Positions 1 to 64,000 of a stretch of DNA of 64,000 bases are shown piece after piece. Numbering within the stretch: position 1 is the first letter of the stretch; each line of letters starts with the position of its first letter. The translations under genes were made by a program, and so were the position numbers. The DNA comes from a bacterium. Lineage in GTDB: Bacteria > Patescibacteriota > Saccharimonadia > UBA4664. The notes under the pieces are model-generated. The model saw only the letters and a list, made by a program, of their open reading frames with translations. It had not been told where the DNA came from and did not search any database. The stretch lies in NCBI GenBank assembly GCA_016699105.1, contig CP064960.1, positions 747,696 to 811,695 on the forward strand, in the 5' to 3' direction.

Positions 1-115
1 TTCTTCAAGCACTATTTAATACGCGAAAATGACGTCGTGTTAGCCCAAAAACGGGTCTTAACACCAATTGATGACTTCCATGCCGGTATTGTGCTGGGCG
101 ACTTGCGGGCTGCGC

Positions 116-138
<23 letters not shown>
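1..138 (+). CDS. 3' end of an unidentified CDS (C-terminal 45 codons, ends TAA 136-138)
   Basis: Open frame from the window edge to TAA. No recognisable domain. It overlaps the gpmA 3' end on the opposite strand. Confidence 0.2.
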
Positions 139-2053
<1,915 letters not shown>

Positions 2054-2068
2054 ACTTCTTAGTTTACG

Positions 2069-2679
2069 CTAGGAGGTTTGGGGCTGTGAAGCCATTTCGG
2101 CTGATTCGGTGGCTGGTTTGGGACTTTTGCGCTTGTGCGTGTATTCCAAATTTTTACGCAAATCAGATACAAACGTCAATAAACTTGGGTCAAATTGTTT
2201 GAGTAATGTTGAGTAACGGAATTGGTTGGGCACGACTACTTTGGCGAGTTTGTTTTCGGCTAGCAAGTAATTGATGAGGCTATAAAAATCACCGTCGCCA
2301 GTCACGATGACGGCCTGGTGATATTTGGGCATTTCAAGATGGCGTGCATCACCATTTCGACATCGACATTGCCCTTGGTCGAGCCATCTTTATAACTGAG
2401 CGTGGGTTTATATATAAGCTCGTAACCAGCTAACTCTAGATGGTGGTACAAATCGGCTTGCTCTTCCATATAGCCGATGAAAATGAGTGCTCGTGACACA
2501 TCATAGGTGTCACGCAAATAAGCCCGGAAGCGGGCAAAGTCGAGTTTCCAACCGAGGTTTTGAATGGATAAATTGAGATTTTGGCTATCAATAAAAGCGA
2601 AATTGGACTGTGTACCAGTGGTCATGAGGCGATCATACCATAAATTATCAATGATGGTTGTGGTTCCAAGAGCACTCAA
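2069..2679 (-). CDS. NYN-domain (LabA-like) protein, frameshifted paralog of 25095..25622
   Basis: The N-terminal half (FAFIDSQNLNLSIQNLGWKLDF...KGNVDVEMV) and the C-terminal half (VIVTGDGDFYSLINYLLAENKL) are in different frames. Both halves match the intact NYN gene at 25095. Confidence 0.6.
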
Positions 2680-2914
2680 GGCACTCTTGGAACGAATGGA
2701 CTTCCCTTACAAACCACACGATATACGCCGGTTGACTGTTCATTTGCCTTTACGTCTAAAGAGCTTGTGAACCGGGTTGAGGCTTAGATCAGGAGGGTAA
2801 ATCCCTTTCCTCATGCGGTCGTGATGCCATAATGCCGGATTTGGAATAGCCAGTCCATGGACAATTCTCCAAAATATGGCATCGTTAATATTGTTAGAAT
2901 GTATTAGAACCGCA

Positions 2915-3364
2915 TTAGGCAGTTTTGGCAAGAACTGGGCGGTCGATTGGCTTGCCGTGGAGGTCTATAACCCTGGTATGAACATGTACCGTGCCCGCAG
3001 CTACTCCCTCAGCCAAAAGCGCTTCGGTGATTACTCGTCGAGCTGTACTGAGATCGTCATGTAATTTTGTGATTTCCGCTTGGCTATTGGCAAACGTAAT
3101 ACCAGCCAATCCATAAGCACCACAACCGAGATGGCTCTCCAAATAAATGTCTGTAATTTGATTGATTTTATGAGCCGCTACAACTTGTTTGAGGGCAACG
3201 TGCTTGTCGGGTTCGAAACTAAAAGCGCCCCCACCTCCTGCCAGTGCAGCATGAAAGGCGCCTCCGGGAAGTGAGCGGATGATGTTTTCGATCTGATTAC
3301 GCAATCTTTCCTCCCTACAGGTGAACACGATGGCTTTAGCGGTGTGCTTAGGTATAGCGGACAT
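2915..3364 (-). CDS. beta-class carbonic anhydrase-like protein
   Basis: VFTCREERL matches the CxDxR motif with D replaced by E. ESHLGCGAYG matches the HxxCG zinc-ligand motif. It is 149 aa, shorter than typical beta-CA. Confidence 0.45.
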   Translation of the reverse strand: MSAIPKHTAKAIVFTCREERLRNQIENIIRSLPGGAFHAALAGGGGAFSFEPDKHVALKQVVAAHKINQITDIYLESHLGCGAYGLAGITFANSQAEITKLHDDLSTARRVITEALLAEGVAAGTVHVHTRVIDLHGKPIDRPVLAKTA

Positions 3365-3451
3365 TGATATCAGGACTCCTCAAATTCGTCGGTTTTTGAC
3401 AGACAATTATTACAAAACCACGGATTATTGTAGCACGACTCTTAGTCTCAT

Positions 3452-5014
3452 TTATAGTTCGTCTTGTTTGTCGCGTAAAAATCGCAACCATTGCCGAGCC
3501 AGGCGGATAACGGTCTTAAATGGCAGTTCGATGGCTAGATCGAGGATAAGAGTCACAAGATTGGCCCGGGAATAACGATCGGATATCCAATGACCAATGG
3601 CAATAAATGGAGCTGATAGAAAATCAATTAAGCCTTGGACAAGACCTTGATTGCGATCCAATATTTGGAGCTCGGCTGATGTCCGGCGTATGCGCCAGGC
3701 GAGAAAACTGACGGCTGAAAAGAAGAAAAAGAAGATTCCACCGTTTATGGTATTGAACCCAAGCTGATATAAAGTCCAGACCATGAGTGATAATGATCCA
3801 ATGAAGCCGATTGCATAGATTGTGTTAAATGAGGCTGACAACCCGGGTGTAAATCGACGTTTACGGGGTGCATAGCGCAAAGCTTCGATGGGCCCGGCGT
3901 ATAACTGTCGGTCGATATAACTACTGATAACTTCGGTATTGCGGTCGCTTGGTGGTGTAATGGTTAAACTAAGAGTTGCCATATATAGCGGCGGAAATAA
4001 GATATTGATGATGAGTGGGTTCCATAATATATGTCCATATATGGCTATATCATAGGGTACTTCGATAGCGATACCGATCAAGGTTTTGGTAATTAGAATG
4101 AATAAAATTGACCGAATTATGCGAGTAGAAATTTGTTTTTGATTGTGAGCATAGGCCTCGGCACAAATCATTTTGACTTTGCTTAACGTCGATTGGCGGT
4201 TGGAGAGTAAATTGACGACTGCCGTAGTCTCGAGGACTAGCCGGTACAGTATTCGCATAGGTGCACCATACCGGTTGATGAGATTTGATAATTTATTAGT
4301 TAAGGGATGCTGATAATACTCATCAATGAGCTGGCACAATTGGACGAGTGTTTGGGCTTGGGTTGGCACTGGTTGCCTTAGTGCCGTTCTGATCAAATAG
4401 TACCGCGTGGTCGTAATGTCAGATTTAAATATTGTTCGTTGAATAGCACAGGTCAGGGCAACGCGATAGATATGGTCCGCTATATCTGATGTGGTGGCCG
4501 TCTGGTCTATGCTTATCAGATAGTGCTCATATGCGAACTGCATTACAGCGGGCGTACGGGAATCTGGCGCCAATGTAGCTTCTATATTCACCGCCATGTA
4601 CTGACGCAGCCAATTCGTGACTGTCAAACTATCGGCATATTGAATAGACTGTGCCAGTATATGACTGATTTGAAGCGCTAGCTGATCAATTTGGTTGGCG
4701 GTACCACGGGTAATACTATCGTTGGCGAGGTAGCCAGCTTGAGTCAGTTCGACAATGAGATCTTGGGCATATGGTTCGGGATTATCGATTTGGACATAGC
4801 GGCTTAAGTAGCGCGCAATTGCACCTCGAAGCAAAAGATGATGCTCACGGTATTCGGCAATATTTCGGAGCTGTTCGTAGGCCAAGTAAAAGCCGGCGCC
4901 GATATCTGAAACGTGTATCAGTTGGGCGTCGGTGCCTGGTTCCGGCGGCGGTGCCGGAGTATTCAAATTGATGATGAGCCGCTCGGTGCTGGCAAGCAGG
5001 GTGGTATCGGCCAT
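3452..5014 (-). CDS. hypothetical polytopic membrane protein (start uncertain)
   Basis: The C-terminal half has several predicted TM helices (ILFILITKTLIGIAI, IYAIGFIGSLSLMVWTLY, GGIFFFFFSAVSFLAW). The 671-aa ORF extends over apbE on the opposite strand, so its N-terminal 150 aa are probably not coding. Confidence 0.4.
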   Translation of the reverse strand: MADTTLLASTERLIINLNTPAPPPEPGTDAQLIHVSDIGAGFYLAYEQLRNIAEYREHHLLLRGAIARYLSRYVQIDNPEPYAQDLIVELTQAGYLANDSITRGTANQIDQLALQISHILAQSIQYADSLTVTNWLRQYMAVNIEATLAPDSRTPAVMQFAYEHYLISIDQTATTSDIADHIYRVALTCAIQRTIFKSDITTTRYYLIRTALRQPVPTQAQTLVQLCQLIDEYYQHPLTNKLSNLINRYGAPMRILYRLVLETTAVVNLLSNRQSTLSKVKMICAEAYAHNQKQISTRIIRSILFILITKTLIGIAIEVPYDIAIYGHILWNPLIINILFPPLYMATLSLTITPPSDRNTEVISSYIDRQLYAGPIEALRYAPRKRRFTPGLSASFNTIYAIGFIGSLSLMVWTLYQLGFNTINGGIFFFFFSAVSFLAWRIRRTSAELQILDRNQGLVQGLIDFLSAPFIAIGHWISDRYSRANLVTLILDLAIELPFKTVIRLARQWLRFLRDKQDEL

Positions 5015-5788
5015 GCAGCTCATTATAATAGATAGTATGAAGCGCCGGGAAGTCAGTATTATGGGTATGCCAATTGTTGCCATGGTTGATGGCCCCGGGC
5101 GAAGGCACATATTGCGGCGGTGTTTGCTTTGCTGAGAGCGGTGGACGAGCGATTTAGTACGTATAAAAGCACCAGTGAAATCTCGGCAATTAATCGGGGT
5201 GAGGTATCCCCAGAGAACTACAGCCAACCAATGACTGAAGTATTTGAATTGTGTGCGAGTGCAAAACAGGCTACTGCCGGCTATTTTGATATTACCCGGC
5301 CTGATGGACAAATAGATCCATCGGGCTTGGTGAAAGGTTGGGCTATCGAAAAAGCCGCCAAACTGCTCGATGATAGAGGTGTCACCGATTATTTTCTCGA
5401 TGTTGGTGGTGATATTATGACTCGTGGCGGTCGCGATGGTCGTCCGTGGTGGGTGGGCGTCCGGCATCCGTTACAGCGTGACCAAAATGTGAAGCGGTTA
5501 GCCTTGTCGGGAATTGGCATTGCCACATCTGGCACCGCAGAGCGGGGTGAGCATATTTATGACCCTTTAACCGGTCGGGCGCCGATTGGTATGCAATCGG
5601 TGACCGTGCTGGGTCCAAGTGTGATGGTAGCAGATGTTTACGCTACAACCTTATTTGCTATGGGAGTCGAGCGCGGCCTGGAATTTATCACCCGTCAAGA
5701 TGGCTATGAGGCATTTATCATCACAAATGATTGGAATGGCTTGTTAACACCCGGCTTCGACCGTTATAGTGTGGATTATGAACCATGA
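5013..5788 (+). CDS. apbE: FAD:protein FMN transferase ApbE (apparent frameshift near 5093-5110)
   Basis: The N-terminus (REVSIMGMPIVAMVDGPG) is in one frame. The remainder (AVFALLRAVDERFSTYKSTSEISAINRG...GLVKGWAIEKAA...DVGGDI...TSGTAERG) is in another. The junction lies at the C4G3 run ggccccggg. Confidence 0.7.
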
Positions 5789-6752
5789 GCAATTTGCCGG
5801 AAATGCACAGCCGGCACCCACAGGGCCGTTAAGTACAATTCCTGGCATGACTTACGTCAGTCCGCTTCCGCCGACACGTCCAGTATCAAAGTTGCCTTTG
5901 GCCTTGGGGCTTGTGGCATTGGTATTCGCGGTTGTTGCCGGTACGGCGCTGGTGATGCGACTGACGGCTCAAACTGGTCTCACCAATGCCGATATATTGC
6001 TGTCTGCAGTTGAAAATAATCTTGGTACAACATCGTTTCGCCAAGACATGTCGTATGCGAATGGCAGTTATACTTTGCTAGCCGATGTGTCTGCGATTAC
6101 AAATCCACGATTGAGTGGTTACAAGGTAACTACTACATCAGGTCGTGCGAGCCAAGTATCGTCTTATGCCGATAACCGGAACTCCTATTTGAAATACGTG
6201 AAAGCAGATCCGGGATTAATTCCGGTAAATGCGATAAATCAATGGGTGTCATTCCAGCAAAATGGTGTCTCACCAACTACAGCACTAGAACAATTACGTC
6301 AATTGACTGAACCTGCATATCAGCTCTTGCGGCCATTTATGATAGGCCAGTTTAGCGAAAATCAACGTCAAGAATTGGTGAAGCAATGGACAACCAATCC
6401 GGTATTAACATTTGACGACAAAGCCGTGAAAACAGCTTCGGTTGAAGGTAAAGACGTTTTGGTATATGCGGTTACGTTTAACACTGCAAACTTGAAAGCA
6501 TATGCGCGGGTAGCCGCGGGGTATCAAGGTGTCTCGGATATTGCGCTCAATCGTGCGTTAGCTGATTTGGAATTGTATTCTACAAATACCTTGTATGTTG
6601 ATCCGATAGCCAAGCGAATTATTAAAATTGAGTTTGGATCGTCAACTGGAACCGTTACAACAATATTTAGTGGCTTCAACACAACACCAGTGGCAAATGA
6701 GCCAAAACCGACTTATCAATATAGTGAGTTGTCTCCAGCTCCCCGTATCTAG
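5778..6752 (+). CDS. hypothetical membrane-anchored protein
   Basis: A single N-terminal TM (LPLALGLVALVFAVVAGTALVM) is followed by a domain of about 260 aa with no recognised motif. Confidence 0.4.
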   Translation: MNHEQFAGNAQPAPTGPLSTIPGMTYVSPLPPTRPVSKLPLALGLVALVFAVVAGTALVMRLTAQTGLTNADILLSAVENNLGTTSFRQDMSYANGSYTLLADVSAITNPRLSGYKVTTTSGRASQVSSYADNRNSYLKYVKADPGLIPVNAINQWVSFQQNGVSPTTALEQLRQLTEPAYQLLRPFMIGQFSENQRQELVKQWTTNPVLTFDDKAVKTASVEGKDVLVYAVTFNTANLKAYARVAAGYQGVSDIALNRALADLELYSTNTLYVDPIAKRIIKIEFGSSTGTVTTIFSGFNTTPVANEPKPTYQYSELSPAPRI

Positions 6753-6839
6753 TCTAGCCGGTGAGAATGCCGCCCGGAACCAGGAAGTTGATAATCGCAA
6801 AAGCCATTAAGAATAGAACTAATGCAACAATAGCGTTGG

Positions 6840-7409
6840 TTAGGCGATTTTGGCTGCTTGCACGCGACTAGGATTGCCGGTCGATAGAATGTACTGAATG
6901 CCTGATATTACGATCATTAACACAATAACACCGCCGATACTGCCTGAAAGGAGTTTGGCCATTTCTTTGATATAAACCAGAATTACTCCCCCGTTAGCTT
7001 CGTCGCCGCAGTATTTCTTCTCCGTACCAGATATTGGTAACGCGACCGTAACGCAATTATCGCCACTACCTTCTATAAATGGATTGTCTGCCGCTGGTGC
7101 TGGTGGGATATAGTCGGGATCATCTTCAATGCGGGTACCACTGTGTTCGCCTGCAGGGGGAGTGATTGTTGATGTTGGCGGTTGTTCTTCGGTTGCACCA
7201 CCGGCTGTTTCAGCACTCACAGTATCAACTGGACCAAGAGCAAAAACGATAGCTTGTGTAAGAATATCTTGAACTAAGTTTGATTCATCGGTGGCTACTT
7301 GGTGACTAGTTGAGTTAATGGCATCTGAGACGAAGCCATGGTTATATCCGAGTCCAATTGTTGCCAGAGCAGTAATGGATCCTGTCGTAAGAGTGCTAGG
7401 TCGTTTCAT
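6840..7409 (-). CDS. secreted pilin-like protein (VirB2/TrbC-like C-terminus)
   Basis: Signal peptide, then an N-domain (ILTQAIVFALGPVDTVSAETAG) similar to the next two genes, then an acidic/Pro linker, then a C-terminal hydrophobic segment (LSGSIGGVIVLMIVISGIQYILSTGNPSRVQAAK). Confidence 0.5.
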   Translation of the reverse strand: MKRPSTLTTGSITALATIGLGYNHGFVSDAINSTSHQVATDESNLVQDILTQAIVFALGPVDTVSAETAGGATEEQPPTSTITPPAGEHSGTRIEDDPDYIPPAPAADNPFIEGSGDNCVTVALPISGTEKKYCGDEANGGVILVYIKEMAKLLSGSIGGVIVLMIVISGIQYILSTGNPSRVQAAKIA

Positions 7410-7438
7410 GGATATATTCTATCATGCTTATGGTTTAT

Positions 7439-8293
7439 TTAGGCGCCTAAGATCAGTCGAATAAACCAAACGGAAGCTAATCCAAAGGCAAGCCCGGCGA
7501 TAGCATAGATGAAGACTTTTTGGGCTGATGCTCTGATCGGTTTCGCAGTATTGGCATTAAATAGTCGTAACCCACTGAAGATAGCCAGTATTATAGACAT
7601 GAGAATGATGCCGCCAGCTATGCCGGTGCTTGCATGTTGTACGAGGGCTGCCTTGTCGGCGTCGACCGTGATTGGGTTTTCGACGGGAGCTGGAGTTGGA
7701 GTAAGCTCATCGGTAGTCGGTTCGGTTGTAGTCTGTGGTTGATTATCTTCTGGCACTGTTGTGGGCTGAGCGGTGGGTGATTCGACCGGTGTACCAGCTA
7801 GTGGCGATGGCGTGACGGTAGTATGACCCGGGATGGGAGTAGGTGTTGATACTGGAGTTGGTGCTGGAGTTTGACCAGGCTTAGGAGTCGGTGTAATAGT
7901 TGGTTTAGGTGTAGGTGTTGCTGGCTTTGGAGTTGGTGTGGCTGGTTTAGGTGTGGGCGTGACTGGCTTGGGCGTGGGGGTGCGGGTAGGTACAGGAGTA
8001 GGTGTCAGACAACCAGGACCCTTATAGCCGCCGGTACATGCAGTAATAGCACTAGCGGTGTCTGTATCGCCAAGCACAATCGTAACTGCTTGTTTGATAG
8101 CTTGTGATAGATTTGTGGCAATATTTTTCGGTATAGACGCCATCGACTGTTGGCCAGACTCTGGGGGTGCGTCGGCGAGTGTTCGAATAAGCGGTAAGCT
8201 ACCAAGTGCGAGAGCACCAAGTCCAACACGCTTGAGATTTTGGCGACTTTTCGGTTTCAGGAAAGATTGAAATTTAGTTTTTTTATGTTTCAT
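7439..8293 (-). CDS. pilin-like protein with Pro/Thr-rich tandem repeats (VirB2/TrbC-like)
   Basis: Signal peptide; N-domain AITACTGGYKGPGC; (TPTPKPA)n linker; two C-terminal TM helices separated by a short polar loop (LRLFNANTAKPIRASAQK). The start is set at the Met that begins the signal peptide (MKHKKTKF...). Confidence 0.55.
   Translation of the reverse strand: MKHKKTKFQSFLKPKSRQNLKRVGLGALALGSLPLIRTLADAPPESGQQSMASIPKNIATNLSQAIKQAVTIVLGDTDTASAITACTGGYKGPGCLTPTPVPTRTPTPKPVTPTPKPATPTPKPATPTPKPTITPTPKPGQTPAPTPVSTPTPIPGHTTVTPSPLAGTPVESPTAQPTTVPEDNQPQTTTEPTTDELTPTPAPVENPITVDADKAALVQHASTGIAGGIILMSIILAIFSGLRLFNANTAKPIRASAQKVFIYAIAGLAFGLASVWFIRLILGA
7868..7972 (-). repeat. in-frame tandem 21-nt repeats encoding TPTPKPA x5
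   Basis: Repeating ggtgtRggtgtt/ggctggtttagg units are visible in the sequence. Confidence 0.7.
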
Positions 8294-8300
8294 ATCATAA

Positions 8301-9044
8301 TTACCCAGATTTACTAAGTGCCGATAAGAGAAAACTGATAATGGCAAACGATACTACGGCTACTACTATACCGACGACAGAGTATAAGATGGTATTCTTG
8401 GCTTGTTCAACGGCTGATTTGTCACCTTGGGAAATAACATACCGCATTCCACCGATGATCAAGAAAACAACCGCTACAGCACCTATGAGAAATATGAGCG
8501 TATTAGCAATGGTTTGAAAGATGCCGCCTTCGCCAAACAAGTTTGAACTGGTACCATTGGCTTGGCTACAATTGGCACCGACTGATAAAGGATTACTTGT
8601 AATATCAGACACATCGCAGTTAGCGTTGCCTGATCCTCCACCCACCGCTCCTCCGCCGGTGCCACCACCACCTGGCACCGTGGTGGGTCGTGGAGTTGGT
8701 GTGGGTGTTACTGGTCGGGGTGAAGGAGTGGGCGTCACTGGTCTCGGGGTAGGAGTGGGCGTGACTGGTCGCGGTGTAGGTACCGGTGTAGGGGTCGTAC
8801 ATCCAGGTCCAGGATACCCGCCTGTACATGGGGTAATGGCACTGGCAGTATCAGTATTACCGCTAACTACGTTGATTGTCTGATGGATAACTTGTGATAG
8901 TACGTCATTTCGTGCTGAATTGGCAGTATCAACTGCCGTATTTGGTTCTTGTACCGGTAGCTGTGATAAAGAAGCAGCTTTAATGACCGGAAAGCCGGTA
9001 AGTGCCAGGACACCAAGCGTCGTTCGGCGCAGGGTATGGTTCAT
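8301..9044 (-). CDS. pilin-like protein with Pro/Thr-rich repeats (VirB2/TrbC-like)
   Basis: Signal peptide; N-domain NTDTASAITPCTGGYPGPGC; (PTPRPVTPT)n linker; Gly-rich stretch; two TM helices flanking MRYVISQGDKSAVEQAKNT. Confidence 0.55.
   Translation of the reverse strand: MNHTLRRTTLGVLALTGFPVIKAASLSQLPVQEPNTAVDTANSARNDVLSQVIHQTINVVSGNTDTASAITPCTGGYPGPGCTTPTPVPTPRPVTPTPTPRPVTPTPSPRPVTPTPTPRPTTVPGGGGTGGGAVGGGSGNANCDVSDITSNPLSVGANCSQANGTSSNLFGEGGIFQTIANTLIFLIGAVAVVFLIIGGMRYVISQGDKSAVEQAKNTILYSVVGIVVAVVSFAIISFLLSALSKSG
8685..8795 (-). repeat. in-frame tandem 27-nt repeats encoding TPTPRPVTP x4
   Basis: Repeating ggtcgYggWgtWggtgtgggYgtYact units are visible. Confidence 0.7.
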
Positions 9045-9088
9045 GTGTTTAATATTAACACGCTTACGCTTGCAAGTACTATGGTGTT

Positions 9089-10144
9089 TTATTGCTTCGT
9101 GAGTACGTCGAATCGTTTTGAAAATGGAATGTACAGTGAAAATTGATTGTCGGCGTCGGTTTTGAAAGTCTTAGTCAACGGCGAATAGGTTGAAACATTG
9201 AGTACTGACTTGTCGATATCAAATTCGAGCAGTCGCAAATAGGCTTCACCACCCAGCTTAAATTCTTGATAATTGGATAACATTTGGTGGAGCGGATAGC
9301 CATTGACGATATCAGTGCGACGAGCGGCACCAGCACTCGACCAAATATCATGTCCGCTTAAAAACATCAGTACATTATCATGTTGTCCGGGCGCAATTAC
9401 CTTATCCCAGATGTCGGTTGCTGCGTTTTGACCGGGACCTGCCCAAACCTGACAACTGTGGCTAGCCGTTTCGCGATCACCACTAGCACTCGTAAACGAG
9501 TGCGTCGTTATAATTGCGCCGTAATTTGCGAATTTTGTCAGCGTTTGGTCGAGCCAAGCGACAGTATCGTCAGTTGGGCAAAACTCTAAGTTGATGCCAA
9601 TAAACTGTTTGCCAGCCGCCGAAAATAGCCGGTAGGTGTTATTAGGCCCGTGGCTGCCAAAAGGGGCAACTGCTGCTTGGTCAAAGCCAAACCGCGCCGT
9701 CGCTGGATTGCGCAGTCGTTCGAGCGGGAAATACTGCTGAAAATAGGGTGACGTGCCATCAGGAGCGATATCATGGTTGCCTGGTGCTATGCCGTAGGGT
9801 AAGTGGCCATCGAGACTCGTGAAAGCTATGTCGGCTGCCCGCCATTGAGTTTGATTGTCCCAGTTTTCGACGATATCTCCTGTCTGCGTGACGAAGACGA
9901 TGTTTTGCGATTGGGATACACTAGCTACCCAATCGGTCTGCAGCTTGAGTAGCCATGGAAAATGTTGAGCATAGTGTTGGGTGTCAGGTAAGACAACTAT
10001 TTTGAAGGGTGCATTCGGAACGACGGTCTGGCCAGAAGCTGGTGGTTGAATTGAGCTGGGCATACTCAAACTAACGATGATAGCTATAAGCATCACATCG
10101 AGCCGGATAACTCGGAACATAGAATTAATTCGATGAGCCCCCAT
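9089..10144 (-). CDS. secreted calcineurin-like metallophosphoesterase
   Basis: Signal peptide; VLPDTQH, GDIVEN and GNHD motifs. Confidence 0.7.
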   Translation of the reverse strand: MGAHRINSMFRVIRLDVMLIAIIVSLSMPSSIQPPASGQTVVPNAPFKIVVLPDTQHYAQHFPWLLKLQTDWVASVSQSQNIVFVTQTGDIVENWDNQTQWRAADIAFTSLDGHLPYGIAPGNHDIAPDGTSPYFQQYFPLERLRNPATARFGFDQAAVAPFGSHGPNNTYRLFSAAGKQFIGINLEFCPTDDTVAWLDQTLTKFANYGAIITTHSFTSASGDRETASHSCQVWAGPGQNAATDIWDKVIAPGQHDNVLMFLSGHDIWSSAGAARRTDIVNGYPLHQMLSNYQEFKLGGEAYLRLLEFDIDKSVLNVSTYSPLTKTFKTDADNQFSLYIPFSKRFDVLTKQ

Positions 10145-10197
10145 GGCGTTATGTTAGCATGCAATGCTTGATAGTTACATCAAGAACACGGCACAAT

Positions 10198-10619
10198 TTA
10201 GGCTTGCGGACCGCCAGCAGCTTGCCAATCGGTGAAGGCGCCTAGATTGGTGACGTCGGTATACCCATTGGACTTGAGAATGCCCATGACGATGCCAGCC
10301 CGGCGGCCACTGTGGCAATAAAGATAGATTTTGCTGTCTTTGGGCAGATCTGGAAGCTTTCCAGCTTCGACGTCGACACTATCTAGATTAAGCGCGTCTT
10401 TGGCGTGTCCGACGTTAAATTCAGCTGGAGTACGGACATCTATGAGGACAGCGCGGCTAGCGGCCACATCGGTAATGGCGGTTTTCATTTGGCTCAAGGC
10501 CGATGACGTGCTGTCGCCTTTGACGGTTGGTTGAGAGGCTGGATGATTGATCTGATAAATGCCGGCGGCTCCCCGACAATTGCTATGGCTACGAGTCCGT
10601 ATAGAATGATTTTATTCAC
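10198..10619 (-). CDS. exported rhodanese-domain sulfurtransferase (apparent frameshift in the signal peptide)
   Basis: Rhodanese fold with the active-site motif CHSGRRAG. The upstream frame encodes MNKIILYGLVAIAIVG, which fuses to the rhodanese frame if the C4 run at 10571-10574 is one base longer. A GAGGG RBS lies 6 nt before the GTG. Confidence 0.6.
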
Positions 10620-10638
10620 GATATTCCCTCTAAAATTG

Positions 10639-10908
10639 TTAAGCTAAATACTTGGCTTTGACTTGGTCTTTATTGATGCCATTTATCAGATTAGTGAATC
10701 CTTGTTGGTGCAATATGTTGATGGCTGCAGCTGAGCGGCTGCCCGATAGGCAATACAATATGAGCTCGGTATCTTTGGCAATGGATTTTAGCTCAGCGGC
10801 ACCGGCCATCAGTTTGGCTGGCGGAATATTGATGGCCCCTTTGACGTGACCAAACATAAATTCCATGGGTTCGCGGACATCGATGATCAGGCGGTTGTGT
10901 TCAGTCAT
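10639..10908 (-). CDS. single-domain rhodanese sulfurtransferase
   Basis: IDVREPMEF...CLSGSRS matches the rhodanese fold. Confidence 0.7.
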   Translation of the reverse strand: MTEHNRLIIDVREPMEFMFGHVKGAINIPPAKLMAGAAELKSIAKDTELILYCLSGSRSAAAINILHQQGFTNLINGINKDQVKAKYLA

Positions 10909-10991
10909 AGTTCTCCTCTGAAGTAGTTACCACTTTATGTTAATGTAAATCATTTACAATAACAAGTGTTTCGGTCTATACTATTGGGTAG

Positions 10992-11402
10992 ATGAATATT
11001 GAGACTAATTTTCGCCAATCTAAATATTGCACGGCCATTGAAAATGCTATGCAAACTTTGGGTCATGCCACCAATCTCGAACTTCTCGCGGTGTTACGTG
11101 AGCAGTTTCCAGATGTTAGCGCTACGACCGTTCATCGGGCAACGGCTCGATTAGCCCAGCGCGGGCAGCTTGGGCTCGCGCCGGCGGGGAGAGATGGCTC
11201 GATGCGCTATGACGCGAATGTGGTGCCGCATGATCATTTTCAGTGCCAGCGCTGTTTTATGTTGCGTGATGCTGATATTCGCGATGTGGTAGTTCCGGTT
11301 ATTCAGGTGGCTATTGCCGATTGCGAGATTGGTGGTCGGTTGGTTATTTCTGGGCTGTGCAAAATATGTAAAACTTTTGTGAAGGAGGAAGTTGGTGACT
11401 GA
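10992..11402 (+). CDS. Fur-family transcriptional regulator (PerR/Zur-like)
   Basis: HDHFQCQRC...GLCKIC metal-binding motifs; winged-helix N-terminus. Confidence 0.75.
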   Translation: MNIETNFRQSKYCTAIENAMQTLGHATNLELLAVLREQFPDVSATTVHRATARLAQRGQLGLAPAGRDGSMRYDANVVPHDHFQCQRCFMLRDADIRDVVVPVIQVAIADCEIGGRLVISGLCKICKTFVKEEVGD

Positions 11403-12333
11403 GCAGTTTAAGACGTATGACATTGTTATGATTGGGTCGGGTCCGGCGGCGCTGTCGGCGGCTATATACACGACGCGCGAAGATATTGATACGTTGCTGG
11501 TAGAGAAAGGTGTGATCGGTGGATTAGCTGCCACCACTGACTGGATTGATAATTACCCCGGATTCAAAGATGGCATCTCGGGCTCGATGCTGGCTGAGCA
11601 AATGCGGGGTCAGGCCGAGCGCTTTGGTGCTCAGTTTGCAATGGCTGAGGTGTCGGCAATTGTTGATGAGGGCCGGCTTAAGCGGCTGGTAACTTCAGAT
11701 GGCGACATTCGAGCGCGAGCTGTGTTGATCGCCACTGGCAGTGATCATAAAAAGCTCGGCATTCCTGGTGAAGATGAATATTACTCCCGGGGTGTGCATT
11801 ACTGTGCTACCTGTGATGGAGCGTTTTATCGCAACAAAAAGCTGGTAGTGATTGGCGGTGGCAATTCGGCGGTACAGGAAGCCATCTTTTTAACCCGGTT
11901 TGCTTCTAAGATCGAACTCCTCGTTCGATCTGAGCTGAGGGCATCCGACGTACTCTTGCATGAGCTCGAAAACCATAAGGATAAAATCTCGATACGGCTT
12001 GGGGTAACGCCAGTGTCAATAGAGGGTAATGATATGGGAGTAACCAAGTTACATACTCGCGGTACGCAAGATGGCCGAAGTATGTCGATTGCAATGGATG
12101 GAATTTTTATCTTTATTGGGCTTAAGCCAAATACTGCTTTTCTCAAGGGATCGCCGGTTGCCTTAGATGATGTGGGTCTTGTAACAACGAATAGTCAATT
12201 TGAAACAACTATGCCGGGTGTGTATTGCGCTGGTGACGTCCGCTCTGGAGCAACAATGCAGATTGCCAGTGCGGTGGGCGAAGGTGCCACTGCGGCGCTT
12301 ATCATGCGGCAATGGCTGGAGCGGAGTGCTTGA
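11395..12333 (+). CDS. trxB: thioredoxin-disulfide reductase
   Basis: GSGPAALSAA FAD motif; CATCDG redox-active site; GGGNSA NADPH motif. A GGAGG RBS lies 6 nt before the GTG. Confidence 0.9.
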   Translation: MTEQFKTYDIVMIGSGPAALSAAIYTTREDIDTLLVEKGVIGGLAATTDWIDNYPGFKDGISGSMLAEQMRGQAERFGAQFAMAEVSAIVDEGRLKRLVTSDGDIRARAVLIATGSDHKKLGIPGEDEYYSRGVHYCATCDGAFYRNKKLVVIGGGNSAVQEAIFLTRFASKIELLVRSELRASDVLLHELENHKDKISIRLGVTPVSIEGNDMGVTKLHTRGTQDGRSMSIAMDGIFIFIGLKPNTAFLKGSPVALDDVGLVTTNSQFETTMPGVYCAGDVRSGATMQIASAVGEGATAALIMRQWLERSA

Positions 12334-12361
12334 GCGGTAAGTAGGTGAGCTCGCGTGTCTA

Positions 12362-12637
12362 CTATCGTTGGTCGTCCATAAGAGCAAATCTCGGCATGGT
12401 CTTGCCATCGACTGAAACAGATTCTGCCCAATGTGCGACTGGACGGATCCAAGTCAGGTGTGGGTCGTAGTCTGCTTGATAGATCACACAGGACTCGCAA
12501 TCGACTTCGCGGAGGGCCAGACCAATTACGGTATAACATCGGTTCTTATAGTGCCGATATCGAGCGCCTACCTGTACCTGGTGTGCTGCTCGAACGAGAT
12601 TGGCAGCTAGCTTGATTTGGGGTTCTTGAGTGGGCAT
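12362..12637 (-). CDS. DUF1653 family protein
   Basis: YRHYKNRCYTVIGLA...VIYQADYDPHLTWIRP pattern. Confidence 0.55.
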   Translation of the reverse strand: MPTQEPQIKLAANLVRAAHQVQVGARYRHYKNRCYTVIGLALREVDCESCVIYQADYDPHLTWIRPVAHWAESVSVDGKTMPRFALMDDQR

Positions 12638-12645
12638 GCGCTGGC

Positions 12646-13359
12646 TTAGCTGGTTACTTGGTTTATGACGTCATATTCCAGCCTGACGTACGAATCTGTC
12701 AGCGCCTCGCATTTCGTGAGCTCGAGAGGCCGAATTTTTGCCAAATCCTCGACCGTGCGGAGTGACTCGCCTTCTACGAGGGTTGTGGTTGCGCGGCCGC
12801 CAATGATGCATGGTGCGATCACGATGAGCACATGGTCGATTAGGCCTGCCCGGATGAGCTCGGCATTGAGTTCTCCCCCACTCTGAATTGTGATGCGCTC
12901 GGCTTGATAACCATCTTTCAGTTTGGTGAAAACATCGGCAAGATCTACTTGGTCTGTATAGGATATGATGAAGATGTTGGGGTGCTGTTTCTGCAATGCG
13001 AACGCTGGGTGGGTCTGATTGGTGGTGACAATAAACAGCCGCTCGGCCCAACGTGCCATGTACGCTACACCATGGGCATTGAGGTGGGGTTTATTGTCGA
13101 CGATCACAAAGCAAACCGGGATCTGTTGAACTACATGAAGCGGTTTTGTATTGGCGCCAATTTTAGCCATCACCCGGCCGCTGTTGAAGGAAAACCAGTC
13201 GGTCTGCTTTTCGATGTCATAGTACTGATGCAAGCCGTCTTTGATACCCGGAATTTGTGGTAGGTCTTTGTCGAAGTCTCGTTCGTCGGTGGCGCCAGTG
13301 GATATCTTGCCATCAAGGGATTGGAGTAGAAATAAGGTGGTGTAAGGGCGATTTGTCAT
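12646..13359 (-). CDS. RibD C-terminal domain / dihydrofolate-reductase-like protein
   Basis: LFLLQSLDGKIS...IQSGGELNAELIRAGLIDHVLIVIAP. Confidence 0.6.
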   Translation of the reverse strand: MTNRPYTTLFLLQSLDGKISTGATDERDFDKDLPQIPGIKDGLHQYYDIEKQTDWFSFNSGRVMAKIGANTKPLHVVQQIPVCFVIVDNKPHLNAHGVAYMARWAERLFIVTTNQTHPAFALQKQHPNIFIISYTDQVDLADVFTKLKDGYQAERITIQSGGELNAELIRAGLIDHVLIVIAPCIIGGRATTTLVEGESLRTVEDLAKIRPLELTKCEALTDSYVRLEYDVINQVTS

Positions 13360-13636
13360 TATGACCTGTGCATGTATTGGTTAGTTTCAATCAGTTGGAG
13401 TGGTTTAATGTAGTTCTCATTGTCATTTTATGTGAGAGGGAGCATCTTGGACACTGCATCAAGATTGTTCGGATCGTTATTTGTTCAGGGAACGTGGCAT
13501 GGATGAACCCAACCTCGTTCAGAGTGGAAGCGACGGTTGATTGCGCGTAGTTACTAATTTTTTGTGCTGTTTGCCACAGGTGGAGCTTGGTGGTGTAGAC
13601 GATGGCGCTCATGGAGTTGTTGACATTTTCTGCGAC

Positions 13637-14329
13637 CTATTTCTTTCTCAAAACTACCCAGAGATTGGTTGCTATTCCTTCACGCCCGAGCTTAAAGGCG
13701 GGTTTTGTAACTTTCTTGAGCATAACGATCTCGAAGGCTTTGTAATACTCTCGCAATTCGGGTTCGTTGTAATCCTTCTGGAACTTGCCATTTTGTGGCC
13801 ATATGCAGCTATTTGGCTCTAGGCCGGGATGTTGAGCGATGAGTTCTTTTTCCCACTCATCATCAGTTGAGCATACGGTTACTAGTGCATAGCTACCTTT
13901 TTTGAGTGTACGAAACATCTCATCGCGACAGATTTCACGACCTTCTTTTGTCTCAATATCAATGCTCGAAAATGAGTCGATGGCAACATCGAAGGTCTCG
14001 TCACTGAAAGGCCAAGCGGAATCCATTTCAGCCAGTCGAAAATGTGTCTTATTGGCTACCCCGCGCTCTTTAGCTAATTTTACAGCTGTGTCTATAGCCA
14101 TCTGGATGTATTCTAGGCCATCTACTTGGAATCCTTGCTCGGCAAGGTAAACGCTATTGCGGCCCTTTCCGGAGCCGATATCTACGATCCGTCCAGATTG
14201 TATGCCAAGTTTGTTTTTGAGATATTCGACAAAAAATATGACTCCGCTCGTAGGATCAACATGCGCCATTGTGGGTAGAGTTCCCTGATTGGCGTGTTCG
14301 GCTTCCCAGACTTGCTGCTGTTTTCTCAT
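13637..14329 (-). CDS. class I SAM-dependent methyltransferase
   Basis: VDIGSGKGRNSVYLAEQGFQVDGLE motif I. Confidence 0.7.
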   Translation of the reverse strand: MRKQQQVWEAEHANQGTLPTMAHVDPTSGVIFFVEYLKNKLGIQSGRIVDIGSGKGRNSVYLAEQGFQVDGLEYIQMAIDTAVKLAKERGVANKTHFRLAEMDSAWPFSDETFDVAIDSFSSIDIETKEGREICRDEMFRTLKKGSYALVTVCSTDDEWEKELIAQHPGLEPNSCIWPQNGKFQKDYNEPELREYYKAFEIVMLKKVTKPAFKLGREGIATNLWVVLRKK

Positions 14330-14677
14330 TGCTGAAATACTCTTGTATCTTCAGCATTCCAAAAATGAACCTGGTCGAAGCTGAGTTTTTGATAGAAGTT
14401 TATCGATTGTTGTTGGTTGGCATCATTCAATGCTACGTAGCAAAAGTAATACATGCTTGTATTTTACCTGCATCAGCAGATCAAACAAGTTTCGCTCTTG
14501 AAGACTTGCTACTTTCTTACGATATTGTGTAGCTTCCCAACTGTACGGCGAGTGATCTTGCGGTTAGTCTTGGCTAGCACGACTTACTTGATAGCCCGTC
14601 CACTTCATAATGAATGGAGCGGATTGAAGCCGACGCTTATTGAAGCATAGGCGTCATTGGTATAGAGTAGTCACAAT

Positions 14678-15025
14678 ATGGGTCTTAGGTTATCGCTTAC
14701 TTCGAAGAAATTCTTGCTTGTTGGTATGATTGCCGCAGCAGCCATTGCGCTGTATGTTGGCAGTAATTGGCTGCGCGGAAGTGGGTCAGGTGTGCCATAT
14801 CAGGACGCGTTTGCGGTGCAAGGCAACCGGGTTCAGGGTGAGTGTACCGATTGTTTCTATATTGAATCGGGTGCTAGAACCTATTGGTTGCGGGCAACTA
14901 CAAGTACTCGCTATGACGATAGCGAACAGCCGTTCGAAATTGATAAGCCTATGAAGGCTTATGTGCAAGACCAACAAAATGCCGATGGCTCTTATAGCGC
15001 TATTGAGATACAGCACGTTCGGTAG
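14678..15025 (+). CDS. hypothetical signal-anchored protein
   Basis: N-terminal TM followed by a soluble domain of about 85 aa. The RBS is weak. Confidence 0.35.
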   Translation: MGLRLSLTSKKFLLVGMIAAAAIALYVGSNWLRGSGSGVPYQDAFAVQGNRVQGECTDCFYIESGARTYWLRATTSTRYDDSEQPFEIDKPMKAYVQDQQNADGSYSAIEIQHVR

Positions 15026-15141
15026 AGTTAGCACCACCCTGCTTCTTCAATAAATGTAGCTAACGCAAGCTCAATATATTACACAGATTCGGCTCGGTGT
15101 AAAAAACTAAGCCGATTACCTTAAATGACGATTGATTAGGC

Positions 15142-15603
15142 TTAGTATGTCCCTTTAATCATGAAATACGATCCGCGGATAGTTCCGGCAAGCTTCGACT
15201 TTTGACGCACAAACTTGAACTTTTCGGCTAATTCCTTGGGTATATCCATCCCATCTGAGAGCTTAAAGCCGACAGCTCGTTTGCCAGACTCATCAAGCGT
15301 GTAGAGTACATTGATTGACAAGCCGTCTTCATAAAAGACATAGGTCCATTTCACACCGTCGACCTCAAATTGTGAGACTTCGAGCGGCTTGGCGGCAATG
15401 GTAATATCACGCTCTTTCAATATAGCGTTCACATATTCGATAATTGCGGGGTTATCACTGGCCGGCGCGACTACAAGGTCATGGTTGTATTTATTCTTAA
15501 AATAGCGAGCCTCATTTGCACGTAAGCCCGCCAGCGCCTGGACATTAGGCGATGATTCTAGTCCCTCAGTTGAGACATTATTGAAGTCAACTTGCTGTGG
15601 CAT
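15142..15603 (-). CDS. hypothetical protein
   Basis: ORF only. The start is taken at MPQQVDF. Confidence 0.35.
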   Translation of the reverse strand: MPQQVDFNNVSTEGLESSPNVQALAGLRANEARYFKNKYNHDLVVAPASDNPAIIEYVNAILKERDITIAAKPLEVSQFEVDGVKWTYVFYEDGLSINVLYTLDESGKRAVGFKLSDGMDIPKELAEKFKFVRQKSKLAGTIRGSYFMIKGTY

Positions 15604-15683
15604 ACCGATTTCTCCTTGAATTTCACACATTTGTATGTTAATATCAAGTTACTTGATTATCAAACTATTGTCAACAGCCAACT

Positions 15684-16166
15684 ATGCAACAATCACATGT
15701 ACGAGTCGTTACGTCTGCCCGGGAATTTGTCATAGCATCGGTTCTCTTTAAGAACATCATTGGTAAAAAGCTCGGGCTTAATATCACGGATAATGGCTGT
15801 CTCAATTACTTACTGATTCGTGGGAGTGCTTCACCAGCTGAGTTGGCAAAATACTCTGGACTGACGACGGGTTCTGTGACTACAATGATTGACCGGCTGG
15901 AGAAACTGGGCTATATTTTTCGCAAGCCAAATCCGAAGGATAGACGGGCGCTTGAAATACATATTAGTGACACTGCCAGAAATGCCATTATCCCTTTGAC
16001 TAGGCCGGCTCAATCTGCGCAGATAGACCTTATGAAAGTCTACACTGATGAAGAGCTGGATATGATAGCAGCTTTCGTGCACGCTTTTGCGCAGACCATT
16101 AAAACGCAAGCTTCTAATCTGGAAAATGTCGAATCGCCTAAGTACAGTCACCAGGCGATATCTTGA
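15684..16166 (+). CDS. MarR-family transcriptional regulator
   Basis: Winged helix: LNYLLIRGSASPAELAKYSGLTTGSVTTMIDRLEKLGYIFRKPNPKDRRA. Confidence 0.75.
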   Translation: MQQSHVRVVTSAREFVIASVLFKNIIGKKLGLNITDNGCLNYLLIRGSASPAELAKYSGLTTGSVTTMIDRLEKLGYIFRKPNPKDRRALEIHISDTARNAIIPLTRPAQSAQIDLMKVYTDEELDMIAAFVHAFAQTIKTQASNLENVESPKYSHQAIS

Positions 16167-16182
16167 AGGTATTGTACATAAT

Positions 16183-16719
16183 ATGACGCAAAAACATTGG
16201 CAAGAAATACGGCGCGAGATTGTATTTCAGAAATACTCGCAAACGATTGAACGGCGCGACTACAAGCTGCCAGACGGCCGGATTGACGAATATTACATCC
16301 ATGTAGCGCGGCCAGGTGCCTGTGCTTTAGCTTTGACTCCTGATAAGAAGGTGGTGACAATTCCGCAATACCGTCCTGGTCCCGATAAGGTTTTACATGA
16401 ATTGCCTGGTGGCTTTATTGATGAGCATGAATCTCCCCGTGAGGCAGCGGTCCGAGAATTACTCGAAGAAACGGGTTATTCTGGACAAGTCGAGTCGTGG
16501 ACAGGTACGTGGTGGGTCGACGCTTACGCCGAAACCAAAAACACCATTGTGATCGTCACCGATTGCCAATTGGCAGCGCAACCGCAACTGGGCGCCAATG
16601 AATTTGGCGAAGTTGAACTGGTGGAACTGGCAGATTTTGTGACTCAAGCCCGCGCCGGCGAACTCACTGATGCTGGTGGCGCTATGCTGGCTTTGGACCA
16701 CCTGGGTTTTTTGCGCTAA
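16183..16719 (+). CDS. NUDIX hydrolase
   Basis: Nudix box GGFIDEHESPREAAVRELLEETG. Confidence 0.75.
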   Translation: MTQKHWQEIRREIVFQKYSQTIERRDYKLPDGRIDEYYIHVARPGACALALTPDKKVVTIPQYRPGPDKVLHELPGGFIDEHESPREAAVRELLEETGYSGQVESWTGTWWVDAYAETKNTIVIVTDCQLAAQPQLGANEFGEVELVELADFVTQARAGELTDAGGAMLALDHLGFLR

Positions 16720-16728
16720 TTACGCAAC

Positions 16729-17190
16729 CTAAAAGTCAGCAATAACCAGCTTCTTCATTTCCATCATCTTGGCGTAGGCGCCGGGTTTTTTCATAAGCTC
16801 TTCCATATTCTCGGGCACAATTTGCCAACTGAGGCCATATTGGTCTTTGAGCCAGCCACATTGTTCGGACTCAGGTACGGCTGACAGCTTTTCCCAATAA
16901 TAATCGATTTCGGCTTGATCTTTGCATGGCACCGCAAATGATACTGACTCACTGAATTTGAATGTGTCATCGGCATTGATAGCAGTAAATGGATTGCCAC
17001 TCAGCTCAAATTCAACGACCAGGGGCTTACCAGCTAAGTCCAGCTGAAAATCAGCCAAGCCTTCTTCTTTGGTTAGGGGATAATTCATGATCGAATTAAT
17101 TTTGCTGTCAGGAAAAACTGACACGTAAAATTCAGCGGCTTCCTTGGCATTGCCATCAAACCAGAGATTGGGGGTAATAGTTTTTGTCAT
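16729..17190 (-). CDS. VOC-superfamily protein (PhnB / 3-demethylubiquinone-9 methyltransferase-like domain)
   Basis: LWFDGNAKEAAEFYVSVF N-terminus. Confidence 0.6.
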   Translation of the reverse strand: MTKTITPNLWFDGNAKEAAEFYVSVFPDSKINSIMNYPLTKEEGLADFQLDLAGKPLVVEFELSGNPFTAINADDTFKFSESVSFAVPCKDQAEIDYYWEKLSAVPESEQCGWLKDQYGLSWQIVPENMEELMKKPGAYAKMMEMKKLVIADF

Positions 17191-17306
17191 ATGTACGATG
17201 CTCCTACGTAAGTAAATTGGTTTGGACTTTATACCACTATACGGGCAATAGCGGCGTTAGTTAATATTCCAAAACAATGAATTATTCTCAACTATGTTGA
17301 GCAGGT

Positions 17307-17936
17307 TTATCGAACGCGGTCGAGTTGGCGGTTAAAGGCGCGTAAGTGATTTTCTGAGCCTTTGCGCAAATCTTCCAGTGCCGCTACAACGTCGGTTTCG
17401 CCGGTGGTGTCAGATAGGATATTCGTAATATCGGCAATATCCTTTTCTTCGATGGCGACACCTACTTCATAGGCATCTTGGGCACTTTTGGCGCCTTTGA
17501 GCATGAGGTCGTCATAGAGCTTTTGCAGATCCGTATTTGTGAAGGTGCCAACTGTGCCAGTGCGTGGATCAGCGATGTTTCTGGCCTGGAGTAGCGTGAG
17601 GACGCGGGATTGGTGGGTTTGTTCACTTTTCAGGATATTTCCAAACACTTGGGCACCCCATATGTCATTGAGATTTTCATATACATCATGGGCCAGTTTT
17701 TCTTCCTCAATAAGGAATAAAAGCCGATCGGTAGTAGTTTTGCCACTTATAACTGACTCAGTTTTACTGACGGCCGGGCTTGGTGTGGCGGTTGCTGTCG
17801 GCTTTGTGACGATTTGATAATTGCTTATCGAATATTTAGTGGTTCCCCACATACCAATGAGTCCAGCCGTTATGATGGCACTCACTACGAGCATGGTTGT
17901 TCGTCTGGAGAATCTGAAATGGTTAAAGTGTTTCAT
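17307..17936 (-). CDS. DUF2202 ferritin-like domain protein, signal-anchored
   Basis: LIEEEKLAHDVYENL...AIEEKDIADI four-helix-bundle repeat. Confidence 0.5.
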   Translation of the reverse strand: MKHFNHFRFSRRTTMLVVSAIITAGLIGMWGTTKYSISNYQIVTKPTATATPSPAVSKTESVISGKTTTDRLLFLIEEEKLAHDVYENLNDIWGAQVFGNILKSEQTHQSRVLTLLQARNIADPRTGTVGTFTNTDLQKLYDDLMLKGAKSAQDAYEVGVAIEEKDIADITNILSDTTGETDVVAALEDLRKGSENHLRAFNRQLDRVR

Positions 17937-17996
17937 AAAAAGCTCCTTTAGCTAACTACTCAGGGGCGGCTGTAGTTTGGCCGCCCCAGGCTTTGA

Positions 17997-18362
17997 TTAG
18001 TTGTTGTTCTGGTGGCGGTGCATGCCACCTTCGTTATTGCCGGTTCCGTCACAGTCAGACAGACCTTTGGCTTCCCAATTCATATGCGCTTGTTTGCTCG
18101 TGGCAGCGTGGATGGCGTCCATACTGACACCTTTTTCAGCAGCCAGTTGTGTCATAGTTCTGGTTTTGAGCTGTTCCCGGAGATCGGCGACATTTAGTTT
18201 TAACACGTCAGCTTTGACTTGGAGCTGTTGGGTGTAACCATTTCCGTTACTGTTGCCCATGCGGTGTGCGTTATCGTTGGCCGCAATAGCCAAGCCGCTT
18301 GAAGCAACCAGCGCACCGAGGGTGATAACAGTTCCGCTGGCGAATAGTATTACTTTGTTCAT
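17997..18362 (-). CDS. hypothetical secreted protein
   Basis: Signal peptide; His/Asn-rich C-terminus. Confidence 0.4.
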   Translation of the reverse strand: MNKVILFASGTVITLGALVASSGLAIAANDNAHRMGNSNGNGYTQQLQVKADVLKLNVADLREQLKTRTMTQLAAEKGVSMDAIHAATSKQAHMNWEAKGLSDCDGTGNNEGGMHRHQNNN

Positions 18363-18422
18363 GTTGGTGTCCTTTCGTTATGACACTAGTAATACGTTTA
18401 GTGTTGAAATTTTATTACAGTT

Positions 18423-18878
18423 TTAGTGCTGCCATTGTGGACCGCGAGGGGTATTTTGGTTCTGGCCGTTGTGTAATTGACCAAGCGGCGAGATAGAAAT
18501 AAGGAGTCCAGCTACAATGCTTGCGCTCAGTACGAGGGCAATAATCCAGCCAATGCGCACGCGGTAAAGGCGGCTGTTTTGGCGCAGCAGCCACACGAGA
18601 CCAATAATTGCTAAGATAGCAACAATGAGTGCCCACCACGGAAAATGAGCGAGTAAGTCACTGAGGTGTTGGCGAGCACCATACATGGGACGGTCAACGG
18701 ACTGAATTCGAATACTTAAAGTCATAACGTTTATGAGGTAAGCACTTAACCCACTCAAGCCAACAATGCCCAGTAGGCTGGACGTACCCAGTAAGATGAA
18801 ATGCCAACGCGGACGCATTTTGATATGTTGCGACTCGATTTCATGCATGACTTTGGCTGACATGTCTGGTTGCTTCAT
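18423..18878 (-). CDS. putative anti-sigma factor (membrane protein)
   Basis: Two or three TM helices. Its start overlaps the stop of the upstream ECF sigma gene, suggesting translational coupling. Confidence 0.45.
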   Translation of the reverse strand: MKQPDMSAKVMHEIESQHIKMRPRWHFILLGTSSLLGIVGLSGLSAYLINVMTLSIRIQSVDRPMYGARQHLSDLLAHFPWWALIVAILAIIGLVWLLRQNSRLYRVRIGWIIALVLSASIVAGLLISISPLGQLHNGQNQNTPRGPQWQH

Positions 18879-19453
18879 TGTGGTACTCCCCTGGCCTTAC
18901 AAATTGTTTGAAGTTTAGATTTAGCGCGGTTCATTCTAGCTCCCACCGCTGATACCGAGATATGAAGGATGTCACTGATCTCGGAGTAACTGGCGTCTTT
19001 GAGATAGTAAAGCGCGATGACCTCGCAATATTTGACCGGGAGTTTGGCGAGGCAGGCGGTAACATCTTTGGCGGCGATATGCTGATCAACGAGGTCTTGA
19101 GCGTTGATTTCTTGGCTCGTAGGCACCTCTCCGACCGGTAGGTCGTCTATCGACACCGACTGATGTTTAAGGGAGTCCATGGCGGAATTGTGAGCAATTC
19201 GGTAGAGCCAGCTTGAGAATTTGGCATCCTGATGAAATCCGCGAAGGTTTTTGTAAGCTTTGATAAACGTATCTTGGACGACATCTTCGGAAGTATCGGC
19301 ATCGTGAATCAAGTAGTTTACGTATCGAAAAAGCGGCTGCTGGTAGCGTTCAACAATTTCCCGATAAGCCGATTGGTTACCAGAGATGACGTTTCGTACA
19401 ATTTGTTCGTCTGTAGGATTATTGAGCTTTACGACCATCGAACGGTCCACCAA
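18875..19453 (-). CDS. ECF-type RNA polymerase sigma-70 factor
   Basis: Sigma region 2 (VQDTFIKAYKNLRGFHQDAKFSSWLYRIAHN) and region 4 HTH (ASYSEISDILHISVSAVGARMNRAK). Confidence 0.8.
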   Translation of the reverse strand: MVDRSMVVKLNNPTDEQIVRNVISGNQSAYREIVERYQQPLFRYVNYLIHDADTSEDVVQDTFIKAYKNLRGFHQDAKFSSWLYRIAHNSAMDSLKHQSVSIDDLPVGEVPTSQEINAQDLVDQHIAAKDVTACLAKLPVKYCEVIALYYLKDASYSEISDILHISVSAVGARMNRAKSKLQTICKARGVPQ

Positions 19454-19625
19454 AGAGCTTGCTCAAAGCACAGTAGTTGAGGGCGCCTGAGGCAATCAAT
19501 ACTATACCGACGACGCCGACGAGCCAGCTGACTTGCCCGGTAAAGCCGATATACGATAGTACTACTCCGGGGATAATCCGAAGCGAGCGACCTAATGGTG
19601 TGGCCATAAATTTTGCAAATTGCAT
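19419..19625 (-). CDS. DUF2892 (YgaP-like) small membrane protein
   Basis: RIIPGVVLSYIGFTGQ...GALNYCALSKLFG pattern. Confidence 0.5.
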   Translation of the reverse strand: MQFAKFMATPLGRSLRIIPGVVLSYIGFTGQVSWLVGVVGIVLIASGALNYCALSKLFGGPFDGRKAQ

Positions 19626-19679
19626 AATACTGGTGACCTCGTTATGGACTCATCGTAGCAGTATTTATGCTCAAATACG

Positions 19680-20172
19680 CAGGTTTAATTATTACTTTCG
19701 AAATCCTGCAGTATTCGTAAATACTGCTCGGTTTCGTGCTTTGGTAATCGTGCGTCAGCGAGTGGCTTTATCCATCCGTCGCTGGCGATGATTTCGTCCT
19801 ATTGCCCCAAAGTAAAAGTCCTCGAGCGTGGCAATAAATAGATATGACGGATTCCACGACTTCTGCATATGCTGGGCAATTTTTAATGTCTCTGCCGTAA
19901 CGAGTTTCGTGCGGTATTTAACTTCGACGAGCTGAACTTTTCGTTTTTCGCATCAGGGTCTATAACGGCAAAATCCGGCGCTGTTCGTAGCGTGTCGATG
20001 ATTCCGCCTTCGATATCTTCGCGATATCCATGTTGCACGAGTTCAGGAAGAATATTCTCGTATCAAATTCTAAAACAGTAAAGTGGCCGCTATTGCGATA
20101 CATCTGAGAAAAGATGTTCTCAGCAATGCGTCCTTTTATCAGTTGGCGGGTAAAATTAATGTTTGTGCTCAT
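19680..20172 (-). pseudogene. PD-(D/E)xK restriction-endonuclease-like protein, multiply frameshifted
   Basis: Pieces lie in three frames: MSTNINFTRQLIKGRIAENIFSQMYRNSGHFTVL, then YENILPELVQHGYREDIEGGIIDTLRTAPDFAVIDPDAKNEK, then VQLVEVKYRTKLVTAETLKIAQHM..., then IKPLADARLPKHETEQYLRILQDFESNN. The D...(E)VK pattern gives a nuclease-fold signature. Confidence 0.4.
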
Positions 20173-20204
20173 GCTTAATACAGTAGCATTAACCTATCGA
20201 GTCG

Positions 20205-20430
20205 TCAGTTAATTGCTGAATCCGAGGAGGCAGGATAATTGCGAATTTCGATGTGTTGAATCGTACCATTTTGGACTATTACATATTCAAGCCCTTTCGA
20301 TTCAACAATTTCACCTCTTTTTCTTGCCAGCAAATGTGTAGTCAAAGAGGATGATGCCTGGCTCAACTTCCTTAGTTGAATTTACCGTCCAAGCCAGTTT
20401 TTCGAACGAGCTATGGAACTCTTTCTGCAT
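20205..20430 (-). CDS. small hypothetical protein upstream of the nuclease-like gene (one apparent frameshift at an A5 run)
   Basis: MQKEFHSSFEKLAWTVNSTKEVEPGIILFDYTFAGKK then RGEIVESKGLEYVIVQNGTIQHIEIRNY. No clear RBS. Confidence 0.3.
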
Positions 20431-20524
20431 GTTCAGAATGTTGGTTTTGGGAGGTCTTGAATTTTGGCAATAAATTCTGCGGGAAGATGTATCATGCTCT
20501 ATAGAATAACCAGGAATTGAGGAG

Positions 20525-21130
20525 TTGTTAATGCCAGCAGAGCAAAATGGAGTGGGTCAAAGTCTATTAACTTCACTTGAAACGTTTGCCTGGTCCGTCC
20601 GTGAGACACCATTACGGTACTTAGGCGATCCGGTGCTGCGGGAGAAATGTACAAAAGTCGCGGCCGACGAGTTTAAGACGTCCTCCATAAAACATCTTGC
20701 CATTGAGTTGGTAAAAGTTCTCATGGATTATCGGCAGAATGTTGGCGTTGGTCGCGGACTAGCAGCAAATCAAATTGGCGCAACTAAACAAATGATTGCC
20801 GTTCTACTCGGTGATGAGCCTGAAGTTTTCTGTAATCCCCGCTTAATAGCTTCGAAAGGTATGGGAAGTTATGGTGAATCGTGTTTGTCATCTGGGGTAA
20901 TGCTGCTCGGAGAGGTTCGACGACCTTGGACAGGAAAGTTTGAATACGAAAACCTAGATGGGGTCACCAAGACGCTCGATGCAGACGAGTTGAAAACACG
21001 GGTGATATTACACGAAATTGATCATCTCAATGGCATTTCCTGCTCTGACAAATATGAGCCAAAAACGATGCGAATTGTGACTGGGGGAAAAGCTGAAGTT
21101 TTCGGGGAGCGGTTTAAGAAATTAGATTAA
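20525..21130 (+). CDS. def: peptide deformylase
   Basis: GVGRGLAANQIG, ESCLS and HEIDHLNG motifs. Confidence 0.85.
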   Translation: MLMPAEQNGVGQSLLTSLETFAWSVRETPLRYLGDPVLREKCTKVAADEFKTSSIKHLAIELVKVLMDYRQNVGVGRGLAANQIGATKQMIAVLLGDEPEVFCNPRLIASKGMGSYGESCLSSGVMLLGEVRRPWTGKFEYENLDGVTKTLDADELKTRVILHEIDHLNGISCSDKYEPKTMRIVTGGKAEVFGERFKKLD

Positions 21131-21802
21131 CCTTTTTGAACTCGATTGGGCTGTAAAGCGCTTGTGGCTGGTTGTACAATACAGCCCATTCTAGATCACC
21201 ATAAGAGAAGTGCCACCATTCACCATAGAAGGGTGCAAAGCCTTGTCTGGTCATGACGTCACAAAGAAGTTTGCGATTTCTTTGTCGCACATCGGATAAA
21301 CCGGAGCTGAAGGTTTGAATCTTGGGGTTAGTAAAGTCGGCAATTGCGGTGCCCATATCGAGTGCAGCACCTGACTCGTCGGCGAGCGTGAGATCGACTG
21401 CTCCGCCAGTGGGGTGTCCGGCAACAGCGGGCACGGCTACGTACATGTGAGTAGCCGCATCGAGCTCATCGTTAGACAACAGTGGACTCACTTGTTTGAG
21501 TAGTGCTCGCTGGTGGTCAAAGTACATTTGCTGAATATCGGGGTGCCTATAGCCGTATTCGATTTTTAATCGTAGTTTGCGCGATGCAAGGGTTTGGTTT
21601 ACGGCTGCCAATTTTTTGGCCACAGTCGTTCTGACGACGATAGTCTCTCCTGTATATGGGAGCATGTCAGTTTTGGCGTATTGAGCGATAATCGAGGGTC
21701 GTAGGATCGGACATCAATCATTTCATCTTGAATATCTTGCGAAGTGATTGGCATTAAATCCTGATATGAGACGATAGTTCGATTCTTGAGATTGAAGTTC
21801 AT
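21114..21802 (-). CDS. D-Ala-D-Ala dipeptidase (VanX/DdpX, peptidase M15D; apparent frameshift near 21690)
   Basis: The N-terminus (EMIDVRSYDP) is in one frame. The remainder (SIIAQYAKTDMLPYTGE...HPTGGAVDLTL...EWWHF) is in another. The junction lies at cgaccctcg. Confidence 0.7.
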
Positions 21803-21883
21803 GTTATTGGTTCCTATTTACTAATTGTTGGACGTAGCTGGGGTCGTAAATCGATTACGGCCCCAGCTACTGTTGCGCAGGGA

Positions 21884-22483
21884 TTACAGCTGGGCCAGCG
21901 CATCCACACAGCTACCGTGCAGGTAGATTCGCTTGGTGCTTTGAGACTGATTGACCTGGACTTGGTCGAGTGCCGACACATCCTGTGAGTTGGTGAGTTC
22001 GGTTGCGCCTAACTTCTGGTAGAGGTGTACCGAGTTTGAACCGACGGCTGCGGTCCTGAGCACATATTGTGTGCCGCCTATCTGCTGGATGATGGATAGC
22101 TGCTCACGGTTGAGGCGTCTACCAATTCCTCTCCTACGAAATGGCTCAAGCACACCGAGCTCGGACATATACCAGGTTGATGTGAAGTTGCCGGCGAATT
22201 CACTTGCAGTCTGCCTCTCACGCAGAAATACTTGGACATCACTAGGCGCATCAAACAGCGGTAGACAGCACCCGAAACCAATCACTCGTTGTGCCTGTAG
22301 TGCGAGAATCACAATGCCGCAGGTAATGTGTGGCTCCCAAATCTTGGTAAACACCTCCTCACTGCTGTAGCTCTCATAGTAAGGTGCTCCGCCAAAGGTA
22401 GATCGATAGGCGGCAATGAAGCCAGACTGAACTTTGAAGGACGTGTCGGCGTTGCCTCGTAGATACGAGACGTGTGTGGTCAC
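21884..22483 (-). CDS. GNAT-family N-acetyltransferase
   Basis: GVLEPFRRRGIGRRL acetyl-CoA motif. The GTG start overlaps the TGA of the upstream gene. Confidence 0.7.
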   Translation of the reverse strand: MTTHVSYLRGNADTSFKVQSGFIAAYRSTFGGAPYYESYSSEEVFTKIWEPHITCGIVILALQAQRVIGFGCCLPLFDAPSDVQVFLRERQTASEFAGNFTSTWYMSELGVLEPFRRRGIGRRLNREQLSIIQQIGGTQYVLRTAAVGSNSVHLYQKLGATELTNSQDVSALDQVQVNQSQSTKRIYLHGSCVDALAQL

Positions 22484-23240
22484 TGAACAACCTCCATTTC
22501 GCTGGCGAGGGTGATCCCGTTGCTGGTAAATCCAACCTGTATCGACTGTCCGGTGAGTTGGACAACGGATGTGGCTCCAGTTACATAGCCAGCGGCGATT
22601 GTGCCTGAGCCCATGACGTCTCATAGAAGAAGGTGTTGACGGCTCGCACCCACACCACTGGGTCTATATGAACCTCAGATTCCGTTTGACGACACCAGAT
22701 GACGCCAACGGCGTCGCGGCTGGCGAGACCGAACTGGGACATGATGCTCGCATGTGCCTGCTCGTAATCGGCCGGATCTTTCGGGAAAGCGGCCTCGACG
22801 ACGACATGTACAATGCCGCCGAGATCAACGATGGTGGCTGGGAACCTGTCCGGCAGGATGACTTGGCGCGCATTCACCGATAGCCCTGGGAATTCGCAGT
22901 GAACGAAAAAGCGGCTAGATGAACGTTGTTCGACGGTTGCATGTACTTTTCCACTGAACCCCGAAACGGTGAAGCTCAGGTTTTCTTGCTGAGTTCCTAT
23001 TTGTGATAGTAGGACGGCTGCGGATCGGGTGGCGTTTCCGCAGAATTCGCCGCCGGCCATTTCGAAGTGATTTTGGTTCAGCACGAGAAATCTGGCTTGC
23101 TCCGCACCTGCTAGCTCGAGCCTTTCGCCGAGAACGCGACCTTGCACTTCGTATTCTTCACGGGTGAGTGGGCGCTTGATGATCTTGATGGCTGTACCGT
23201 TACCACCGGCGGCGGTAATGAGTCTGATTTGGCCAGTCAT
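22480..23240 (-). CDS. DapF-family (diaminopimelate-epimerase fold) protein, apparent frameshift near 22600-22640
   Basis: The N-domain has GGNGTAI (compare GLGNDF) and EFCGNATRS (compare EMCGNGARC, first catalytic Cys). The C-terminal piece is in another frame: MGSGTIAAGYVTG...LTGQSIQVGFTSNGITLASE (compare ACGSGACAAVA). The second catalytic Cys is apparently not conserved. The dapE-like gene lies upstream. Confidence 0.55.
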
Positions 23241-23280
23241 TGCTTACTCCCTTGTGTTAGTTTGGCTTTTGCCTCATAGC

Positions 23281-23310
23281 AAAAGCCCCTCTCTCGACCG
23301 GAGAGGGGGC
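23281..23310 (-). terminator. intrinsic terminator hairpin (GCCCCCTCTCC-ggtcg-AGAGAGGGGC + UUUU)
   Basis: 10-bp GC-rich stem followed by a U4 tract on the minus strand, about 40 nt upstream of the dapF-like start codon. Confidence 0.5.
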
Positions 23311-23326
23311 TAACTTACTTTCATCA

Positions 23327-23356
23327 ATAAAACAAAATCAGGCCGCTCTCCAGCGG
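23327..23356 (-). terminator. intrinsic terminator-like hairpin (CCGCT-ggag-AGCGG + UGAUUUUGUUUU)
   Basis: 5-bp GC stem followed by a U-rich tract. It overlaps the 3' end of the His-rich small ORF. Confidence 0.4.
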
Positions 23357-23397
23357 AAATTTGAATGGTTATGAAGATGATGGAGTCGAACTATCAT
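23338..23397 (-). CDS. candidate leader peptide MIVRLHHLHNHSNFRWRAA (19 aa, 4 His)
   Basis: AGGA lies 6 nt upstream of the ATG. The ORF ends inside the terminator-like hairpin. It is too short to be confident. Confidence 0.2.
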   Translation of the reverse strand: MIVRLHHLHNHSNFRWRAA

Positions 23398-23464
23398 GTA
23401 GGTTCCTTATAATAAAAAATCCCTGAACGTGCATCACGAAGATGCTTGTCCAAGGAACGAGAGG

Positions 23465-23660
23465 AAATAAAAAGAGACCTCTCGCGGTCCCATCCTTGTT
23501 CGCAGGCTATCTCTAGCTTGCGCTCTCAGGCCGGCTCCGCTATTGCGACATCGGCTGCTTAATTTTACGGTTTGGCTTCCGTAGTGCATTTTGACACTCA
23601 GCTCGCGGATCGTGACTCCGCTTCATCGCCTAGGCGACACGCTTTATAGGGTATTTAATT
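23465..23660 (-). promoter_or_regulatory. T-box-like leader candidate (T-box motif + terminator/antiterminator)
   Basis: Minus strand AGGATGGGACCGCG matches 12 of 14 positions of the T-box consensus AGGGUGGNACCGCG. Its 3' half forms the 5' arm of a GGGACC/GGUCUC hairpin followed by UUUUUAUUU (23465-23491). The variable base is G. An upstream hairpin GCGGA-GUCACGA-UCCGC presents CAC in its loop. Confidence 0.3.
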
Positions 23661-23667
23661 TTGTTGA

Positions 23668-23696
23668 ACATTAGCATTATTTTAAATTTACGTCAA
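23668..23696 (-). promoter_or_regulatory. sigma-70-like promoter (TTGACG-17-TAATGT) for the leader
   Basis: The -35 and -10 hexamers have a 17-nt spacer, immediately downstream of the M20 peptidase stop. Confidence 0.35.
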
Positions 23697-23723
23697 GTAT
23701 GTAATTAGGCGATTTGGGAATCT

Positions 23724-24896
23724 TTAGTCTAAATCTACCACTTCTCCAGCTAACCTCGAGAGCAAAGTTAGAAGCGTATTGATTGAATCTGTTAGCGCGT
23801 ATTCATTGGCAGAATGAAAGTTGGCTCCAAACGGTCCATAGCCGGTAATGGTTGGGATTCCGCGAGATATGAGCATATAACTTTCATTGGCCGGACCGGA
23901 CCCCTTGAGAGACGAGTCAACACCAAAGAGTTCTTTGTTTAGCTTTAAGGCTCGTTTCACGATATCGGAGTTCGGATCAGTGAGCACTCCGGGCAGATTA
24001 TTCTTGACCTCAATAGTAAACGTACGCCTGCCATCCGAAAGCCGTTTTGTTAGCTCGGTAGTTTCACTGATTACTTCAGCGTTGCGATGCTCAGGCAAAA
24101 GTCGAATATCAAGGAGAACCTTAGCTCTGTCAGGAACGATCGACTCGCCGGCACCCCCTTCGATCAACGTAGGCGTAAGTACCGAGCGATACCCGGGAAA
24201 ATACTTGTTCTCTCCTGGAAGGGCGAATTCACGTAACTCGCTCAGTAGATCAATGAGCCCGTCGATGGCGTTGCTGCCGCGCTTCTTGTCTTGCCACTCT
24301 TTTGATCCGGAATGAATGCTTTCACCGTGACAAGTGACCCATAGACGAACAAGTCCACGGTGACCAATTGTGAGGTGTGATCCATCGGCGTTTCCACCAT
24401 AGGTATAGACGGCGGTACGGGCATTGAGCCCCTCATCAAGTAAATAACGCAGCCCTAATGTTGAATCAGCTCCAGACTCCTCGTCGGCAACACCAACAAA
24501 TTTTGCAGTATGCAGCTTGCCGGCATCTTTGAGCAGCTTGAGGGCATATAAGCTCATGGCGATTCCGCCCTTACAATCTATGGCACCACGGCCATAAAGG
24601 CGCTCGTTTTCGAGGATGCCGCTGAAAGGCGGATGGGTCCAAGCCGAGGTTTCGCCGACTGGTACTGTATCGAGATGGGCTCCCCGCAAAACCTCGTTTG
24701 TACCCTTAAAGTCCTCACCAACAAAAATATTTGGACGGTTGTTATCTTTTGCAATCACGCGATGCGGTAAGCCCAGCTTTGATGCCTCCGCACGAATTAC
24801 CTCTACAACAGCTGCCTCACCATTTTTTCCATTAACAGAGGGTGTTTGAATTAGCTTCTGAAGAAATGCTACTACATCGTTATGATAAGTTTTCAT
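23724..24896 (-). CDS. M20-family metallopeptidase (ArgE/DapE-like deacylase)
   Basis: GRGAIDCKGGIA metal-binding motif and HSGSKEW. The start is taken at MKTYHNDV. Confidence 0.75.
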   Translation of the reverse strand: MKTYHNDVVAFLQKLIQTPSVNGKNGEAAVVEVIRAEASKLGLPHRVIAKDNNRPNIFVGEDFKGTNEVLRGAHLDTVPVGETSAWTHPPFSGILENERLYGRGAIDCKGGIAMSLYALKLLKDAGKLHTAKFVGVADEESGADSTLGLRYLLDEGLNARTAVYTYGGNADGSHLTIGHRGLVRLWVTCHGESIHSGSKEWQDKKRGSNAIDGLIDLLSELREFALPGENKYFPGYRSVLTPTLIEGGAGESIVPDRAKVLLDIRLLPEHRNAEVISETTELTKRLSDGRRTFTIEVKNNLPGVLTDPNSDIVKRALKLNKELFGVDSSLKGSGPANESYMLISRGIPTITGYGPFGANFHSANEYALTDSINTLLTLLSRLAGEVVDLD

Positions 24897-24942
24897 GTTT
24901 GTATTATAGCAATATCGCGTAAAGCCCTTTGAGATGAAAGAA

Positions 24943-24966
24943 CAAAAAGAGGCTTCGGATAGCCTC
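24943..24966 (-). terminator. intrinsic terminator (GAGGCU-AUCCGA-AGCCUC + U5), copy D of a repeated element
   Basis: The hairpin plus T-run is read on the minus strand, downstream of the NYN gene. Confidence 0.5.
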
Positions 24967-25000
24967 AATTTGGTTACAATTCTTTGGTTGGGGAGAACGT
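24943..25000 (-). repeat. degenerate copy (D) of the tRNA-Gln 3' end + terminator segment (att-like)
   Basis: aaaaagaggcttcggatagcctcaattt...tggttggggagaacg aligns with the copies at 30584 and 31412. Confidence 0.45.
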
Positions 25001-25094
25001 ACCTTGAGTTGTACTTATTATAAAATAATTACGTATTATTGACAAATAATATAATCATTTGCTACAATATTCGTATCACCATGACCGGATAGGC

Positions 25095-25622
25095 CTAAGG
25101 TTTAGACCGACCGCCGATGCCGGTCTTTTGATATTCCAAGGACGACTTTAGCTGGCTGATCTCCACAATATATTTTGAGTACGGTCGCAACAGCTTAGAA
25201 TATTTACTATTGGGTGTGATAATGTGGAGCAGCTTGTTATTTTCCTCGAGGAACTGTATGAGGCATGTGAAATCTCCATCACCGCTCATGATAATGGCTT
25301 TTTCGTAATTAGCATACTCAACCGCAGCAGCATATAGCACAAGCTCAGCATCAACGTTACCTTTTACTGTCTCTTTACCGTTCTCGAAGTAGCGCACAGT
25401 AGGCTTAAAGATCAGTATAAAACCGGCTGCTTGTAATTGTGTGTAAAGCTTTTGGTTATTGGCGACAAGACCGATGAACATGAAAGCACGATCAACGTTA
25501 TATTTGTTTTTAAGGTAGAGGCGGAGCTTTTTGTAATCAACTTGCCATCCCATAGTGCGCACGCCAAGGTTCAGGTTTTGACTATCGATAAAGGCGTAAT
25601 TACTCATCTGCTCCCTCTTCAT
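25095..25622 (-). CDS. NYN-domain (LabA-like, PIN-like) protein
   Basis: YAFIDSQNLNLGVRTMGWQVDY...KGNVDAELV...IIMSGDGDF. Confidence 0.7.
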   Translation of the reverse strand: MKREQMSNYAFIDSQNLNLGVRTMGWQVDYKKLRLYLKNKYNVDRAFMFIGLVANNQKLYTQLQAAGFILIFKPTVRYFENGKETVKGNVDAELVLYAAAVEYANYEKAIIMSGDGDFTCLIQFLEENNKLLHIITPNSKYSKLLRPYSKYIVEISQLKSSLEYQKTGIGGRSKP

Positions 25623-25896
25623 TCATAGACTTACTATACGCGGTTACCGCGTCATCAAGGTCTTTTAGTTTTTGGCCGAATTGCCCAAAGGCAAATGCCG
25701 AGGCAAGAGCCTGAGGATAGCTCACCATCATACCTGAAGGTAGCTTAACAGAGAGGTAGCCTGCTGGATCTGTAGGTTCAATGTTACTTCTAGTCTGTAA
25801 GTGCTTATGTTCGGTAGAATCTGTAGATATATCAGTAGCATGCGTTGAAGTGGATACTATAGCGACATCAGCACTCAAGATGCCATTACCCTTCAA
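25600..25896 (-). CDS. hypothetical protein
   Basis: ORF only, 98 aa. It may be continuous with the upstream ORF if a frameshift is present. Confidence 0.3.
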   Translation of the reverse strand: MKGNGILSADVAIVSTSTHATDISTDSTEHKHLQTRSNIEPTDPAGYLSVKLPSGMMVSYPQALASAFAFGQFGQKLKDLDDAVTAYSKSMNEEGADE

Positions 25897-25932
25897 AAGT
25901 CTGCGGTTTCCATGGTATTTCGAAAATCCGAT

Positions 25933-26358
25933 CTACATCGGCTGCTGCTTTTGCTGAATGCCAAATTCTTGAATAAGACGGTTTGTAAACTGACGTGGAA
26001 TTACCTGCCCCTTTAAGGCACTGTAGATCTCCATAAATAGAGAAGGCGATAACGCTGCGTTGCGTATAGCATCTTCTTTGTCTACATCGGCTAAGGGCAA
26101 TAAGTATTTCTTGGCAATTTGAGACAAAGAATACTGATCCTTTTCTCGGTTTAGCAACCCATAGTGTACAAGAGCCGCCACGGCACGCGCCGATGCGCCA
26201 TTCAGCGAACTATAGCCCATACCTACTGCAATACTCTCACGATTATACTGACCGTTGAGTCCTAGAGTCTCGCTTATGCTGACTATTCGGTTTAGTGCCT
26301 CTTCCAAAGCCATAACGGGATAAGCTCGACTGCGTTCTTTTTTGCTACTTTCTGCCAT
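25933..26358 (-). CDS. hypothetical protein with putative winged-helix segment
   Basis: LNGASARAVAALVHYGLLNRE resembles a wHTH recognition helix. Confidence 0.35.
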   Translation of the reverse strand: MAESSKKERSRAYPVMALEEALNRIVSISETLGLNGQYNRESIAVGMGYSSLNGASARAVAALVHYGLLNREKDQYSLSQIAKKYLLPLADVDKEDAIRNAALSPSLFMEIYSALKGQVIPRQFTNRLIQEFGIQQKQQPM

Positions 26359-26642
26359 ACTATTTTCCCCTCACTTAATTTAACTCTAATTATGGACACT
26401 TGGTTAGTCTAAGTCAATATCATTTAGACTAAGTAGACGTAAAATGCCCACCTAACAGATAGAATTAAATTAGTCTTCAACGTACGGATTATGTTAAGTG
26501 TCTTTACTCTATATCTAAGTAGGGATACGGGATTCGGATTTTTCTATACTGTTCTAATTGGCAGTTACTATTCCAAATATACATATGCAAATCGTAAACC
26601 CCGCCCGAGAGAGAGGCGCAGTTTACGATACTAGCTCCTTTC

Positions 26643-28065
26643 TCAGGCGGGGATAAATCCGTAGGCATCAGCCATGTCGGCGGCTTCAGCAACAAGTGTT
26701 CTGAGTTCCTCGACCGACAGCGGTGGACGCTGCAGGCAGACGGGCCATTCGGCATTGACTGTGGCGATTCCTGCATTCAGAATTTCGGCCCATTGTGGGT
26801 TGCCGATCGTCACTTCGGCGATATGGCTTTGAGCCATGAGGGCCTCGTAGTTTGCCAGTTCTTCCTTAAACGACGGGTACCACTTCGATAGCGGTTTGCA
26901 TGTGCCAGCTATGCAGACGGTTGGGTCTATACGGCGCAGTTTGAGTGCCGGTAGACCCACGCGCAGAGTATGTCCTTCAATTGACAGGCCTTCTTCTACC
27001 TTCCCTTCAACTAGGATGAGTCTTAAGGTGTGGTGTCGTGATGGCAGCGGCCGCCATTGCTGATGTCTCTCGCCCTTTAGGGCTGCTTCGATCCGATCAT
27101 GACGTTCGTACCAGCCTGGACCGCGTTCATACGCCGAAATCTCGCGCATGAGCCAATCCAATACCGACCCGTAGGCATCATTTTCGGCCATGTTGAGCTG
27201 TTGGGTTGGGTCGGAGCACATCATCAGATCAAGTGGATTTCTATTCCACCAGACGCGACTCCTGCCTGCACCGCTGACGAATACCTGTTTGGTTTTCTCA
27301 ACCATCAGTGCCAGAAGCAGTAGCTGCACGGGGTCGCACAGGTGCTCAGCGAACACCTGCATGAAGCCCCGGGCTAGTACCAACGCTTTCTGGACGTCTG
27401 TCATCACGAGGTCCGAGCCATTGAGGGCAAAGTCCTTGTGAGATAGGTGCTGTAGCAGCGGATGTGACATCATGCGTTTCATCTGCCGCAGGCCGTAGTC
27501 TAATCTGTCAACGCACAGCTTGGGTTGGCTATCTTCGATCCAGTCGTTGAGGCTGGGAAAGATGACCTCGTCTGGGTCAATGCCGTACTTTCTGAGTAAG
27601 TCGCAAATTCCGACTTGCTCGAGATACTGGCGCAGACGGGCGTCATGGTTGTTCTGCATGCCTGCCATGCTCTGCGCGATGAAATCGCCTAGGTGCGAGC
27701 CGGTGGTGTGTCCGAGGTCTGACACGAATGTGCGCAGGGCCAGAATGAGCGTGTCGCGCTCGCTGAGGCCATGCAGTTCGGCCATGCGGTAAACGAACAC
27801 GGCACTGCCCCAGGCATGCTCCAGCGGGAAAGAAATGCCCGGTGCCGGGAACGGGTGTGTAGTGCGGAGGCAACGTCAGCTGCTCGACAGCTTTGTGCCG
27901 CCTGACGGCTGGGTGACGAGCCAGGTCCGCCCAAATGGGATGCTCGAATGTATACCGACCCCAGGTCGGGTCGTCGACGGTGAATGTACCGTCAGCCTCG
28001 AACCAAGACTGAAACACGCGCGTCGGACCAACTACCGGAGCGGTTGGCCAAGTGAATGCGTCCAT
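26643..28065 (-). CDS. HD-domain phosphohydrolase of the dGTPase/SAMHD1-like family (apparent frameshift near 27840)
   Basis: ISFPLEHAWGSAVFVYRMAEL (compare TRxEHSLGVAxLA) and VSDLGHTTGSH (compare HDxGHxPFSH) are joined to the upstream frame at ccggg. DRLDYGLRQ matches the D-x-LDY-x-RD motif. About 470 aa. Confidence 0.65.
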
Positions 28066-28187
28066 TCCTGCTCCTCTCGGTTCAGTTGGCAAAGGAACGA
28101 TGAAGCGGTTGCCTCACGTGGCGGGATTGTAGCACATCGCTTGCAATTGGAACAGAAAGGTTATAAGGAGTTTGTTATACTCATGCT

Positions 28188-28394
28188 ATGAAATATATGG
28201 CTTTAGCAGCAGCTGGTTTTCTTTTTCTGAGCGGACTCGGAAACATTTTAATAATATCTATGAAGTTGGACGGGTATGATCTATCGATTAGCGCCATAGT
28301 TGCGGCTGCAACTATCGGATTGGGGTTAGTTGCTCTGTGGGTCGGTTTAAGCAAAAGAGTCACTAGTGCAATACCTAACTTTATAAGACCCTGA
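28188..28394 (+). CDS. small two-TM membrane protein (68 aa)
   Basis: AAGGAG lies upstream. Two hydrophobic helices. Confidence 0.35.
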   Translation: MKYMALAAAGFLFLSGLGNILIISMKLDGYDLSISAIVAAATIGLGLVALWVGLSKRVTSAIPNFIRP

Positions 28395-28887
28395 ATCTAT
28401 TAAGTACAATGAAGCTGATACAAGCGGTTTGTCGGGTGTTCGATGAAGATCAAATCGTTCAGGATACCCGCAGTGAGCACTGCTGACTGCCGAATCTAAT
28501 CTAAGCTAATGCGCTTTTGAAGGCTCTAGTTTTCGTAGGAGTAAATAGAGTATCGGTAAAACACCAATACTACTAACGATCATAAGAGTGATAAACCATC
28601 TTTGATCATTATATTTTGCAGCCTTCAGAGGCAAAGCCTTTCCACACCAATTCCCACACGTAGTGCTAGTGCCAACAAAGTGGCTTGAGTGGTTGTTAAG
28701 TTTATCTCCATTTTGACCTCTAATCTGAGACTAATTATACTCCTTAACTAGCTTCATGGAGCAATGAATGCGTCATATCTCTCTGACCAAGTTCCAAACC
28801 AAGAATCACACTTGTGGAGGTGCTTTATCTTCGCAAACTGTGGCTGGCGGAAATGTGGGCGGTTCGAGAGTTATTTGACAACGGTCG

Positions 28888-29930
28888 TTAAATGGCGTAG
28901 TTTTCGGCTGCAAATTGCGCCTGATCTGCAAATACCTGCTTGGCATTACCAAGAATGCCAAGTTCATAGAACGCTAAGATAGCCAATTTATAGCTCGTGA
29001 TATCGATTGCACGCAGGGACAAGGGAAATGAATCGTGGGCATACAGAATGGCATTTGCAAGAATGCGGCCGGTTCGCTTGTTGCCATCGTTAAACGGCTG
29101 GAGGTAACAAATGTACGTGAAGGCCAGGAGAGCTTTTTCATAGACAATCTGCTTGGAGTTGATGACTTCGCAAAGATGTTTTAGCTCATCTTCAATCTGA
29201 TATTTGTTATCGAGCGGTTTGTATACCGTGCCCGTAATGCCCACTAATCGTTCCCGGATGCCATGGTCAAAGAGGCCTTCGGCGAGAAATTTATGGAGAT
29301 CCACGATAGTTTCTGGGCGAATATCTTCCGCGAATAGATCTTGATTTGCTGCGCCAAAATCTAAAGCTTTTTGTGATTAAGTACCATGGTGGTCTCTTCC
29401 GGTGTTTTGCCTTTAGCCGGAATGCCGTCCTTGAGGAGCGTCTCGGTTTCCAAGAGCGAATAGGTATTGCCTTCAAATTGTGACGACTTCCACGACAGTT
29501 CGATCGTGATACGCTCTCGTTCGCGGCGAATGATGTCAGGCGAGGCAGTTTGAAGCTTTTGCTGGAATACGCTGTTGTAGCCGTCTAGCAGGAGTAACTC
29601 TGGCGGAGCGAACAAAGCCGATTGCCGGAGACTCTCAAGACGATCAAAATCATACTGAAGGGTCGGACGATCCTCGTTTGCAAGAAATGTTTCAAGTTGG
29701 CTCTCCGAAAGCGCAAGGTTGATTTTTCCTTTAGGCACGACAGTGTATGAAATGGCCCTGGCTTCACCTTGCCGACTTACAATACCTAATTCAATGAGTT
29801 CGTTAAGGTCGCGCTGTAAGGTGCGTTCTGTTATCTCAGCGAAACCTGATAGTCGAATGAGTTGCGGAAGTGTATTGTTCCCCGCGAGGAGCGCTACCAC
29901 GATCTGTTGCTGACGACTTGAGACTTTCAT
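28888..29930 (-). CDS. Fic-family protein with N-terminal wHTH (apparent frameshift at the T5/A5 run 29368-29372)
   Basis: HPFxDGNKRTGR motif (QPFNDGNKRTGR). The N-terminal wHTH and the ELSWKSSQFEGNTYSLLETETLL motif are in the upstream frame. They rejoin as ...NHKKALDFGAANQ if the A5 run is read as A6. Confidence 0.75.
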
Positions 29931-29946
29931 GCCCTTAGTTTATCAG

Positions 29947-29988
29947 AATCCCGACAAATTATACGAAGTATTGCGACATTTGTCGGGA
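29947..29988. promoter_or_regulatory. perfect 12-bp inverted repeat ATCCCGACAAAT-N18-ATTTGTCGGGAT overlapping the Fic promoter (candidate operator)
   Basis: The palindrome brackets a TATAAT -10 element on the minus strand, about 30 nt upstream of the Fic ATG. Confidence 0.45.
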
Positions 29989-30109
29989 TACTTACATCTG
30001 AGATTTTTCTAACTCAATAATGGCTTAGAGAAGGTAATGAATGAACATAGAAAGATACCGACCCAAAATCGGATTGTTAATTTGGTTCTGTCATGAGCTA
30101 ATAATTCCT

Positions 30110-30147
30110 TGGCTGGGGCGGCAGTTCTGGAACCAAACTTATGAGGG
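30110..30147 (-). repeat. degenerate copy (C) of the tRNA-Gln 3' end (tggctggggcggcag...)
   Basis: The first 15 nt match the tRNA-Gln acceptor/T-stem 3' end with 2 mismatches. Confidence 0.4.
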
Positions 30148-30209
30148 TGATCCGGTGGTAGTGGTCGATGAAATCCGTGAACTGCTTAACGAAAACGAAT
30201 TAGATGGGA

Positions 30210-30560
30210 CGCTTTGTCATGATTAAACGATCATTAAACGCTCCGCGCTTTTCTCGCTTCTCATTCTGTACGTCGAGGATATCGGCCTTCGAAAGCTCCT
30301 TCAAAGCAATTAATGCATCGATGATTTCGTACACGTCGGCGATTTCTTCGACAATGTTCGAGTCTGAGTGCGCCTCCGAAAGCTCCTGCGCCTCCTCGAC
30401 GATTTTTTCAAGATGAACTCAAGATACTCCTGGTCACCCTCAGCCGATTGGGCGGCTGGTTCTATACCTTTTGCCGCACTATTTCGGGTATCTTGTCGCG
30501 AACTAATTTTGGATATTCATTTTCCAGAGGAAGTGCAGTCTCGGTATGTTCAAAGCTCAT
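30210..30560 (-). CDS. MazG-like nucleoside-triphosphate pyrophosphohydrolase (two apparent frameshifts at A-runs)
   Basis: YPKLVRDKIPEIVRQKG...EYLEFILKKIVEEAQELSEA...EEIADVYEIIDALIALKELSKADI reads across three frames. Confidence 0.5.
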
Positions 30561-30583
30561 ATTGAGAGCTTACCAGAAAATAC

Positions 30584-30674
30584 AAAAAGAGGCTTCGGAC
30601 AGCCTCAATTTGTTGACAAATGATGTGATTGTTGCATGGCTGGGGCGACAGTCACTATTCCAAACTGAAGCGGG
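30584..30674 (-). repeat. copy (A) of the tRNA-Gln 3' end + terminator segment (att-like), including the terminator hairpin 30589-30606
   Basis: About 88% identical over 67 nt to 31412-31480. It ends with tggctggggcgacag. Confidence 0.55.
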
Positions 30675-30708
30675 CCCGGGTTACCCAATTGGGGTCCGGG
30701 CCATGTTG

Positions 30709-31226
30709 TTACAGCTCCTTTCGAAATAGTCGCATGTGCGTGCCGTCATGCGTTGTGATCGGGTCGTATTCGACGTAACCGCTCTTCAGCGGCACCGCGA
30801 GCGAAGCCGCATTGTCCGGCTCGACTCGAATTACTGAACGCTTGACGCCCGTTCACGCAGAAAGCCTTCGAGCAACGTGATGGCATGAGCCATGAGGCCT
30901 TGTCCGCGAAATTGAGGGGTAGAGTGCATAGGAGACGTTGGCGTCGCCTTCCAAAAGAGACCGTCGAGCCGTTGCCAATCTACGTTCGCCTCGACCATGC
31001 CGGCAAGTTGCCCCGATGACAGGTCAATGACTGCGAAGTTGAAAACCGGACCACCATTTTCCCAAGATTCGAGATTGCGATCTATCCACGCAGTGGTGCC
31101 TGCGATAGTGCTCGGTCCGCCGCTGAGCCACTTGGTTTGCTCGGGGTCGTCGCCGGCAACATGTGCCGCAACGTCGTCGTGCGTGAAACGTCGGATTTGG
31201 ACACGGGCATCTGAAATGCTGGACAT
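30709..31226 (-). CDS. GNAT-family N-acetyltransferase (apparent frameshift near 30850)
   Basis: The N-terminal part ends ...MAHAITLLEGFLRER. The C-terminus is in another frame (VKRSVIRVEPDNAASLAVPLKSGYVEYDP), with a GGG-run at the junction. Confidence 0.6.
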
Positions 31227-31411
31227 GTGTTTTCCTTTGTACGGATGAAAGAGCTTAAGCTAAATTACAACATATGTGCTTACTTTGTCAATTTTAGAAA
31301 GGAAATATGAAGATGAATGAATTGAATATAAACGAGACTTCAAACTGCTATCTGAGTTCAAACTCTACAGAGAAAGTTTGGATAGCTGTCAACCCTCAAA
31401 ATCGAACAAAC

Positions 31412-31434
31412 AAAAAAAGGCTTCGGATAGCCTC
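31412..31434 (-). terminator. intrinsic terminator immediately 3' of tRNA-Gln (copy B)
   Basis: AGGCUAUCCGAAGCCU hairpin followed by a U7 tract on the minus strand. Confidence 0.55.
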
Positions 31435-31464
31435 AATTTGTTGACAAATGATGTAATTATTACA

Positions 31465-31539
31465 TGGCTGGGTCGGCAGGATTCGAACCTGCGAATGACG
31501 GGACCAAAACCCGTTGCCTTACCGCTTGGCGACGACCCA
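31465..31539 (-). tRNA. tRNA-Gln (anticodon UUG)
   Basis: Folded manually: U1-A72 acceptor (TGGGTCG/CGACCCA); D-loop AAGCGGTAAGGC; anticodon stem ACGGG/CCCGT with loop TTTTGGT; T-arm GCAGG-TTCGAAT-CCTGC; discriminator G; encoded CCA. It matches the E. coli tRNA-Gln architecture. Confidence 0.85.
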
Positions 31540-31573
31540 ACGACCCTACGATTATGGTATAATCTGGGGCAAG

Positions 31574-32623
31574 ATGTCAATTTCTACACGATCCATTGTC
31601 AAAGTCCTGGCTGTGACCTTTCTGTTTGTGGGTGGTATTTATCTCATTTATCTGGCCAGACAGCCGATTGTGTGGGTTGTTGGCGGCGGCTTATATTGCG
31701 GTAGCTATTAACCCGCTCGTGGAGTGGTTTGCCCAGTTTATGCCCAAAAGAGCCGGGTGGGTGGCAGTATTCTGACCGTTTCACTCATCGGCGGGTTTAT
31801 CTTGACGATGATCATGACCTTGGTGCCACCATTGGTCTATCAGACCGAACAGTTGATTCGTAATCTCCCTATTATGCCGAAGCCTTGGTGGCTGGTGATT
31901 GGTGGGTATCAGATCAGATCAGAACGCTTAAAATGGTTGAAGTCATCCAGCAAGCGCAAGGACAGATTATTAATGGTTTGTCATCGGCGGGTGGATCAGT
32001 ATTCACCGTCGCTGGCACAATCTTCAGTGGGTTTACTGCCGTATTTACTGTACTGATCATGACATTGTTTATGGAAGTGGAAGGTCCCAAATGGCTGGAA
32101 GCATTTTGGCGCCTGGTGACACCCAAGCACCGGGTGCGATGGCAGCGGCTGGCTCATGGCATGTATGAGACGGTGACTGGTTATGTGACTGGAAACTTGA
32201 TGACAAGTTTACTGGCCGCCGGATTGACCACTATTGTTTTGATTGCGGTCGGAGTACCGTATGCGGTGCCGCTCGGTATGCTGGTGGCTATATTGGACTT
32301 TATTCCACTCGTTGGTGCAACGATCGCGGCTATTATTATAATAATTGTGTCATTTTTCACTTCACCATTCGCTGCGGTTGTGAGTGCCATATTCTTCGGT
32401 GTCTATCAACAAGTTGGAGAACCAAATCTTACAACCCTTGATCTATGGCAAAACGGTGCAGCTTTCACCGCTGGTGGTACTGACGAGCGTGTTAATTGGT
32501 GCTAGTCTCGGTGGCATCTTGGGCGCGATGGTAGCCATCCCGGTGAGCGCCAGTATTCAGATTATCGTCCGGGAATTTGTCTTAGAGAAGCTCGAAGCCA
32601 AGCGTCACGCGGCTAAATCGTAA
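31574..32623 (+). CDS. AI-2E family transporter (PerM/UPF0118), at least 3 apparent frameshifts
   Basis: [35 protein letters not shown]...[39 protein letters not shown] reads across four ORF fragments. Confidence 0.55.
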
Positions 32624-34366
32624 GCTTGTAGTTCTTCGGGCGTTGGGTTCGTCGACTGGAGTTTAAGCAATTGCTCATATAGTCCACCGCTGTGGGCTAA
32701 TTGAGCGGGAGTGCCTTGTTCGCTGACCTGGCCGTGCTCCAGGCATACAATGCTGTCTACATGGGCAATGGTACTGAGGCGGTGGGCAATGATGAGCGTG
32801 GTGCGGTCGCGCATGAGGCGTTCAAGGGCTTGTTGGACTTGGACTTCGGCACGTGAGTCTAAGGCGCTGGTGGCTTCATCTAAGATGAGAATTGGTGCGT
32901 CCTCGAGAATGGCCCGGGCGATGGCAATACGCTGCTTTTGGCCGCCGCTGAGTTTAACGCCGCGCTCGCCTATCTGGGTCTCGAGTTTGTCCGGTAATTC
33001 GTAGACAAATTTGGCATTGGCGGCTTCGATGGCTTTTTGATATTGGCTTCAGTGGATTCGGGTAATCCATAGGTGATGTTGTCGCGAACTGTGCCACTAA
33101 AGAGGGCCGGCTCTGGAAGACGACGGCTATATGTTGGCGGAGAGACTGCTGGGTGACATCGCGAATATTCTGACCATCTATTTCAATCTGACCGGCGGTG
33201 GTTTCGTAAAAGCGACAGAGCAGATTGGCAATAGTTGATTTACCTTGCCCGCTCTCGCCCACCAAAGCTAATTTGGAACCAGCGGCAGCTGCAAAACTAA
33301 TGCCGCGCAATACTGATTGTCCGTCGGCATAGCCAAAACTGACATCACTAAACGAAATTTGGCCGTTGGTAATGCGCATTGGACGCGCGTGGGTTTGTCA
33401 GTAATGGTGGCGGGTGTGTCCATGATATCAAAGAAATCTTTGGAGCCTGCGGATGCTCGTTGCAAACTATCTACAATAAATGAACTCGCAAACAATGGGA
33501 ATTGAGCCTGCGTGACCAATCCAATCAGTAAGGTGAAATCACCAAGTGTAATTACCACTGTAGGTTTGATACACCACGTAGGCGTAAATACCGGCGAATA
33601 TAACGTTGAGTCCAATGCGCCGAGCCACATCATACCAGTGCCACTCGATGGATTGGCCGCGAGTGAGCTGCTCAATTGAATGACGCTGCCTCTTGAAAAA
33701 TTGGCGCTCGAGATTTTCGGATACATAGGATTTAACTGCTCGGATTTGGTTGATAGCTTCGGTAAAACGACCTTGCGTCAGATCGAGGTGTTTGTTGATC
33801 ACTTGTTGCTTGGCTTGCCAGTGACGGCTCGAAAGTGTAGTTAACCAAATGTATAACGGGAATAATCCGCCCAGTAAGATGGCGATGGCCAGGCATAAAA
33901 CGCCAAAATGACGAGCGTCACCATGGCTGACAAAAGAATCCCAGGAAATTGTTGGCCAGGGCATTCATCATATTGGCGATAGTGTTGATGCCACGGTCGA
34001 GGCGGCTGGTGAGACGTCCGCTGACCTGGTTATCGTAAAGCTCAGCGGTAGTGTCAGGATATGGTCGTAGTAGCGGCGTGCCAGTAAGGTGTGGAGTTTA
34101 CTACCTAATTGATCACAGAATCCTTGGATATTGGCCAGAATGGTCGTGAGAAGACTGACCACCAATATGCCGACGATGAGCCAGATGAAATAACTGCCGG
34201 CTGGCAATGTCGGATGTAAGCTTTTTATCTAATCCGTCGACGAGGAATTTAAGAAAAACGGTGTGGCTTGGGCAAATAAAGCCAATATTACGACAAGTCC
34301 GGCGTTGATGAGATAGTATCGCTTCAGGCTCCACGAATATTTGATGATGCGAATGATATCTTTCAT
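32605..34366 (-). CDS. ABC exporter, fused permease-ATPase (MsbA-like), at least 5 apparent frameshifts
   Basis: The N-terminal TMD ([12 protein letters not shown]...FLKFLVDGL), Walker [10 protein letters not shown], signature/Walker B and the C-terminal D-loop IIAHRLSTI are spread over six ORF fragments. Confidence 0.65.
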
Positions 34367-34441
34367 ATGTCGTTCGATTATACCGCGTCTACCCACTCAT
34401 GCGGTAAACATTGTGCTACTATGCAAAGTAAGAGAAGTCGT

Positions 34442-36030
34442 CATGCGTATTAGTCCGCTTGGGTTGCAAACCCGATCAGATATAGCCAGCCACATTCGAT
34501 GGTATATATCGTTGCGCTGGCTATTGCTGACGGCCATTATAGTCCCCGGTCTGCTATCTCTGGCAGCGGAACAGGATTGAGTGCCGAAGTTCTGCGCGAT
34601 ACCCGTCTTGGATTGGTCATGTTTGGCATGAACGTGGTCTTTTACGGATTAGCCCGGCGGTGGCGTCATTCGATGCGTCAAGCAGCGATATTGGCAGCCG
34701 TTATCTTATTCTTTGATATTTTAATCATTACGTTTTTTATATATACCAAAGGTGGTATTGAAAGCCGAAGTATTTTTCTTCTATTTTATTCCGATTATTA
34801 TGGCCGCCGCCTTATACGGTCGCAGTGCGGTTTATGTGACAGCATTGACAGTCATGGCGTGTTATAACGGACTGATTTTGGCTGATCATTTTCACCTTGT
34901 CTCGGTCATTGGTGAGTTAACGCCATATCTGAGCAATGATAGTGCCTATGTGCTGAACTCAGTAGTGTTTACGAGCTCATCTATTTTAATAGTTACAGTG
35001 GTTGTCGATTTTCTGGCTCATTTGTTGCAGCATGATAAAGAGGCATTGGAGAAAAGTCTCGATGCCTTTGCCCAGGCGCAGACCATTGCCCACGTTGGAA
35101 GCTGGGAATACGAACTAAATTCGAGAAGTCGATGCACTGGTCGGCCGAGCTATTTCGAATATTAGGTTACAAACCTGATCGCGATGTGCCATCGTGTGCG
35201 GCTCTGACTGCGAATATGAATGAAGATGACCGTTACTCGTTCCAGCAACTCTGTGATGAAGTAATACGAGTCAGAAACCACGTCGCGGTAATTTTCGGGT
35301 CGATATCGGTGATGATACTCACTATTTGCACGCGGAAATGCGTCCAGTGGTAGGACATGAAGGCAAATCGGAATGGGTTATTGGTACTATGCACGACGTG
35401 ACTGACGCATGGCGACTGGAAGAGGCTCGCAATGATTTTGTGTCGTTGGCATCGCATCAGTTGCGGACACCGGCGACGGTGGTGAAACAATATTTGCACG
35501 TATTGGACGGCATGGCCGGTCGACTGACTCCTGAACAGCAGACGCTGGCGCAAAAAGCCTTGACGGGAATGAGCGGCAATTGCGCATCGCTAACGACCTT
35601 ATGCGGGTCGTGCAATTTGAATCAGGTCGATTGAAGCTGAAGAAATCGTCTGCTGATTTAGCCAAGCTGTTACCGACCGTTATCGCTGATTTACGACCAC
35701 AACTATCGAACCGTCAGCAGACGATTCGTTATCGGTGTCGCCGTCGATCAATCATGTGCCGGGTAGATGCCGAACGATTATGGATGGCTTTGGAGAATAT
35801 TATCGAAAAATGCCTCCAAATACAGCCCAGAACAGGCGGTTATCAAGGTAAATTTGGTACAGACAGTTGACGAGATTCGTATTTCGGTGCGTGATCAGGG
35901 GTCGGTATTGCCGAAGATGACATTCCGAAAATGTTCCAAAAATTTGCACGTGCAAAATCGCCTAAGCACGCAAGTTGGTGGGAGTGGTTTGGGCATGTAT
36001 TTGGCAAGTAAAAATTATAATGCTGCATAA
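34442..36030 (+). CDS. sensor histidine kinase (TM + PAS + HisKA + HATPase_c), multiple apparent frameshifts
   Basis: PAS-like HVGSWEYEL; HisKA SHQLRTP; HATPase GGSGLGMYLA. Spread over seven ORF fragments. Confidence 0.6.
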
Positions 36031-36380
36031 AGGCCGGACGGATCGATGTATCGTCAAGCACGGCAGCCCCTTGGTAGCGTGTGGCTTCCAATTTAATACT
36101 AACTTGCCAGAATCGGTGATTTGAAAAATGGTTTTGTTACGACTACGATCCTGAGACGTGCCTACAGTGCAAAATGCCTTTGTAGACGGTGCGATAAAGA
36201 TTCCGGCGACTGAATCTGATCGACGGCCTCTTGGTCATACACATCATAAGCGTTTGGTGTGAGCGGAAGGACATCTTCAAAAGAAACAATATTCATAAAT
36301 CGAGATTATAGTCAAAGACAATAAAGAGAAATATATTGGTTGGATATTTGAGTTGGAAAATAGATGGTTCGAGCGAATAG

Positions 36381-37812
36381 TTATATTTTAGTTCGGCGCC
36401 AGCGTGGGCCATTGGGTGTGTCGCTGACGTCAAGGTCGTGGCGCCTGAGTTCGGTACGCAATTTGTCGGCTGCGGCCCAATTTCGTGCTTCACGGGCAGT
36501 TTCACGTTCGGCGATAATGTGCTTTTGAGCGGACGTGATATCTGGTCGATTGTCGAGGTTTAATCCGAGTAATTTGTCGAGTCCGCTCAGGAGTGTGTCG
36601 AAATCGTCATTATCGAGTGTCATGCCGGGAGCGAGCTTGGTGACATATTGATAGACTTCGGCGAGTGCTTGACTGGTTGCCAGATCATCGAGCAAATGTT
36701 GCTGCACCTGCTCGAGAAAATCAGTAATCTCAGTGTCGGCTAAGCGCACTTCCGACAGATTACTCTGATGTTTGAGATCCGCCCACGCGAATAAATTGAG
36801 TAAAGGTATTTTGGGCAGCGGCAACTGATTCCCAGGAAAAGTTCATTTCTGAACGGTAATGAGATTGGAGATATAGCAATCTCAGAGCCAACGGATGAAA
36901 GCCTTTTGGATGACATCTTTGAGTGTGTACGAATTGCCCTTTGATTTAGCCATCTTTGCGCCGTCGACCAAAATAAACTCATTATGTACCCACAGGTTCG
37001 CGGGGTGTCCGTGGGCAGCTTCGGTTTGAGCCATTTCGTTCGGGTGATGGGTGCCAATGTGGTCGACGCCGCCGGTATGGATATCTATCGGGTCGTCGAG
37101 GGTAGCGTGAATGATGGCCGAGCACTCCAGATGCCACCCTGGGAACCCATCGCCCCAGGGTGAGTCCCAGTGCATGGTGTGACCTTGGTATCGGCCGACA
37201 GTAAAGAACCAGACGGCAAAATCAAAGGGACTATGTTTGTCGGGATCGGAAACTACTTCGGATCGCTCAGTTTGTTTGTCAGCTAGTTTTTGACCGGTTA
37301 ACTCGCCATATGTCGGCAATTTTGAGACATCAAAGTAAATGGCCTGTTTGGTTTGATAGGCAAAACTTTTTCGAGCAAGATTTGGACCATGGCGATTTGT
37401 TCGTCAATGAATTCGGTAGCTCGGGCGTAGCTATCATGATATTTGGGCGATTGGTAGGTATTGGGGGCAACACATTCATGGCAGCCATATCGTTCTTGAA
37501 TGCTTCGGTGTAATGGGCGGCAACATCCCAAACCGATTTACCTTCACGGGCGGCACCAGTTTCGAGTTTATCTTCACCTTCGTCGGCATCACTGGTGAGA
37601 TGACCGACATCGGTTATGTTCATGGTATGGCGGACTTTGAGTCCGGCGGCTTCAAGGGTGCGGCGGAGCGTATCGTTAAATACCGCATTGCGTAGATTGC
37701 CGATGTGGTAGTAGTTGTAAACTGTCGGTCCACAGGAATAGAGCGAGACCTCGCCGGGCTTAATGGTGGCGAGCTCTTCAGTCTGTCGGGAGAGTGTGTT
37801 GAACAGCTTCAT
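36381..37812 (-). CDS. cysS: cysteine--tRNA ligase (at least 3 apparent frameshifts)
   Basis: HIGN (HIGH motif), CGPTVY, WHLECSAI, GGVDHIGTHHPNE, KMAKSKGN (KMSKS motif) and a C-terminal DALR-like domain. Confidence 0.8.
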
Positions 37813-37836
37813 GGATATAATCCTGATAGGTTTTGA

Positions 37837-38779
37837 TCAGTAAGTCAATTTCAGCTCGGACATCGGGACTTTTACAGCGATAGGCTCCGGCATTGGGATG
37901 ACCGCCGCCACCAAATTTTTCGGCCATGGGACCAGCAGCGCCGGTAGTAGAACGCAACGGGACATTGATTTTGCCGCCATAATTTTGAAAACAGCTACCA
38001 GTTCAACGCCTTTAGTCCACTGCATTTCATTCAAGATGAGGGTATATGGTTCGGAAATATCTTTGTACCGGGCCACCGTATCGGGGTTGATTTCAGCAAT
38101 CGCCAGGCGACCATCAACATGAAATTCGACAGATTGGAGTAGTTTGCCTTTGAGGTGGAGGAGTTCAGGTAAAATGGCGGTGGCTTCACGTTTGCTTTTG
38201 TGAAGTTCGCAAAGATTAGCACCGCGTTTTGTGAGCTCAGCCATGGCGGCCACGCTTTCGGCGGTAGTGCCGGAAGTGGTTAGGCCGAGTGAGTCGGCTA
38301 GGATTGCGCTGGCGAGCTTGGCGGGCAGCGCGCTCATTGATGGGCCAGTTCAGGGCTTGAGCCATCTTGGTCACCAGTTCAGCTGTGGCGACGGCTTCTT
38401 CGACTATTTCGAGCTCGATGTCAAACCCAAAGTTTTGACGGCTGGTGTGGTGGTCAATAATGGCAAAAGGTTTACTGGTCAAAGCTGTGAAATGGTGCTC
38501 GATCGCTGATTTGATGAGGGCTGGAGCACCGGTATCGACTAAAATAACGGCATCAAATTTTGGGCATGTCTTGAATCACCCGGTCCCACCCTTCGAGCCA
38601 GCGCAGATATGGTTCGGGCTGCTTGTACGAGTACATCACCACTTTTTGCCCAGGTCACCAAGTATCTCTTCGAGACCAAGGGCGGTGCCAAGTGAATCGC
38701 CATCTGGTGAATCGGGTTGCAAGATGAGAATGGTTCCAGCTGCATCAATGAATTTTTGTAAGTCTTGGGCTGATTTCAA
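37837..38779 (-). CDS. DHH-family phosphoesterase (NrnA-like nanoRNase/pAp phosphatase), frameshifted; start approximate
   Basis: [13 protein letters not shown]...[13 protein letters not shown] (DHH motif) plus a DHHA1-like C-terminus. Confidence 0.5.
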
Positions 38780-38871
38780 AATGCTTGCCGTCCTTCCAAC
38801 GCCCGGCCTAAGGTTATTTGATCGGCGTATTCAAGATCGCCGCCGACCGGTAAGCCGCGGGGCCAGTCTAG

Positions 38872-39370
38872 TCACTTTGATATCGGTTTTTCAAGCGCTT
38901 CCCGAATGTACATGGCAGTGGATTCTCCTTCGAGGGATGGATTAGTGGCTAATATAACTTCGGTAATTCCTCTTCGGGTAGCCGTTTGAGTAAACTGGCG
39001 ATCTGGAGCCTTTCGGGTCCGATACCGTCTATGGGCGAGATGACGCCACCCAAGACGTGATACAGCCCATGATAAAGTCCGGTTTTTCGATGGCGACCAC
39101 GTCAAATGGCTCTTCGACGATGGCGATGATTGACTGTTCGCGGCTGGATGACGGCAGACATTGCACAAATCATCTTCGGCGAAATTGAAAACATTTACGG
39201 CAAGACCGGACACTGGCGTGTAAATTATCTAACGCCCGGCCTAAGCCTTGGGCGCGCTCGGGTGAATTCTTGAGGATGAAAAAGCTAATCGTTCGGCCGT
39301 GCGGACCCACGCCGGGCAGCCGGCCAAGTTCATCGATCAGTTTTTCGACTGAGTGTGGTACTACGCGCAT
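38872..39370 (-). CDS. recR: recombination protein RecR (frameshifted)
   Basis: N-terminal Hh[15 protein letters not shown]; C4 zinc finger CRKC...CNVC; Toprim [22 protein letters not shown]. Confidence 0.65.
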
Positions 39371-39392
39371 ATATCGGAATAATAAACCTTAA

Positions 39393-39680
39393 ATTACAGC
39401 CCGGGCAGACCGGAGGCCGCCAGCCATGGATTTCATTTTTCAGCAGCGACTTGCTGTGAGCGGTTGATGGCTTGGGTAATAGCCGATTCGAGCCACTTCT
39501 CCACTTTACGCGGGTCAGCTTGAGCTATAAGATCATCGTTGAGGGTTACCTTCTGGATTTTCTGCTCGCCGTTAATGCGGACTTTGACGGCGCCACCGCC
39601 AGCCTCGACCTCGATGATTTCTTTGGATAAGGCACTTTGGATTTTTTAAGTTCAAATAAAGCTTTGCTCTTCTCAAACAT
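39393..39680 (-). CDS. YbaB/EbfC nucleoid-associated protein (frameshifted)
   Basis: MFEKSKALFELKK...VEAGGGAVKVRINGEQK-like frames. This is the conserved ybaB-recR arrangement. Confidence 0.45.
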
Positions 39681-39748
39681 GATGAGGTCTGGTTGCTCCC
39701 AGTTAGATAACGCTTATGCTACAATGACCATGAGATAAAGGAATCCCG

Positions 39749-41597
39749 ATGAAGTCACGGCTCTATGGTACCACACAGCGATTGTTGTCCGGAATGAAAT
39801 CGGTTCACCTGGTACTGGCAGGCGTACTGCTAGCTGGTATGTTTGGTTTGAGTTTGTACAGTATGAAAGACAACTCGGGAATTGTTGATGAGATCGCCCA
39901 TATTCCCGCCGGTTATTCGTATGTAAAATATGGCGATTATTTTGAATCCAGAACACCCGCCATTGGTAAAAGACCTGGCGGGATTGCCTTTACTGTTTAT
40001 GGATGTCGATTTTCCGACCGAAGAACGCCCCTGGACGACTGATACCAATGGTCAATGGGAGGCTGGTTGGAGTTTTATTTATCATCTCGGTAACGATGCC
40101 AGTGCCATATTGTACTGGTCGCGGATGCCGGTGTTGTTACTGACTATCGGGTTTGGGATATGGCTCTACTGGTGGACAAAACGCCGCTGGGGTGTAGCCG
40201 TGGGTCTGTTGACACTATTCTTCTACGCACTAAGCCCGAATGTGCTGGCACACTCAGCGCTCGTGACTACCGATGCCGGAGCTACGGCTACGTTATTTAT
40301 GGCTATCGTGGCGTTTGCGTGGTACGCTACCAAACCGTCGTGGCAACGACTGCTAGGATTTTCGTTGGTGTTGGCCATTGCCCAGCTGACAAAGTTTTCG
40401 GCATTTATGTTGTATCCCTATTTGCTCATGGTATCTGTTGGGATGGTTATGGTGTGGCGACAACCAGCCAGTTGGCTATCGCGACTCAAGCACTACGTCG
40501 GTGGATTGATCGCCGCATCGGCTGCCAGTATGGCATGGGTATGGCTGGCATATGTGCCTCATACTTGGAATATGCCTCAAGATGTTCAGGATCAGTTGAT
40601 TCGCGGGAGTATCTACGACGAGCGGTGGCAGGGACTGGTTCAATTTATGACCAATATCAATGATATGAGCGTATTAAGGCCATTGGTACAATATTTGTTA
40701 GGTGTTTTAATGGTATTTGGCCGGGTTCAGGGTGGGAATGTTACATATTTCAACGGTCAGGTGAGTAATCAGAGCTTTCATTGGTATTTCCCTCAATTGT
40801 TCGTTATGAAAACGCAAGTAGCCCTGCTTATTTTCATGGTTATGCTCGTGGGGGCGATTGCTTGGCGCGTGTCACGGACGGTGTCGGCTCGGCGTTTGAT
40901 GACGGCATTTGCCGCTAATTTCCGATCTCACACTGCCGAATGGGCTTTGGGCGGTTTCGCTGCATTCTATTTCTCCGTGTCGGTGGCAGGCAACTTAAAT
41001 CTCGGCATACGGCATATACTGCCCGTCTACGTGCCGTTGTTCTTGTTGGTGGCTATCGGTATGGTGCAATGGATACGTCGCAGCCAGGGAGCGCGCAAAG
41101 TGTGGCTGGCTGGCGTATTGACGGTCGGAGCGGTTTGGTACGGTGCGAGTACTGCCATTGCTGCCCCCTACTTCATCCCCTACTTCAACGAAATCGCCGG
41201 CGGTTCGGGTAATGCGTATAAGTATTTTTCAGACTCTAGTGTCGACTGGGGACAAGACCTGGTGCGGTTACATCAGTATGTGGAAGATCATCCGGAGATC
41301 GATAAAATTGCCATCGATTATTTTGGCGGCGGGTCGCCTGACTATTACTTTTGCGACCGTCGTTATACTGACAGTGGTGAATTAATTGCAACTTCGGCTG
41401 GCTATGATTGCTCCAAATCAAAATTTGAACCATGGCATGCACAGTATGGTGAGTACCAAGGTGACTATATAGCTTGGACATTTTTGGAAAACGATCGGTG
41501 GTATGCAGGCCGAGAAGGCCATGACGGCTATAAATACTTGCGCGAGCGTGAACCGGTAGCTAAAATCGGCAGTATTTACGTCTACAAACTGCGCTAG
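39749..41597 (+). CDS. GT-C glycosyltransferase, PMT/GT39-like (apparent frameshift near 39950)
   Basis: Loop-1 DEIAHIPAGYSYVKYGDYF (DE motif), then 10 or more TM helices (FYALSPNVLAHSALVTTDAG...). Confidence 0.6.
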
Positions 41598-41705
41598 AAA
41601 TTATGGCTGAACAACTGATGCTTGTCCGTTTAGCAAATATATTGGGACAAGCGATACAAGTTATTCTCAAAAATTTGATGAAGGCATTCAGCTGGATGAA
41701 GGGGG

Positions 41706-42219
41706 TTGTATTCAGCTATGCCGGAAACAGAGGGCCATCGAGGCAGTGTAATCTACGATGCTTTTTGCGGGCGTCGGCGGAACATCAATCGCGTACGCCA
41801 GAGCTGGCAAGCAAGTTATTGCAACAGATATAAATGCGAAACGTCTGGCAATGGCGGAACACAATGCGCAAATTTATGGTGTGTCGAACAACATCGATTT
41901 CATATGTGCTGACTTTTTCAAGATGGCTTCGCATGTCGAAGCACATACCGTCGTTCTTGACCCGCCATGGGGAGGGCCAGCTTATAAATCAAAAAATGTT
42001 TTTCATATAGAGAATTTAGTCGCTCAGAGCACTATCTTAGATAATCCAGACGGCCACGCAATATTGAATTTAGCATTACGCTACTTTTCGGAGGTGGTCT
42101 TACGCGTACCGCTAAACTTTGATCTGTCAGAACTTAATTCGTACAATCACCAATCCAGGGTCTATGACGATGTTTTGGATGAGCGCGTAATTTGCCGAAC
42201 AGTGGTCTTTTCGAGCTGA
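41706..42219 (+). CDS. RNA methyltransferase, TGS1/RsmD-like (apparent frameshift near 41765)
   Basis: DAFCG(V)GGTSIAYA motif I and DPPWGGP motif IV. Confidence 0.5.
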
Positions 42220-42227
42220 TAGAAGTA

Positions 42228-44147
42228 TTACGTGAGTGGTGTGAGCTGCTTGATGAGCTCGCGGACTTCAATGGTAGCCACGCCAACGACGTGATCGGCA
42301 CCGCCGTAGTAGAGGTAGATAACGCCGTCCCGGACAACTTGGCCACAAGGGAAGACGACGTTACTGATCCAGCCCTCGCGTTCCCAGTCGAGTACTGGAG
42401 TCATGATTGGTTGTGACGACCGGCCAATGACGCGGGTAGGATCTTTGGGATCAAGTAAGACAGCCCCCAGGCAATACTCGTGGGCTTCGGTGATACCGTG
42501 ATAAAACAAGATCCAGCCGTGAGCAGTTTTGATGGGCGGCCCGGCGATACCAACTTTTTTGTCATCCCACATTCCCGGACGCGGTCCAATGATTTGGATA
42601 CAGCGCGTCACTTTCTCGCGGCGGAAATTGAGACTATCAACGAAATCACCGCAAATATGGGAAGACACCCGGTGCAAGATCATGTACTGACCATTAATTT
42701 TCTCGGAAAATAAGCAGGCGTCTTTGTCGTCGACTCCTTGGGGCGTGATGATCTCAGGCATAGTCCATTTATCGAACCGGTGGTGCAAAAAATCATCGAC
42801 ACTGATAGAACTCTCGGCGACTTTGGGATTCGAGACCGAGTCATAAGCCGTGTAGGTGATGTACAGATGATCGCCAATGCGGACAATGCGGGCATCTTCG
42901 CAACCGGAGTTGTCAGTTGGCCCGCCGGCTTTGAGCTCGAATTTGACCCGCGGTACGTAGATTGGGTCGGCCAGACGTTCGACGATTTTGACGCCGTCAT
43001 GACTGCGGGCCAGACCGGAGACAGAGGTATTATCGGGTCCAACCGCCCGGTACATAATGTAGACATCGTTGTTAATTTCGACTGCTGCCGGATTGAGCAC
43101 ATGACTGGCTTCCCAAGGGTGAGCAGCGATGGGCTCAAGAATAGGATTCTCGGGCGCGCGTTTGACATGTTGTTTGACGGCATTGTCGGCGGACAAGGCA
43201 TCAAGTAATCCGGCAAAACTGACAGTTGCTCGACAGCAACTCGTATCAGTTGATCCGTAATAGATGGTAAATTTGTCTCCGTGACGAACGGCACCGGAGG
43301 GGAATATGATCCGGGGTAAGCGGCCGAAGCGTTCGTAGCCTTCCTCGGGCACCATGAGGGGATAAATGGTCCGGCGCAAAATCTTGCAGGGATTAGCATG
43401 ATCGAGTAATGCGGCTTCAATACCAAAAATCTTACTTTCGGAAAAGTAGTTTTTGATGTGAGAGTACACCAGCAACCAGCCATCTGTAGTCCAAATTGGC
43501 GGTGCGCCAACTTCGACATGATCGCCATTGCCACGGAGTAATTCGAGGGTGTGCTCCTCTAAATGTTCGTACCAATCTTCCCAAAAAGCCGTTGACCACA
43601 TATCGGAAATGTCATTGAATTGAGCGATACCAATTCTGGATGGTGGCAGATCGGAGTTGGCGGTCAGTATTACTTGGAGTTTGCCATCGACACGTTCCGG
43701 AAATAAGGCCATAGCCTTGGCATTGAATGGTGTGATGAGATGCTTAGCTTCGATGTGCTCCAGATCTTTGGTAATAGCGACTGCGGCTTTAATGTTCTCG
43801 GCGCCAAAGGGATACCCGCCGAGCGCAGTATAAAATATGTAATAAGTATCACCGAGCTTGGTAACCCGGGGATCTTCACAGCCATATTTGTCCCACGATT
43901 CAGACGGTACAACGAGCTGCCTGGGCGCTCCATAATGACCGTCTGGCAATTCTTGAGCAATGGCAATGGTTGATAATTCTACCGTCTCGTTTTCGTATAA
44001 CGCCGGGTGGCTGGCGGCGCGGAATACCAGGTAGTTGTCGCCGTGGTAGGTAACGGGTGACGGGTTAAATGTAGCCTCAGCATGCCAAGGTGTCGCCGGA
44101 TCCGGTTTGACGAGGGGGTTGTGGCTATCGCGAGTGACGGTTACCAT
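42228..44147 (-). CDS. tandem GH130-family protein (mannoside phosphorylase/hydrolase-like), 2 domains
   Basis: Two repeats, each with NPxxV...YRAxG, GCEDPRV/GCEDARI and beta-propeller blades. Confidence 0.75.
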   Translation of the reverse strand: MVTVTRDSHNPLVKPDPATPWHAEATFNPSPVTYHGDNYLVFRAASHPALYENETVELSTIAIAQELPDGHYGAPRQLVVPSESWDKYGCEDPRVTKLGDTYYIFYTALGGYPFGAENIKAAVAITKDLEHIEAKHLITPFNAKAMALFPERVDGKLQVILTANSDLPPSRIGIAQFNDISDMWSTAFWEDWYEHLEEHTLELLRGNGDHVEVGAPPIWTTDGWLLVYSHIKNYFSESKIFGIEAALLDHANPCKILRRTIYPLMVPEEGYERFGRLPRIIFPSGAVRHGDKFTIYYGSTDTSCCRATVSFAGLLDALSADNAVKQHVKRAPENPILEPIAAHPWEASHVLNPAAVEINNDVYIMYRAVGPDNTSVSGLARSHDGVKIVERLADPIYVPRVKFELKAGGPTDNSGCEDARIVRIGDHLYITYTAYDSVSNPKVAESSISVDDFLHHRFDKWTMPEIITPQGVDDKDACLFSEKINGQYMILHRVSSHICGDFVDSLNFRREKVTRCIQIIGPRPGMWDDKKVGIAGPPIKTAHGWILFYHGITEAHEYCLGAVLLDPKDPTRVIGRSSQPIMTPVLDWEREGWISNVVFPCGQVVRDGVIYLYYGGADHVVGVATIEVRELIKQLTPLT

Positions 44148-46094
44148 CTAGCGCTGAACGTCCATGACAGTGGTAGCGACTGGTTCGAGTGAGAGGTTGT
44201 GATTGTAAACAAGGGCGTCTAAGAACGTTTTGACATTGGCCCGGGCGACACCGACATGCTTATCACCGCCGCCATAATACACGACCAAGTTTTCGCCCAA
44301 TATAACTGCACCACAGGTATACACGACACCGTGTTTAGCATCATTTTCATACCATTCTTGGGGTGCCAAGATGGGGGCATTCGACCGGTACAAAATTTTG
44401 GTCGGATCTTGGAGATCGAGCAGCATGGCGCCGAGCTTGTATTTACCGGGATCGCGATGGTCATTGGCGTGGTAAAGCAAGAGCCAACCCATTGGAGTCT
44501 TAATTGGGGGTGCACCGGCGCCACGAACCCGGGAATCCCAGTGCTTAGTGCGGCGGGGGTCATGATAACCATGTCCGTGGGCTGGAGGCAGGCTGTCGAT
44601 ATATTTTTTGCCATCCAAATCGTCGAGCGAATCGACATAATCAATATAAATTTGTGGACTGAGGCCATGCAAAATAGCATAACGACCACCTATTTTCTCC
44701 GGGAAGATCAGCCAATTTTTGTGTGGTTGATTCGGCTTGGAGATGAGGGCTGGTGGCTTCCAATGCCATTTATGCTCGGCTAAGTGCTCAAGCGAGATTG
44801 AGGTCAGTGCTTGCCGCATGAAGTCCCAACCATTGAAAGCGTGAAAAGTCATATACACTTTATCGTCGATACAGACAGCGCGCGGATCTTCGCAGCCAGC
44901 CCAGCCGCCACCAGATGGATACAAATCAGGATCGTATTTCCAGGATTTTTGGTCAGCGGTCGGATCGGGCAAGCCATAACCAAGACTGGGCGTATACACC
45001 GGATATGTCAGCCGTTCGTCGAAGTTGACTCCATCGCTGCTCGAGGCATAGCCAATCCGGGAAATACCGTCTGGACCCATTGCTCGGTACAAGAGGTGTA
45101 CTCGACCATCAGCGACAAACGCCGCCGGATTGAATACAGCTTGTGACTCCCATTCCAAACTTGATGGTGACAGAATGGGATTTTGATCAGACCGACCCAA
45201 GGCTAGGTCGCGGCCTTTGATGGTATGAGACGCAAACGGATTGGCGATTTTGGCGACGATGATCTTGTCGCGGGTGGTTGTAAAATAAAAATTAATATGG
45301 ACATCGTAGATGGCAGCACCCAGCACCCGGGGTAGGTGTTCGGTCGGTTGCTCAAATGTATGTAAAGCATCATCGGATCGCCATATCACCTGGTCTGGCT
45401 CGGTGGAAGAACACAAAATTGCGCCCAAGTGAATTGTGGTTTTGCCCTGACGCTGGGCGGTGCTGGAATACAATATCATGATGCCTGCCGGCAAATGAGC
45501 AGTACCAATGACGGCCAAATGATGGTTATCAAATTGATGTGGGCGAGTTCCTGCAATTATCTGACTGTCGGTTTGCCACGAAACCAGATTTTTACTAAAT
45601 GCTACCCGGATGTCTTGACCGCCATAATACAATACGTACTGGCCAAAATGACGGTACTCAGGCACAATCTGACCTGGTCCTTGCAATCTGGGATCAGCTG
45701 CCAACACATGCCAGATGGCCAAGTCGTCTTCAATGGTATGGCGGGCAATTCGCAGCTGAGCTGGATGAGTGCTGGTGTGCGCCGTAAACGTCAACAGCCG
45801 GTCATGGAGGACCTGGCTGATGCGAAAATTATCGGTTTGAACTAGTTTGAGCACCCGGCCGAGCGGCTGGATCAGGGTGATCGGCTCGGTATTTGGTTTG
45901 AAGTGGTCGCCGGTAGCGGGCGCGTGAACAAGCTGCCAGGTACTTCCGTATTTGCTCAAGCCGATTAAGGCTATGCTACTTTTGTCACGAAACACACCAA
46001 GAGGGTGCGTTCGCCTCATTCCTGAGTGACTCACAACCACTACACTTTCTTTTTGGTATAAATTTATTCTAGCACAAGCATTTTGCAGCTGCAA
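44148..46094 (-). CDS. tandem GH130-family protein, paralog of the preceding gene
   Basis: FNPAAFVADGRVHLLYRAMGPDG and GCEDPRAVCIDDKVYMTFHA; two domains. Confidence 0.7.
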   Translation of the reverse strand: MQLQNACARINLYQKESVVVVSHSGMRRTHPLGVFRDKSSIALIGLSKYGSTWQLVHAPATGDHFKPNTEPITLIQPLGRVLKLVQTDNFRISQVLHDRLLTFTAHTSTHPAQLRIARHTIEDDLAIWHVLAADPRLQGPGQIVPEYRHFGQYVLYYGGQDIRVAFSKNLVSWQTDSQIIAGTRPHQFDNHHLAVIGTAHLPAGIMILYSSTAQRQGKTTIHLGAILCSSTEPDQVIWRSDDALHTFEQPTEHLPRVLGAAIYDVHINFYFTTTRDKIIVAKIANPFASHTIKGRDLALGRSDQNPILSPSSLEWESQAVFNPAAFVADGRVHLLYRAMGPDGISRIGYASSSDGVNFDERLTYPVYTPSLGYGLPDPTADQKSWKYDPDLYPSGGGWAGCEDPRAVCIDDKVYMTFHAFNGWDFMRQALTSISLEHLAEHKWHWKPPALISKPNQPHKNWLIFPEKIGGRYAILHGLSPQIYIDYVDSLDDLDGKKYIDSLPPAHGHGYHDPRRTKHWDSRVRGAGAPPIKTPMGWLLLYHANDHRDPGKYKLGAMLLDLQDPTKILYRSNAPILAPQEWYENDAKHGVVYTCGAVILGENLVVYYGGGDKHVGVARANVKTFLDALVYNHNLSLEPVATTVMDVQR

Positions 46095-46103
46095 AAGAAG
46101 TTT

Positions 46104-46847
46104 TTATCGGTAGACGCCTTTGACAGCATTTATGGCAATAACAATGGTGTCACTAAAGGTTTTGATGGCAGCTTTGAGTGGTGAATCGCCGACCAGACCC
46201 ATATCCCCCGTTTTGGGATCATGCCAATCATTGGCATTAATGGTAGTGATACGATAGCCGTGGATGCGGGCGATTTTGAGAATTTCAGCGTCAAAACTCC
46301 ATCCCATCATGGTTTGGAGCGGGAATATTTCTTCAGCGGCGACAGCCGAAAATCCTTTGAAGCCACATTGGGTGTCCTTGATGCCAGGCAGGATGAGAGC
46401 TTGTATAAATAAATTGCCGAAACTTGACATAAACTTACGGAAAATGCCTTTATGAATAGAAAACAAATCGCGGACTGCAATGACGATGGGGGCGCCATTT
46501 TTCAGTAATTCGTAGGACTGCGCAATATGCTCTAAGGGGGTGGCGAGATCAGCATCCATAAACAAGCGATAACGACCCTTAGCTTCGAGCATACCAGCCC
46601 TTACGTCGCGACCCTTACCGACTCGAGCTCCCAACTGATGGACCCGAAAGTGCTTGAACCGGCCGGCCACACTTTGGGCTTGCTCGGTGGTCCCGTCCGG
46701 GCTGTCGGCAGTTACCACAATGATTTCAACTTGGCCTAAGTGCTGCGCGTCAAGATAATCAGCTAACGTGTTGAGCGATTGTTTGATGATCTTACCTTCC
46801 ATATAGGCTGGTATGATCAAGCTGAGGTCAATGGTGGATTTTGTCAT
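46104..46847 (-). CDS. GT2 polyprenol-phosphate mannose/glucose synthase (DPM1-like)
   Basis: LSLIIPAYME, DADL and QCGFKGF motifs. Confidence 0.8.
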   Translation of the reverse strand: MTKSTIDLSLIIPAYMEGKIIKQSLNTLADYLDAQHLGQVEIIVVTADSPDGTTEQAQSVAGRFKHFRVHQLGARVGKGRDVRAGMLEAKGRYRLFMDADLATPLEHIAQSYELLKNGAPIVIAVRDLFSIHKGIFRKFMSSFGNLFIQALILPGIKDTQCGFKGFSAVAAEEIFPLQTMMGWSFDAEILKIARIHGYRITTINANDWHDPKTGDMGLVGDSPLKAAIKTFSDTIVIAINAVKGVYR

Positions 46848-48385
46848 TTGGTCATCTCGTAGGTATAGTAAACTTCCGTTTGGTTAAATGGTGAAAAGTG
46901 CGGCTTAAAGGTTCCGCCCGGGAATTTAGCTTTGAGTAGTTTTTTACTGGCATCGCGTTCACTAGCACTGATGTAAAAGTATTTGGCTTCGCCGGCTGTG
47001 GGTAATAGTGCTAACTCATCAATCTTGATATATGTAGCCGGACGGCTATCAGCTAAATATTGAATAATTGGTTGTTCTGCAGGCGTCGTGACAACATATA
47101 CCGAGCCATCTTGTTTGCTGGTATGGAGATTTGTGCCAAGTCTGACGGCGCCTTCATTGTGGGCAGCATAGGTGGCGCCGGTGTGACCCCATGCCCGGAA
47201 ATACTGAGTGTATCCCAGAGCTGTACTTAGAATGATAAGTACAATGACGGTAGCTTGACCGACCGAACGGGCAGCTGAATTAGCCGGAAACGTACTGTAC
47301 CAAAGGTTGAGAATATAATGTATGCCTAATCCGGCTAACATAACTACGGCTGGCAACGCCACGACAGCCCGGCTAAAATTGGCTGTACCTGGGGCCGTGA
47401 AAACGGCAGGCAAAAGCCCAATGAATAGCCAGGCTAATAACCATCGATAGGTATAAAATTTAATTCGCGTTATGGCGACTAGTAAACCAGTAGCAAAGCT
47501 GATCGCCAAAAAGCTGTTTAAGGCTGGCTGATCGGGTAAATTGTGAACGTAGTTGGCATCACCGCTGCCCGGACCAATGAGCATGAGGAAGTTGGCGCTG
47601 AGAGCGGCTAGCCACGACGCAGGTTTATAGCTAAATCCAGACCAATTAAACAATTGGCTCAAACTATCCCAGGAGTTGGCAACCATTACTATGATGGTAG
47701 CCATGACAAGCCCGCTGAAGACGACGCCAGTAACAACCGAAGGAGTGGTAGTGGGACGTTTGTGTCGGTGAATGATGCGTACAAAGGCTAACCCGAGCAC
47801 GAGCGCATTGATGAGCCAACCCAGCGGTCCAATGGCTAGATTAACTAAGGCTACAACGGCCAATAAGCCTGCCCGAATGGGTTGGGGTTGTCGCCAAGCC
47901 CGACCAGCTAGCCAGACGGTAAGAGTTAACATGAGGGGAACAGCCGCTGCTACGGTTCCCAAACGACTGGCAGTCACAGCCCACGGTAGACTGGCGAGGG
48001 TAAAGGTAGCGGCGTGGGCGGCTGTTCGACCGAGCCATTGGCGAGTAACAAACCACATCGGAATGACAGCTAATGCCCCTAAGGCTGCAGGCAGCAGTCG
48101 CAGAGATAATGGCGAGGCGCCGGCAATCTTGATACCAATAGCTTGGAGCCACACCCACAGTGGTGCGTAACCGTTACTACTATCGAGACCCGGTATCGTG
48201 CCGTGTTGTAGGAGTGCTTGGGCTTGGATCGCAGAAGTTGCCAAGCTCGCGTCAAACCCCGGCGGTAGCTGGGCTAGATCGTAAAATCGCATAAAGATGG
48301 CGAGTAGTAATGCGCTGGCTAGCACCAAACTATCAGTAAATGGTCCGAGCCAACTAAATGGTGGTTTGACGCGGCGCGCAGTCAT
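46844..48385 (-). CDS. GT-C fold glycosyltransferase (ArnT/PMT/YkcB-like)
   Basis: 12 or more TM helices. N-terminal RFYDLAQLPPGFDAS loop. The DPM1-like and GtrA genes are neighbours. Confidence 0.6.
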   Translation of the reverse strand: MTARRVKPPFSWLGPFTDSLVLASALLLAIFMRFYDLAQLPPGFDASLATSAIQAQALLQHGTIPGLDSSNGYAPLWVWLQAIGIKIAGASPLSLRLLPAALGALAVIPMWFVTRQWLGRTAAHAATFTLASLPWAVTASRLGTVAAAVPLMLTLTVWLAGRAWRQPQPIRAGLLAVVALVNLAIGPLGWLINALVLGLAFVRIIHRHKRPTTTPSVVTGVVFSGLVMATIIVMVANSWDSLSQLFNWSGFSYKPASWLAALSANFLMLIGPGSGDANYVHNLPDQPALNSFLAISFATGLLVAITRIKFYTYRWLLAWLFIGLLPAVFTAPGTANFSRAVVALPAVVMLAGLGIHYILNLWYSTFPANSAARSVGQATVIVLIILSTALGYTQYFRAWGHTGATYAAHNEGAVRLGTNLHTSKQDGSVYVVTTPAEQPIIQYLADSRPATYIKIDELALLPTAGEAKYFYISASERDASKKLLKAKFPGGTFKPHFSPFNQTEVYYTYEMTK

Positions 48386-48858
48386 GGACGGAATACCACG
48401 AGTTTATACATGAGATAATTCCAAACCAGACTTAACACCGTGCCGGCGGCTTTGGCCGTGTTTTTGACGATAAAGGTGTCGCCGGACCATTGGTTGAGGC
48501 CGAGTATATGACTGACATCGGCCGCTAGCATAGTGGGATATGTCCAAACATCCGTCAGTATATGGATAGTGCCAGTTTGTAGAACGTATAACCCAAAGGC
48601 TGTGACCGTGTAAAAGATGAGGCCTTGTTTGAGCATTGAACCACCGGTGCGTTTAAACACCATTTCTTTATTCGCAAAGAAGCTAAATGTCATAGCGCAG
48701 GTGGTTGATATTAGGTTAGCCGGTACCGCACTAAGATGAGCGAAATGGCCCAGTACATTGAAGATGACAAAGTCAAGCAGGGTGTTTAAGATACCGACTA
48801 AGCCAAATTTACCTACTCTTTTGACCTCTTCGACATCGTTTTGGTTTGGAGATTTCAT
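48382..48858 (-). CDS. GtrA-family membrane protein
   Basis: FGLVGILNTLLDFVIFNVL and four TM helices. Confidence 0.75.
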   Translation of the reverse strand: MKSPNQNDVEEVKRVGKFGLVGILNTLLDFVIFNVLGHFAHLSAVPANLISTTCAMTFSFFANKEMVFKRTGGSMLKQGLIFYTVTAFGLYVLQTGTIHILTDVWTYPTMLAADVSHILGLNQWSGDTFIVKNTAKAAGTVLSLVWNYLMYKLVVFRP

Positions 48859-48916
48859 ATCCTGGATAATCTAAATTGTGTTAAGCATAACCGATATGTC
48901 CAGGTAGGTGCAAGCA

Positions 48917-50302
48917 CTAACCATGGAATCGTTCCAGATTGGTGAAGCGGCGTTGCTCTGGATGGAAATACAATTCGATATCGCCAACTGGGCCGTTACG
49001 ATGTTTTCTGATGAGGATATCGGTAATATTTTCGCGATCAGTTTGTTTATTGTAATAAAACTCACGATAAATAAACATTACGACGTCAGCGTCCTGCTCA
49101 ATTGATCCGGAATCACGCAAGTCGGCTAGCTGGGGAATCGGTGGCGTGCGCGATTCCACTGCCCGAGACAGCTGACTGAGCGCAATTACCGGTACTCCAA
49201 GCTCACGAGCGAGCCCTTTCAAGCCCCGGGAAATTTCTGACACTTCCTGTTGACGACCTTCCGAAGAGCGGGCGCCGCCAGATATGAGCTGCAAGTAGTC
49301 GATAATGATCAGTCCGAGGCCATGTTCGCTCTGCAGGCGCCGGGCTTTGGTGCGCATTTCCATGACATTGGTGATGGCTGAATCGTCAATAAAAATGGGT
49401 GCCTCGGAAAGTTCTGCCATGGCTTCGTTAATTTTGGGAAAATCGTCGTCATCGAGAGCTCCAGTGCGTAATTTCCAAGAATCCACACCAGACTCAATGG
49501 CTAGTAGTTGATCAATGAGCTGCTCTTTGGAGACTTCAAGACTGAAAAAACCAACAGGTATACCTTCACGAGCAGCCACATGGTGAGCAATATTCATAAC
49601 AAAGGTGGTTTTTCCCATGGATGGACGGGCAGCTAAAATGATGAGATCAGATGCCTGCAGACCGGCGAGCATGCGGTCGAGATCTTTGAAACCGGTAGGT
49701 ACGCCACGCAATTTGCCGGTATTTGAATGGAGCTCATTGAGTCGCTCGAATGACTCGGCCAGCACACTGGATATTGGAATAAAGTTTTGCTTCAGATTTT
49801 TTTGGCTGACTTCAAAGATCGTCTGCTCAGCTTTGTCGAGCAATTGCTCTAAGCCGGTTTGTTCGTCGAATCCCAGATTTGAAATCTCGGATGCGGCTGA
49901 AATGAGTCGCCTGAGTGTCGCTTTGTGGGCGACGATGCTAGCGTAATGTACAACGTGTGCGGCTGTCGGCACCGCTGATGTCAGCTCGGTGACAAAGGCG
50001 GCTCCGCCGATGCGCTCGAGCTCATTGGCGGCAGACAGCTTGTTTGCTAAGCTGACGACATCTATCGGCTGACGGGCTTCGTATAAATCAAGAATAGCCG
50101 TAAAGATGAGTCCGTGACGGTCGTCGTAAAAATCATCGGCATGGACAATGTCGGCCACCTTTATGATGGCGTCTTTTTCAATCAAGATCGAACCGAGCAG
50201 ACTAGCTTCAGCATCTAGATTTTGGGGTGGCATTTTGGCTGCTAAGACGGCTGCAGATTGGGTTCTTTCGGAACCGGTACTAGTTTTTTTCGATGTTGCC
50301 AT
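48917..50302 (-). CDS. dnaB: replicative DNA helicase
   Basis: N-terminal domain LDAEASLLGSIL; Walker A GKTTFVMNIA; RecA-like core. Confidence 0.9.
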   Translation of the reverse strand: MATSKKTSTGSERTQSAAVLAAKMPPQNLDAEASLLGSILIEKDAIIKVADIVHADDFYDDRHGLIFTAILDLYEARQPIDVVSLANKLSAANELERIGGAAFVTELTSAVPTAAHVVHYASIVAHKATLRRLISAASEISNLGFDEQTGLEQLLDKAEQTIFEVSQKNLKQNFIPISSVLAESFERLNELHSNTGKLRGVPTGFKDLDRMLAGLQASDLIILAARPSMGKTTFVMNIAHHVAAREGIPVGFFSLEVSKEQLIDQLLAIESGVDSWKLRTGALDDDDFPKINEAMAELSEAPIFIDDSAITNVMEMRTKARRLQSEHGLGLIIIDYLQLISGGARSSEGRQQEVSEISRGLKGLARELGVPVIALSQLSRAVESRTPPIPQLADLRDSGSIEQDADVVMFIYREFYYNKQTDRENITDILIRKHRNGPVGDIELYFHPEQRRFTNLERFHG

Positions 50303-51796
50303 TATTCAACGACCTCTCCGCCAAGAATTTCTAAGGCCGATGCCATGAGCTCGGAATCCGGGTCAGCCGTTTTGGGAGTCTTACGGCCGCCGGTTTTGGC
50401 GCCTTCGGTGGTGGCTTCAATTTTGACTGTTTGACCATAGACTTTGGCAGCGGCAGCTTCGATCAGATTGCGGTTAACTGGTTTGATGAATAGGTCACGA
50501 TGGAAATTAAATCGCGGCTTAATCGTGATAGTGTCGCTGGTAGCGGTGATGGGATACATCTGCAAGAGAGCACTCAGGGAATTGTTTTTACGCTTGATGA
50601 TCATAATGACTTTTGGCCAGAAATCGATTGATAATTCGGGGCCAGTTGGACTCGTTATCTGTATTGCAGGTTGATCAACTGTGGCTGTGACAGTGGCTGT
50701 GGTTTTGGTAGTAGTTTTAGCAAGTTTGACTGGTTCTGATAGGGTTAAGTTGGGCGCTATGGTCAATTTTACTAAAGTGGTCTCGAGTGCCGCTTCCAGG
50801 CCAGTGCGATTGATGCAAAGCTAGTAGTTGTTCAAGTATTTCGACATGTCCAGATAAGTCGCGCGAATCAATTATTGGTTGCAGGGATGGAGGTGCTGAT
50901 TCATTGGTGCCTCGTAGCCACACCAGGCGTCGCCATAGGGTAATTAAACTGGCAATTGTCTGGGTCGCTGACACACCACTCGTGGCTAACTCGGCACATA
51001 AGGAAAGGGTTTTGGCAGTATCGCGACTGGCAATACTTGCGGCCAACTGAGAGAGTTGGTCTTGGCTAATATGACCGAGTAATTCTTGGACGAGTTGGTC
51101 TGATATTTCTTTAGTATCGGCTACAGCGCCGACTTGATCGAGTAAGCTTAAGCCGTCACGAGCGCCACCTTGAGCCGCCCGGCTGAGTCTATCGGCGGCA
51201 GCTGGTTCGAGCTTCCAACCTTCCTTGGCGGCAACATCTGTCAGCAGTTCGGCCAGCAATTTGGTCGGAAATGGTTTGAACACGAACCGCTGAGTGCGGG
51301 AAACTATGGTATCGGGCACTTTATGGGCTTCGGTAGTCGCCAAAATGAATGTAACATGCGCTGGTGGCTCCTCCAGGGTTTTGAGGAGGGCATTGAAGGC
51401 TTCGGTGGTCAACATATGGACTTCATCGATGATGTAGACCTTACGCTGGCTATACGTCGGTACTTGGGCTACTTTGTCACGCAAGTCTCTAACAGCATCG
51501 ATCGAACGGTTTGACGCAGCATCAATTTCAATAATATCGGGATTACTCCCTGCCGACAGGAGGCAAGGTGGGCAGTCGCCACAGGGCTGTTGTTGGCCCT
51601 GGCAGCAAGCTGCTTGGGCGAGCAATCGGGCGACACTGGTTTTGCCAGTGCCTTTGGGGCCGGTAAATAAATAGGCGTGCGCAATGCGCTTGTTGGCGAT
51701 AGCGTTGGTCAGGGTACGTACAATCTGGTCTTGGCCAATGACCTCGGCAAAAGTCGAACTCCGATATTTACGATAGAGCGCCTCATGTCCAGGCAT
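50302..51796 (-). CDS. dnaX: DNA polymerase III subunit gamma/tau (apparent frameshift near 50740)
   Basis: Walker A GPKGTGKTS; zinc module CGDCPPC; box VII. The C-terminal domain continues in the ORF 50302..50766. Confidence 0.85.
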
Positions 51797-51838
51797 GACA
51801 ACAATAACCCCTCACTACGCAGTACTAGAAATTATATC

Positions 51839-52390
51839 TTAGATTCGATGAGACTGCGATAAGAACTGTTGGAGCTGGGTCGCCGCTTGGCCGCGCATAC
51901 TGGTAGTATTTTTGGCCGCAATCGTCATTTCGGCATAGGTTAGTGCAGAACCGAGTGGCTGAAAAATATTATTCCAACCAAATGGGCTGACGATACCACG
52001 GGGTGGCACAATAGTGCCGGTGACTGATCCGGTAAAAAAGACGGGACTGCCGCCTTGGGGGCGGTAACCGATGGTACAGCTGGCAATCGCAGTATGATCG
52101 GGAAAACGACTGACTAAATCGGCAAGCTCGGTATTGCTGAGACTTTGTTCGAACCATTTGATGAGCGGTCCTGGCAGTCGTCCGAGGCAATTAAATACCA
52201 GTGACGTGTCTTCGACAATTATGTCTCCATCGTGTTGGGTGGCTGCCTGACTAAGCTTGTGCTCAATGATTATCTTGGGATCGAGTCCTTGGATTTCATC
52301 AAGATCGAGATTGAGCTGAACAATCCCTGGAATGACGGCGGTAATTTCTTGAAATTTACTGGCGTTACCTGTAACAAATGCGATTGGCAT
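51839..52390 (-). CDS. rdgB: non-canonical purine NTP pyrophosphatase (RdgB/HAM1)
   Basis: FVTGNASKFQE...DTSLVF...FGWNNIF. Confidence 0.85.
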   Translation of the reverse strand: MPIAFVTGNASKFQEITAVIPGIVQLNLDLDEIQGLDPKIIIEHKLSQAATQHDGDIIVEDTSLVFNCLGRLPGPLIKWFEQSLSNTELADLVSRFPDHTAIASCTIGYRPQGGSPVFFTGSVTGTIVPPRGIVSPFGWNNIFQPLGSALTYAEMTIAAKNTTSMRGQAATQLQQFLSQSHRI

Positions 52391-52920
52391 TAGCCAATAA
52401 CAGCTTCAATGGCTGCCCAGTCGGCATCCCCTTCTTCGGGAATCACCATAGTAACTTGATCGCCAGGTTGAGCTTTGAAATAGGTGACGCTGGCAAATAA
52501 GACGTGGTAATCTTTGCCGCGTGCTTCTACGTAATAAACGCCATCTTTGAGACCAAGCGTGCCAATGAGTTTGCGCCGCTCAACCGGTCCGATTTGCTTA
52601 TAAATAAAGGTGCCGTCATCGCCGATGATTAATTTAAGCATATCGCCCTGCACGAGCTTGCTTTTAGAGGCGTAGTTGGCGGGCACGGGGTAAGTTTTTT
52701 CATCGGGACCTACCATATGCTGACCATCGAAGGAACCTTCAATGACTTTGCCATTGGCAGAACTGGCTGCCACTGCTGATTTGGCCTCGTCGGCCGTAAT
52801 AGTTTCGTCGGAACCGACGAGACTGGTCAAGAGCTCTTTGGCGCCAGCAAGGTGCGTTTCAGCTGTCTCAATCAGCTTCTTCAGCGTTTTGAGTTGTTTT
52901 TCAGTTATATCTGCCATCAC
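52390..52920 (-). CDS. hypothetical protein
   Basis: ORF of 176 aa. Its start overlaps the rdgB stop. Confidence 0.4.
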   Translation of the reverse strand: MMADITEKQLKTLKKLIETAETHLAGAKELLTSLVGSDETITADEAKSAVAASSANGKVIEGSFDGQHMVGPDEKTYPVPANYASKSKLVQGDMLKLIIGDDGTFIYKQIGPVERRKLIGTLGLKDGVYYVEARGKDYHVLFASVTYFKAQPGDQVTMVIPEEGDADWAAIEAVIG

Positions 52921-53048
52921 CGTAACTCCTTTTAACGGTTGGTATTGGTTTCACACTCGTTGGCTCTATTCTTACACTCGGGGACAAACAAAGTCAAAAC
53001 ATTATGATAAAATGACGCTAACTTAAGATATAGCGAGGCACAAGAATT

Positions 53049-53624
53049 ATGGATTTAACGCAGGCCGTTCTGGGGTCTCTCGATCAGTCGACTCGGCGTC
53101 GGATTGCCGATTCCAGCGGGGCTTCACCAGATCAAGTATCGCAAGTGATTGCGGCTGGTCTGCCTTTGATTGTCGGTAGTATGGCCAAAAATGCCAGTAC
53201 CAAAGACGGTGCGAGCCAAATAGATGGTGCATTGAGTAAAAAGCATGATGGCTCCTTACTTGATGATCTGTCTGGGCTGACCGATGGCGTAACTATCGAC
53301 GACGGCACCAAAATATTGGGTCATGTATTAGGGCAAAACAAGGATATAGCGGTCACGAAGGTAGCCGAAAAATCGGGTACATCACCAAATGCAACGGCCA
53401 CAATATTGGCGACATTGGCACCTGTTGTCATGGCTCAATTGGGCAAGCAAAAAGCTACTGGCAAACTAACAGCTCAAGATGTGGGTAAGGTTTTAACGAG
53501 TCAAAAAGGGGCTAAAGGCACCGCTCTCATGGATCTTGCCATCAAGTTTTTTGACAAGAATGGTGATGGCAGTGTGCTCGATGACGTCATCGGGATGTTT
53601 TTTGGGTCGAAAAAGGCGAAATAG
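53049..53624 (+). CDS. DUF937 (YidB-like) protein
   Basis: Repeated LDD...GDGS segments. Confidence 0.55.
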   Translation: MDLTQAVLGSLDQSTRRRIADSSGASPDQVSQVIAAGLPLIVGSMAKNASTKDGASQIDGALSKKHDGSLLDDLSGLTDGVTIDDGTKILGHVLGQNKDIAVTKVAEKSGTSPNATATILATLAPVVMAQLGKQKATGKLTAQDVGKVLTSQKGAKGTALMDLAIKFFDKNGDGSVLDDVIGMFFGSKKAK

Positions 53625-53638
53625 CTATCATAAATAGT

Positions 53639-53674
53639 AAGAGCCGGCTTCCCGTTCACGGGAAGCCGGCTCTT
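53639..53674. terminator. bidirectional intrinsic terminator (perfect 16-bp inverted repeat AAGAGCCGGCTTCCCG/CGGGAAGCCGGCTCTT)
   Basis: It sits between the convergent genes 53049..53624 and 53682..54428. Confidence 0.6.
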
Positions 53675-53681
53675 GGTCTGA

Positions 53682-54428
53682 CTACTGGCCAGATGAACCA
53701 ATTTCGAGCTGAGCACCAACACTAGACGAATCAATTGCCAGTACTAGCGGCGTACCGACCAGGGCAGCTGCCAGTTGCGGGTCCAAAGCCGTTGGACTTG
53801 TGCCCAAAATTGCAGATGCCTCGACCAGAGCTGTGACTCGTTCGGCAGATTGGCGCGCTGTTTGCAGCAACCGCGCGGTATCTATCGTGGGACTGCAGTC
53901 ACTGAGAGCGAATGTAATGATTTGCAAGCCCCATTGCTTGGCTTCTATTTGCAATGCATCCAATAGTTCTTTGTCGATGGCTTCGCGATTCGAGACGACG
54001 TCTTCGTAGACTTTCTCTGAAATTACGCGCCTGAGAATAACCAGACCCATGTCGTTGGTTGTCTGGTTGACTCCGGCTGAAGTCTCAAAGAGTGCGTGAT
54101 ATAGATCGTCGGCTGTATCAATTACTCGCGCTAGAATAACAGCACTGACATTCAAGACTGATGCGTCCTTAAGCGTCAGAACCTGCGATGGCAAATTGAT
54201 TGTCCGCGTTCGGACATGAATCACAGCGAGCCGATTGATTCTGGGTATGAACATGGTAAATCCGGGTGTTTTGACGACCAGTTTCCCTTGTCGACGCACG
54301 ACTTTTTCGAACCGTAACAGTAGTGCCCGTTCGCCTTCATGGACAAAGCGAATACTATTGACAGCTCCCCAGACGCCGCCAGCTATCGGAAGGAGTAACG
54401 GTAAGACTCCTACAATTGCTTCGATCAT
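53682..54428 (-). CDS. SPFH/band-7 domain protein (stomatin/prohibitin-like)
   Basis: N-terminal TM plus the SPFH core (VLTLKDASVLNVSAVILARV). Confidence 0.75.
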   Translation of the reverse strand: MIEAIVGVLPLLLPIAGGVWGAVNSIRFVHEGERALLLRFEKVVRRQGKLVVKTPGFTMFIPRINRLAVIHVRTRTINLPSQVLTLKDASVLNVSAVILARVIDTADDLYHALFETSAGVNQTTNDMGLVILRRVISEKVYEDVVSNREAIDKELLDALQIEAKQWGLQIITFALSDCSPTIDTARLLQTARQSAERVTALVEASAILGTSPTALDPQLAAALVGTPLVLAIDSSSVGAQLEIGSSGQ

Positions 54429-54480
54429 GATCGCCTACTTCCAGATATGTCGATGTGCGAATTGAACGAAGTTATATTAC

Positions 54481-54939
54481 TTATTTAATTGAATTAATGC
54501 AATCAATATACTTGCGGGTGCGAATTTGATAATCGGTCCAGGCATCGGTGCGAGCTAAATATTGCGAAACAGTCATGAGCTCGTAGCTAACCCCTTCGTT
54601 GCCGAATTTGATTCGTTCGGCAGCGCTTGCTGGCAGTTGGGCAACTATATGATAACCGAAGAAACTAGGGTTTTGCTGGCCTTGGTAACGTCGGCTATAG
54701 ACGATGTCTTCAGGTTTGATGGTTAACCCAAATTCTTCTTTGACTTCGCGGGCATACGTCTCGAAGGGCGATTCGTCGTCATTGCGGCCACCGCCAGGCA
54801 GATCAAGTAAATTTTGGGCGACGGGAGCATCGGCGCTGCGGCGGTAAACAATAGTCTTATCCCCTATCATGACGAGACCTTTGGCGCCACTAAAGCTGTG
54901 GTCATTTGTGAAGGTTTTCGAGTCTATCAAGCTTGTCAT
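54481..54939 (-). CDS. NUDIX hydrolase
   Basis: Nudix box GGGRNDDESPFETYAREVKEEFG. Confidence 0.7.
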   Translation of the reverse strand: MTSLIDSKTFTNDHSFSGAKGLVMIGDKTIVYRRSADAPVAQNLLDLPGGGRNDDESPFETYAREVKEEFGLTIKPEDIVYSRRYQGQQNPSFFGYHIVAQLPASAAERIKFGNEGVSYELMTVSQYLARTDAWTDYQIRTRKYIDCINSIK

Positions 54940-55377
54940 TTAATCAATTAAATCCATTGCTTTGAGACGCGGCAATGTATCATGAGCCATGATAGAACCC
55001 AATTCGAGATTGGGATCGAAATCAGCATTTATCCATCTTAGCTCTGCTATCTCATTGGCGGGAGCGATATTACCCTTCCAGGCATTCACAAGGTATACCT
55101 GCATATGAACAATTCGATGTGTTTGACCGGCAGCCGGAGCGTTTGATTCATGGAGGAATTCTAGATCACGAGGTTTGACTTGTATTTGTAATTCTTCCGC
55201 AAGTTCTCGAATGAGAGCTTGGATGGCTGATTCGCCGGCTTCAATTTTACCGCCCGGCTGGATAAAAATATCTTTGTGGTGCGGTCTGACGATCAGTGCT
55301 TGGCGGTTTTGGATAATTACGCCGGCTGATTTGAAGATATCTACATCTGACATAATTGAATTGTACCAATAAAACAT
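54940..55377 (-). CDS. NUDIX hydrolase (MutT-like)
   Basis: Nudix box GGKIEAGESAIQALIRELAEEL. Confidence 0.7.
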   Translation of the reverse strand: MFYWYNSIMSDVDIFKSAGVIIQNRQALIVRPHHKDIFIQPGGKIEAGESAIQALIRELAEELQIQVKPRDLEFLHESNAPAAGQTHRIVHMQVYLVNAWKGNIAPANEIAELRWINADFDPNLELGSIMAHDTLPRLKAMDLID

Positions 55378-55426
55378 AAAACCCGCCGGATAAGGGCGGG
55401 TAGTATGTTATTTTGATGAACTGTTG

Positions 55427-55849
55427 TTACTGCAGTTCGACAGTGGCGCCAGCGGCTTCCAGCTTGGACTTGGCGTCTTCTGCGTCAGCTTTGTTGACGT
55501 TTTCTTTGACGGGCTTGGGGGCGCCATCAACGAGGGCTTTGGACTCAGCCAAACCGAGACCGGTGATTTCACGAACAGCCTTGATGACGTTGATCTTCTG
55601 GTCACCGGCAGCTGCTAGGACGACGGTAAAGGTCGACTTTTCTTCAGCTTTGGCACCAGCGTCGTCGCCAGCGGCGGGAGCGGCGGCTACAGCCATAGGA
55701 GCAGCAGCGGATACGCCGTAGTGCTTCTCGAGGACTTTGACGAGCTCAGACAGCTCAAGTACGCTCAGTTTGTCAATTGTTTCCACCAACTTTTCAAATT
55801 TGGCGGGGATTTCTACTTTTTCTTCAGTTTTCTCTGCAACTTCTGCCAT
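55427..55849 (-). CDS. rplL: 50S ribosomal protein L7/L12
   Basis: Ala-rich hinge; C-terminal domain [26 protein letters not shown]. Confidence 0.9.
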
Positions 55850-55880
55850 GAGAATAAATTCCTTGTGGTTATCTTACTAA

Positions 55881-56410
55881 TTACGCTTTGGTTTCTTGCA
55901 GCGCGTTCAGCAAGTTGATAATACTGCGGACATTGCCAGTCATGACTCCTATGAAGCCAGAAAGCGGAGCGGCAATCGTACCGACGACCTGGGCAAGTAA
56001 TTGCTCGCGGGTTGGTAGATTGGCCAAGGCTTTGACCTGGTCAGGAGTAAGGACTTGACCGTCGCCAGTAATGGCGCCAACAATTTCTAGCGCGTCATGC
56101 TTTTGGCATATTGGAAGATGAGACGAGCCGGAGCTATTTCGTCATCAAATCCCATTGCTAAAGCCATGGGGCCAGAAAAGGTTTTGGGGTCGACGTTTTC
56201 GAGGTTTTTGGTGCTAGCAGCAGCTAGACGCAAGAGAGTATTCTTGGCGACCCGGTAGGTGATACCGGCTTCACGTAATACTTCGCGCAATTCCTCAACT
56301 TCGGTAACGGTCAGACCACGGTAGTCGGTCATGACGGCCAGTTTGAGGCGACCAAGTTCGTCAGTCAGCGTACCGACTGCTTTTTCTTTGGCTGCTCGAG
56401 AAATGGCCAT
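55881..56410 (-). CDS. rplJ: 50S ribosomal protein L10 (apparent frameshift near 56100)
   Basis: MAISRAAKEKAVGTLTDELGRLKLAVMTDYRGLTVTEVEELR N-terminus. The C-terminal helix is in an adjacent frame. Confidence 0.8.
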
Positions 56411-56551
56411 GTGACTTACCTTTCTCTATTAAAAAATCTGGGTGCACACCACGCCAGACATTGGTAGAAACTGATGAAAGTTTTTTACCTCGGTAGCAGA
56501 TTAAGCTTTGGGCATGCCCGCTGCAGCTACTGTCTTGGGTGAACGAGACCC

Positions 56552-56580
56552 ATTGTATCTGTTGAACGAAAGTATGTCAA
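56552..56580 (-). promoter_or_regulatory. near-consensus sigma-70 promoter TTGACA-17-TACAAT upstream of the rplJ leader
   Basis: Hexamers at 56575-56580 and 56552-56557 on the minus strand, about 140 nt upstream of the rplJ ATG. Confidence 0.5.
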
Positions 56581-56912
56581 GCTTTGCCTGGGTGCGGAGA
56601 TGTAATATGCCTTCGTAAGGTTTGTCTCGTATGGGATACATCGTTATTGATGGCAAACAGGTCTTCGTTGAGCATATTAACGATGCGCTTGTGCTCAGCT
56701 CTGTTATTCAAAATGTGGCTATCGAGTCTATTGCTCAGACTTGATGAAATACTTTTCAAATCTGTGACTTCAGATTTCAATTCTGTTATATTCGCATTCA
56801 GCTGTACGACATCAAGATGGACGGTATTGAGTCCGACTTCAAGACGGGAGGCAACACGGCCGACAATAGTTTCAATATCTTTGCGTATTTCGGCTTGGTT
56901 TAGATTTCCCAT
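56577..56912 (-). CDS. hypothetical coiled-coil protein
   Basis: ORF of 111 aa with a heptad-like pattern. Confidence 0.35.
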   Translation of the reverse strand: MGNLNQAEIRKDIETIVGRVASRLEVGLNTVHLDVVQLNANITELKSEVTDLKSISSSLSNRLDSHILNNRAEHKRIVNMLNEDLFAINNDVSHTRQTLRRHITSPHPGKA

Positions 56913-56962
56913 GCGCCCAATTATAAACCGAACAAGGGGCGAACGTCAATCTTGAATTGCTG

Positions 56963-58486
56963 CTAAATATTAGTTACAACAGTCTCAGCTCCCGACAAAT
57001 CCAATCCTGCTTCCAAGGCATTTTGGACGGAAATCATTAAGGGTTGAGGTAGCTCGGATATGCGAAACCAGCTCCATTCTTGCAATTTATAGGGTTCCAT
57101 CACTTTCGGTTCACCTATAGGACAGTCAGCCATCAAGGCAAAGGTAAAATAATGCTTTTTGTTTTGTGCAAACAGGTCATTGGTGACTGCTCCCAACCGC
57201 CAAGCTTCAATTGGTATAGTGAGGTCGGTTTCTTCGCGGACTTCACGGCTGGCGGCTTGGGCCGGCGATTCGCCAAACTCGATGTGCCCACCCGGTGGCG
57301 CCCAGACGCCTGATGCATGACCGGTGGTGCGAAATCCCATTAAGACGCGATTGTCACGAATGAGGTAGGTACCAACGCCGATTCCGGGGTGCTGCGCTGT
57401 TTTGATGCTATTCATTTCGCCAGTCCCCAATAAATTTATAAGTTTTGGTGTTGTGCCAATGTGAGCCGGAAAATTGGCAATGCGGATATGTGAATTTCTT
57501 TGGTGGGCATAACCTTTTCCAACCATGTGACCTACAGCTGATAAGCTATCGAGTAGCTGGCCATTGTTGCCGGTAATTTCGGCAACAATGACGGTAGATG
57601 ATCGAAATACAGGATTGGTCACGAGCGGGCGCAAATGAGGGTGAGTTTCCAGAGCTGTATATATCGCAGCTGCTTGCTGATCAATTTGGGAACGAATGGT
57701 TGTCAGTCCAATGTCGAGCATATCGCTGGCTACCCGCCCAAGTAGGTAAATACCGAGACCGTTTGGTGTTTCGGGGGTTTGGTGCTTGGCGGCTGATTTG
57801 GCTAGACTAAGGAAACTGTGATAGCTACCAATAACTTGACCAGCTGCTAATAGTCGTGAAGCTGTGTCGAGAGCTCGGGGACTAGCAATGAGTACGCCCA
57901 GCCCGGAGGGCAGGCCAAAGGCTTTTTGGACCGAGAAGAATGCCAAGTCGGTTTGGTATAAATCGAGGCCGGTTAAGGGAGCTGAAGACACCATATCGAC
58001 AGCTAGCAATGGTTTTGGGTAACGACTGTGGAGCCGGTTGATTGTTCCCACATCGAGTGCGACGCCGGTGCTTGTTTCGTTGTGCGTGACGGCAATTAGT
58101 TCGACATCATCAGGTACGACTAATTGGTCAAGATCTGGTCTACTGCCCCACTCGGCCGTAGATCTTATGACGGTTTTGCCAAGCTGCTCCGCTATGGTGG
58201 CGAATTTTGCTGAAAAAGCGCCCATTTCGATATGGTAAGAAGTGGTGGAGACGGTATTTTGGATAATGCGCTCCATAGCTTCGGTGGCACTGGCTAAAAA
58301 CCAGACATGGTAGTCAGTTGGGATCTCGAGCAGGAGACGCAAATTATTTTCCGTATATGTCAGCATGGAACTAAATTCTGGGCTGCGGTGCGACCAGCCG
58401 GCAACACCATCAGACAGAGCATCGGCAATAAATGATTCAATCTTGGGGTATGGCTGTGAGGGTCCAGGGTTGAAATTAATCGTCAT
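56963..58486 (-). CDS. serC: phosphoserine aminotransferase fused to a C-terminal NUDIX domain
   Basis: FNPGPS, SHRS and the PLP-Lys region VQKAFGLPSGLGVL (residues 1-360), then Nudix box GGHIEFGESPAQAASREVREETDL (residues 380-507). A single uninterrupted ORF. Confidence 0.75.
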   Translation of the reverse strand: MTINFNPGPSQPYPKIESFIADALSDGVAGWSHRSPEFSSMLTYTENNLRLLLEIPTDYHVWFLASATEAMERIIQNTVSTTSYHIEMGAFSAKFATIAEQLGKTVIRSTAEWGSRPDLDQLVVPDDVELIAVTHNETSTGVALDVGTINRLHSRYPKPLLAVDMVSSAPLTGLDLYQTDLAFFSVQKAFGLPSGLGVLIASPRALDTASRLLAAGQVIGSYHSFLSLAKSAAKHQTPETPNGLGIYLLGRVASDMLDIGLTTIRSQIDQQAAAIYTALETHPHLRPLVTNPVFRSSTVIVAEITGNNGQLLDSLSAVGHMVGKGYAHQRNSHIRIANFPAHIGTTPKLINLLGTGEMNSIKTAQHPGIGVGTYLIRDNRVLMGFRTTGHASGVWAPPGGHIEFGESPAQAASREVREETDLTIPIEAWRLGAVTNDLFAQNKKHYFTFALMADCPIGEPKVMEPYKLQEWSWFRISELPQPLMISVQNALEAGLDLSGAETVVTNI

Positions 58487-59723
58487 TTAGTAGAGCAGCC
58501 TCAGTTTGATAGTCTCGGGGATTTGGACAAGAGCTCGACGGACAGTTTGGCTCGAAGTCTGGCTTAGATCGGTAATAACATAGCCTATCTCACCGGACGT
58601 TCCTAAGAATTGACCAATAATATTGGCACCAGTAGCTGCGAGTATGTTATTAATTTTAGCAAGCACGCCCGGCACGTTACGGTGGATATGTAAGAGGCGG
58701 TGGCTTCCCTGTTGGGGCGGCAAAGACACATTGGGTAGACTGACACCGAGACTGGAGTCACCGTGGTTGACAAAATTGAGAAATTTATCAGCGACAAACT
58801 GGCCAATGGCGGCTTGGGCTTCCATGGTACTGCCGCCAACATGGGGCGTGAGAATAACGTTGGGCAGTCCTTGTAACGGTGAACTAAGTCGACCGCCTTT
58901 GTCGGGTTCATCTGGATATACGTCCACCGCCGCTCCGGCCAAATGCTGGTTAGCTATTGCAGCTGCGAGGGCAGATTGATCGACCACGTGACCGCGGCTC
59001 AAGTTGAGAAAGTAACTGCCACGTTTCATACGGTCAAATTCGGAAGGGCCAATTAAATCGGCATTAGCCGGGCGTCCATCGACATGGATTGAGACAACAT
59101 CAGCTAAAGATAGGAGTTTGGCGAGGCTCTCTACTGGTTGGGCATTTCCCAAAGCTAATTTGGGCACCAGATCGAAAATCGTACTTTCATTCCGAGAGAT
59201 TCAGCCAGAACCGAAAGCTGACTGCCAATGTTGCCGTAGCCAACGATACCTAAAGTTTTACCTCGAAGTTCATGACTGCCTTCGGCGGACTTATGCCACT
59301 CTCCCGCGTGTGTCCGTGCCGATAGCAACACGGTGCGCCGGATGAGCATAATCATTTCGCCTAAAGCTAGTTCTACTACGCTGCGAGTATTGGAAAAAGG
59401 GGCATTGAAGACGGCTATACCTTGCTTGGCAGCTGTCGTCAGGTCAATTTGATTGGTTCCAATACAAAATGCTCCAATTGCCAATAGTCTACGGGCGTTG
59501 GTGAGTACCTCAGTGGAAACTTTGGTGCCAGATCTGATGCCAAGTAAATGAACGTCGGCGATGGCTGTGGCGAGCTCGGTTGGGCTGAGCGATCCACGGT
59601 GGGTTTCGATTTGGTAGCCTTCAGCTTGGAAGATATCGATGGCCGTTCGGTGAATATTTTCCAACAGCAGTACTTTGATACGGTCTTTGGGGAATGAAGT
59701 TCTAGTGGGCTGGGAGGTCATGG
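58487..59723 (-). CDS. serA: D-3-phosphoglycerate dehydrogenase (apparent frameshift near 59160)
   Basis: NAD motif GIVGYGNIGSQ, catalytic His region and C-terminal ACT domain. The two halves are in adjacent frames. Confidence 0.8.
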
Positions 59724-60968
59724 TAGTACCAATTGAGATGCTCAACGATATGTTTAACCTGGGCGGATACGGTAGAGTCACTGGCTCGGCCTTGAGCTAG
59801 GTCACCAATGAGTTGTCCGATCTCACCAGCTTGTCCGACGGTTAATCCGCGGCTGGTTAGCGCGGCAGTGCCAAAGCGCATGCCACTCGGCTTCCAAGCT
59901 GATTTGGTGTCAAATGGTAGCATATTGCGGTTGGTGATGATACCCACGGATTCGAGCGCTTTTTGAAAAGCCAGACTATCGAGCTGGTTAGGCAGTTTCG
60001 CTAGACATAAATGATTTTGACTGGGGCTGACAATATCAAGCCCAGCTGCTGCCAGGCCTTGCTCAAGTGCTTTGGTGGTATCGATGACGGCTTGCGAATA
60101 GGTGATAAAATCACGGCCGTCAGGATACTGATCAACTCCGTTGATCTCCAGGAGCGATTGACCGACGGCGGCAATGGCATGGAGATGGGGTCCGCCGTGG
60201 GTACCGGGAAAGATGGTTTTGTTAATGATGCCGATATGCTCTTTTTGGCAAACAACATGGCACTGCGGGGTCCGCGCATGGTTTTGTGAGTGGTCATTGA
60301 TACGAAATCGGCACCGTTGGCTCCAGCTTGGAAGGGTGTGTCGTGGAGGCCCGCTGCCACCAAGCCGTTGATGTGAGCAATGTCTGCCAGTACTATCGCT
60401 CCGGCATCGTGGGCGGCTTTGGTCAGTTTGGTAAAACGGTAGGCTCGGGGATAGGCGCTATACCCAAGAATAACCAGCTTGGGCTGATGAGCTTTAAGTT
60501 TCGCTAAATAATCGGCTTCGTCAATCTCAAACGTACCTGGTTCGGTCTCGGTGACGTCATAATTGACCAGTTTGAAAAATTTCAAAAAATTGGACGTGGC
60601 GTGTAAATGAGATAAATGCCCCCATTGGCCAAATTTAAGCTCATGATGGTATCGCCGGCTTCGAGCATGGCTAAAAAGACTACAGCATTGGCAGGTGATC
60701 CGCTTAAAACCTGAAGGTTGACTTCGTATTCGCCGGTTTGGTCGTAAGCGGCCAAAGCTTGGCTGGCTACAAACGTTTCCATTTCGTCGGCCAAGACATT
60801 TCCGGCATAGTAGCGTTTGCCGGGAGTACCTTCGGCGTATTTATTCATCCAGACGCTGCCGAGTAACTCGAGGACTTTTGGCGAAGGATAGTTTTCACTG
60901 GCGATTAAATTCAAGCTGTCACGTTGGCGGGCATATTCACGTTTAGTCAGGTCAAACAGTTGGTTCAT
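59702..60968 (-). CDS. glyA: serine hydroxymethyltransferase (at least 2 apparent frameshifts)
   Basis: SENYPSPKVLELLGS, PLP-Lys TTHKTMRGPR and a C-terminal segment with GTAALTSRG, read across three ORFs. Confidence 0.8.
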
Positions 60969-60999
60969 GACGAATTATCCCTTATACCAATTGGTCTTA

Positions 61000-62646
61000 T
61001 CATATCACGGACGATACGAGACGACTGACAGTTACGGTTTGGGGTATTTGGCGCGGATGACATGGGTACCGTCGTGATGGGGCACCAGTTCCATATCGGC
61101 GAATAACAAGTGGGTCTAAGCTTGATAACACGCGGTAGACGTTGACGGCCATTTGTCTAATTTCAGTTTCGGCGTGTTCATTGGCACGCATATTGATAAT
61201 ATGCCGCCAGGCTCGAACATTGCCGGTGACCATGGCAAATGTCTCAGTATCGTTAGGCAGCTTGGAGCGGGCAGCTTGTTGGACTTTTTTACGCAAATCG
61301 GTTTTTTGATCGGCTGACATAATCTGATTACCCGTCGATTGCATCGCTAGGAGACGCTCGGTAGTGACGGCATAACGCTTGGCGGCATGATCGATGTCGG
61401 CTTCAAACTCGGCGTGTAATCGGGGATCGGCAGCATATTCTGGGCGCTCGACGAACCTCAAGACTTTGCCAGAGACATACCGTTGTGACAGTTGAGAGTA
61501 TGCCATACCAGCGCGGTGACGGACGAGCTCATGCGTTAAGCTGCGTGAAATACCGTAGATAAATAAACTGTAATTGGCATGTTCGAGGACAGATCCATGA
61601 CCGCTCGACAATATGTTGTCGATGTAACGATCTGCGCGGTCGTTCATGGTGCGCTTGGGGCCGTAACTGGCGTAGCAAGCTTGGCCAGCCGTCTTGATGA
61701 GTTGAGTGGCGTCAGGAAGCGGTGTGGGATCGTCGATATATTGGGGAAAATCGAGTTCGGGTGCAAAACCTTCGAGAAAGGGCTTCAATCCACTAACATC
61801 AACACGAGGCGCTGCCGTCATGACGACGCCGGGCTGACGTAAATAAGGTGTACCGGCGCCAGTTTGAAATGCGGTTGCGTGAAGAGCCGGGTACCCTAAT
61901 TGCGAGGTGGTAATTGGCGTCAAGCCAGCTTGGTTAGGGCTACCGGAGTGGTAGCTAGGGCTTGATAGTGGCATTGGCGTTTTCTCCTCTGGTCGCTGGG
62001 ATATTAATTTTTCGACATGTGACCATATGGCGCGATTAACGGTATCGATATTGGCGGTTGCATCAATGACGGGGTAGTGACGGTCTGCAGCTTCAGACAG
62101 ATATCCCTGTCGAGCTCGCTCATAGAATTCCGTTTCTAGATTGTCGAGCCTATCTCCAGCTCCACGGTCAGCTTTGCGTTGGGCAAATGATGACGGTGGG
62201 CCATCAAGTATAATCACCAAGTCCGGTGTTGTATCTGTTACAGTAAAATCACAAATAGTCCGGATTACATCGACCGGGATGTCTTCTTGGCGACCGTAAC
62301 CTTGATAGGCAATCGTAGTGAGGAAGCTGCGGTCAGCGACTACCCAGATACCTTGTTCGAGCGTACGGTTGATGTGCTCCATCAATCCAGAGCGAGCGGC
62401 ATTAAATAACAATACTTCGGTGCGGGCTGAAATCTCGTATTGAGGGTCAAGTAATATCTTGCGCACAGCGCGGCCGACGGCGTCTCCAGCAGGTTCGCGG
62501 ACACTTTTAGCTTCGATACTGGCAGCCCGTAATTGTTCAAGCACGAGATCACGCTGAGTGGTTTTACCTGAGCCATCAATACCTTCGATAATAATATATT
62601 TGCCACGCTGATGGCCTTGCGGTGTCATAACGGTAGTGGCTCCCAA
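61000..62646 (-). CDS. thymidylate kinase fused to FAD-dependent thymidylate synthase (Tmk-ThyX)
   Basis: The N-terminal part has the P-loop IIIEGIDGSGKTTQ and DRS motif VADRSF (Tmk). After a Pro/Ser-rich linker comes the ThyX signature RHRAGMAYSQLSQRY (RHRxxSxxxxSxRY). Confidence 0.75.
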   Translation of the reverse strand: MGATTVMTPQGHQRGKYIIIEGIDGSGKTTQRDLVLEQLRAASIEAKSVREPAGDAVGRAVRKILLDPQYEISARTEVLLFNAARSGLMEHINRTLEQGIWVVADRSFLTTIAYQGYGRQEDIPVDVIRTICDFTVTDTTPDLVIILDGPPSSFAQRKADRGAGDRLDNLETEFYERARQGYLSEAADRHYPVIDATANIDTVNRAIWSHVEKLISQRPEEKTPMPLSSPSYHSGSPNQAGLTPITTSQLGYPALHATAFQTGAGTPYLRQPGVVMTAAPRVDVSGLKPFLEGFAPELDFPQYIDDPTPLPDATQLIKTAGQACYASYGPKRTMNDRADRYIDNILSSGHGSVLEHANYSLFIYGISRSLTHELVRHRAGMAYSQLSQRYVSGKVLRFVERPEYAADPRLHAEFEADIDHAAKRYAVTTERLLAMQSTGNQIMSADQKTDLRKKVQQAARSKLPNDTETFAMVTGNVRAWRHIINMRANEHAETEIRQMAVNVYRVLSSLDPLVIRRYGTGAPSRRYPCHPRQIPQTVTVSRLVSSVI

Positions 62647-63320
62647 CGGTTATCTTTGAAGGCACGTGGCAACATCTGTTCGGGGCTCCAAGTGCGAATT
62701 AATGATGAAAGATCGGTACCTCCTTGATACTTGCCGATAGTACCATAATGACGTTCAACAGGGCCGGTTTCGTGAAATACTATTTGAGCCACACGCTCCC
62801 CCACCGGCAATGGCACCGATTCACGTTGATTGAGATTGTATATTTCCATGGTCCAACGGTTAATATAGCCAGGATCACCCCACCCTGCATCGAAACAAAC
62901 TGATATACCGTTTCGACCCCAACTTGACCGGGATTTCATTTCGGTTGTACCGGGCGGATTAATTCCAATAAACTCGTGGGTATGTGCTAAAACACGCTCG
63001 CCAGGTCTGAGTACTATGATCGGCTGATTGTCGGGAATGCCACGAAAAAGGCCGACGGCCATATTTAGCGCACCAGTCGGCGTGTTTGAGCGCGCGCAGT
63101 GGTCCGTTGAAATAGCGTTCGACATCTTCGGCGTCAAAGGATTATACGTGTCGCGATTGTCCATGCGCTCGGTGGTGTAAAACCACTCGCCAAGCGTGAC
63201 GTCGACACTTGAACCACGAATATGATCCATATTTAATGGATGGATGACAATTTGACCGGTTTTAAGGGCGGATTTAATGTCTGAATCACTGTAAACCATA
63301 TCTGGTACAAATCGTATCAC
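62625..63320 (-). CDS. dcd: dCTP deaminase
   Basis: SRSSWGRNGISV and IDAGWGDPGYIN-like motifs of the dUTPase/Dcd fold. Confidence 0.65.
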   Translation of the reverse strand: MIRFVPDMVYSDSDIKSALKTGQIVIHPLNMDHIRGSSVDVTLGEWFYTTERMDNRDTYNPLTPKMSNAISTDHCARSNTPTGALNMAVGLFRGIPDNQPIIVLRPGERVLAHTHEFIGINPPGTTEMKSRSSWGRNGISVCFDAGWGDPGYINRWTMEIYNLNQRESVPLPVGERVAQIVFHETGPVERHYGTIGKYQGGTDLSSLIRTWSPEQMLPRAFKDNRWEPLPL

Positions 63321-63350
63321 ATCTGATCGTCAAACGTCCAAATAAGTTTG

Positions 63351-63956
63351 TTATAGTTGTGTACGTAACCGTCGCGACTGTGGATTATCTAATTTTTTGA
63401 GATAATCTATGCCGTAATAGATTGAAGCTATCACAACGGGTGGATACGCACACGATGTACTCGAGCTGCTGATGTCAGCTAGAAGTTCAGGAATCGTAAA
63501 TACTTGTGGAACAAAATTGGCGCCTGGTTCGTCATATGCTTCGGTAGTGATATCGCCGCCTAGCGCTAAAAATGAATAGCATTTACCTGATTGGCGGCTG
63601 GAATCAAAATAAGATTGGGCGGTTAGGTAAATTTGGCCACCTGTGTATCCGATTTCTTCCTGCAGTTCTCGAACGACTGTCTGCTCCGGATTTTCGTTAC
63701 CATCGATTAAGCCAGCTGGTATTTCACGCTGAACAGATGCAATTCCGGGACGATAGTGGTCAAGTAGCCATACTCTGTCGCGAGAATCAATAACTACGGC
63801 CAGCACAAAATCATGTGTTTTTGTGAGGAAATAAGGATCTAATATATGCCCATCTGAGGTTTTTAACGCATGTTCCCAAACACTCAAAAATGGAGAGCAG
63901 ATGAGCTGTTTGCTCCTGATACTAGTCCATGTGGCAAACTTAGCCAACGGTCTCAT
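63351..63956 (-). CDS. NUDIX hydrolase
   Basis: Nudix box AGLIDGNENPEQTVVRELQEEIG. Confidence 0.7.
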   Translation of the reverse strand: MRPLAKFATWTSIRSKQLICSPFLSVWEHALKTSDGHILDPYFLTKTHDFVLAVVIDSRDRVWLLDHYRPGIASVQREIPAGLIDGNENPEQTVVRELQEEIGYTGGQIYLTAQSYFDSSRQSGKCYSFLALGGDITTEAYDEPGANFVPQVFTIPELLADISSSSTSCAYPPVVIASIYYGIDYLKKLDNPQSRRLRTQL

Positions 63957-64000
63957 ATTTATTTTTTCGTTGAGAGCGTAGCGATAGTAGTAGCAGTGTC

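Follow-up and report, generated by a model that had tools for sequence, protein, structure and literature searches.

Two probable histidine-starvation sensors in series, a short-Stem-I T-box and a leader-peptide attenuator, ahead of a histidine-racemase-like operon in Saccharibacteria

Background

Why would a leader with several marks of histidine sensing stand before a gene that appears to encode a DapF-fold enzyme? The question arises at a 483 nt intergenic leader (23241-23723, minus strand, as are all features given coordinates below) in the window analysed here, a 64,000 nt stretch of a Saccharibacteria (TM7) genome [GenBank:CP064960.1, positions 747,696 to 811,695]. An initial annotation, made from the letters alone, had marked about 480 bp there as a highly structured leader with a T-box-like motif, a histidine-rich reading frame and three terminators; the sequence bears out that extent. 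The description is partly confirmed here: the observation is largely real and its histidine reading is supported, and the architecture needs to be re-drawn. The best explanation of the sequence, structure, covariation, conservation and gene context is, we think it likely, a pair of histidine-starvation sensors in series, a tRNA-His T-box and then a leader-peptide attenuator, ahead of an operon of racemase-like, GNAT and M15-dipeptidase genes; the binding of tRNA, the stalling of ribosomes, termination and the direction in which regulation works are predictions from these features. Homologous leaders in many contigs, together with strong covariation, argue that the elements exceed what chance would produce.

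Results

Read from its 5' end, the leader carries a promoter-like site consisting of TTGACG (23696-23691), a 17 nt spacer and TAATGT (23673-23668), as the initial annotation had proposed; its relatives at five other loci (L082, L005, L001, L033, L146; loci are cited by number) have TTGACA/TTGACC-17-TATAAT-like hexamers in the equivalent place. The -10 hexamer of the window matches the consensus at only 3 of 6 positions, which is why a consensus scan left this promoter off its list. The T-box riboswitch follows (23450-23645), then the attenuator module (23408-23281) and finally, by sequence and fold, the Shine-Dalgarno sequence AAGGGAG (23253-23247) and ATG (23240-23238) of the racemase-like gene.

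At gathering thresholds an Rfam scan finds nothing in the leader. A permissive scan aligns the T-box model (RF00230, model positions 1-219) end to end with 23450-23645 at 35.5 bits (E 3e-6), below the gathering score of 93 bits, which none of 13 related loci reaches. The low score is explained by an ultrashort Stem I of 5 bp with a 7 nt loop. The same scan's other families in the leader (sok, anti-hemB, sR49, mir-4524; E 0.2-2.4) were dismissed. A covariance model of our own, R1, built from a hand structure and covariance-model realignment, recovers 24 copies in contigs of Saccharibacteria and other CPR members at 77-206 bits, the window scoring 187. Across these copies 93.7% of pair cells are paired, against approximately 40% in slid controls, and compensatory changes occur in 33 of 52 pairs, values reached by 0 of 500 shuffles, with the proviso that an alignment fitted to the model's structure favours that structure. 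In homologous leaders Stem I covaries and the antiterminator helices are paired. A structure derived with MAFFT and RNAalifold was rejected: it put the 5 bp Stem I and also Stem III in the wrong register and contained a spurious long-range helix. We conclude that the element at 23450-23645 is a true T-box, belonging to a short-Stem-I class that had not been annotated before.

A metagenome scan with a 14-mer returned 120 matches, mostly due to chance, of which 10 passed a simple context filter and 8 of those are true T-boxes; the two false ones are L110 and L137. No T-box lies upstream of the racemase homologues at L003, L004, L008-L018 and L085-L087. At L087 the homologue is preceded by an ordinary promoter with a short 5' UTR.

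The T-box has AAAGCGU at its 5' end and closes with the 3' strand of the antiterminator. Near its start, a lineage-specific hairpin, GUCGCC-UA-GGCGAU (23625-23638), is inserted in the basal K-turn bulge of Stem I; it reads AUCGUU/AACGAU in L082 through two C-G to U-A double changes and is missing from L083 and all remaining members. Stem I itself (23600-23624) consists of 5 bp, GCGGA/UCCGC (23621-23617 and 23609-23605), flanked by the K-turn-like elements GA (23624-23623) and GA-GCU (23604-23600) and closed by the 7 nt terminal loop GUCACGA (23616-23610); this is the hairpin with a CAC-bearing loop already picked out by eye at 23621-23605. The loop places the specifier CAC (23614-23612) directly before a purine, G, so that a basal K-turn and a specifier followed by a purine, as in T-boxes generally, are both present. 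The stem arms covary (GCUCUA/UAGAGC, CUGAA/UUCAG, CUGGA/UCCAG and GUUCC/GGAAC among the copies), the stem measures 5-6 bp in each of the 22 copies that span it, and the loop AGUCACG is kept in 21 of them. The distal platform of Stem I (AG bulge and distal loop) is absent, 75 positions of the Rfam model being reduced to 8 nt.

Downstream, a short Stem II (AGUGU/GCACU, conserved loop CAAAAU; 23583-23598) has double-sided changes in 5 of 5 pairs with 97.9% of cells paired. In this 5 bp hairpin no S-turn, the string of five purines that contacts the codon-anticodon duplex, could be recognised from sequence. The region 23557-23581 holds Stem IIA (CGG/CCG), the F-box CCGUAA (23570-23565) and the partner strand of the IIA/B pseudoknot (23558-23557). 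This pseudoknot covaries family-wide (GUGA/UCAC, GCAG/CUGC, GCCA/UGGC, GCUA/UAGC, GUUG/CAAC) and shrinks to 2 bp, G23576-C23557 and C23575-G23558, in the window and L081. Between pseudoknot and Stem III lies an extra hairpin (GCCG-AUG-UCGC..GCG-G-GAG-CCGGC, 23530-23555) whose two helices (6 and 7 in our numbering) are 94-100% paired, with both sides changed in 5 of 8 pairs; it carries large insertions in L117 and L171. Stem III (23501-23522) shows compensatory changes in 9 of 9 pairs. The T-box core AGGAUGGGACCGCG (23496-23483), rightly recognised earlier as a match to the T-box consensus, lies within the antiterminator (23451-23498, predicted -17.7 kcal/mol), which is made of A1 (CAAGGA/UCCUUG) and A2 (GCGAGAGG/CCUCUCGU, with a 13 nt U-rich loop). 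Both helices are paired among the copies, and the bulge UGGGACC (23492-23486; UGGG at 23492-23489) is invariant in all 24.

Which amino acid this T-box would sense is answered by its relatives. The leader elsewhere precedes hisG-hisE-racemase (L005-7), hisS (L117) and a racemase gene followed by hisS (L033), and at L033, L146, L182 and L183 it lies directly before tRNA-His(GUG) genes; the co-located tRNA-His genes have the GUG anticodon, C73 and G-1. A position before hisS, hisG-hisE and tRNA-His(GUG, C73) settles the predicted specificity as histidine, in keeping with the initial annotation, which had noted CAC in the hairpin loop and a variable base G that would fit C73. Other codons can be read in the loop GUCACGA, namely GUC (Val), UCA (Ser) or ACG (Thr), and GUC-A and ACG-A also satisfy the rule of a codon followed by a purine. 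These readings are extremely improbable, and we discarded them: the invariant UGGG needs C73, which the co-located GUG-anticodon tRNAs possess, the regulated genes are hisS, hisG, hisE and tRNA-His, and CAC is the preferred His specifier in TBDB.

The expression platform follows directly. The hairpin UCCUUGGAC-AA-GCAUC-UUCGU-GAUGC-AC-GUUCAGGGA and the tract UUUUUUAUUAU (U6) together span 23409-23456 (predicted -19.0 kcal/mol), and the 5' arm of the hairpin (23456-23420) is the 3' strand of the antiterminator helix A1 (UCCUUG). Folding thus makes terminator 23456-23409 and antiterminator mutually exclusive through one shared strand, the terminator being slightly more stable (-19.0 versus -17.7 kcal/mol, both predicted). 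This exclusive layout of antiterminator and platform hairpin holds in all members, and in L082 and L083 the stem sequences of the terminator differ with pairing kept. It was overlooked in the initial annotation, whose "canonical arrangement" of terminators relied instead on a hairpin at 23491-23465 that lies inside the apical loop of the antiterminator and uses the bulge, not the 3' strand. In the mechanism we propose, CAC would be presented in the 7 nt terminal loop of a 5 bp Stem I atop the K-turn, UGGG would base-pair with the C73-C-C-A terminus of tRNA-His in its uncharged form, and that pairing would stabilize the antiterminator against terminator 23456-23409.

Terminator-type T-boxes are said to need the elbow platform of a long Stem I (PMC7583486), and since that platform is missing here, terminator-type function is not guaranteed. 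The T-box might work mainly on translation or RNA stability, as do the short-Stem-I ileS T-boxes of Actinobacteria, with hairpin 23456-23420 serving as a sequestrator or stabilizer and not as an efficient terminator. An ultrashort Stem I and A2 insertions are indeed typical of translational T-boxes (PMC7583486); in L001 and L002 the platform hairpin holds the Shine-Dalgarno sequence and has no good U-tract, and many CPR members have GGGAGG in the 3' arm just upstream of the start codon. Against this, the window, L082 and L083 have U5-6 after the hairpin, and their next Shine-Dalgarno sequence, AAGGAA, lies outside it. Sequestration without an intrinsic terminator is confined to L001 and L002, and many CPR members combine a Shine-Dalgarno sequence in the 3' arm with a U-tract. 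With a U-tract after the hairpin in most members, dual action is at least as likely, and we regard a mainly translational or stabilizing role as unlikely, preferring the terminator-type reading for the window.

The hairpin at 23491-23465 deserves attention in its own right. Rejected as the canonical terminator, it is kept as a conserved nested element within the antiterminator: GGGACC-GCGAGA-GGUCUC followed by UUUUUAUUU (-8.4 kcal/mol, and terminator-like in a scan), with the G residues that bind the tRNA acceptor end sequestered in its stem. It occurs in 15 of the 18 copies examined, in one of two registers (GGGACC/GGUCYC or GACCGC/GCGGUC), and is always followed by U5-8. We tentatively suggest, at less than even odds, that this hairpin with its 5' arm GGGACC and U-tract may be a functional early terminator or a strong pause. 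As a terminator, it would oblige uncharged tRNA-His to win the site twice, directly blocking the nested hairpin and then stabilizing the antiterminator; as a pause, it would buy the time for tRNA capture that is normally supplied by the elbow platform. A functional nested hairpin would form, with the leader-peptide attenuator, a three-checkpoint histidine gate, and would explain how a T-box lacking the Stem I platform could act co-transcriptionally.

Beyond the T-box terminator, a Shine-Dalgarno sequence AAGGAA (23408-23403) precedes a leader ORF of 19 codons plus stop (23397-23338), MIVRLHHLHNHSNFRWRAA, with the invariant codons HHLH at 23382-23371 and a further His codon at 23367-23365. This is the histidine-rich frame with a ribosome binding site that had been remarked upon earlier; it proves to be conserved and coupled to a terminator/antiterminator switch. 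The attenuator module was found in 5 copies (4 distinct sequences) from one narrow clade with little variation. In all 5 the frame is 19 codons long and free of indels, which occur in the flanks; the changes seen are synonymous at Arg4 and Leu5, plus two Asn-to-His replacements in L082, and the window/L082 lineage has 4-6 His codons; invariant among the copies are only 3 His codons. This pattern of substitution is that of a coding frame, from which we take the leader peptide as putative. The window and L082 are near-identical over approximately 150 nt, yet their adjacent proteins share only 71% identity. The last codons of the ORF form a small A:B hairpin, CCGC-UGGAGA-GCGG (23343-23356), with a U-rich tract after it; its stems are invariant, only its loop varies in L084, and we consider it a candidate pause hairpin. 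The initial annotation had counted this as a second terminator-like hairpin (23356-23343).

The switch comprises two helices that share the arm 23309-23298. In the antiterminator (23297-23354), GCUGGAGAGCGGCCUGAUU (23354-23335, codons 15-19 and stop) pairs with AAGUUAGCCCCCUCUCCGGU (23317-23297); folding of the pre-terminator transcript predicts it for each of the 4 distinct sequences, with energies of -22 to -26 kcal/mol. The terminator is GCCCCCUCUC-CGGUCGA-GAGAGGGGC followed by UUUU (23281-23310). In the minimum-energy fold, the U-tract of this terminator becomes the 5' arm of a further hairpin, GCUUUUGC-UAUGAG-GCAAAAGC (23265-23286), a read-through conformer whose pairing is kept as wobbles by A-to-G and C-to-U changes in L082 and L083. 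The GC-rich third terminator and mutually exclusive downstream hairpin of the initial annotation therefore stand, as 23310-23281 and 23286-23265 with the U-tract in common. In L084 the terminator is CCCCUCCC/GGGAGGGG, a compensatory U-A to C-G change, and the antiterminator has an A-U to G-C change: a U-to-C change in the arm common to the two helices is accompanied by A-to-G in each of its partners, a three-way compensation that comes from the single lineage L084.

In the proposed mechanism, a ribosome reading through HHLH(NH) to the stop codon would cover the arm formed by codons 15-19 and the GC-rich terminator would form, and a ribosome stalled at the His codons would leave that arm free, so that the antiterminator could form and RNA polymerase would read into the operon. 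Footprint modelling and the three-way compensation support such a switch. When a ribosome footprint is placed at the stop codon, the terminator is the only one of the two to form; at equilibrium, the terminator remains the minimum-energy fold even with a footprint at His9, hence the attenuation model needs kinetic control. Without any ribosome the antiterminator is predicted to form first, which differs from the trp/his paradigm. Since both sensors would have to be passed, the leader as a whole would act as an AND gate that reads tRNA-His in both its uncharged and its charged state.

It could be objected that only the T-box is functional and that the ORF and its terminator are a passenger, for example a remnant terminator or a recent transfer, whose His codons are coincidental and whose near-identity reflects recent common descent instead of selection. 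The 5 copies from one narrow clade accord with this, as do the regulated genes that directly follow the T-box terminator, without a second module, in most T-box members; and the Rfam His-leader model (RF00514), with which the initial annotation had suggested scanning the leader, has no match to it at E up to 10. We nevertheless judge a passenger improbable. The module is far better conserved than either the flanking T-box stems or the racemase genes (71% and 66% identical), its ORF holds frame and length though the flanks carry indels, and synonymous changes, Asn-to-His replacements and three-way compensation are found in it; moreover, a strong unconditional terminator between promoter and operon would silence the operon. 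The preferred reading thus remains a leader-peptide attenuator.

The apparent mismatch between signal and target disappears once the downstream gene is re-examined. It encodes a CntK/HisR-family (PF26317) histidine-racemase-like protein of 253 aa (22480-23240, with one base restored), and a profile comparison favours the F. nucleatum histidine racemase (E 3.6e-23) over DapF (5e-13). HisR and CntK are its best NCBIfam matches and CntK_N its Pfam match; equivalog cut-offs are not reached (51 bits against 400 for HisR, 33 against 300 for CntK), and the predicted protein is, on these scores, a member of a related family and not a HisR or CntK equivalog. As expected of a DapF-like fold with two catalytic cysteines, Cys67 and Cys210 are invariant in 29 homologues and align with Cys67 and Cys209 of HisR. 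Given membership in a histidine-racemase family, with racemase activity predicted, a histidine signal is what one would expect, and histidine control of the DapF-fold enzyme is no longer the anomaly that the initial annotation saw in it.

As it stands, the racemase-like ORF stops at 22581 owing to a base missing in the Cys210 codon (22611-22613). The remainder of the operon (21114-22483) consists of a GNAT acetyltransferase gene, whose start is probably a GTG that overlaps the stop codon of the racemase gene and whose end is at 21884, and an M15 D-Ala-D-Ala-dipeptidase-like gene that appears to be frameshifted near 21698. Compared with the DNA of L081, which is 97% identical, there are 4 single-base deletions, 3 of them in homopolymers, which led us to prefer assembly error to the view that the racemase and M15 genes are pseudogenes; the frameshift in the racemase-like gene is thus probably such an error. 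The order racemase/GNAT/M15 is common to L081-L084. The M20 "dapE-like" gene upstream, named earlier as the gene on the other side of the leader, falls outside this conserved unit, being absent from beside the leader in L081, where the upstream neighbour differs, and in L082. A tblastn search of the window for hisG, hisE and hisS found none.

Discussion

Several consequences follow if the proposed regulation is correct. The combination of an ultrashort Stem I with hairpin/U-tract platforms would be a counter-example to the elbow-platform rule, the terminators being predicted, and the class could be used to test the kinetic argument behind that rule. The TBDB search for short-Stem-I T-boxes covered Actinobacteria only, and no locus here reaches the Rfam threshold, which leaves T-box regulation in the CPR effectively unannotated. 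In several CPR genomes the T-box lies directly before a tRNA-His gene, which would amount to self-regulation by the riboswitch of its own predicted ligand. A leader in which first a T-box and then a leader-peptide attenuator respond to one amino acid would be a new kind of logic gate, of which we found no description in the literature. Finally, what HisR-type histidine racemases do in the cell is not known (PMC11602996). In the operon described here, a HisR homologue, a GNAT and a D-Ala-D-Ala-dipeptidase-like enzyme are predicted to be ON under histidine starvation in amino-acid-auxotrophic epibionts, and this predicted induction suggests a role in salvaging histidine, for instance from D-His or from peptides containing D-amino acids.

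With the histidine T-boxes of Firmicutes (hisS, his operon, hisXYZ; RF00230) the T-box described here shares the UGGN-ACC bulge between A1 and A2, a terminator whose stem takes up the 3' strand of the antiterminator, the basal K-turn of Stem I, CAC followed by a purine, the IIA/B pseudoknot with F-box, Stem III, and the control of hisS and his genes. It differs in a Stem I of 5-6 bp that ends in the specifier loop, without AG bulge, distal loop or elbow platform; in a Stem II reduced to a 5 bp hairpin with a CAAAAU loop; in the extra hairpin before Stem III; in a long A2 with nested hairpin and U-tract; and in its host and targets, which are Saccharibacteria and other CPR, and a racemase-like operon, M15 dipeptidase and tRNA-His, respectively.

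There are also similarities to the ileS T-boxes of Actinobacteria (Sherwood et al. 2015 and the M. tuberculosis ileS structures, as presented in PMC7583486), in which an ultrashort Stem I is likewise cut at the specifier loop and has no platform for the tRNA elbow, the Stem II/IIA-B region is retained, and insertions sit atop A2; sequestration of the Shine-Dalgarno sequence is shared with some members here (L001, L002). Those T-boxes belong to another phylum and sense Ile rather than His, no S-turn is recognised in Stem II here, and the platform hairpin with U-tract in the window and most members indicates a terminator-type or dual mode.

The second sensor resembles the His leader attenuators (enterobacterial hisL, RF00514; some Firmicutes, PMC9413887) in its short ORF with clustered His codons, its overlapping antiterminator and terminator, and a stop codon placed such that a terminating ribosome would mask the antiterminator arm. 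It has no sequence or model similarity to RF00514, and carries HHLH with 1-3 further His rather than a run of seven. It stands behind a T-box and not alone, ahead of a racemase-like operon and not of his biosynthesis; T-box and attenuator occur as alternatives in different lineages, not together, in PMC9413887. As a whole, the arrangement resembles the tandem riboswitch gates covered in PMC7583486 (tandem T-boxes; the AND gate of T-box and ppGpp riboswitch, Sherlock et al. 2018), where two terminator-type switches in series must both be ON for expression. Unlike the gates described there, the second switch here would be ribosome-mediated instead of ligand-binding, and the same amino acid would be read through two charging states of one tRNA.

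Organization of the leader

The leader fills the 483 minus-strand bases that separate the stop codon of an M20 peptidase gene (23724-24968, -) from the first codon of an ORF of 219 codons (22581-23240, -). Its sequence contains, all on the minus strand, a promoter-like TTGACG-17-TAATGT (23696-23668); a hairpin with CAC in its loop, GCGGA-GUCACGA-UCCGC (23621-23605); a T-box core, AGGAUGGGACCGCG (23496-23483); a 19-codon leader ORF with a good SD encoding MIVRLHHLHNHSNFRWRAA (23397-23338); a GC-rich terminator (23310-23281); and a hairpin that shares the terminator's U-tract (23286-23265). Every one of these elements had been listed by the initial annotation and was found in the leader, which as a whole folds better than shuffled sequences (z = -3.0). 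We interpret it as a tandem whose first part is very probably a His T-box of a new class with a short Stem I and whose second part is probably a His leader-peptide attenuator. Judged from sequence, the finding is real and its histidine interpretation right, the function being a predicted one.

A T-box with a short Stem I

At curated thresholds Rfam has no match anywhere in the leader. A permissive Rfam scan aligns the T-box model over its full length (positions 1-219) with 35.5 bits and E 3e-6 for the region, against a gathering score of 93. In this alignment 75 Stem I model positions correspond to 8 nucleotides in the window, so the score is low because the distal Stem I is missing and not because the core is weak. 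The leader has the core features of T-boxes, as had been proposed, but the description 'canonical' does not hold for an element that lacks the distal Stem I with its elbow-binding platform and misses the Rfam threshold.

The same leader occurs in other Saccharibacteria and CPR contigs: nhmmer and the core pattern identified it in L001, L002, L005-7 (two copies each), L019, L033, L072, L081-L083 and L087, and an unbiased metagenome scan with the 14-base T-box core alone (120 matches, mostly chance) added L099, L107, L117, L146, L153, L171, L182 and L183. A covariance model, R1, built from a hand-written structure on alignment A4 and then used to search and realign, retrieves 24 copies at 77-206 bits. 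Standard pairs fill 93.7% of pair cells in the resulting alignment, and sliding the 3' partners lowers this to 36-46%. Both-sided changes occur in 33 of 52 pairs, and none of 500 shuffles matches the observed values by any measure. These values must be tempered by the fitting of the alignment to the model, although compensatory changes are still evident in the raw sequences.

The T-box begins with a conserved AAAGCGU and a K-turn-like motif (5' strand GA; 3' strand GA or AA, then GCU), at which the window, L081 and L082 carry an inserted small hairpin that itself covaries (GUCGCC/GGCGAU vs AUCGUU/AACGAU). Stem I is 5-6 bp long; its arms covary freely, and 21 of 22 copies share the loop AGUCACG(A/C/U). 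It is followed by a 5 bp Stem II with loop CAAAAU, a Stem IIA carrying the F-box CCGUAA, a IIA/B pseudoknot that covaries strongly across these copies, an extra hairpin, a Stem III in which all 9 pairs covary, and an antiterminator with the invariant bulge UGGGACC. In the window and L081 the pseudoknot (23557-23576, -) is down to two base pairs (loop GCCA vs UAAGC); L082 (GCCA/UGGC) and L083 (GCUA/UAGC) retain four.

Fold prediction places the T-box terminator, UCCUUGGAC...GUUCAGGGA followed by UUUUUU, at 23456-23409 (-). It takes the 3' strand of antiterminator helix A1 as its 5' arm, which is the canonical T-box arrangement, and its predicted stability is slightly ahead of the antiterminator's (-19.0 vs -17.7 kcal/mol). 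The initial annotation had overlooked this hairpin, and its terminator assignments needed correction: the one it named, GGGACC-GCGAGA-GGUCUC plus UUUUUAUUU (23491-23465, -), sits within the apical part of the antiterminator. This nested hairpin is present in 15 of 18 copies examined (-5 to -11 kcal/mol), built from the acceptor-binding GGGACC of the T-box bulge or from GACCGC in a shifted register, with a U-run of 5-8 directly 3' and still within the antiterminator. In some members, not including the window, the U-run is additionally paired to an A-run farther 3', which extends A2. Possible roles for the nested hairpin are early termination, pausing, and stabilising or locking the OFF state.

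Histidine specificity and regulon

The Stem I loop alone permits GUC, UCA, CAC or ACG as specifier. All 24 copies, however, have G as the variable T-box base, which calls for a C73 discriminator. In other genomes the leader is followed by hisG-hisE-racemase-GNAT in L005-7; hisS in L117; racemase, an unknown gene and hisS in L033; tRNA-His, isochorismatase-like, NYN and hisS genes in L183; and tRNA-His then hisG in L146 and L153. M15 dipeptidase genes follow it in L001, L002, L005-7 and L087. Four loci have a tRNA-His(GUG) gene, with C73 and an encoded G-1, immediately 3' of the T-box terminator and before the first protein gene (L033 3872-3945; L146 3735-3809; L182 97-172, -; L183 2026-2097). 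There the T-box appears to control transcription of the gene for its own predicted ligand. Together with the preference of His T-boxes for a C-ending specifier (TBDB), the G/C73 match, the hisS/hisG/hisE regulon and the co-located tRNA-His genes make the predicted histidine specificity, first suggested by the initial annotation, well supported, and the Val, Ser and Thr readings of the loop can be set aside.

Several further observations concern these operons. The L153 tRNA-His gene is an aberrant copy. On Saccharibacteria/CPR contigs, hisG (long form) and hisE genes lie under the His T-box (L005 2727-3908, likewise L006 and L007; in L146 and L153 downstream of the tRNA-His gene) and have no other his biosynthesis genes near them, which is odd in organisms regarded as amino-acid auxotrophs. 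The 64-kb window contains no hisG, hisE or hisS, and its only tRNA gene is tRNA-Gln(UUG) (31465-31539, -); the gene for the cognate tRNA-His lies outside it. Genes with an NYN domain (predicted RNases) are found repeatedly in or beside His T-box operons (L072 5604-6200; L183 2737-3360), and the window has one two genes upstream of the leader (25095-25622, -). A conserved 271-273 aa protein without a Pfam domain follows the racemase homologue within the His T-box operons of L033 (4777-5598) and L072 (4771-5586), the two being 58% identical.

A putative leader-peptide attenuator

Members of the clade to which the window belongs (window, L081, L082, L083, and L084) have ~170 nt from the T-box terminator to the racemase start codon, and these hold a second module (23408-23281, -); the L084 contig begins within this stretch. 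This segment is near-identical between the window and L082, whose racemases are 71% identical and whose T-box stems differ, and is still recognisable in L083 and L084 at 66% protein identity. The leader ORF is always 19 codons and indel-free, while both flanks carry indels. Its four distinct peptides, MIVRLHHLHNHSNFRWRAA, MRVRLHHLHHHSHFRWRAA, MTKRQHHLHQPSFTRWRAA and MNQRLHHLHQSVYYRRGAA, share an invariant HHLH, with synonymous changes at Arg4 and Leu5 and, in L082, His at two Asn codons.

A predicted antiterminator takes its 5' arm from leader codons 15-19 plus the stop; its 3' partner lies just upstream of, and includes, the 5' arm of the GC-rich terminator. For transcripts in which the terminator's 3' arm has yet to be synthesised, folding predicts this antiterminator in all four sequences (-22 to -26 kcal/mol). 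Footprint modelling indicates that a ribosome on the stop codon would leave only the terminator able to form, and that with His9 in the A site the footprint would end just before the antiterminator 5' arm. L084 has a U-to-C change in the shared arm and A-to-G in both partners, converting A-U to G-C in the antiterminator and U-A to C-G in the terminator. The read-through conformer contains the 23286-23265 hairpin, its pairing kept through wobble changes, and a small hairpin (CCGC/GCGG) with a U-rich tract at the ORF end is a plausible pause site.

The predicted layout is that of a leader-peptide attenuator, and the His-rich uORF of the initial annotation is borne out by a conserved frame and HHLH coupled to the terminator/antiterminator. 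This conclusion is tempered by evidence thinner than the T-box's, being four distinct sequences, and by the requirement for kinetic rather than equilibrium control. The module shows no similarity to the Rfam His-leader.

Regulated genes

As a reading of the downstream gene, which has 253 aa, the 219-codon ORF is cut short, because the codon for the invariant Cys210 (22611-22613) lacks one base. With that base put back the sequence becomes ETSCGSGTIAAG...VVQ, and the protein is 96% identical over its whole length to a homologue, P0001. Relative to 97%-identical L081 DNA, 2.5 kb of the window contains four single-base deletions (22611-22613, ~21864, ~21843, ~21698), three in homopolymers. Two give apparent frameshifts, one at Cys210 and one that leaves the M15 dipeptidase gene as two ORFs (21114-21665 and 21599-21802). 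The deletions are most simply read as assembly errors, which would be likelier than pseudogenes.

Homologues of the protein, 251-253 aa in length, number in the hundreds; Candidatus Saccharibacteria/Saccharimonadales and other Patescibacteria contribute many of them. Its best family matches are the two characterised histidine racemases, NCBIfam HisR (51 bits) and CntK (33 bits), both far under the equivalog cut-offs. Close homologues carry the precomputed Pfam label CntK_N; a Pfam scan of the reconstructed 253-aa protein found no family. The family profile matches F. nucleatum HisR (9cr6/9cr1) with E 3.6e-23 versus 5e-13 for DapF, and the HisR catalytic residues Cys67 and Cys209 align with Cys67 and Cys210. 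The mismatch that had been perceived between histidine signals and a DapF-fold enzyme therefore dissolves: the enzyme is histidine-racemase-related, and histidine control of the operon is coherent.

The racemase-like gene is followed by a GNAT acetyltransferase gene (GTGA stop/start overlap) and an M15 D-Ala-D-Ala-dipeptidase-like gene, an order common to L081-L084. For the operon, a role in salvage yielding L-histidine may reasonably be proposed. In the next-closest clade (racemases 61-62% identical), hisS divergently adjoins the racemase gene (L085 1452-2756, -; L086 966-2270, -; L087 1463-2782, -), which has only a plain promoter and short 5' UTR; in L087 the M15 gene retains its own T-box.

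Comparison with known systems

Full-text literature searches found no report of a T-box in Saccharibacteria, the candidate phyla radiation, Patescibacteria or TM7; coverage being incomplete, this is no proof of novelty. The TBDB short-Stem-I model was searched in Actinobacteria only. A survey of Gram-positive histidine regulation describes T-boxes in some lineages and, in their stead, His-leader attenuators in others, and mentions tandem T-boxes but not a T-box-plus-attenuator tandem (PMC9413887); an AND gate of T-box and ppGpp riboswitch is already known (PMC7583486).

The nearest described architecture is that of the actinobacterial ileS T-boxes with ultrashort Stem I, which are translational and often have A2 insertions, a long Stem I being generally required by transcriptional T-boxes (PMC7583486). 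In the His class, a short Stem I and an elaborated A2 occur together with a platform made of a hairpin and a U-tract. Because many CPR members also have an SD within the platform's 3' arm, the platform may act at both levels; that of L001 and L002 seems to be translational only.

Follow-up and report, generated by a model that had tools for sequence, protein, structure and literature searches.

The region 23700-31539 of the window, the whole 64-kb stretch of DNA analysed here, is probably an integron-like cassette array, built by site-specific insertion at a tRNA-Gln gene through a recombinase that would be encoded elsewhere in the genome; we hold this reading with some reserve. Its units are small cassettes of 0.5-2.5 kb each, mostly with one gene and without integrase. 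From the tRNA outwards, the features are as follows, L075 and L076 being short-read contigs of other samples.

31465..31539, minus strand: intact tRNA-Gln(ttg) (ARAGORN)
31404..31464, minus strand: junction B right arm, spacer TGTAATAATTACATCATTTGTCAACAA and terminator hairpin GAGGCTATCCGAAGCCTT followed by a T run (31417-31434) (repeat search, terminator scan, motif counts against shuffles)
30709..31226, minus strand: GNAT acetyltransferase (Pfam Acetyltransf_3)
30576..30666, minus strand: junction A (88% to B over 76 nt)
30200..30560, minus strand: MazG-like / PRA-PH-like NTP pyrophosphohydrolase (weak PRA-PH and NCBIfam matches)
30041..30226, plus strand: junction C, complete module (core, left arm, hairpin, X micro-ORF)
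28888..29930, minus strand: HTH-Fic protein (Pfam Fic)
28506-28711, minus strand: DUF5652-like small membrane ORF (ORF list; gene calls and Pfam DUF5652 in L075 and L076)
28188-28394, plus strand: 68-aa small membrane ORF (ORF list; gene calls in L075 and L076)
26643..28065, minus strand: 473-aa HD-superfamily protein (phmmer against the PDB: SAMHD1, E 1.3e-5)
26555..26577, minus strand: junction H, degenerate remnant TTTGGAATAGTAACTGCCAATTAG (1 mismatch to the left-arm motif, 0.06 expected by chance)
25600-26358, minus strand: 253-aa protein, function not assigned (frameshifted here)
25095-25607, minus strand: NYN/PIN-like nuclease domain protein (Pfam NYN, 5.6e-16)
24936..25059, minus strand: junction D (repeat search, three repeat families)
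23724..24896, minus strand: M20 metallopeptidase (Pfam Peptidase_M20)
23695..23723, minus strand: probable distal end of the array, ttcccaaatcgcctaattacatacttgacg (remnant read by eye)

The anchor is the only tRNA of the 64-kb window, with a promoter-like TTGACA-18-CATAAT beside it at 31580-31551; against the Rfam tRNA model its copy in strain L006 reaches 63.6 bits. The attachment core, attB-like, would be the final 15 nt of the gene, CTGCCGACCCAGCCA (31465-31479). A preliminary description of this DNA had claimed four direct repeats of the tRNA-Gln end plus spacer and terminator, and these were found where it placed them, A at 88% to B over 76 nt and C and D weaker; all four were recovered, together with more degenerate copies (H at 26555-26577 and a spacer-like piece at 25036-25059) that it had not counted. 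The repeat search returned a 76-nt family joining B (31404-31479), which is the real tRNA-Gln end with spacer and terminator, to A (30576-30651) and D (24936-25011, 62%), and a 33-nt family that adds C (30093-30125). The 22-nt terminator motif AATTGAGGCTATCCGAAGCCTC occurs three times at no more than 1 mismatch, against 0.00 expected from shuffles, and nowhere else in the window, and the spacer motif has 2 exact occurrences against 0.00 expected. Taken alone, the tRNA 15-mer is weaker evidence than these two motifs: in the local-alignment scan it beats all shuffles at C (1 mismatch) and is borderline at A, where the adjoining 52 nt show 88-90% identity, and the tRNA piece at D is by itself not significant against shuffles. 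Decay has gone too far at H, D and the distal end for these junctions to be significant singly. The repeats are real and, within the window, restricted to the tRNA-Gln locus.

Junction A consists of a truncated left arm TTTGGAATAGTGACTG (30649-30664), a core variant CTGTCGCCCCAGCCA (30637-30651), the spacer and the terminator (30589-30606). Junction C has the core CTGCCGCCCCAGCCA (30110-30124), whose single mismatch to tRNA-Gln places it above all shuffles, the left arm AGTTTGGTTCCAGAA and a terminator-like hairpin (30058-30072). Junction H comes after the HD-like gene and is preceded by a hairpin at 26591-26629. At junction D the spacer-like piece (25036-25059) is found with a diverged core CCCCAACCA, a AAGAATTGTAACC spacer and, ahead of a T run, the terminator GAGGCTATCCGAAGCCTC (24949-24966), the terminator motif showing 0 mismatches; this junction is 83% identical over 48 nt to the tRNA-proximal junction of L006. 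The array probably ends distally at 23695..23723, where ttcccaaatcgcctaattacatacttgacg could be what is left of a junction after heavy decay; L075 becomes homologous to the window again at 23700, 25 nt past its exact core AACTGCCGACCCAGCCAtgaattattac. Junctions B, A, C and D all have terminator hairpins, and the cassette genes are preceded by promoter-like sites.

Where they share DNA, the close strains are 98-99% identical, and they differ by entire cassettes, exactly at the junctions; 5/5 breakpoints between near-identical strains lie within ~70 nt of one. Identity between the window and L006 is 99.4% over 20001-28169 and ~90% in the GNAT cassette; the segment 28169-30665 is unalignable, its left breakpoint (30665) falling at junction A, and L006 is without the MazG-like cassette. 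L075 follows the window from 31518 down to 26589, by junction H; an EamA cassette terminating in the exact tRNA 15-mer comes next, and the two sequences rejoin at 23700. In L008 an IS is inserted ahead of GNAT. In L052, a relative of ~70% identity, the upstream neighbour (an AI-2E permease) is the same and the tRNA-Gln identical; the close strains carry the repeats, and L052 has neither the island genes nor the repeats. The earlier proposal of repeated integration at the tRNA-Gln 3' end, with att-like repeats bracketing cassettes, is supported, and the refutation tests that it had set itself did not overturn it. Its suggestion that the elements may be immobilised remnants was too strong, given these cassette-level differences and a 166-nt insert in L006 flanked by exact 18-nt repeats of the tRNA end.

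The proposed layout also needs revision. Repeats do bracket cassettes, but the stretch from C to D is not one element: it holds at least three cassettes (Fic with the small ORFs; the HD-like gene; the 253-aa gene with NYN), D is internal, and the array extends to ~23700. M20 is its outermost cassette-like unit, and not conserved flank, because the variable region reaches that far and M20 is swapped together with 253-aa/NYN for EamA in L075.

Part of these strain differences could stem from homologous recombination after DNA uptake and not from cassette excision or insertion. Carried further, this would make the locus a mosaic of portable terminator/spacer modules and tRNA-flank homology, exchanged by transformation and RecA with flanking genes or repeats as anchors and with no dedicated recombinase. 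Saccharibacteria are naturally transformable, the Fic segment, lying between conserved flanks, is swapped en bloc, the GNAT alleles share 90% identity, and identity declines with nearness to the tRNA, which is the pattern of a recombination hot spot. We nevertheless regard such a mosaic as very unlikely, since homologous exchange replaces sequence and would not duplicate the last 15 nt of the tRNA at all cassette boundaries. Moreover, the L006 insert is flanked by an exact 18-nt duplication, a sign of conservative site-specific insertion, and site-specific insertion is also indicated by the L086 cassette, which sits at another isoacceptor, tRNA-Gln(ctg), having just ~7-12 nt in common with the junction.

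The GNAT, MazG-like, Fic, HD-like and 253-aa genes are "broken" by single-base indel errors of this assembly and are intact in short-read contigs; against L075 the window shows 22 gaps in 4944 nt. These many indels speak for an error-prone long-read contig, in which the repeats and cassette order might be artefacts of misassembly, an explanation of negligible probability that is contradicted by the short-read contigs: all window junctions recur in independent contigs from several other samples (L075-L079, L074, L006-L010).

The GNAT gene, frameshifted here, is intact in L075 (171 aa) and shows 89-90% identity to the L006 allele, against 99.4% for the distal flank. Two single-base indels interrupt the MazG-like gene, whose repaired 120-aa product equals P0121 (100%); the cassette is missing from L006, L007 and L008. 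The HTH-Fic gene is frameshifted as well, its intact form (347 aa) being found in L075, and the Fic protein in the same position of L006 is just 38% identical to it. Both small membrane ORFs (28188..28711), the DUF5652-like one also frameshifted, move with the Fic segment and are missing in L006, where homology restarts at 28169. The 473-aa protein, again frameshifted, has the motifs RWEHAWG and VSDLGHTTGSH, with SD replacing HD, and gave no match in Pfam, PADLOC or PHROG; its likeness to SAMHD1 is remote. The 253-aa and NYN genes form an intact pair in L006 and L074, and in L075 the EamA transporter takes the place of the entire block (25095..26358). The Fic, HD-like, NYN and MazG-like cargo had led the preliminary description to propose a candidate undescribed defence island, which the searches do not sustain: PADLOC gave domain-level matches only (SoFic/PDC-S04-like Fic, NYN), the HD-like protein resembles SAMHD1 remotely and carries SD, and the MazG-like homologue in L084, another CPR genome, lies in an ordinary housekeeping neighbourhood.

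In a survey of about a dozen loci, mostly short contigs, at least 3 other CPR lineages have single-gene cassettes behind tRNA-Gln that are delimited by a conserved module of ~110 nt, AGTTTGG(N8)CTGCCG(A/C)CCCAGCCA (also written AGTTTGG..ACTGCCG(A/C)CCCAGCCA) with its preceding ~95-nt arm. The array of L080 runs tRNA-Gln, NUDIX, MazG, LMW phosphatase and N6/N4 methyltransferase, with the 15-mer in all gaps; that of L085 comprises tRNA-Gln, two genes, APH, a 276-aa gene and a methyltransferase; and L086 has tRNA-Gln(ctg), a kinase-like gene and a junction. On the contig with P0248, Fic, NUDIX, GNAT and toxin-antitoxin pairs occupy >10 kb, together with several ORFs of the size of X. Two arrays that otherwise differ in their cassettes share a methyltransferase cassette at 83% identity. 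Cores A and C of the window read CGCCCCA, the tRNA variant of the L080/L085 type, and not the resident CGACCCA, so these cassettes derive from genomes whose tRNA-Gln has that variant.

The locus might instead be an ordinary accretion island, in which integrase-bearing prophages or integrative elements repeatedly entered tRNA-Gln and then decayed to a few cargo genes and att scars. Direct repeats of the tRNA 3' end beside an intact tRNA are its classical footprint, decay is visible at junctions A, H and D, and partial tRNAs are likewise dispersed in the tRNA-proximal islands that tycheposons build in Prochlorococcus (10.1101/2020.12.28.424599). The domain scan bears out the earlier remark that the window lacks an integrase gene, none being found among its 40 ORFs of at least 170 aa. 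The window island, the arrays of L006, L075, L080, L085 and L086 and the P0248 contig yielded no integrase, whole or fragmentary, and no phage or replication gene, and the junction DNA and X were not found in 2.9 million viral contigs. The cassettes are uniformly small and end, in different organisms, in the same module, which independent deletions would not yield. Because that module bounds single-gene cassettes in unrelated contigs, none with an integrase, the elements do not look like decayed prophages or ICEs, and we judge the accretion island rather unlikely.

On the opposite strand, the core and its ~95-nt arm could encode X, an acidic micro-ORF of 40-60 aa (WLGRQFWNQTFEDD..EIRELLD; WLGRQFWNQTFEDDVEVKIDEIRELLD...). 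Junction C contains an intact copy of 61 aa, antisense to the cassettes, identical to P0234 (100%), gene-called in L075-L079 and matching the X profile at E 7.7e-23; the match is partial at A (E 3.4e-6) and weak at D (E 0.19). A word-indexed search gives 28 clusters of the family, and at E <= 1e-3 there are 318 representatives; nearly all are 36-139 aa long, with WLGR retained in nearly all sequences read. The protein database contains called ORFs only, and decayed copies are therefore invisible in it. Conservation is equal in the antisense frame and in one sense frame (amino-acid identity 0.52 vs 0.53), both are near stop-free (1 vs 2 stops in 9 sites), and the third-position excess (278 vs 173 and 165) is compatible with either. 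X is thus a putative micro-protein.

The antisense core TGGCTGGGGCGGCAG is complementary to the tRNA-Gln 3' end, like a retroviral primer-binding site, which could make the array the relic of a tRNA-primed retroelement whose cassettes were copied via RNA. This complementarity is the sole point in favour of an origin that we find barely credible: the arrays of L006, L075, L085 and L086 and the P0248 contig contain no reverse transcriptase, the repeats lie as direct copies next to the tRNA gene itself, and no bacterial retroelement is known to use tRNA primers.

Among known systems, tRNA-proximal islands (the Prochlorococcus tycheposon model, accretion islands, CIME-type remnants) share with the array an island abutting an intact tRNA 3' end, partial tRNA copies separating successive insertions, and entry of new material beside the tRNA, where strain variability is greatest (10.1101/2020.12.28.424599). 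Unlike them, the arrays examined here have no integrase, replication or excision gene or fragment, and their units are single genes, each ending in one ~110-nt micro-ORF module common to different organisms. Integrons, especially sedentary chromosomal ones with long arrays, resemble the array in their small, mostly single-gene cassettes in largely one orientation, a recombination site at every cassette end, a recombinase outside the cassette, the same cassettes in differing order in different genomes, and a cargo rich in GNATs, NUDIX/NTP pyrophosphatases, toxin-antitoxin pairs and proteins of unknown function. The array differs in beginning at a tRNA gene and not attI, with no intI beside it, in cassettes that carry terminators and promoter-like sites, and in junctions that do not fold as attC single-stranded hairpins (z from -0.4 to +0.8) and, by reading, lack the GTTRRRY core. 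IMEX elements at dif and the pdif modules of Acinetobacter plasmids are Xer-dependent and integrase-less; like the arrays here, they are small gene modules without their own recombinase, bounded by host-site copies and accumulating in tandem. Unlike in these, the site here is an asymmetric tRNA 3' end and not a 28-bp dif-like palindrome, and no dyad symmetry is visible, by reading only, around the core.

In an integron-like array of this kind, cassettes would enter successively by site-specific recombination at the tRNA-Gln 3' end, which would play the part of attI. Every insertion would restore the tRNA and leave a copy of its ~15-nt end at the far end of the new cassette, older cassettes being displaced outward. 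A cassette would start with a short spacer and an intrinsic terminator that blocks read-through from the tRNA or the previous cassette, and appears to bring its own promoter. Because each cassette ends in the conserved junction module, the internal junctions may be attP-like, recombination-competent until they decay as at A, H and D. Not being in the array, the recombinase must then be encoded elsewhere in the genome; as none was found, we infer site-specific recombination from the repeat footprint only. Cassettes may pass through circular intermediates and X may have a role; no circular or excised cassette form was observed. The integrase-less arrays in other CPR genomes suggest a previously undescribed, integron-like gene-capture system in the ultra-small CPR/Patescibacteria bacteria.

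The only tRNA gene in the 64-kb window is a tRNA-Gln(ttg) at 31465-31539 on the minus strand; the genes of the region are co-oriented with it, pointing to lower coordinates, and the first cassette begins 60 nt downstream. Inserted DNA adjoining an intact tRNA 3' end is also found in the contig of a near-identical strain (L006) and in three array-bearing contigs from other organisms (L080, L085 and L086). In the window, this DNA is bounded by direct repeats of the tRNA 3' end (B, A, C and D), referred to below as junctions. The preliminary description had reported such tRNA-Gln-anchored repeats and read them as the result of repeated integration at this gene; a repeat search recovered them far above shuffles, and the core idea proved right.

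31404-31479: copy B, 76-nt repeat family, true tRNA end with spacer and terminator
30576-30651: copy A, 76-nt repeat family, 88% to B
30093-30125: copy C, member of the 33-nt repeat family
24936-25011: copy D, 76-nt repeat family, 62%

The terminator motif AATTGAGGCTATCCGAAGCCTC occurs three times at no more than one mismatch and the spacer motif twice exactly, with 0.00 occurrences expected from shuffles in both cases, and the rest of the 64 kb has neither. Taken alone, the tRNA 15-mer carries less weight: copy C lies above all shuffles, the 15-mer of copy A is borderline yet runs on into 52 nt of near-identity, and the tRNA piece of copy D is, by itself, not significant. A terminator scan placed terminator-like hairpins on the minus strand at B, A, D and the right arm of C, and alignment revealed a left-arm motif common to junctions A, C and H (a degenerate junction, see below) of the window and junction E of L006.

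It should be noted that window genes are often split by frameshifts, through single-base indels of which several are located at homopolymer runs. Examples of genes broken in this way are:

26643-28092
28888-29930
30200-30560
31600-32600
32954-33964
34499-35870

Intact versions of the GNAT (171-175 aa), Fic (347 aa), HD-like (473 aa), 253-aa and NYN (170 aa) genes are present in short-read contigs from this strain or one almost identical to it, hence the apparent pseudogenes of the window are sequencing indels; likewise, the product of the repaired MazG-like gene is 100% identical to the database protein P0121. The window looks like an uncorrected long-read assembly rather than a case of pseudogenisation. 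Each of its junctions recurs in at least one independent contig, so the repeats are not an assembly artefact. Two single ORFs, one of 548 aa with thymidylate kinase and ThyX domains (61000-62646) and one of 507 aa with class-V aminotransferase and NUDIX domains (56963-58486), may be real fusions or neighbours merged by assembly indels.

Comparison of the window with near-identical strains shows that content differs by entire cassettes. Against L006, L007 and L008, positions 20001-28169 are 99.4% identical, the upstream flank 96% and the GNAT cassette 90%, and 28169-30665 has no DNA match at all; these contigs are without junction A, the MazG-like cassette and junction C, and their Fic is 38% identical in protein. 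Between 31518 and 26589 a further strain contig, L075, tracks the window at 98.2%, with divergence setting in just before the degenerate junction:

26560-26577: junction H, reading TTTGGAATAGTAACTGCC

Where the window has the 253-aa gene, NYN, junction D and the M20 peptidase, L075 has an EamA transporter; the end of its cassette, gaaaaagAACTGCCGACCCAGCCAtgaattattac, reproduces the last 15 nt of the tRNA exactly, and homology to the window restarts 25 nt past this end, at 23700. All five strain breakpoints (5/5) fall within about 70 nt of a junction. The comparison thus divides the stretch from C to D, previously taken as one block, into several units, and the EamA swap places the M20 peptidase inside the variable array and not, as had been proposed, beyond the island. 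Nor is the view of the elements as immobilised remnants supported as stated. In one strain, L008:1-917 is a complete insertion sequence of about 915 nt, with a DDE_Tnp_1 transposase and inverted repeats beginning ACCGTGAAT, which separates the tRNA terminator from the promoter of GNAT, just upstream of GNAT, at a point corresponding approximately to window 31301; the contig starts exactly at the terminus of the element.

Directly after its tRNA-Gln, L006 carries a GC-rich insert of 166 nt (L006:3955-4120), bracketed by exact 18-nt repeats, the two copies of ATCCTGCCGACCCAGCCA, and missing from the window, where it would fall between 31464 and 31465. The insert opens with a perfect terminator-like hairpin, and in the remainder GGGCGGUCGGCAGGG pairs with CCUGCCGACCC as a long stem that closes a three-way junction; the 226 nt formed by insert, second repeat copy, spacer and terminator fold at -110 kcal/mol (z = -8.7). 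It has no Rfam match, the search of L006 yielding only the tRNA and a sub-threshold T-box. In another strain, as protein P0265 shows, two junction cores (the last ~15 nt of the tRNA) likewise enclose about 100 nt of the insert, which behaves like a non-coding mini-cassette. The T-box-leader-like element (RF00230, 35.5 bits with a gathering score of 93, E 7.9e-5) is located at about 23480-23690 of the window (L006:10898-11083), just outside the distal end of the array and upstream of a CntK_N-like gene and a GNAT gene.

A metagenome scan with the 3' 30-mer of the tRNA returned 61 loci, mostly from unrelated taxa, the tRNA end being common to many taxa, and the informative ones were L052 and L027 alone. 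The former is a true relative: its tRNA is identical to that of the window, nucleotide identity to window 36388-39128 is about 70%, and upstream of the tRNA there is again the divergent AI-2E permease. On the other side its tRNA-Gln is followed directly by a 2-hydroxyacid dehydrogenase, a HAD hydrolase, RidA and other housekeeping genes, and neither repeats nor island genes are present in L052. The empty site anticipated in related genomes was found in part: the relative is free of island and repeats, but it is not a clean empty site, as the gene order beyond the island differs. M20 homologues at 62-65% identity (L011, L012) sit in unrelated contexts, so that M20 synteny could not reveal an empty site, and a scan of genome contigs with the M20 peptidase gave only 24-27%-identical matches. 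The only second core among the 61 loci is that of L058, an unrelated lineage from a metagenome: 117 nt past the end of its tRNA-Gln, in an unrelated context, CTGCCGACCCAGCCA recurs exactly (L058:3879-4010). L013 is similar, and insertions thus seem to target the 3' end of tRNA-Gln in further taxa.

A look-up of MazG-like homologues led to L080, a different organism whose MazG-like protein is 65% identical. The arrays found outside the strain are:

L080: tRNA-Gln, then NUDIX, MazG, LMW phosphatase and N6/N4 methyltransferase
L085: tRNA-Gln, then two genes, APH, a 276-aa gene and methyltransferase, in the same arrangement as L080
L086: tRNA-Gln(ctg), then a single kinase-like cassette
Contig of P0248 (19 kb, known from gene calls only): Fic (347 aa), NUDIX, GNAT, GATase and three toxin-antitoxin pairs

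Each cassette gene of L080 is followed by AGTTTGG(N8)CTGCCGCCCCAGCCA, where CTGCCGCCCCAGCCA is the 3' end of the intact L080 tRNA-Gln and exactly the variant present in window copy C; copy A is one base off, with the same CGCCCCA acceptor variant, while the resident tRNA of the window reads CGACCCA. In L086 the stretch common to tRNA and junction is only about 7-12 nt, around CAGCCA. The cassette-end module measures about 110-130 bp, and ORFs of 37-71 aa are interspersed along the cargo run of the 19-kb contig. The methyltransferase cassettes of L080 and L085 are 83% identical in amino acids and have different neighbours. Homologues of the M20 peptidase and the MazG-like protein are named by their source as Patescibacteria (among them Shapirobacteria, Woesebacteria, Microgenomates and Saccharimonadales). 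We assign the window to a CPR bacterium, probably a member of the Saccharimonadia. The locus turns out to be one instance of a wider tRNA-Gln cassette system in CPR bacteria, for which no description was found in the searchable literature.

Conservation between the junctions extends over about 95 nt to the left of the core. Antisense to the cassettes, core and left arm together read WLGRQFWNQTFEDDVEVKIDEIRELLD plus an acidic tail, with WLGRQ corresponding to the reverse complement of the tRNA end, and define a putative micro-ORF, X, which is complete once in the window:

30041-30226, plus strand: 61-aa ORF, the same as P0234, with GAAGG about 6 nt ahead of the ATG

A profile search found X in 28 clusters, and an exhaustive one over 1.84 billion representatives gave 318 at E <= 1e-3, 41 of them at E <= 1e-10; nearly all matches are 36-139 aa long, and in the sequences read WLGR is nearly always kept and other replacements are conservative. 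In six frames of the window the profile matched only C (7.7e-23), A (3.4e-6), the tRNA end (0.013) and D (0.19). Differences among seven junctions number 173, 165 and 278 by codon position, concentrated at third positions, and the X frame shows one stop in nine sites. The sense frame sharing the wobble positions of X is nearly as open and conserved, its product being serine-rich, of low complexity and without a start codon, and the codon-position test does not separate the antisense X frame from this sense 'shadow' frame. An AlphaFold model of the putative protein consists of two helices at low confidence (pLDDT 67).

Elements that integrate at tRNA genes through a tyrosine recombinase carry their own integrase, usually beside one att site. 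The absence of an integrase gene from the window, noted previously, was confirmed for the 40 ORFs of at least 170 aa that were scanned, none of which has an integrase or recombinase Pfam domain; no integrase was found in the gene calls of any array contig either (L080, L085, L086 and the 19-kb contig included), and the upstream neighbours of the array (AI-2E permease, ABC transporter, histidine kinase and cysS) have no recombinase domain. The array shares with tRNA-integrating genomic islands its abutment on the tRNA 3' end, the direct repeats and the related genome without the island, but differs from them in that an element-borne integrase was not found here. A split integrase of the SSV type, with attP inside int, was rejected, the core-spanning ORF being only 40-87 aa. 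Two genes of L085 that lie directly behind its tRNA-Gln and antisense to it (371 and 254 aa) were considered as recombinases and, having no Pfam, PDB or PHROG match, were treated as cargo; by eye, the C-terminal GKTDILVRV...FIGECKFW of the former (L085:11152-12267) looks like a PD-(D/E)xK nuclease motif, and the latter appears membrane-anchored. Two junction DNA patterns, X and the tRNA end found no match in 2.9 million viral contigs and, as far as such sequence data go, the array would not be phage-borne.

Integrons have intI next to the first cassette (attI), and their attC sites are imperfect palindromes that form stable single-stranded hairpins. The array has in common with them small, mostly single-ORF cassettes with content and order varying between genomes, and functionally it resembles an integron; with no intI present, it does not strictly qualify as one. 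When six junction modules were folded as single-stranded DNA, z values against shuffles were -0.36 to +0.76, by which attC-like hairpins were rejected. The closest published description is the tRNA-proximal island model for Prochlorococcus tycheposons (10.1101/2020.12.28.424599), from which the present array differs in its single-gene units, its conserved cassette-end module and the lack of an element-borne integrase. Nothing relevant on arrays, integrons or tRNA islands of CPR bacteria or Saccharibacteria was found in the searchable literature.

Concerning the cargo, the designation as a defence island is not supported as stated. PADLOC-DB 2.0 gave no full-length match to a system-defining protein, only domain-level ones for Fic (partial SoFic, 1.4e-10, profile positions 20-216 of 361, also the candidate PDC-S04) and NYN (partial, 3.4e-7), and none for the HD-like, MazG-like, GNAT and 253-aa proteins; moreover, a MazG-like homologue in another CPR genome lies among ribosomal and translation genes. 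The dGTPase/SAMHD1-type HD family is marked by an H...HD...D metal-binding motif. For the 473-aa HD-like protein (26643-28065) the only match is by phmmer to SAMHD1 chains (E 1.3e-5, residues 20-169), with none in Pfam HD, PADLOC or PHROG, and it reads VSDLGHTTGSH, SD standing in for the HD of the family's HDxGH. This remote SAMHD1 relative may be a dNTPase-like protein that has diverged or lost its activity. In composition, the cargo is closer to the accessory genes carried by chromosomal integrons than to a dedicated defence island. The window also contains housekeeping genes and, at 6840-9044, two adjacent proteins with C-terminal T4SS_pilin-like domains (3.3e-9 and 5e-4).

From the footprint of the insertions, the conservation of the junctions, the polymorphism at the level of cassettes and the relative without the island, we infer, as the most economical reading, a mechanism in which a recombinase encoded elsewhere would join a circular cassette to the tRNA-Gln 3' end, the full junction module being formed where the two ends of the cassette meet. 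The tRNA would be restored, with the new cassette adjoining it and bringing its own terminator and promoter, and the former tRNA-proximal junction would become internal and attP-like. Internal junctions would permit later excision or exchange until they decay. A more far-reaching proposal, which we regard as a serious possibility falling somewhat short of probable, is that CPR bacteria (probably Saccharimonadia) possess a gene-capture system that is an independently built functional analogue of the integron. The tRNA-Gln 3' end would then be the insertion site, and the cassette-end module, containing a mimic of the tRNA end and encoding X, would play the part of attC, while a dedicated recombinase encoded elsewhere would insert and remove cassettes of one gene each. 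X, with at least 318 clusters, would represent a widespread protein family that is new and acts in this reaction or in controlling it. If the recombinase is an ordinary one, the locus would still be a well-documented case of tRNA-anchored island formation, in a phylum without a described case in the searchable literature.

CPR bacteria (Patescibacteria) have tiny genomes and few recognised mobile elements, and their gene exchange is poorly understood. The junction module and the X micro-ORF provide a signature for array searches in metagenomes, where short-read assemblies probably break at the repeated junctions, most contigs with X being short. For genetic work on cultivable Saccharibacteria, the junction offers a candidate attB/attP pair. 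If the proposal is true, single-gene differences in accessory content between near-identical strains would be accounted for by a dedicated tRNA-Gln cassette-capture site, common to several lineages and filled with Fic, NUDIX/MazG-type, GNAT, methyltransferase, kinase and toxin-antitoxin genes.

What the first reader, a model, noticed from the sequence alone, without database searches (positions are those of the whole stretch)
39749..48858. Mannosylation/mannoside locus: PMT-like GT39, two adjacent tandem-GH130 proteins, DPM1-like GT2, second GT-C transferase, GtrA
A polyprenol-phosphate-sugar synthase (GT2, DADL motif), a GtrA flippase-associated protein and two GT-C transferases (one with the PMT loop-1 DE motif) form a lipid-linked glycosylation module. 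Beside it are two paralogous genes, each carrying two GH130 domains (the GCEDPR motif four times). GH130 enzymes act on beta-mannosides, a family-level inference. The combination suggests synthesis and turnover of a mannose-containing surface glycan, or protein O-mannosylation, possibly of the Pro/Thr-rich pilins. An RNA methyltransferase (TGS1-like) is embedded in the locus for unknown reasons.
Basis: partly seen in the sequence, partly recalled or inferred. Interest (0 to 1): 0.55.

Follow-up and report, generated by a model that had tools for sequence, protein, structure and literature searches.

The report
Mannoside-phosphorylase pair beside glycosylation operon

Summary
The gene set is real: two GT-C (PMT_2) transferases, a DPMS-like GT2, a GtrA-family protein, two adjacent ~630-aa GH130 proteins and a Methyltransf_15 gene. 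Three details need correcting. The GCED[PA]R motif occurs three times, not four. The N-terminal half of the upstream GH130 protein (A) is a dead GH130 domain. GT-C#1 and the methyltransferase are frameshifted only in this error-prone long-read assembly.

The locus is two modules. GtrA, GT-C#2, GT2 and GT-C#1 form a Saccharimonadia block between dnaB and ybaB/recR. It exists without any GH130 gene in related genomes. The GH130 pair (A then B) recurs in the 80 best-matching species genomes (nearly all CPR-labelled). A lies directly upstream of B in 65 of 66 loci. A cupin Man-6-P-isomerase-like gene is nearby in 47 of 66 and a PMM-like phosphatase-family gene in 35 of 66. Glycosylation genes are nearby only in the window's own clade.

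Only B's C-terminal domain keeps the full beta-1,2-mannoside phosphorylase signature. B's N-terminal domain and A's C-terminal domain keep the catalytic Asp and sugar-site residues but have lost phosphate-binding residues.

The best reading is a cytoplasmic beta-1,2-mannoside/mannose-1-phosphate system juxtaposed with, and perhaps feeding, a polyprenol-phosphate-hexose surface-glycosylation system. It is a new variant of known kinds, of moderate interest.

The parts
39749..41597 (+). GT-C#1: a GT-C_A fold membrane glycosyltransferase (PMT_2), 619 aa when intact. It has an invariant D47-E48 after TM1 and a C-terminal extracytoplasmic alpha/beta domain. In the window the frame is broken at about 39940 (2-nt deletion).
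   Evidence: Pfam PMT_2. Intact in L001/L002. AF2 pLDDT 86, pTM 0.88. Foldseek hits STT3, Pmt4 and ArnT. Invariant DE.
41604..42219 (+). Methyltransf_15 (TGS1-like) SAM methyltransferase, 214 aa when intact. In the window it is frameshifted and carries deletions (41608-41762). It is a strain-specific insertion and not part of either module.
   Evidence: Pfam 93-94 bits. Indel map. Absent from 66 of 66 other loci, including L006 at 92% identity. NCBI annotates a 153-aa hypothetical protein.
42228..44147 (-). GH130 protein B (639 aa): a tandem of two five-bladed propellers in one chain. This architecture recurs in the 80 best-matching species genomes, nearly all labelled CPR.
   Evidence: PF04041 288 bits. 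AF2 pLDDT 94.4, pTM 0.91. Foldseek 9fj8 TMt 0.91, rmsd 2.0 A. Homologues of about 640 aa.
42231..43187 (-). B C-terminal domain (residues 321-639): full beta-1,2-mannoside phosphorylase signature. Catalytic D418 and E417, K475, phosphate-binding R493 and H550.
   Evidence: All seven key positions conserved in 85/85 (one gap at the D304 position). PDB 9fj8 E 6e-55. Residue coordinates.
43188..44147 (-). B N-terminal domain (residues 1-320): keeps catalytic D92 and the +1-site residues, but both phosphate-binding residues are replaced (T162 for Arg, S229 for His). Family-invariant D166 and E212 lie nearby.
   Evidence: 84 of 84 orthologues lack both Arg and His. Pairwise alignment to 7fip. Conservation profile.
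44148..46019 (-). GH130 protein A (623 aa from the Met used in L001; the ORF extends to 46094). It is always directly upstream of B.
   Evidence: PF04041 141 bits. The L001 gene call is 623 aa. An A-type gene is upstream of B in 65 of 66 loci. A_C-B_N-B_C triple fusions exist.
44151..45194 (-). A C-terminal domain: keeps catalytic D378, K434 and H517, but the phosphate-binding Arg is Gly (G452).
   Evidence: Arg is replaced in 75 of 83 orthologues, and only 3 of 83 keep both Arg and His. Alignment to 9fj8.
45195..46019 (-). A N-terminal domain: a degenerate (dead) GH130 pseudo-domain, with Asn64 at the catalytic Asp position.
   Evidence: HHalign of the A_N family against the B_C family gives 98.7%, E 3.8e-16, and the motif is not conserved. 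BLAST similarity is only weak.
46104..46847 (-). GT2: a soluble polyprenol-phosphate-hexose synthase-like catalytic domain (DAD motif at residues 98-100) with no TM segment.
   Evidence: PF00535 76 bits. PDB ranking DPMS 5mlz 56 bits, GtrB 39, ArnC 28. No TM segment.
46844..48385 (-). GT-C#2: a polytopic membrane glycosyltransferase (PMT_2), 513 aa. It evolves quickly and is restricted to a Saccharimonadia subgroup.
   Evidence: Pfam PMT_2 35 bits. About 9-10 hydrophobic segments. Only 30 homologous clusters.
48382..48858 (-). GtrA/DPMS-TM family small membrane protein. It is either a flippase-associated protein or the detached membrane anchor of the GT2.
   Evidence: PF04138 76 bits, full length. 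The order GtrA-GT-C#2-GT2 is conserved in L003, L006-L008, L086 and L087.
48917..50302 (-). dnaB. This is context only: it is the upstream boundary of the conserved dnaX-dnaB-[glycosylation block]-ybaB-recR backbone.
   Evidence: Pfam DnaB/DnaB_C. Synteny.

Best explanation
The span is a composite of two separable modules in a Saccharimonadia (CPR/Patescibacteria) genome.

Module 1 (GtrA, GT-C#2, GT2, and the convergent GT-C#1) is a polyprenol-phosphate-hexose surface-glycosylation system of the three-component type.
- The soluble DPMS-like GT2 charges a polyprenol phosphate with a hexose from a nucleotide sugar at the cytoplasmic face. It probably docks on, or works with, the GtrA/DPMS-TM protein.
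- The lipid-linked sugar is flipped, and the two GT-C enzymes transfer it to extracytoplasmic acceptors (protein or wall polymer; not identified).

Module 2 (A then B) is a cytoplasmic beta-1,2-mannoside system that recurs across CPR lineages.
- The C-terminal domain of B interconverts beta-1,2-mannooligosaccharide plus phosphate with alpha-mannose-1-phosphate.
- The N-terminal domain of B and the C-terminal domain of A keep the catalytic acid and the mannose-binding residues but have lost the phosphate site. They therefore should act on the same glycan without phosphate, as a GDP-mannose-type transferase or as a hydrolase.
- The N-terminal domain of A is non-catalytic.
- In most CPR the pair sits with a Man-6-P-isomerase-like cupin and a PMM-like gene, linking the glycan to fructose-6-phosphate.

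My favoured physiological reading is inference: the glycan is made and re-mobilised inside the cell. In the window's clade the pair has been inserted into Module 1 and is probably co-transcribed with it. The plausible link is supply of mannose-1-phosphate/GDP-mannose to the GT2.

Shown: gene identities, domain states, conservation and synteny. Inferred: substrates, direction of flux, sugar identity and coupling.
For: Identity:
- Pfam.
- PDB sequence hits to Teth514_1788/1789 beta-1,2-mannoside phosphorylases.
- AF2 model of B, pLDDT 94 and pTM 0.91, superposing on 9fj8 at TMt 0.91 and 2.0 A.

Active-site states, using the diagnostic positions of PMC7660257 Table 2:
- B_C has D/R/H/R/E/K/D in 85 of 85.
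- B_N lacks both the Arg and the His in 84 of 84, while keeping Asp, Glu, Lys, Arg59 and Asp304.
- A_C lacks the Arg in 75 of 83, and only 3 of 83 keep both Arg and His.
- In the related GT108 family, replacing the corresponding phosphate-pocket Arg by His (the residue found in strict transferases) abolished newly installed phosphorylase activity. In GH130 the Arg is described as a determinant of phosphorylase versus hydrolase activity.

A and B work together:
- A is directly upstream of B in 65 of 66 loci.
- Natural A_C-B_N-B_C triple fusions exist.

Link to mannose phosphates:
- PF01050 cupin in 47 of 66 loci and a PF03332/HAD-IIB gene in 35 of 66.

Cytoplasmic location:
- No signal peptide or TM segment in the window's A or B.
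- Where A-type proteins carry an N-terminal TM helix, basic residues follow it.

Module 1:
- GT2 is closest to DPMS, then GtrB, then ArnC.
- GT-C_A fold and an invariant DE.
- The block is conserved between dnaB and ybaB.

Separability:
- L086 and L088 lie on one 829-kb contig, about 200 kb apart.
- GT genes are near B in only 4-5 of 66 loci.
Against: - No biochemical data exist for any tandem GH130.
- B and A fall below NCBIfam's equivalog cut-off for beta-1,2-mannobiose phosphorylase (395 and 233 bits against 450).
- Linkage specificity rests on alignment-derived signature residues only.
- The phosphate-less domains could be lectin-like rather than catalytic.
- The GT2's sugar is unresolved (56 bits to DPMS).
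- No PMM, cupin or NDP-sugar pyrophosphorylase motif is present in the 64-kb window.
- In this clade the tight spacing (84 nt between GT2 and A) may reflect a real functional coupling that the cross-genome statistics understate.
- The promoter/terminator scan was uninformative.
Confidence: 0.6

Rival explanations
1. All genes form one pathway that builds a mannose-containing surface glycan or O-mannosylates secreted PT-rich proteins. The GH130 proteins trim or recycle that glycan.
For: - The genes are contiguous and tightly spaced, with same-strand order GtrA-GT-C#2-GT2-A-B, in the window and in L003, L006, L007, L008 and L009.
- The GT2 is nearest to Dol-P-Man synthase.
- PT-rich secreted proteins, one with a T4SS-pilin domain, lie elsewhere in the window.
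Against: - The modules are 200 kb apart in a related genome, and the glycosylation block exists alone in others.
- The pair is next to GT genes in only 4-5 of 66 loci.
- A and B lack export signals, and phosphorolysis needs cytoplasmic phosphate.
- Cultured Southlakia has no PF04041 (GH130) entry in its annotation table, yet keeps a fitness-important GT-C beside dnaB.
Confidence: 0.15
2. A purely catabolic salvage route. The pair degrades imported or host-derived beta-mannosides to Man-1-P for glycolysis or GDP-mannose, as proposed for Thermoanaerobacter Teth514_1788/1789.
For: - Closest characterised relatives and their proposed role.
- Phosphorolysis saves ATP, which suits fermentative CPR.
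- The adjacent isomerase-like and mutase-like genes fit a route to Fru-6-P.
- One locus has an MFS-like gene and a GH63 gene beside the pair.
Against: - Transporter genes were not among the queries; in the four neighbourhoods with gene calls only one had a possible transporter (an MFS-like gene, L004), unlike the Thermoanaerobacter cluster with its ABC transporter.
- No source of beta-1,2-mannan is known for the hosts or habitats (groundwater, soil, sludge, lakes) where the pair is conserved.
- Two conserved phosphate-less catalytic modules are not needed for simple phosphorolysis.
Confidence: 0.2
3. The GT-C enzymes are ArnT-type lipid modifiers (aminoarabinose-like transfer to a lipid) rather than protein or wall glycosyltransferases.
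For: - PF13231 also covers ArnT-like enzymes, and sources name some homologues 'ArnT family' or '4-amino-4-deoxy-L-arabinose transferase-like'.
- ArnT structures are among the Foldseek hits.
Against: - The ArnT TM-scores (0.33-0.42) are lower than for Pmt4 (0.51/0.62) and STT3.
- The GT2 scores lowest against ArnC among polyprenol-phosphate GT2s.
- Saccharimonadia are generally held to lack lipid A (my own knowledge, not tested here).
- No Ara4N synthesis genes were seen in the locus.
Confidence: 0.05

Closest known systems
[quoted passage not shown]
   Same: - B_C aligns end to end (E 6e-55; 37% identity; model TMt 0.91, rmsd 2.0 A).
- It shares every catalytic, phosphate-binding and +1-site residue.
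- Both are cytoplasmic.
- In both cases two GH130 activities are encoded side by side.
   Different: - Here the modules are fused in tandem within one chain.
- Only one of four modules keeps the phosphate site.
- There is no ABC transporter, GH5 or guanylyltransferase in the cluster.
- NCBIfam equivalog cut-offs are not reached.
Leishmania mannogen enzymes (GT108 MTP1-7) and the dual GP/GT GH130 enzyme Uhgb_MS
   Same: - Same five-bladed propeller fold and inverting chemistry on beta-1,2-mannan.
- A set of paralogues in which some keep and some lack the phosphate-pocket Arg, matching phosphorylase versus transferase-only roles.
- MTP structures are retrieved by the B model (TMt 0.6-0.7).
   Different: - No sequence-level membership in GT108 (absent from phmmer PDB hits).
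- The Arg is replaced by small residues (Thr/Ser/Gly/Asn/Ala), not His.
- Transferase activity and a mannan reserve are untested in any CPR.
GH130_3 beta-1,2-mannosidases (BT3780, BACOVA_03624)
   Same: Like B_N, they lack both phosphate-binding residues while keeping the catalytic Asp.
   Different: - B_N and A_C score higher against the phosphorylase models than against the BT3780 model.
- The characterised hydrolases are often secreted.
- The position of a general base in B_N (candidates D166, E212) was not verified.
Three-component GtrA/GtrB/GtrC-type glycosylation systems, and Pgf-type or Ppm1/Pmt-type protein O-glycosylation
   Same: - A polyprenol-phosphate GT2, a GtrA-family protein and GT-C transferase(s) in one cluster.
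- The best NCBIfam hit of the GT2 is PgfS, though far below cut-off.
- GtrB and DPMS are the nearest structures.
   Different: - The GT2 lacks its own TM segment, suggesting a split DPMS-like arrangement.
- There are two GT-C enzymes.
- Donor sugar and acceptor are unknown.
- No PF02366 or MIR domain of eukaryotic or actinobacterial PMTs is present.

Membership tests
GH130 (PF04041) | Profile match above Pfam's gathering score | tested here: met
   A 141 bits and B 288 bits against a cut-off of 26.
GH130 (PF04041) | Five-bladed beta-propeller fold | tested here: met
   AF2 model of B (pLDDT 94) superposes on 9fj8 at TMt 0.91, rmsd 2.0 A. A was not modelled.
GH130 (PF04041) | Catalytic proton-donor Asp (UhgbMP D104) in each module | tested here: inconclusive
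   Met in B_N (D92), B_C (D418) and A_C (D378). Not met in A_N (Asn64, motif not conserved).
GH130 beta-1,2-mannoside phosphorylase | Phosphate-binding Arg168/His231 pair | tested here: inconclusive
   Met only in B_C (R493, H550; 85 of 85 orthologues). Not met in B_N (T162, S229; 0 of 84) or in A_C of the window (G452). Only 3 of 83 A-type orthologues keep both.
GH130 beta-1,2-mannoside phosphorylase | +1 subsite signature R59/E103/K150/D304 (Glu and Lys indicate beta-1,2) | tested here: met
   Conserved in B_C, B_N and A_C in at least 81 of 83 to 85 of 85. The criteria come from PMC7660257 Table 2.
GH130 beta-1,2-mannoside phosphorylase | No signal peptide (cytoplasmic) | tested here: met
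   No hydrophobic N-terminal or TM segment in the window's A or B by hydropathy scan. No dedicated signal-peptide predictor was available.
GH130 beta-1,2-mannoside phosphorylase | NCBIfam equivalog cut-off (NF052550, 450 bits) | tested here: not met
   B 395 bits, A 233 bits.
GH130 beta-1,2-mannoside phosphorylase | Reversible phosphorolysis of beta-1,2-mannosides | not testable with these tools
   Requires an enzyme assay.
GT39 protein O-mannosyltransferase (PMT) | PF02366 PMT domain, with MIR and PMT_4TMC domains | tested here: not met
   Only PF13231 (PMT_2) at 34-35 bits for both GT-Cs. A minority of homologues carry a precomputed PF02366 hit.
GT39 protein O-mannosyltransferase (PMT) | Asp-Glu motif in the first extracytoplasmic loop | tested here: met
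   GT-C#1 has D47-E48, invariant in 26 homologues. GT-C#2 has only an Asp (FDAS) in that region.
GT39 protein O-mannosyltransferase (PMT) | Structural similarity to PMT above other GT-C_A classes | tested here: inconclusive
   Pmt4 gives the best TM-score (0.51/0.62), but STT3 has better E-values and ArnT is also hit.
ArnT (GT83) lipid A modifier | Lipid A acceptor and Ara4N donor pathway (ArnA/B/C) | not tested
   Only 64 kb was available. No arn genes are in the locus. The GT2 scores lowest against ArnC.
Three-component polyprenol-phosphate glycosylation system | Polyprenol-phosphate GT2, GtrA-family protein and GT-C transferase encoded together | tested here: met
   The order is conserved in L003, L006-L008, L086 and L087.
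Dol-P/polyprenol-P-mannose synthase (DPM1/DPMS/Ppm1) | GT-A fold with a DXD (DAD) motif | tested here: met
   D98-A-D100 is invariant in four orthologues. The best PDB hit is 5mlz.
Dol-P/polyprenol-P-mannose synthase (DPM1/DPMS/Ppm1) | GDP-mannose specificity | not testable with these tools
   56 bits to DPMS against 39 to GtrB is not discriminating.
GT108 mannogen MTPs | Sequence membership in GT108 | tested here: not met
   No GT108 chain appears among the phmmer PDB hits. There is only fold-level similarity.

The most novel reading that the evidence does not exclude
CPR/Patescibacteria make and re-mobilise an intracellular beta-1,2-mannan reserve (a bacterial counterpart of Leishmania mannogen).
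- The Arg-less GH130 modules (A_C, possibly B_N) act as nucleotide-sugar-dependent primers or elongators, or as trimmers.
- B_C acts as the phosphorylase that returns mannose-1-phosphate to central metabolism through the neighbouring PMM-like and isomerase-like genes.
- A is held at the membrane or in a complex by its variable N-terminus (TM helix, poly-Lys tail or dead propeller).
Probability: 0.3. Interest if true: 0.8.

Novelty: new variant of a known kind. Interest (0 to 1): 0.55.

Why it matters
CPR bacteria have tiny genomes and few recognisable carbohydrate pathways. Yet the 80 best-matching species genomes (nearly all CPR-labelled) retain about 3.8 kb for this GH130 pair, which public records mostly call 'hypothetical' or 'GH43/DUF377'.

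The pattern of active sites is one true phosphorylase site, two catalytic sites without a phosphate pocket, and one dead domain. It recurs in the orthologues examined. This gives a concrete, testable proposal for how these organisms store or process mannose.

It also provides natural examples for the current question of what switches GH130/GT108 enzymes between phosphorylase, transferase and hydrolase activity.

For annotation, it shows that the adjacent glycosylation operon should not be read as functionally fused to the GH130 genes simply because they are neighbours in one clade.

Tried and rejected
1. PDB sequence searches with both GT-C proteins gave no hits at E<=1. Only the AF2/Foldseek route classified the fold, and it did not separate PMT, STT3 and ArnT classes.
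2. NCBIfam gave no equivalog-level name for any gene in the locus.
3. The promoter/terminator scan of 39.0-52.5 kb was at the chance level, so operon structure rests on gene spacing only.
4. A search of the window for PMM, cupin or a nucleotidyl-transferase motif found nothing. The route to GDP-mannose in this genome is therefore open.
5. An exact-sequence look-up of GT-C#2 (P0241) returned no contig. The source record was identified through cluster names instead.
6. Literature searches for GH130 or mannoside phosphorylases together with CPR, Saccharibacteria or Patescibacteria found only a passing mention of two GH130 genes in one Microgenomates genome. The Southlakia Tn-seq paper has no PF04041 (GH130) entry in its annotation table.
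7. I considered real pseudogenisation of GT-C#1 and the methyltransferase. I rejected it for GT-C#1 because essential neighbours (cysS, recR) are broken in the same indel-dense stretch. For the methyltransferase, multi-base deletions leave real decay possible.
8. I considered polyprenol-phosphate-mannose as a donor for the membrane-tethered A-type enzymes. I rejected this on stereochemistry (a beta-linked donor with an inverting enzyme) and because the +1 mannose-binding residues are conserved. This is inference.

Full report
OBSERVATION. Pfam gives the following:
- PMT_2 for the plus-strand ORF ending at 41597.
- Methyltransf_15 for 41758-42219.
- Glyco_hydro_130 for 42228-44147 (protein B, 288 bits, two stretches) and for 44148-46094 (protein A, 141 bits).
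- Glycos_transf_2 for 46104-46847.
- PMT_2 for 46844-48385.
- GtrA_DPMS_TM for 48382-48858.
- dnaB and dnaX follow on the same strand.

The minus-strand genes are packed tightly. GtrA/GT-C#2 and GT-C#2/GT2 overlap by 4 nt, and A and B abut. The DADL motif of the GT2 is at residue 98.

Three details are wrong or incomplete.
- GCED[PA]R occurs three times in the whole window (two GCEDPR, one GCEDAR), not four.
- The N-terminal half of A shows only faint BLAST similarity to the other GH130 domains.
- GT-C#1 and the methyltransferase are broken in the window.

ASSEMBLY QUALITY AND SOURCE.
- The exact B protein is encoded on two short-read contigs, L001 and L002. They align to the window at 97.7% and 98.8% identity with 43 and 20 gap openings.
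- The indels are concentrated at 34.6-41.8 kb, and about a third lie in homopolymers.
- On those contigs GT-C#1 is 619 aa, starting at the position equivalent to 39749, and the methyltransferase is 214 aa. ybaB, recR, a DHH phosphoesterase and cysS are intact there but fragmented in the window.
- The window matches NCBI proteins QQR51928-QQR51933 (locus tags IPG36_...) on a 1.32-Mb contig.
- Broken essential genes indicate assembly error rather than decay. For the methyltransferase, multi-base deletions leave decay possible.
- Names attached to homologues place the organism in Candidatus Saccharimonadia.

THE GH130 PROTEINS.
- B_C aligns over its full length to Teth514_1788 (9fj8, E 6e-55) and Teth514_1789 (7fip). 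B_N and A_C hit the same structures more weakly.
- An AF2 model of B has pLDDT 94.4 and pTM 0.91, indicating a fixed packing of two propellers. It superposes on 9fj8 at TMt 0.91 and 2.0 A.
- A profile of 23 A_N sequences matches the B_C family by HHalign at 98.7% (E 3.8e-16), but the catalytic motif is not conserved. A_N is therefore a dead GH130 domain.

I used the diagnostic positions published for GH130: proton donor D104, phosphate-binding R168 and H231, and +1 subsite R59, E/Y103, K/R150 and D304. I tabulated them in 83-85 orthologues of each module.

| Module | Catalytic Asp and +1 site | Phosphate-binding Arg | Phosphate-binding His |
|---|---|---|---|
| B_C | conserved, full beta-1,2 signature in 85/85 | kept | kept |
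| B_N | conserved in 84/84 | Thr/Ser/Ala/Gly in 84/84 | Ser/Ala/Cys in 84/84 |
| A_C | conserved | lost in 75/83 (Gly452 in the window) | mostly kept; lost in five of the eight that retain Arg |

Only 3 of 83 A_C modules have both phosphate-binding residues.

The literature read here states that this Arg binds phosphate in all GH130 phosphorylases. It also states that replacing the corresponding Arg by His abolished newly installed phosphorylase activity in GT108. So one of the four modules is a canonical phosphorylase, two are probably catalytic but not phosphorolytic, and one is inert. B_N has family-invariant acidic residues (D166, E212) near the lost phosphate site. Whether one of them is a general base could not be tested.

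DISTRIBUTION AND NEIGHBOURS.
The 80 best all cover the full tandem.
- Four of the 80 are labelled outside CPR, some are unclassified, and the rest are CPR lineages: Saccharimonadia, Paceibacterota, and the Nomura-, Adler-, Zambryski-, Taylor-, Moran-, Campbell- and Lloydbacteria.
- I compared ORFs of all loci with the window's proteins and with neighbours seen in L004/L005.

| Feature near B | Loci (of 66 with enough flank) |
|---|---|
| A-type GH130 directly upstream | 65 |
| PF01050 cupin (Man-6-P isomerase C-terminal type, 73 bits) | 47 |
| HAD-IIB gene hitting PF03332 PMM (41 bits) | 35 |
| GT2, GT-C or GtrA | 4-5, all at least 64% identical to the window's B |
| The methyltransferase | 0 |

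- Natural fusions in the order A_C-B_N-B_C (971-1110 aa) exist. This supports A and B acting together.
- The A-type N-terminus comes in three forms: a single TM helix followed by basic residues, a 40-90-residue poly-lysine tail, or the dead propeller. The first two suggest a membrane-proximal cytoplasmic location, which is inference.

THE GLYCOSYLATION GENES.
- The GT2 has no TM segment. Its best solved relative is P. furiosus Dol-P-Man synthase, both for the single sequence (E 5e-14) and for a four-sequence profile (56 bits, against 39 for GtrB and 28 for ArnC).
- Pfam names PF04138 'GtrA/DPMS transmembrane domain'. The separate GtrA gene may therefore be the detached membrane part of a DPMS-like enzyme (inference).
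- Neither GT-C has a sequence hit in the PDB.
- GT-C#1 has 1734 homologues, the listed ones mainly from Saccharimonadia and about 619 aa long. D47-E48 after TM1 is invariant among 26 aligned homologues.
- Its AF2 model (pLDDT 86, pTM 0.88) is a GT-C_A fold. It matches STT3 (E 2e-6), C. thermophilum Pmt4 (best TM, 0.51/0.62) and ArnT (0.33-0.42). 'PMT-like' therefore holds at fold and motif level, but GT39 membership is not shown.
- GT-C#2 has only 30 homologous clusters.

SEPARABILITY.
- In contig ERZ25039533:contig_29178 (829 kb) the order is dnaX-dnaB-GtrA-GT-C#2-GT2-GT-C#1(reverse)-ybaB-recR, with no GH130 gene. The A-B pair lies about 200 kb away.
- A second genome has the block followed by a 488-aa GT-C on the same strand, again with no GH130.
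- In cultured Southlakia epibionticum the supplementary tables list recR-ybaB-GT39-like gene (SEML1_0400; Tn-seq calls GD/ES/ES)-dnaB-dnaX. There is no PF04041 entry in the Pfam column. Orthology of SEML1_0400 was not tested.
- The glycosylation block is therefore a resident of the dnaB-ybaB interval. The GH130 pair is an independent cassette that entered it in one subclade. In L003 and L007 a third, phosphate-site-less single GH130 gene occupies the place of the methyltransferase.

MECHANISM. Shown: gene identities, folds, residue states, conservation and synteny. Inferred:
1. B_C interconverts beta-1,2-mannooligosaccharides plus phosphate with alpha-Man-1-P.
2. A_C and B_N act on the same glycan without phosphate, as a GDP-mannose-type transferase (by analogy with GT108 MTP1/2 and the dual-activity GH130 enzymes) or as a hydrolase (by analogy with GH130_3).
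3. The PMM-like and cupin genes connect Man-1-P to Fru-6-P.
4. Module 1 makes a polyprenol-phosphate hexose and transfers it outside the membrane.
5. In this clade the shared operon may couple Man-1-P supply to the GT2, as proposed for the Thermoanaerobacter cluster.

I favour an endogenous make-and-reuse cycle over pure salvage for two reasons. I saw no recurring transporter gene in the few neighbourhoods with gene calls (transporters were not searched for systematically). And two phosphate-less catalytic modules are conserved. This is the weakest step.

COMPARISON WITH WHAT IS KNOWN, AND NOVELTY.
- GH130-GH130 modular proteins are noted only as a curiosity, four sequences in CAZy in 2018.
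- Searches of the paper library found no study linking mannoside phosphorylases to CPR, apart from a one-line mention of two GH130 genes in a Microgenomates genome.
- Public records name the window's B 'hypothetical protein'.
- The glycosylation module is an ordinary three-component system.
- Overall this is a new variant of known kinds. It is of moderate interest as it stands, and of high interest if a mannogen-like reserve in CPR is confirmed.

Noticed in passing
window 34600-41800: This stretch is dense in small indels relative to two short-read contigs (54 indel events over the ~12.4 kb aligned to L001, 52 of them in 34.6-41.8 kb, about a third in homopolymers). It fragments cysS, a DHH phosphoesterase, recR, ybaB, GT-C#1 and the methyltransferase. 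By contrast, 42-47 kb has only one compensating pair of indels. This is probably uneven polishing of a long-read assembly.
   Followed up: yes
window 7439-9044 (minus strand): Two adjacent secreted-looking proteins carry long Pro/Thr-rich repeats (PTPxPVTPTP). One has a C-terminal T4SS_pilin domain (PF18895, 37 bits). They are T4SS-type, lie about 31 kb from the locus, and are possible O-glycosylation targets, but that is untested.
   Followed up: partly
window 41604-42219; absent in L006 (92% identical relative) and in 66 of 66 other loci: The TGS1-like Methyltransf_15 gene is a strain-level insertion between B and GT-C#1. In L003 and L007 the same position holds a third single-domain GH130 that lacks both phosphate-binding residues.
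   Followed up: partly
A-type genes in L005, L011, L014-L085 (upstream of position ~10000 in each locus): The A-type GH130 has three alternative N-termini across CPR: a single TM helix followed by basic residues, a 40-90-residue poly-lysine tail, or a dead GH130 propeller. This suggests that membrane or complex tethering is the conserved requirement.
   Followed up: partly
P0064 (1110 aa), P0090 (996 aa), P0091 (971 aa): These are natural triple-GH130 fusions in the order A_C-B_N-B_C, the same as the gene order A then B.
   Followed up: partly
L004 8731-13276: In one Saccharibacteria genome an MFS-like membrane protein lies between A and B. A GH63/MGH1-like (mannosylglycerate-hydrolase-like) gene follows B. 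This hints at an alternative, possibly import-linked, context.
   Followed up: no
window 61000-62646 and 56963-58486 (minus strand): Two apparent gene fusions: thymidylate kinase with ThyX (Thymidylate_kin + Thy1, 548 aa), and a class-V aminotransferase with NUDIX (507 aa).
   Followed up: no
Southlakia epibionticum ML1, SEML1_0398-0402 (supplement of PMC10633639): The recR-ybaB-GT-C-dnaB-dnaX backbone is conserved in a cultured Saccharibacterium. The GT-C there scores as growth-defective/essential in Tn-seq, while the genome has no PF04041 (GH130) entry in its annotation table.
   Followed up: partly

Follow-up and report, generated by a model that had tools for sequence, protein, structure and literature searches.

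A single-gene Tmk-ThyX fusion in Saccharibacteria

For coupling or channeling in the thymidylate pathway, the textbook precedent is the bifunctional DHFR-TS of protozoa and plants. The protein described here resembles DHFR-TS in carrying two consecutive enzymes of thymidylate metabolism on one chain, but DHFR-TS consists of a ThyA-type synthase and dihydrofolate reductase, with other folds and with folate recycling as the process joined, and no homology is implied. Our protein combines thymidylate kinase (Tmk), a dimer, with the flavin-dependent thymidylate synthase ThyX, an FAD-containing homotetramer whose signature motif is RHRxxSxxxxSxR and which is a drug target absent from humans. Within the same phylum, most Saccharimonadales carry a different Tmk-tandem-ThyX fusion of ~780 aa that is named only "dTMP kinase". 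No description of a Tmk-ThyX fusion of either kind was found in the full-text literature searched, in which few subscription journals are covered; sequence and Foldseek searches found no PDB chain covering both Tmk and ThyX domains; and 0 of 50,697 phage records cover at least 80% of the fusion protein.

One reading frame for two enzymes

The tmk::thyX gene on the minus strand of the 64-kb stretch of DNA analysed here (the window; Table 1) is a genuine single-gene Tmk-ThyX fusion of Saccharibacteria (TM7). That both enzymes reside in a single polypeptide had been claimed by a sequence-only reading, and is borne out by i) one 548-aa ORF (61000..62646, minus strand) containing IIIEGIDGSGKTTQ, ADRS, and RHRAGMAYSQLSQRY; ii) a domain search, suggested by that reading, in which Pfam places Thymidylate_kin at residues 20-207 (PF02223, 124.8 bits, cut-off 27) and Thy1 at residues 311-512 (PF02511, 155 bits, cut-off 24.8); and iii) the recurrence of the fusion as one called gene in relatives. 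An intact relative with 97% identity, P0001, passes both NCBIfam equivalogs, TIGR00041 with 135.1 bits (cut-off 83.25) and TIGR02170 with 134.2 bits (cut-off 87.9).

The length of 548 aa must be corrected to 531 aa (62628 to 61032). By homology with P0001, the protein begins MTPQGH at the ATG at 62628, and the gene stops with TAA at 61034..61032. One extra T in a homopolymer at ~61109 throws the final ~30 residues of the 548-aa ORF out of frame; the earlier reading overlooked this frameshift, which we found by comparison with L005, an independent contig 98.67% identical to the window. The corrected protein ends in LDPLLFADMELVPHHDGTHVIRAKYPKP followed by the stop, and its C-terminus is identical to that of the relative. 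We attribute the frameshift, short of proof, to a sequencing error. All six indels that separate the window from L005 over 6.2 kb lie in homopolymers, and those in the neighboring genes (dcd, 63139 and 63049; glyA, 60624 and 60247; serA, 59179) break or garble them. Some caution is due with the assembly of the window, in which the stretch that was compared contains roughly one frameshift in a homopolymer per kb.

Table 1. Features of the tmk::thyX locus (window coordinates)
Feature	Position	Strand	Remarks
NUDIX hydrolase gene	63351..63956	-	First gene of cluster
dcd (dCTP deaminase family, 224 aa)	62625..63299	-	Pfam PF22769, 116 bits
tmk::thyX fusion gene	61032..62628	-	531 aa with extra T at ~61109 removed
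Tmk domain, residues 1-214	61987..62628	-	Pfam PF02223, 4TMK match, Foldseek, AF2
Internal Shine-Dalgarno-like AGGAG	61984..61988	-	9 nt upstream of in-frame ATG
Disordered junction, residues 215-229	61942..61986	-	AF2 pLDDT < 50 there only
Internal in-frame ATG (Met219)	61972..61974	-	Putative ancestral thyX start codon
ThyX part, residues 219-531	61032..61974	-	Native N-terminal extension and Thy1 core with RHRAGMAYSQLSQRY; PF02511, 155 bits
1-nt homopolymer insertion (TT vs T)	61108..61110	-	Frameshifts ThyX C-terminus in window
glyA (serine hydroxymethyltransferase)	59702..60968	-	Homopolymer indels at 60624 and 60247 leave it in three frames
serA (phosphoglycerate dehydrogenase)	58487..59721	-	Split by homopolymer indel at 59179
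serC-like aminotransferase with NUDIX domain, 507-aa ORF	56963..58486	-	Last gene of cluster

An AF2 model of the fusion (pLDDT 87) has two folded domains and disorder solely at the junction; at a pTM of 0.61, the inter-domain orientation carries no confidence. The Tmk domain, modelled mostly at pLDDT 74-97, matches bacterial Tmk structures in Foldseek with TM 0.86-0.90, and its likeness to E. coli Tmk (4TMK; 112 bits by sequence, TM 0.88) extends to the P-loop, DR(S), and Arg-rich lid common to both. Tested against the patterns GxxGxGK[ST], DR[YHS], and a basic lid, the window translation has all three (EGIDGSGKTT, ADRS, and QRKADRGAGDR), and these motifs are invariant across the four fusion proteins. 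Unlike the gene for a free-standing bacterial Tmk, however, the window tmk has no stop codon, and translation runs on into ThyX.

The ThyX part, in turn, differs from free-standing ThyX in being covalently preceded by a whole Tmk. It matches Mycobacterium tuberculosis ThyX (2AF6/3GWC) with 159 bits by sequence, and 2AF6, 3GWC, and 3FNN in Foldseek with TM 0.85-0.88 (target-normalised); the likeness to M. tuberculosis ThyX comprises the Thy1 fold (TM 0.87), 36-37% identity, the RHR...SQLSQRY region, and the C-terminal DGT motif. M. tuberculosis ThyX nevertheless lacks an N-terminal extension of ~60 aa and has RHRHFSYSQLSQR where the window has RHRAGMAYSQLSQR. The latter aligns to RHRH-FSYSQLSQR of M. 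tuberculosis ThyX and keeps RHR and the S-x-R end of the signature motif, but has one residue more than the textbook form and Ala for the first Ser. The same variant is invariant in every aligned free-standing homologue of this ThyX subfamily, uncultured ThyX proteins of 301-323 aa with 60-77% identity to the window (the ~300-aa actinobacterial/Chloroflexi/CPR type), which carry the N-terminal extension as well.

The fusion lies in a same-strand cluster with the order NUDIX-dcd-tmk::thyX-glyA-serA-serC/NUDIX. The compact dTTP module first described beside dcd is present, but it is larger than stated, running from NUDIX through serC/NUDIX, and dcd had been placed on the wrong side: it is transcriptionally upstream of the fusion and not downstream, because the fusion ATG at 62628 and the dcd stop share 4 nt (ATGA). 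The adjoining DCD-family ORF spans 62625..63320, and in the window the two indels in dcd compensate each other, garbling ~30 codons; the intact dcd of L005 scores 99.5 bits against TIGR02274, above the equivalog cut-off of 92.8. L005 also has an intact glyA of 422 aa, whose product (serine hydroxymethyltransferase) supplies CH2-H4folate, and a serA that matches NF008759 with 599.7 bits. The 507-aa serC-NUDIX ORF returned no record by exact look-up. In a check that the sequence-only reading had asked for, no separate thyA or tmk accompanies the fusion within the 64-kb window, where tblastn (with an approximate ThyA query) finds no second tmk, thyX, thyA, tdk, or dNK. Promoter and terminator scans of 56000-64000 gave 11 hits (10.7 in shuffles) and 13 hits (8.3 in shuffles, sd 3.0, thus within ~1.6 sd), respectively.

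Fused and unfused relatives

Relatives conserve the fusion: it is called as a single gene in three lineages of Candidatus Saccharimonadales, and the 17 or more contigs that carry it come from short-read assemblies made independently, with different samples and assemblers: P0001 (97% identity, 531 aa, 1 contig), P0002 (80%, 533 aa, 5 contigs), and P0003 (80%, 518 aa, 11 contigs). One of the fusion-bearing contigs belongs to a Saccharimonadales MAG, and the order dcd-fusion-glyA(-serA-serC) is kept among the fusion relatives. When 1.84 billion cluster representatives were searched with a profile built from the four fusion proteins, P0003 was the sole full-length match; the other long matches are intein-containing ThyX proteins (P0121, P0123, and P0124) or separate Tmk-ThyX-like families. 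Both halves are under purifying selection, with dN/dS of 0.15 for Tmk and 0.12 for the ThyX core between the window and L005. Between lineages dS is saturated, and dN is 0.05-0.17 in the domains versus 0.5-1.0 in the linker; the ThyX core changes most slowly of all (dN 0.05-0.08).

Among unfused relatives, L022 has a tmk that ends in TAG, followed after 14 nt by the ATG of thyX; the gap is 46 nt in L017, and the genes overlap by 4 nt in L011. The nearest relatives of the window Tmk are stand-alone 212-aa Tmk proteins of other Saccharibacteria (52% identity), and a neighbor-joining tree clusters it with free-standing Tmk (bootstrap 83/74), apart from the ~780-aa fusions. Judged from these sequences, the fusion most likely arose from an adjacent tmk-thyX pair in which tmk lost its stop codon.

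The ~770-795-aa "dTMP kinases" of Candidatus Saccharimonadales (for example P0255) resemble the window fusion in having Tmk N-terminal and ThyX C-terminal, in lying just after dcd, near rplJ-rplL, and in their Tmk halves, which are 41% identical to ours. Yet only the Tmk halves align; in the longer fusions, the ThyX half spans ~550 aa, contains two Thy1 stretches, and has no BLASTP similarity to ours, and no Met lies close to the junction. We therefore dropped the reading that the two fusions form one family, since BLASTP finds no relation between the ThyX halves and the Tmk tree, neighbor-joining only and with moderate support, separates them. The window-type gene probably reflects a separate fusion event, the second in Saccharimonadales; at the least, the comparison looks like independent fusion or domain replacement.

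A retained start site in the linker, and competing readings

Of the Pro/Ser-rich linker of the earlier reading, only the ~15 residues of the junction are truly unstructured; the remainder is the native N-terminal extension of this ThyX subfamily. Junction sequence and length vary between lineages, with a 13-codon length difference, but always in frame. Nevertheless, all four fusion DNAs have the same AGGAG and downstream ATG amid diverged flanking sequence, with a spacer of 6-9 nt across the three lineages, and Met219 is kept in P0001-P0003, 3-15 residues ahead of a common GLTPI-type motif, a distance within the range at which free-standing ThyX proteins (for example P0005) have their initiating Met. 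We read the internal AGGAG as what is left of the ribosome-binding site of the ancestral thyX, possibly still used.

We favor, at a probability of roughly 0.8, a selectively maintained Tmk-ThyX fusion present in a small Saccharimonadales clade and derived from a tmk-thyX pair by stop-codon loss. A complete class-II-like Tmk (residues 1 to ~214) is joined by a disordered stretch of ~15 residues to a complete ThyX (219-531), and on this reading the missing tmk stop codon has left the former thyX Shine-Dalgarno and ATG within the linker. The ThyX half is predicted to convert dUMP, CH2-H4folate, and NADPH to dTMP, and the Tmk half to convert dTMP and ATP to dTDP; the fusion would be translationally coupled to the upstream dcd via the ATGA overlap; and the downstream glyA, serA, and serC would regenerate the one-carbon donor. 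We infer that both activities are retained and would be expressed in equimolar amounts, with dTMP perhaps handed over from a ThyX tetramer core to peripheral Tmk domains. Because the old Shine-Dalgarno and ATG are retained inside the linker, free ThyX may also be made.

Error-prone assembly might have merged separate tmk and thyX genes by a homopolymer indel or a lost stop; over 6.2 kb the window does have six or more errors in homopolymer length, hitting dcd, the thyX C-terminus, glyA, and serA, and separate adjacent tmk and thyX genes do exist in close relatives. We rejected this explanation, which we regard as exceedingly improbable: none of the six indels relative to L005 is at the junction, in keeping with the earlier claim of a linker free of apparent frameshifts; L005 has the identical open junction; and the independent short-read assemblies L001-L004 and L006-L009 are in frame with junctions differing in length and sequence. 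Only slightly more credible is a fusion with a single working enzyme, Tmk or ThyX, whose partner domain is a pseudoenzyme with a scaffolding or regulatory role. Such a state may already apply to other Saccharibacteria fusions whose ThyX-like half lacks RHR (P0268, P0247, P0237, P0251, and P0258; Thy1 scores of 28-39 bits in four, and no Thy1 match at E<=0.001 in P0258), and the window ThyX motif does depart from the textbook form. However, both halves of the window-type fusion exceed the equivalog cut-offs; the ThyX core evolves slowest; free-standing ThyX has the same motif variant; the Tmk P-loop, DRS, and lid arginines are intact; and the 64-kb window offers no second tmk, thyX, or thyA.

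A more serious competitor, though one we still think unlikely, is that the internal Shine-Dalgarno and ATG drive most ThyX as a free protein of ~313 aa, while the Tmk-ThyX chain is a minor or tolerated product, or is clipped in the linker, so that the fusion has little catalytic meaning. This would account for a start site that is invariant in three lineages within a linker diverged to saturation; internal in-frame ATGs with an upstream AGGAG or GGAGG are rare, at most 1 of 159 in the long ORFs of the window; the Met219 product, at 313 aa, would match free-standing homologues (301-323 aa) in length; and AF2 predicts the linker to be disordered. But with no stop codon, ribosomes that start at tmk must run on to the end of thyX; the frame has survived indels that add up to 13-15 codons, as well as saturated substitution; protein-level reasons could explain the conserved Glu and Met codons; and the older ~780-aa fusions have no Met near the junction, so in this phylum a fusion can do without an internal start.

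Implications and annotation

We wish to stress that Tmk and ThyX are both textbook enzymes; nothing here is categorically new, and a fusion of two steps is tidy but unsurprising. The tmk::thyX gene is a Rosetta-stone fusion of consecutive steps of the dTTP pathway with a traceable origin, the former thyX start codon and its ribosome-binding site being still recognisable, and it provides a natural construct for tests of dTMP channeling and of how a tetrameric ThyX fits a dimeric partner. More tentatively, and with doubts that outweigh our confidence, we suggest that Tmk and ThyX were joined on two or more occasions in Saccharibacteria, with ThyX types that share no detectable sequence similarity, and that the younger fusion still makes free ThyX internally. 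Repeated fusion would imply selection for physical coupling of dTMP synthesis and phosphorylation in ultra-small nucleotide-scavenging cells, possibly as a ThyX-tetramer/Tmk metabolon handing over dTMP; and if the internal ribosome-binding site is still used for free ThyX, mixed tetramers would set the Tmk:ThyX ratio.

The fusion is currently under-annotated in databases. More than 100 ThyX-domain Saccharimonadales protein clusters are named only "dTMP kinase" where a source name exists, a gap that may lead metabolic reconstructions of CPR bacteria to conclude, wrongly, that thymidylate synthesis is absent.

The fused reading frame and its corrected length

The sequence-only reading had placed thymidylate kinase (Tmk) and flavin-dependent thymidylate synthase (ThyX) in one 548-aa ORF next to dcd, and the ORF list, the motifs (P-loop IIIEGIDGSGKTTQ, ADRS, and RHRAGMAYSQLSQRY, all within the ORF), and Pfam matches to both domains (Thymidylate_kin at residues 20-207, 124.8 bits; Thy1 at residues 311-512, 155 bits) bear this out; the operon lies on the minus strand, however, so dcd is upstream of the fusion and not downstream as had been thought. 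Homologues begin with MTPQGH..., corresponding to a window ATG that shares 4 nt with the dcd stop (ATGA), and the identical 4-nt overlap is called in relatives. On P0001, a full-length fusion relative, NCBIfam TIGR00041 scores 135.1 on the Tmk half (equivalog cut-off 83.25) and TIGR02170 scores 134.2 on the ThyX half (cut-off 87.9). An AlphaFold2 model of the P0001 sequence, built from a 66-sequence alignment, has a pLDDT of 87 and two folded domains, with disorder confined to residues 215-229; by Foldseek the N-terminal half matches bacterial Tmk (TM 0.86-0.90) and the C-terminal half M. tuberculosis ThyX (TM 0.87), and no solved structure had one chain covering both halves in sequence and Foldseek comparisons. 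Neither domain is unusual for its family. The ThyX motif differs from the literal form by one added residue and a change of the first Ser to Ala, common to the whole ~300-aa subfamily, and what had been described as a Pro/Ser-rich linker is mostly an N-terminal extension that is native to this ThyX subfamily and partly folded.

Genes after the fusion look broken in the window (glyA over three frames, serA over two), and the final ~30 residues of the 548-aa ORF align with no ThyX. Comparison with L005, a contig from a separate run that is 98.67% identical to the window across 6.16 kb, reveals exactly six indels, each single-base and each in a homopolymer run. Because dcd, thyX, glyA, and serA are intact in L005, and the substitutions between the two are under purifying selection (dN/dS 0.12-0.15 in domains), we attribute these indels to sequencing error and not to pseudogenisation. 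Taking out one T at ~61109 yields a protein of 531 aa, not 548, ending LDPLLFADMELVPHHDGTHVIRAKYPKP exactly as P0001 does; all six indels lie away from the Tmk/ThyX junction, which has no frameshift, as first supposed. At an error density of ~1 per kb in the stretch compared, the same check is needed for any ORF-level call in the window. Elsewhere in the window, two runs of overlapping same-strand ORFs resemble genes split by similar frameshifts.

Features of the window and of relatives' contigs (L-handles)
Feature	Position	Strand	Remark
Tmk-ThyX ORF	61000..62646	minus	548 aa as assembled
Start codon of fusion	62628	minus	ATG
Stop codon of fusion	61034..61032	minus	TAA
DCD-family ORF	62625..63320	minus	adjoins fusion; Pfam
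AGGAG	61984-61988	minus	9 nt upstream of in-frame ATG 61974
Indel	63139	 	dcd; shift compensated by 63049, ~30 codons garbled
Indel	63049	 	dcd; shift compensated by 63139
Indel	61109	 	thyX C-terminus frameshifted
Indel	60624	 	glyA frameshifted
Indel	60247	 	glyA frameshifted again
Indel	59179	 	serA frameshifted
NUDIX gene	63351-63956	minus	
SerC-like/NUDIX ORF	56963-58486	minus	507 aa; aminotransferase residues 1-341, NUDIX ~369-425
NUDIX gene	56963-57390 (within the 507-aa ORF)	minus	
ORF run	32954-33964	minus	overlapping ORFs, 105-152 aa
ORF run	36381-37319	minus	overlapping ORFs, 105-152 aa
tRNA-Gln	31465-31539	minus	anticodon TTG
NUDIX gene	L001 14326-14778		
NUDIX gene	L006 11925-12272		
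NUDIX gene	L006 14035-14547		
NUDIX gene	L019 1-75		
Long Tmk + two-repeat ThyX	L014 932-3277		
Tandem tmk paralogues	L016 1262-2622		212 and 240 aa, directly 3' of dcd

Conservation and origin of the fusion

The fusion is real and conserved. Among 5.8 billion proteins searched, three relatives match over the full length and carry both Pfam domains in the same architecture: P0001 (97% identity to the window, 531 aa, 1 contig), P0002 (80%, 533 aa, 5 contigs), and P0003 (80%, 518 aa, 11 contigs). Their contigs come from varied samples and assemblers, and one fusion-bearing contig is part of a MAG titled uncultured Candidatus Saccharimonadales. Between fusion lineages dS is saturated, and dN is lowest in the ThyX core (0.05-0.08), higher in Tmk (0.11-0.17), and highest in the linker (0.5-1.0), whose DNA is strongly divergent (including a 13-codon length difference) but always open and in frame. 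P0003 was the only full-length match to the fusion profile among 1.84 billion cluster representatives; no phage genome had the Tmk-ThyX architecture, and full-text literature searches of incomplete coverage found no published description, although precomputed Pfam annotations already show the architecture.

The nearest free-standing ThyX proteins (60-77% identity, 301-323 aa) are encoded on CPR-like contigs with the same nucleotide gene cluster, and several relatives have separate, adjacent tmk and thyX: in L022 a 14-nt stretch that includes a purine-rich ribosome-binding site separates the tmk TAG from the thyX ATG, and glyA comes next, while the two genes are 46 nt apart in L017 and overlap by 4 nt in L011. 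Met219 of the fusion lies 3-15 residues ahead of a shared GLTPI-type motif, the same range as the start Met of free-standing ThyX (e.g. P0005), and a free-standing Tmk (212 aa) ends just ahead of this point; the fusion thus consists of a complete Tmk joined directly to a complete ThyX, the stop codon of tmk having been lost. In L016, the lineage of the closest free-standing Tmk and ThyX, the two tmk paralogues are only ~20% alike relative to the window Tmk.

The AGGAG and its ATG are invariant in 4/4 fusion DNAs (spacer 6-9 nt) amid diverged surroundings; of 159 internal in-frame ATGs in long ORFs of the window, 3 have GGAG or GAGG at -16..-5, and 1 has AGGAG or GGAGG. The pair is either a fossil of the former thyX translation start or an internal start still in use, in which case free ThyX would be made as well; this second reading is a rival or a complement to the main explanation.

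Other Tmk-ThyX fusions in Saccharimonadales

The fusion-profile search also gave long proteins in which an N-terminal Tmk precedes a Thy1 region that is weak or tandem. One of them, P0255 (781 aa), led to at least 120 clusters (P0255 and P0276-P0394), which are 768-795 aa in length, combine Tmk with a two-repeat ThyX, and belong to Candidatus Saccharimonadales wherever the source states a taxon. NCBI and JGI name these proteins only 'dTMP kinase', so that ThyX is likely to be overlooked in metabolic reconstructions of this phylum. The P0255-type fusions occupy the same location as the window fusion, immediately following dcd and in the vicinity of rplJ-rplL. They share 41% identity with the window protein in the Tmk half, and their ThyX half has no similarity to the window ThyX by BLASTP. 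In a distance-based neighbour-joining tree of moderate support, window-type Tmk has its place among free-standing Tmk (with L016 tmk1/P0174 and with P0218; bootstrap 83 and 74) and not among the P0255-type fusions. These sequences are best read as two independent Tmk-ThyX fusions in one phylum, the alternative being that the ThyX domain was swapped within an older fusion.

Five shorter Tmk-ThyX-like fusions (P0268, P0247, P0237, P0251, and P0258; 546-646 aa) have lost the RHR motif (e.g. ...IRDSGVASAISTQQLSPRYGY), and their C-terminal half scores 28-39 bits against Thy1 in the first four and has no match in P0258; they may have derived from the long fusion as pseudoenzymes. P0121, P0123, and P0124 are ThyX homologues of 495-664 aa with an intein-splicing, LAGLIDADG, or NUMOD3 insertion, that is, intein-containing ThyX genes.

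Gene cluster and proposed pathway

The same-strand cluster runs NUDIX, dcd, tmk::thyX, glyA, serA, and serC-like/NUDIX, and no separate tmk, thyA, or thyX is found within the 64-kb window. By established pathway knowledge, Dcd would be a source of deoxyuridine nucleotide; ThyX would use CH2-H4folate and NADPH to methylate dUMP, releasing H4folate so that DHFR is not needed; SHMT (GlyA) would recharge the folate with serine, which is made by SerA and SerC; and Tmk would convert dTMP to dTDP by phosphorylation. Because they share one chain, the Tmk and ThyX activities are necessarily made in equimolar amounts and kept close together, the nearest conceptual precedent being bifunctional DHFR-TS; the activities themselves, channeling, and the oligomeric state of the fusion protein are what we infer.

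The counterpart of the 507-aa SerC-like/NUDIX ORF in the relative L001 is a pair of genes in different frames that share 8 nt, and a Met is still present in the window ORF at the point where the NUDIX gene would begin. Either a further fusion by stop loss or an artefact of homopolymer length could account for this ORF, and an exact look-up found no record of this protein elsewhere. NUDIX genes recur in or beside the dcd/tmk/thyX/glyA cluster in several lineages, and we speculate that a NUDIX enzyme might act as a dUTP (or dCTP) pyrophosphatase. A single tRNA-Gln is the one RNA gene detected across the 64 kb, with no further Rfam matches at gathering threshold. In seven relatives (L001, L004, L006, L014, L016, L017, and L019) the thymidylate cluster lies between rplK-rplA and rplJ-rplL, an otherwise conserved ribosomal-protein neighbourhood, and its internal order is highly variable, with tdk or dNK inserted in L010 and L012 and dCMP deaminase in L016 and L019.
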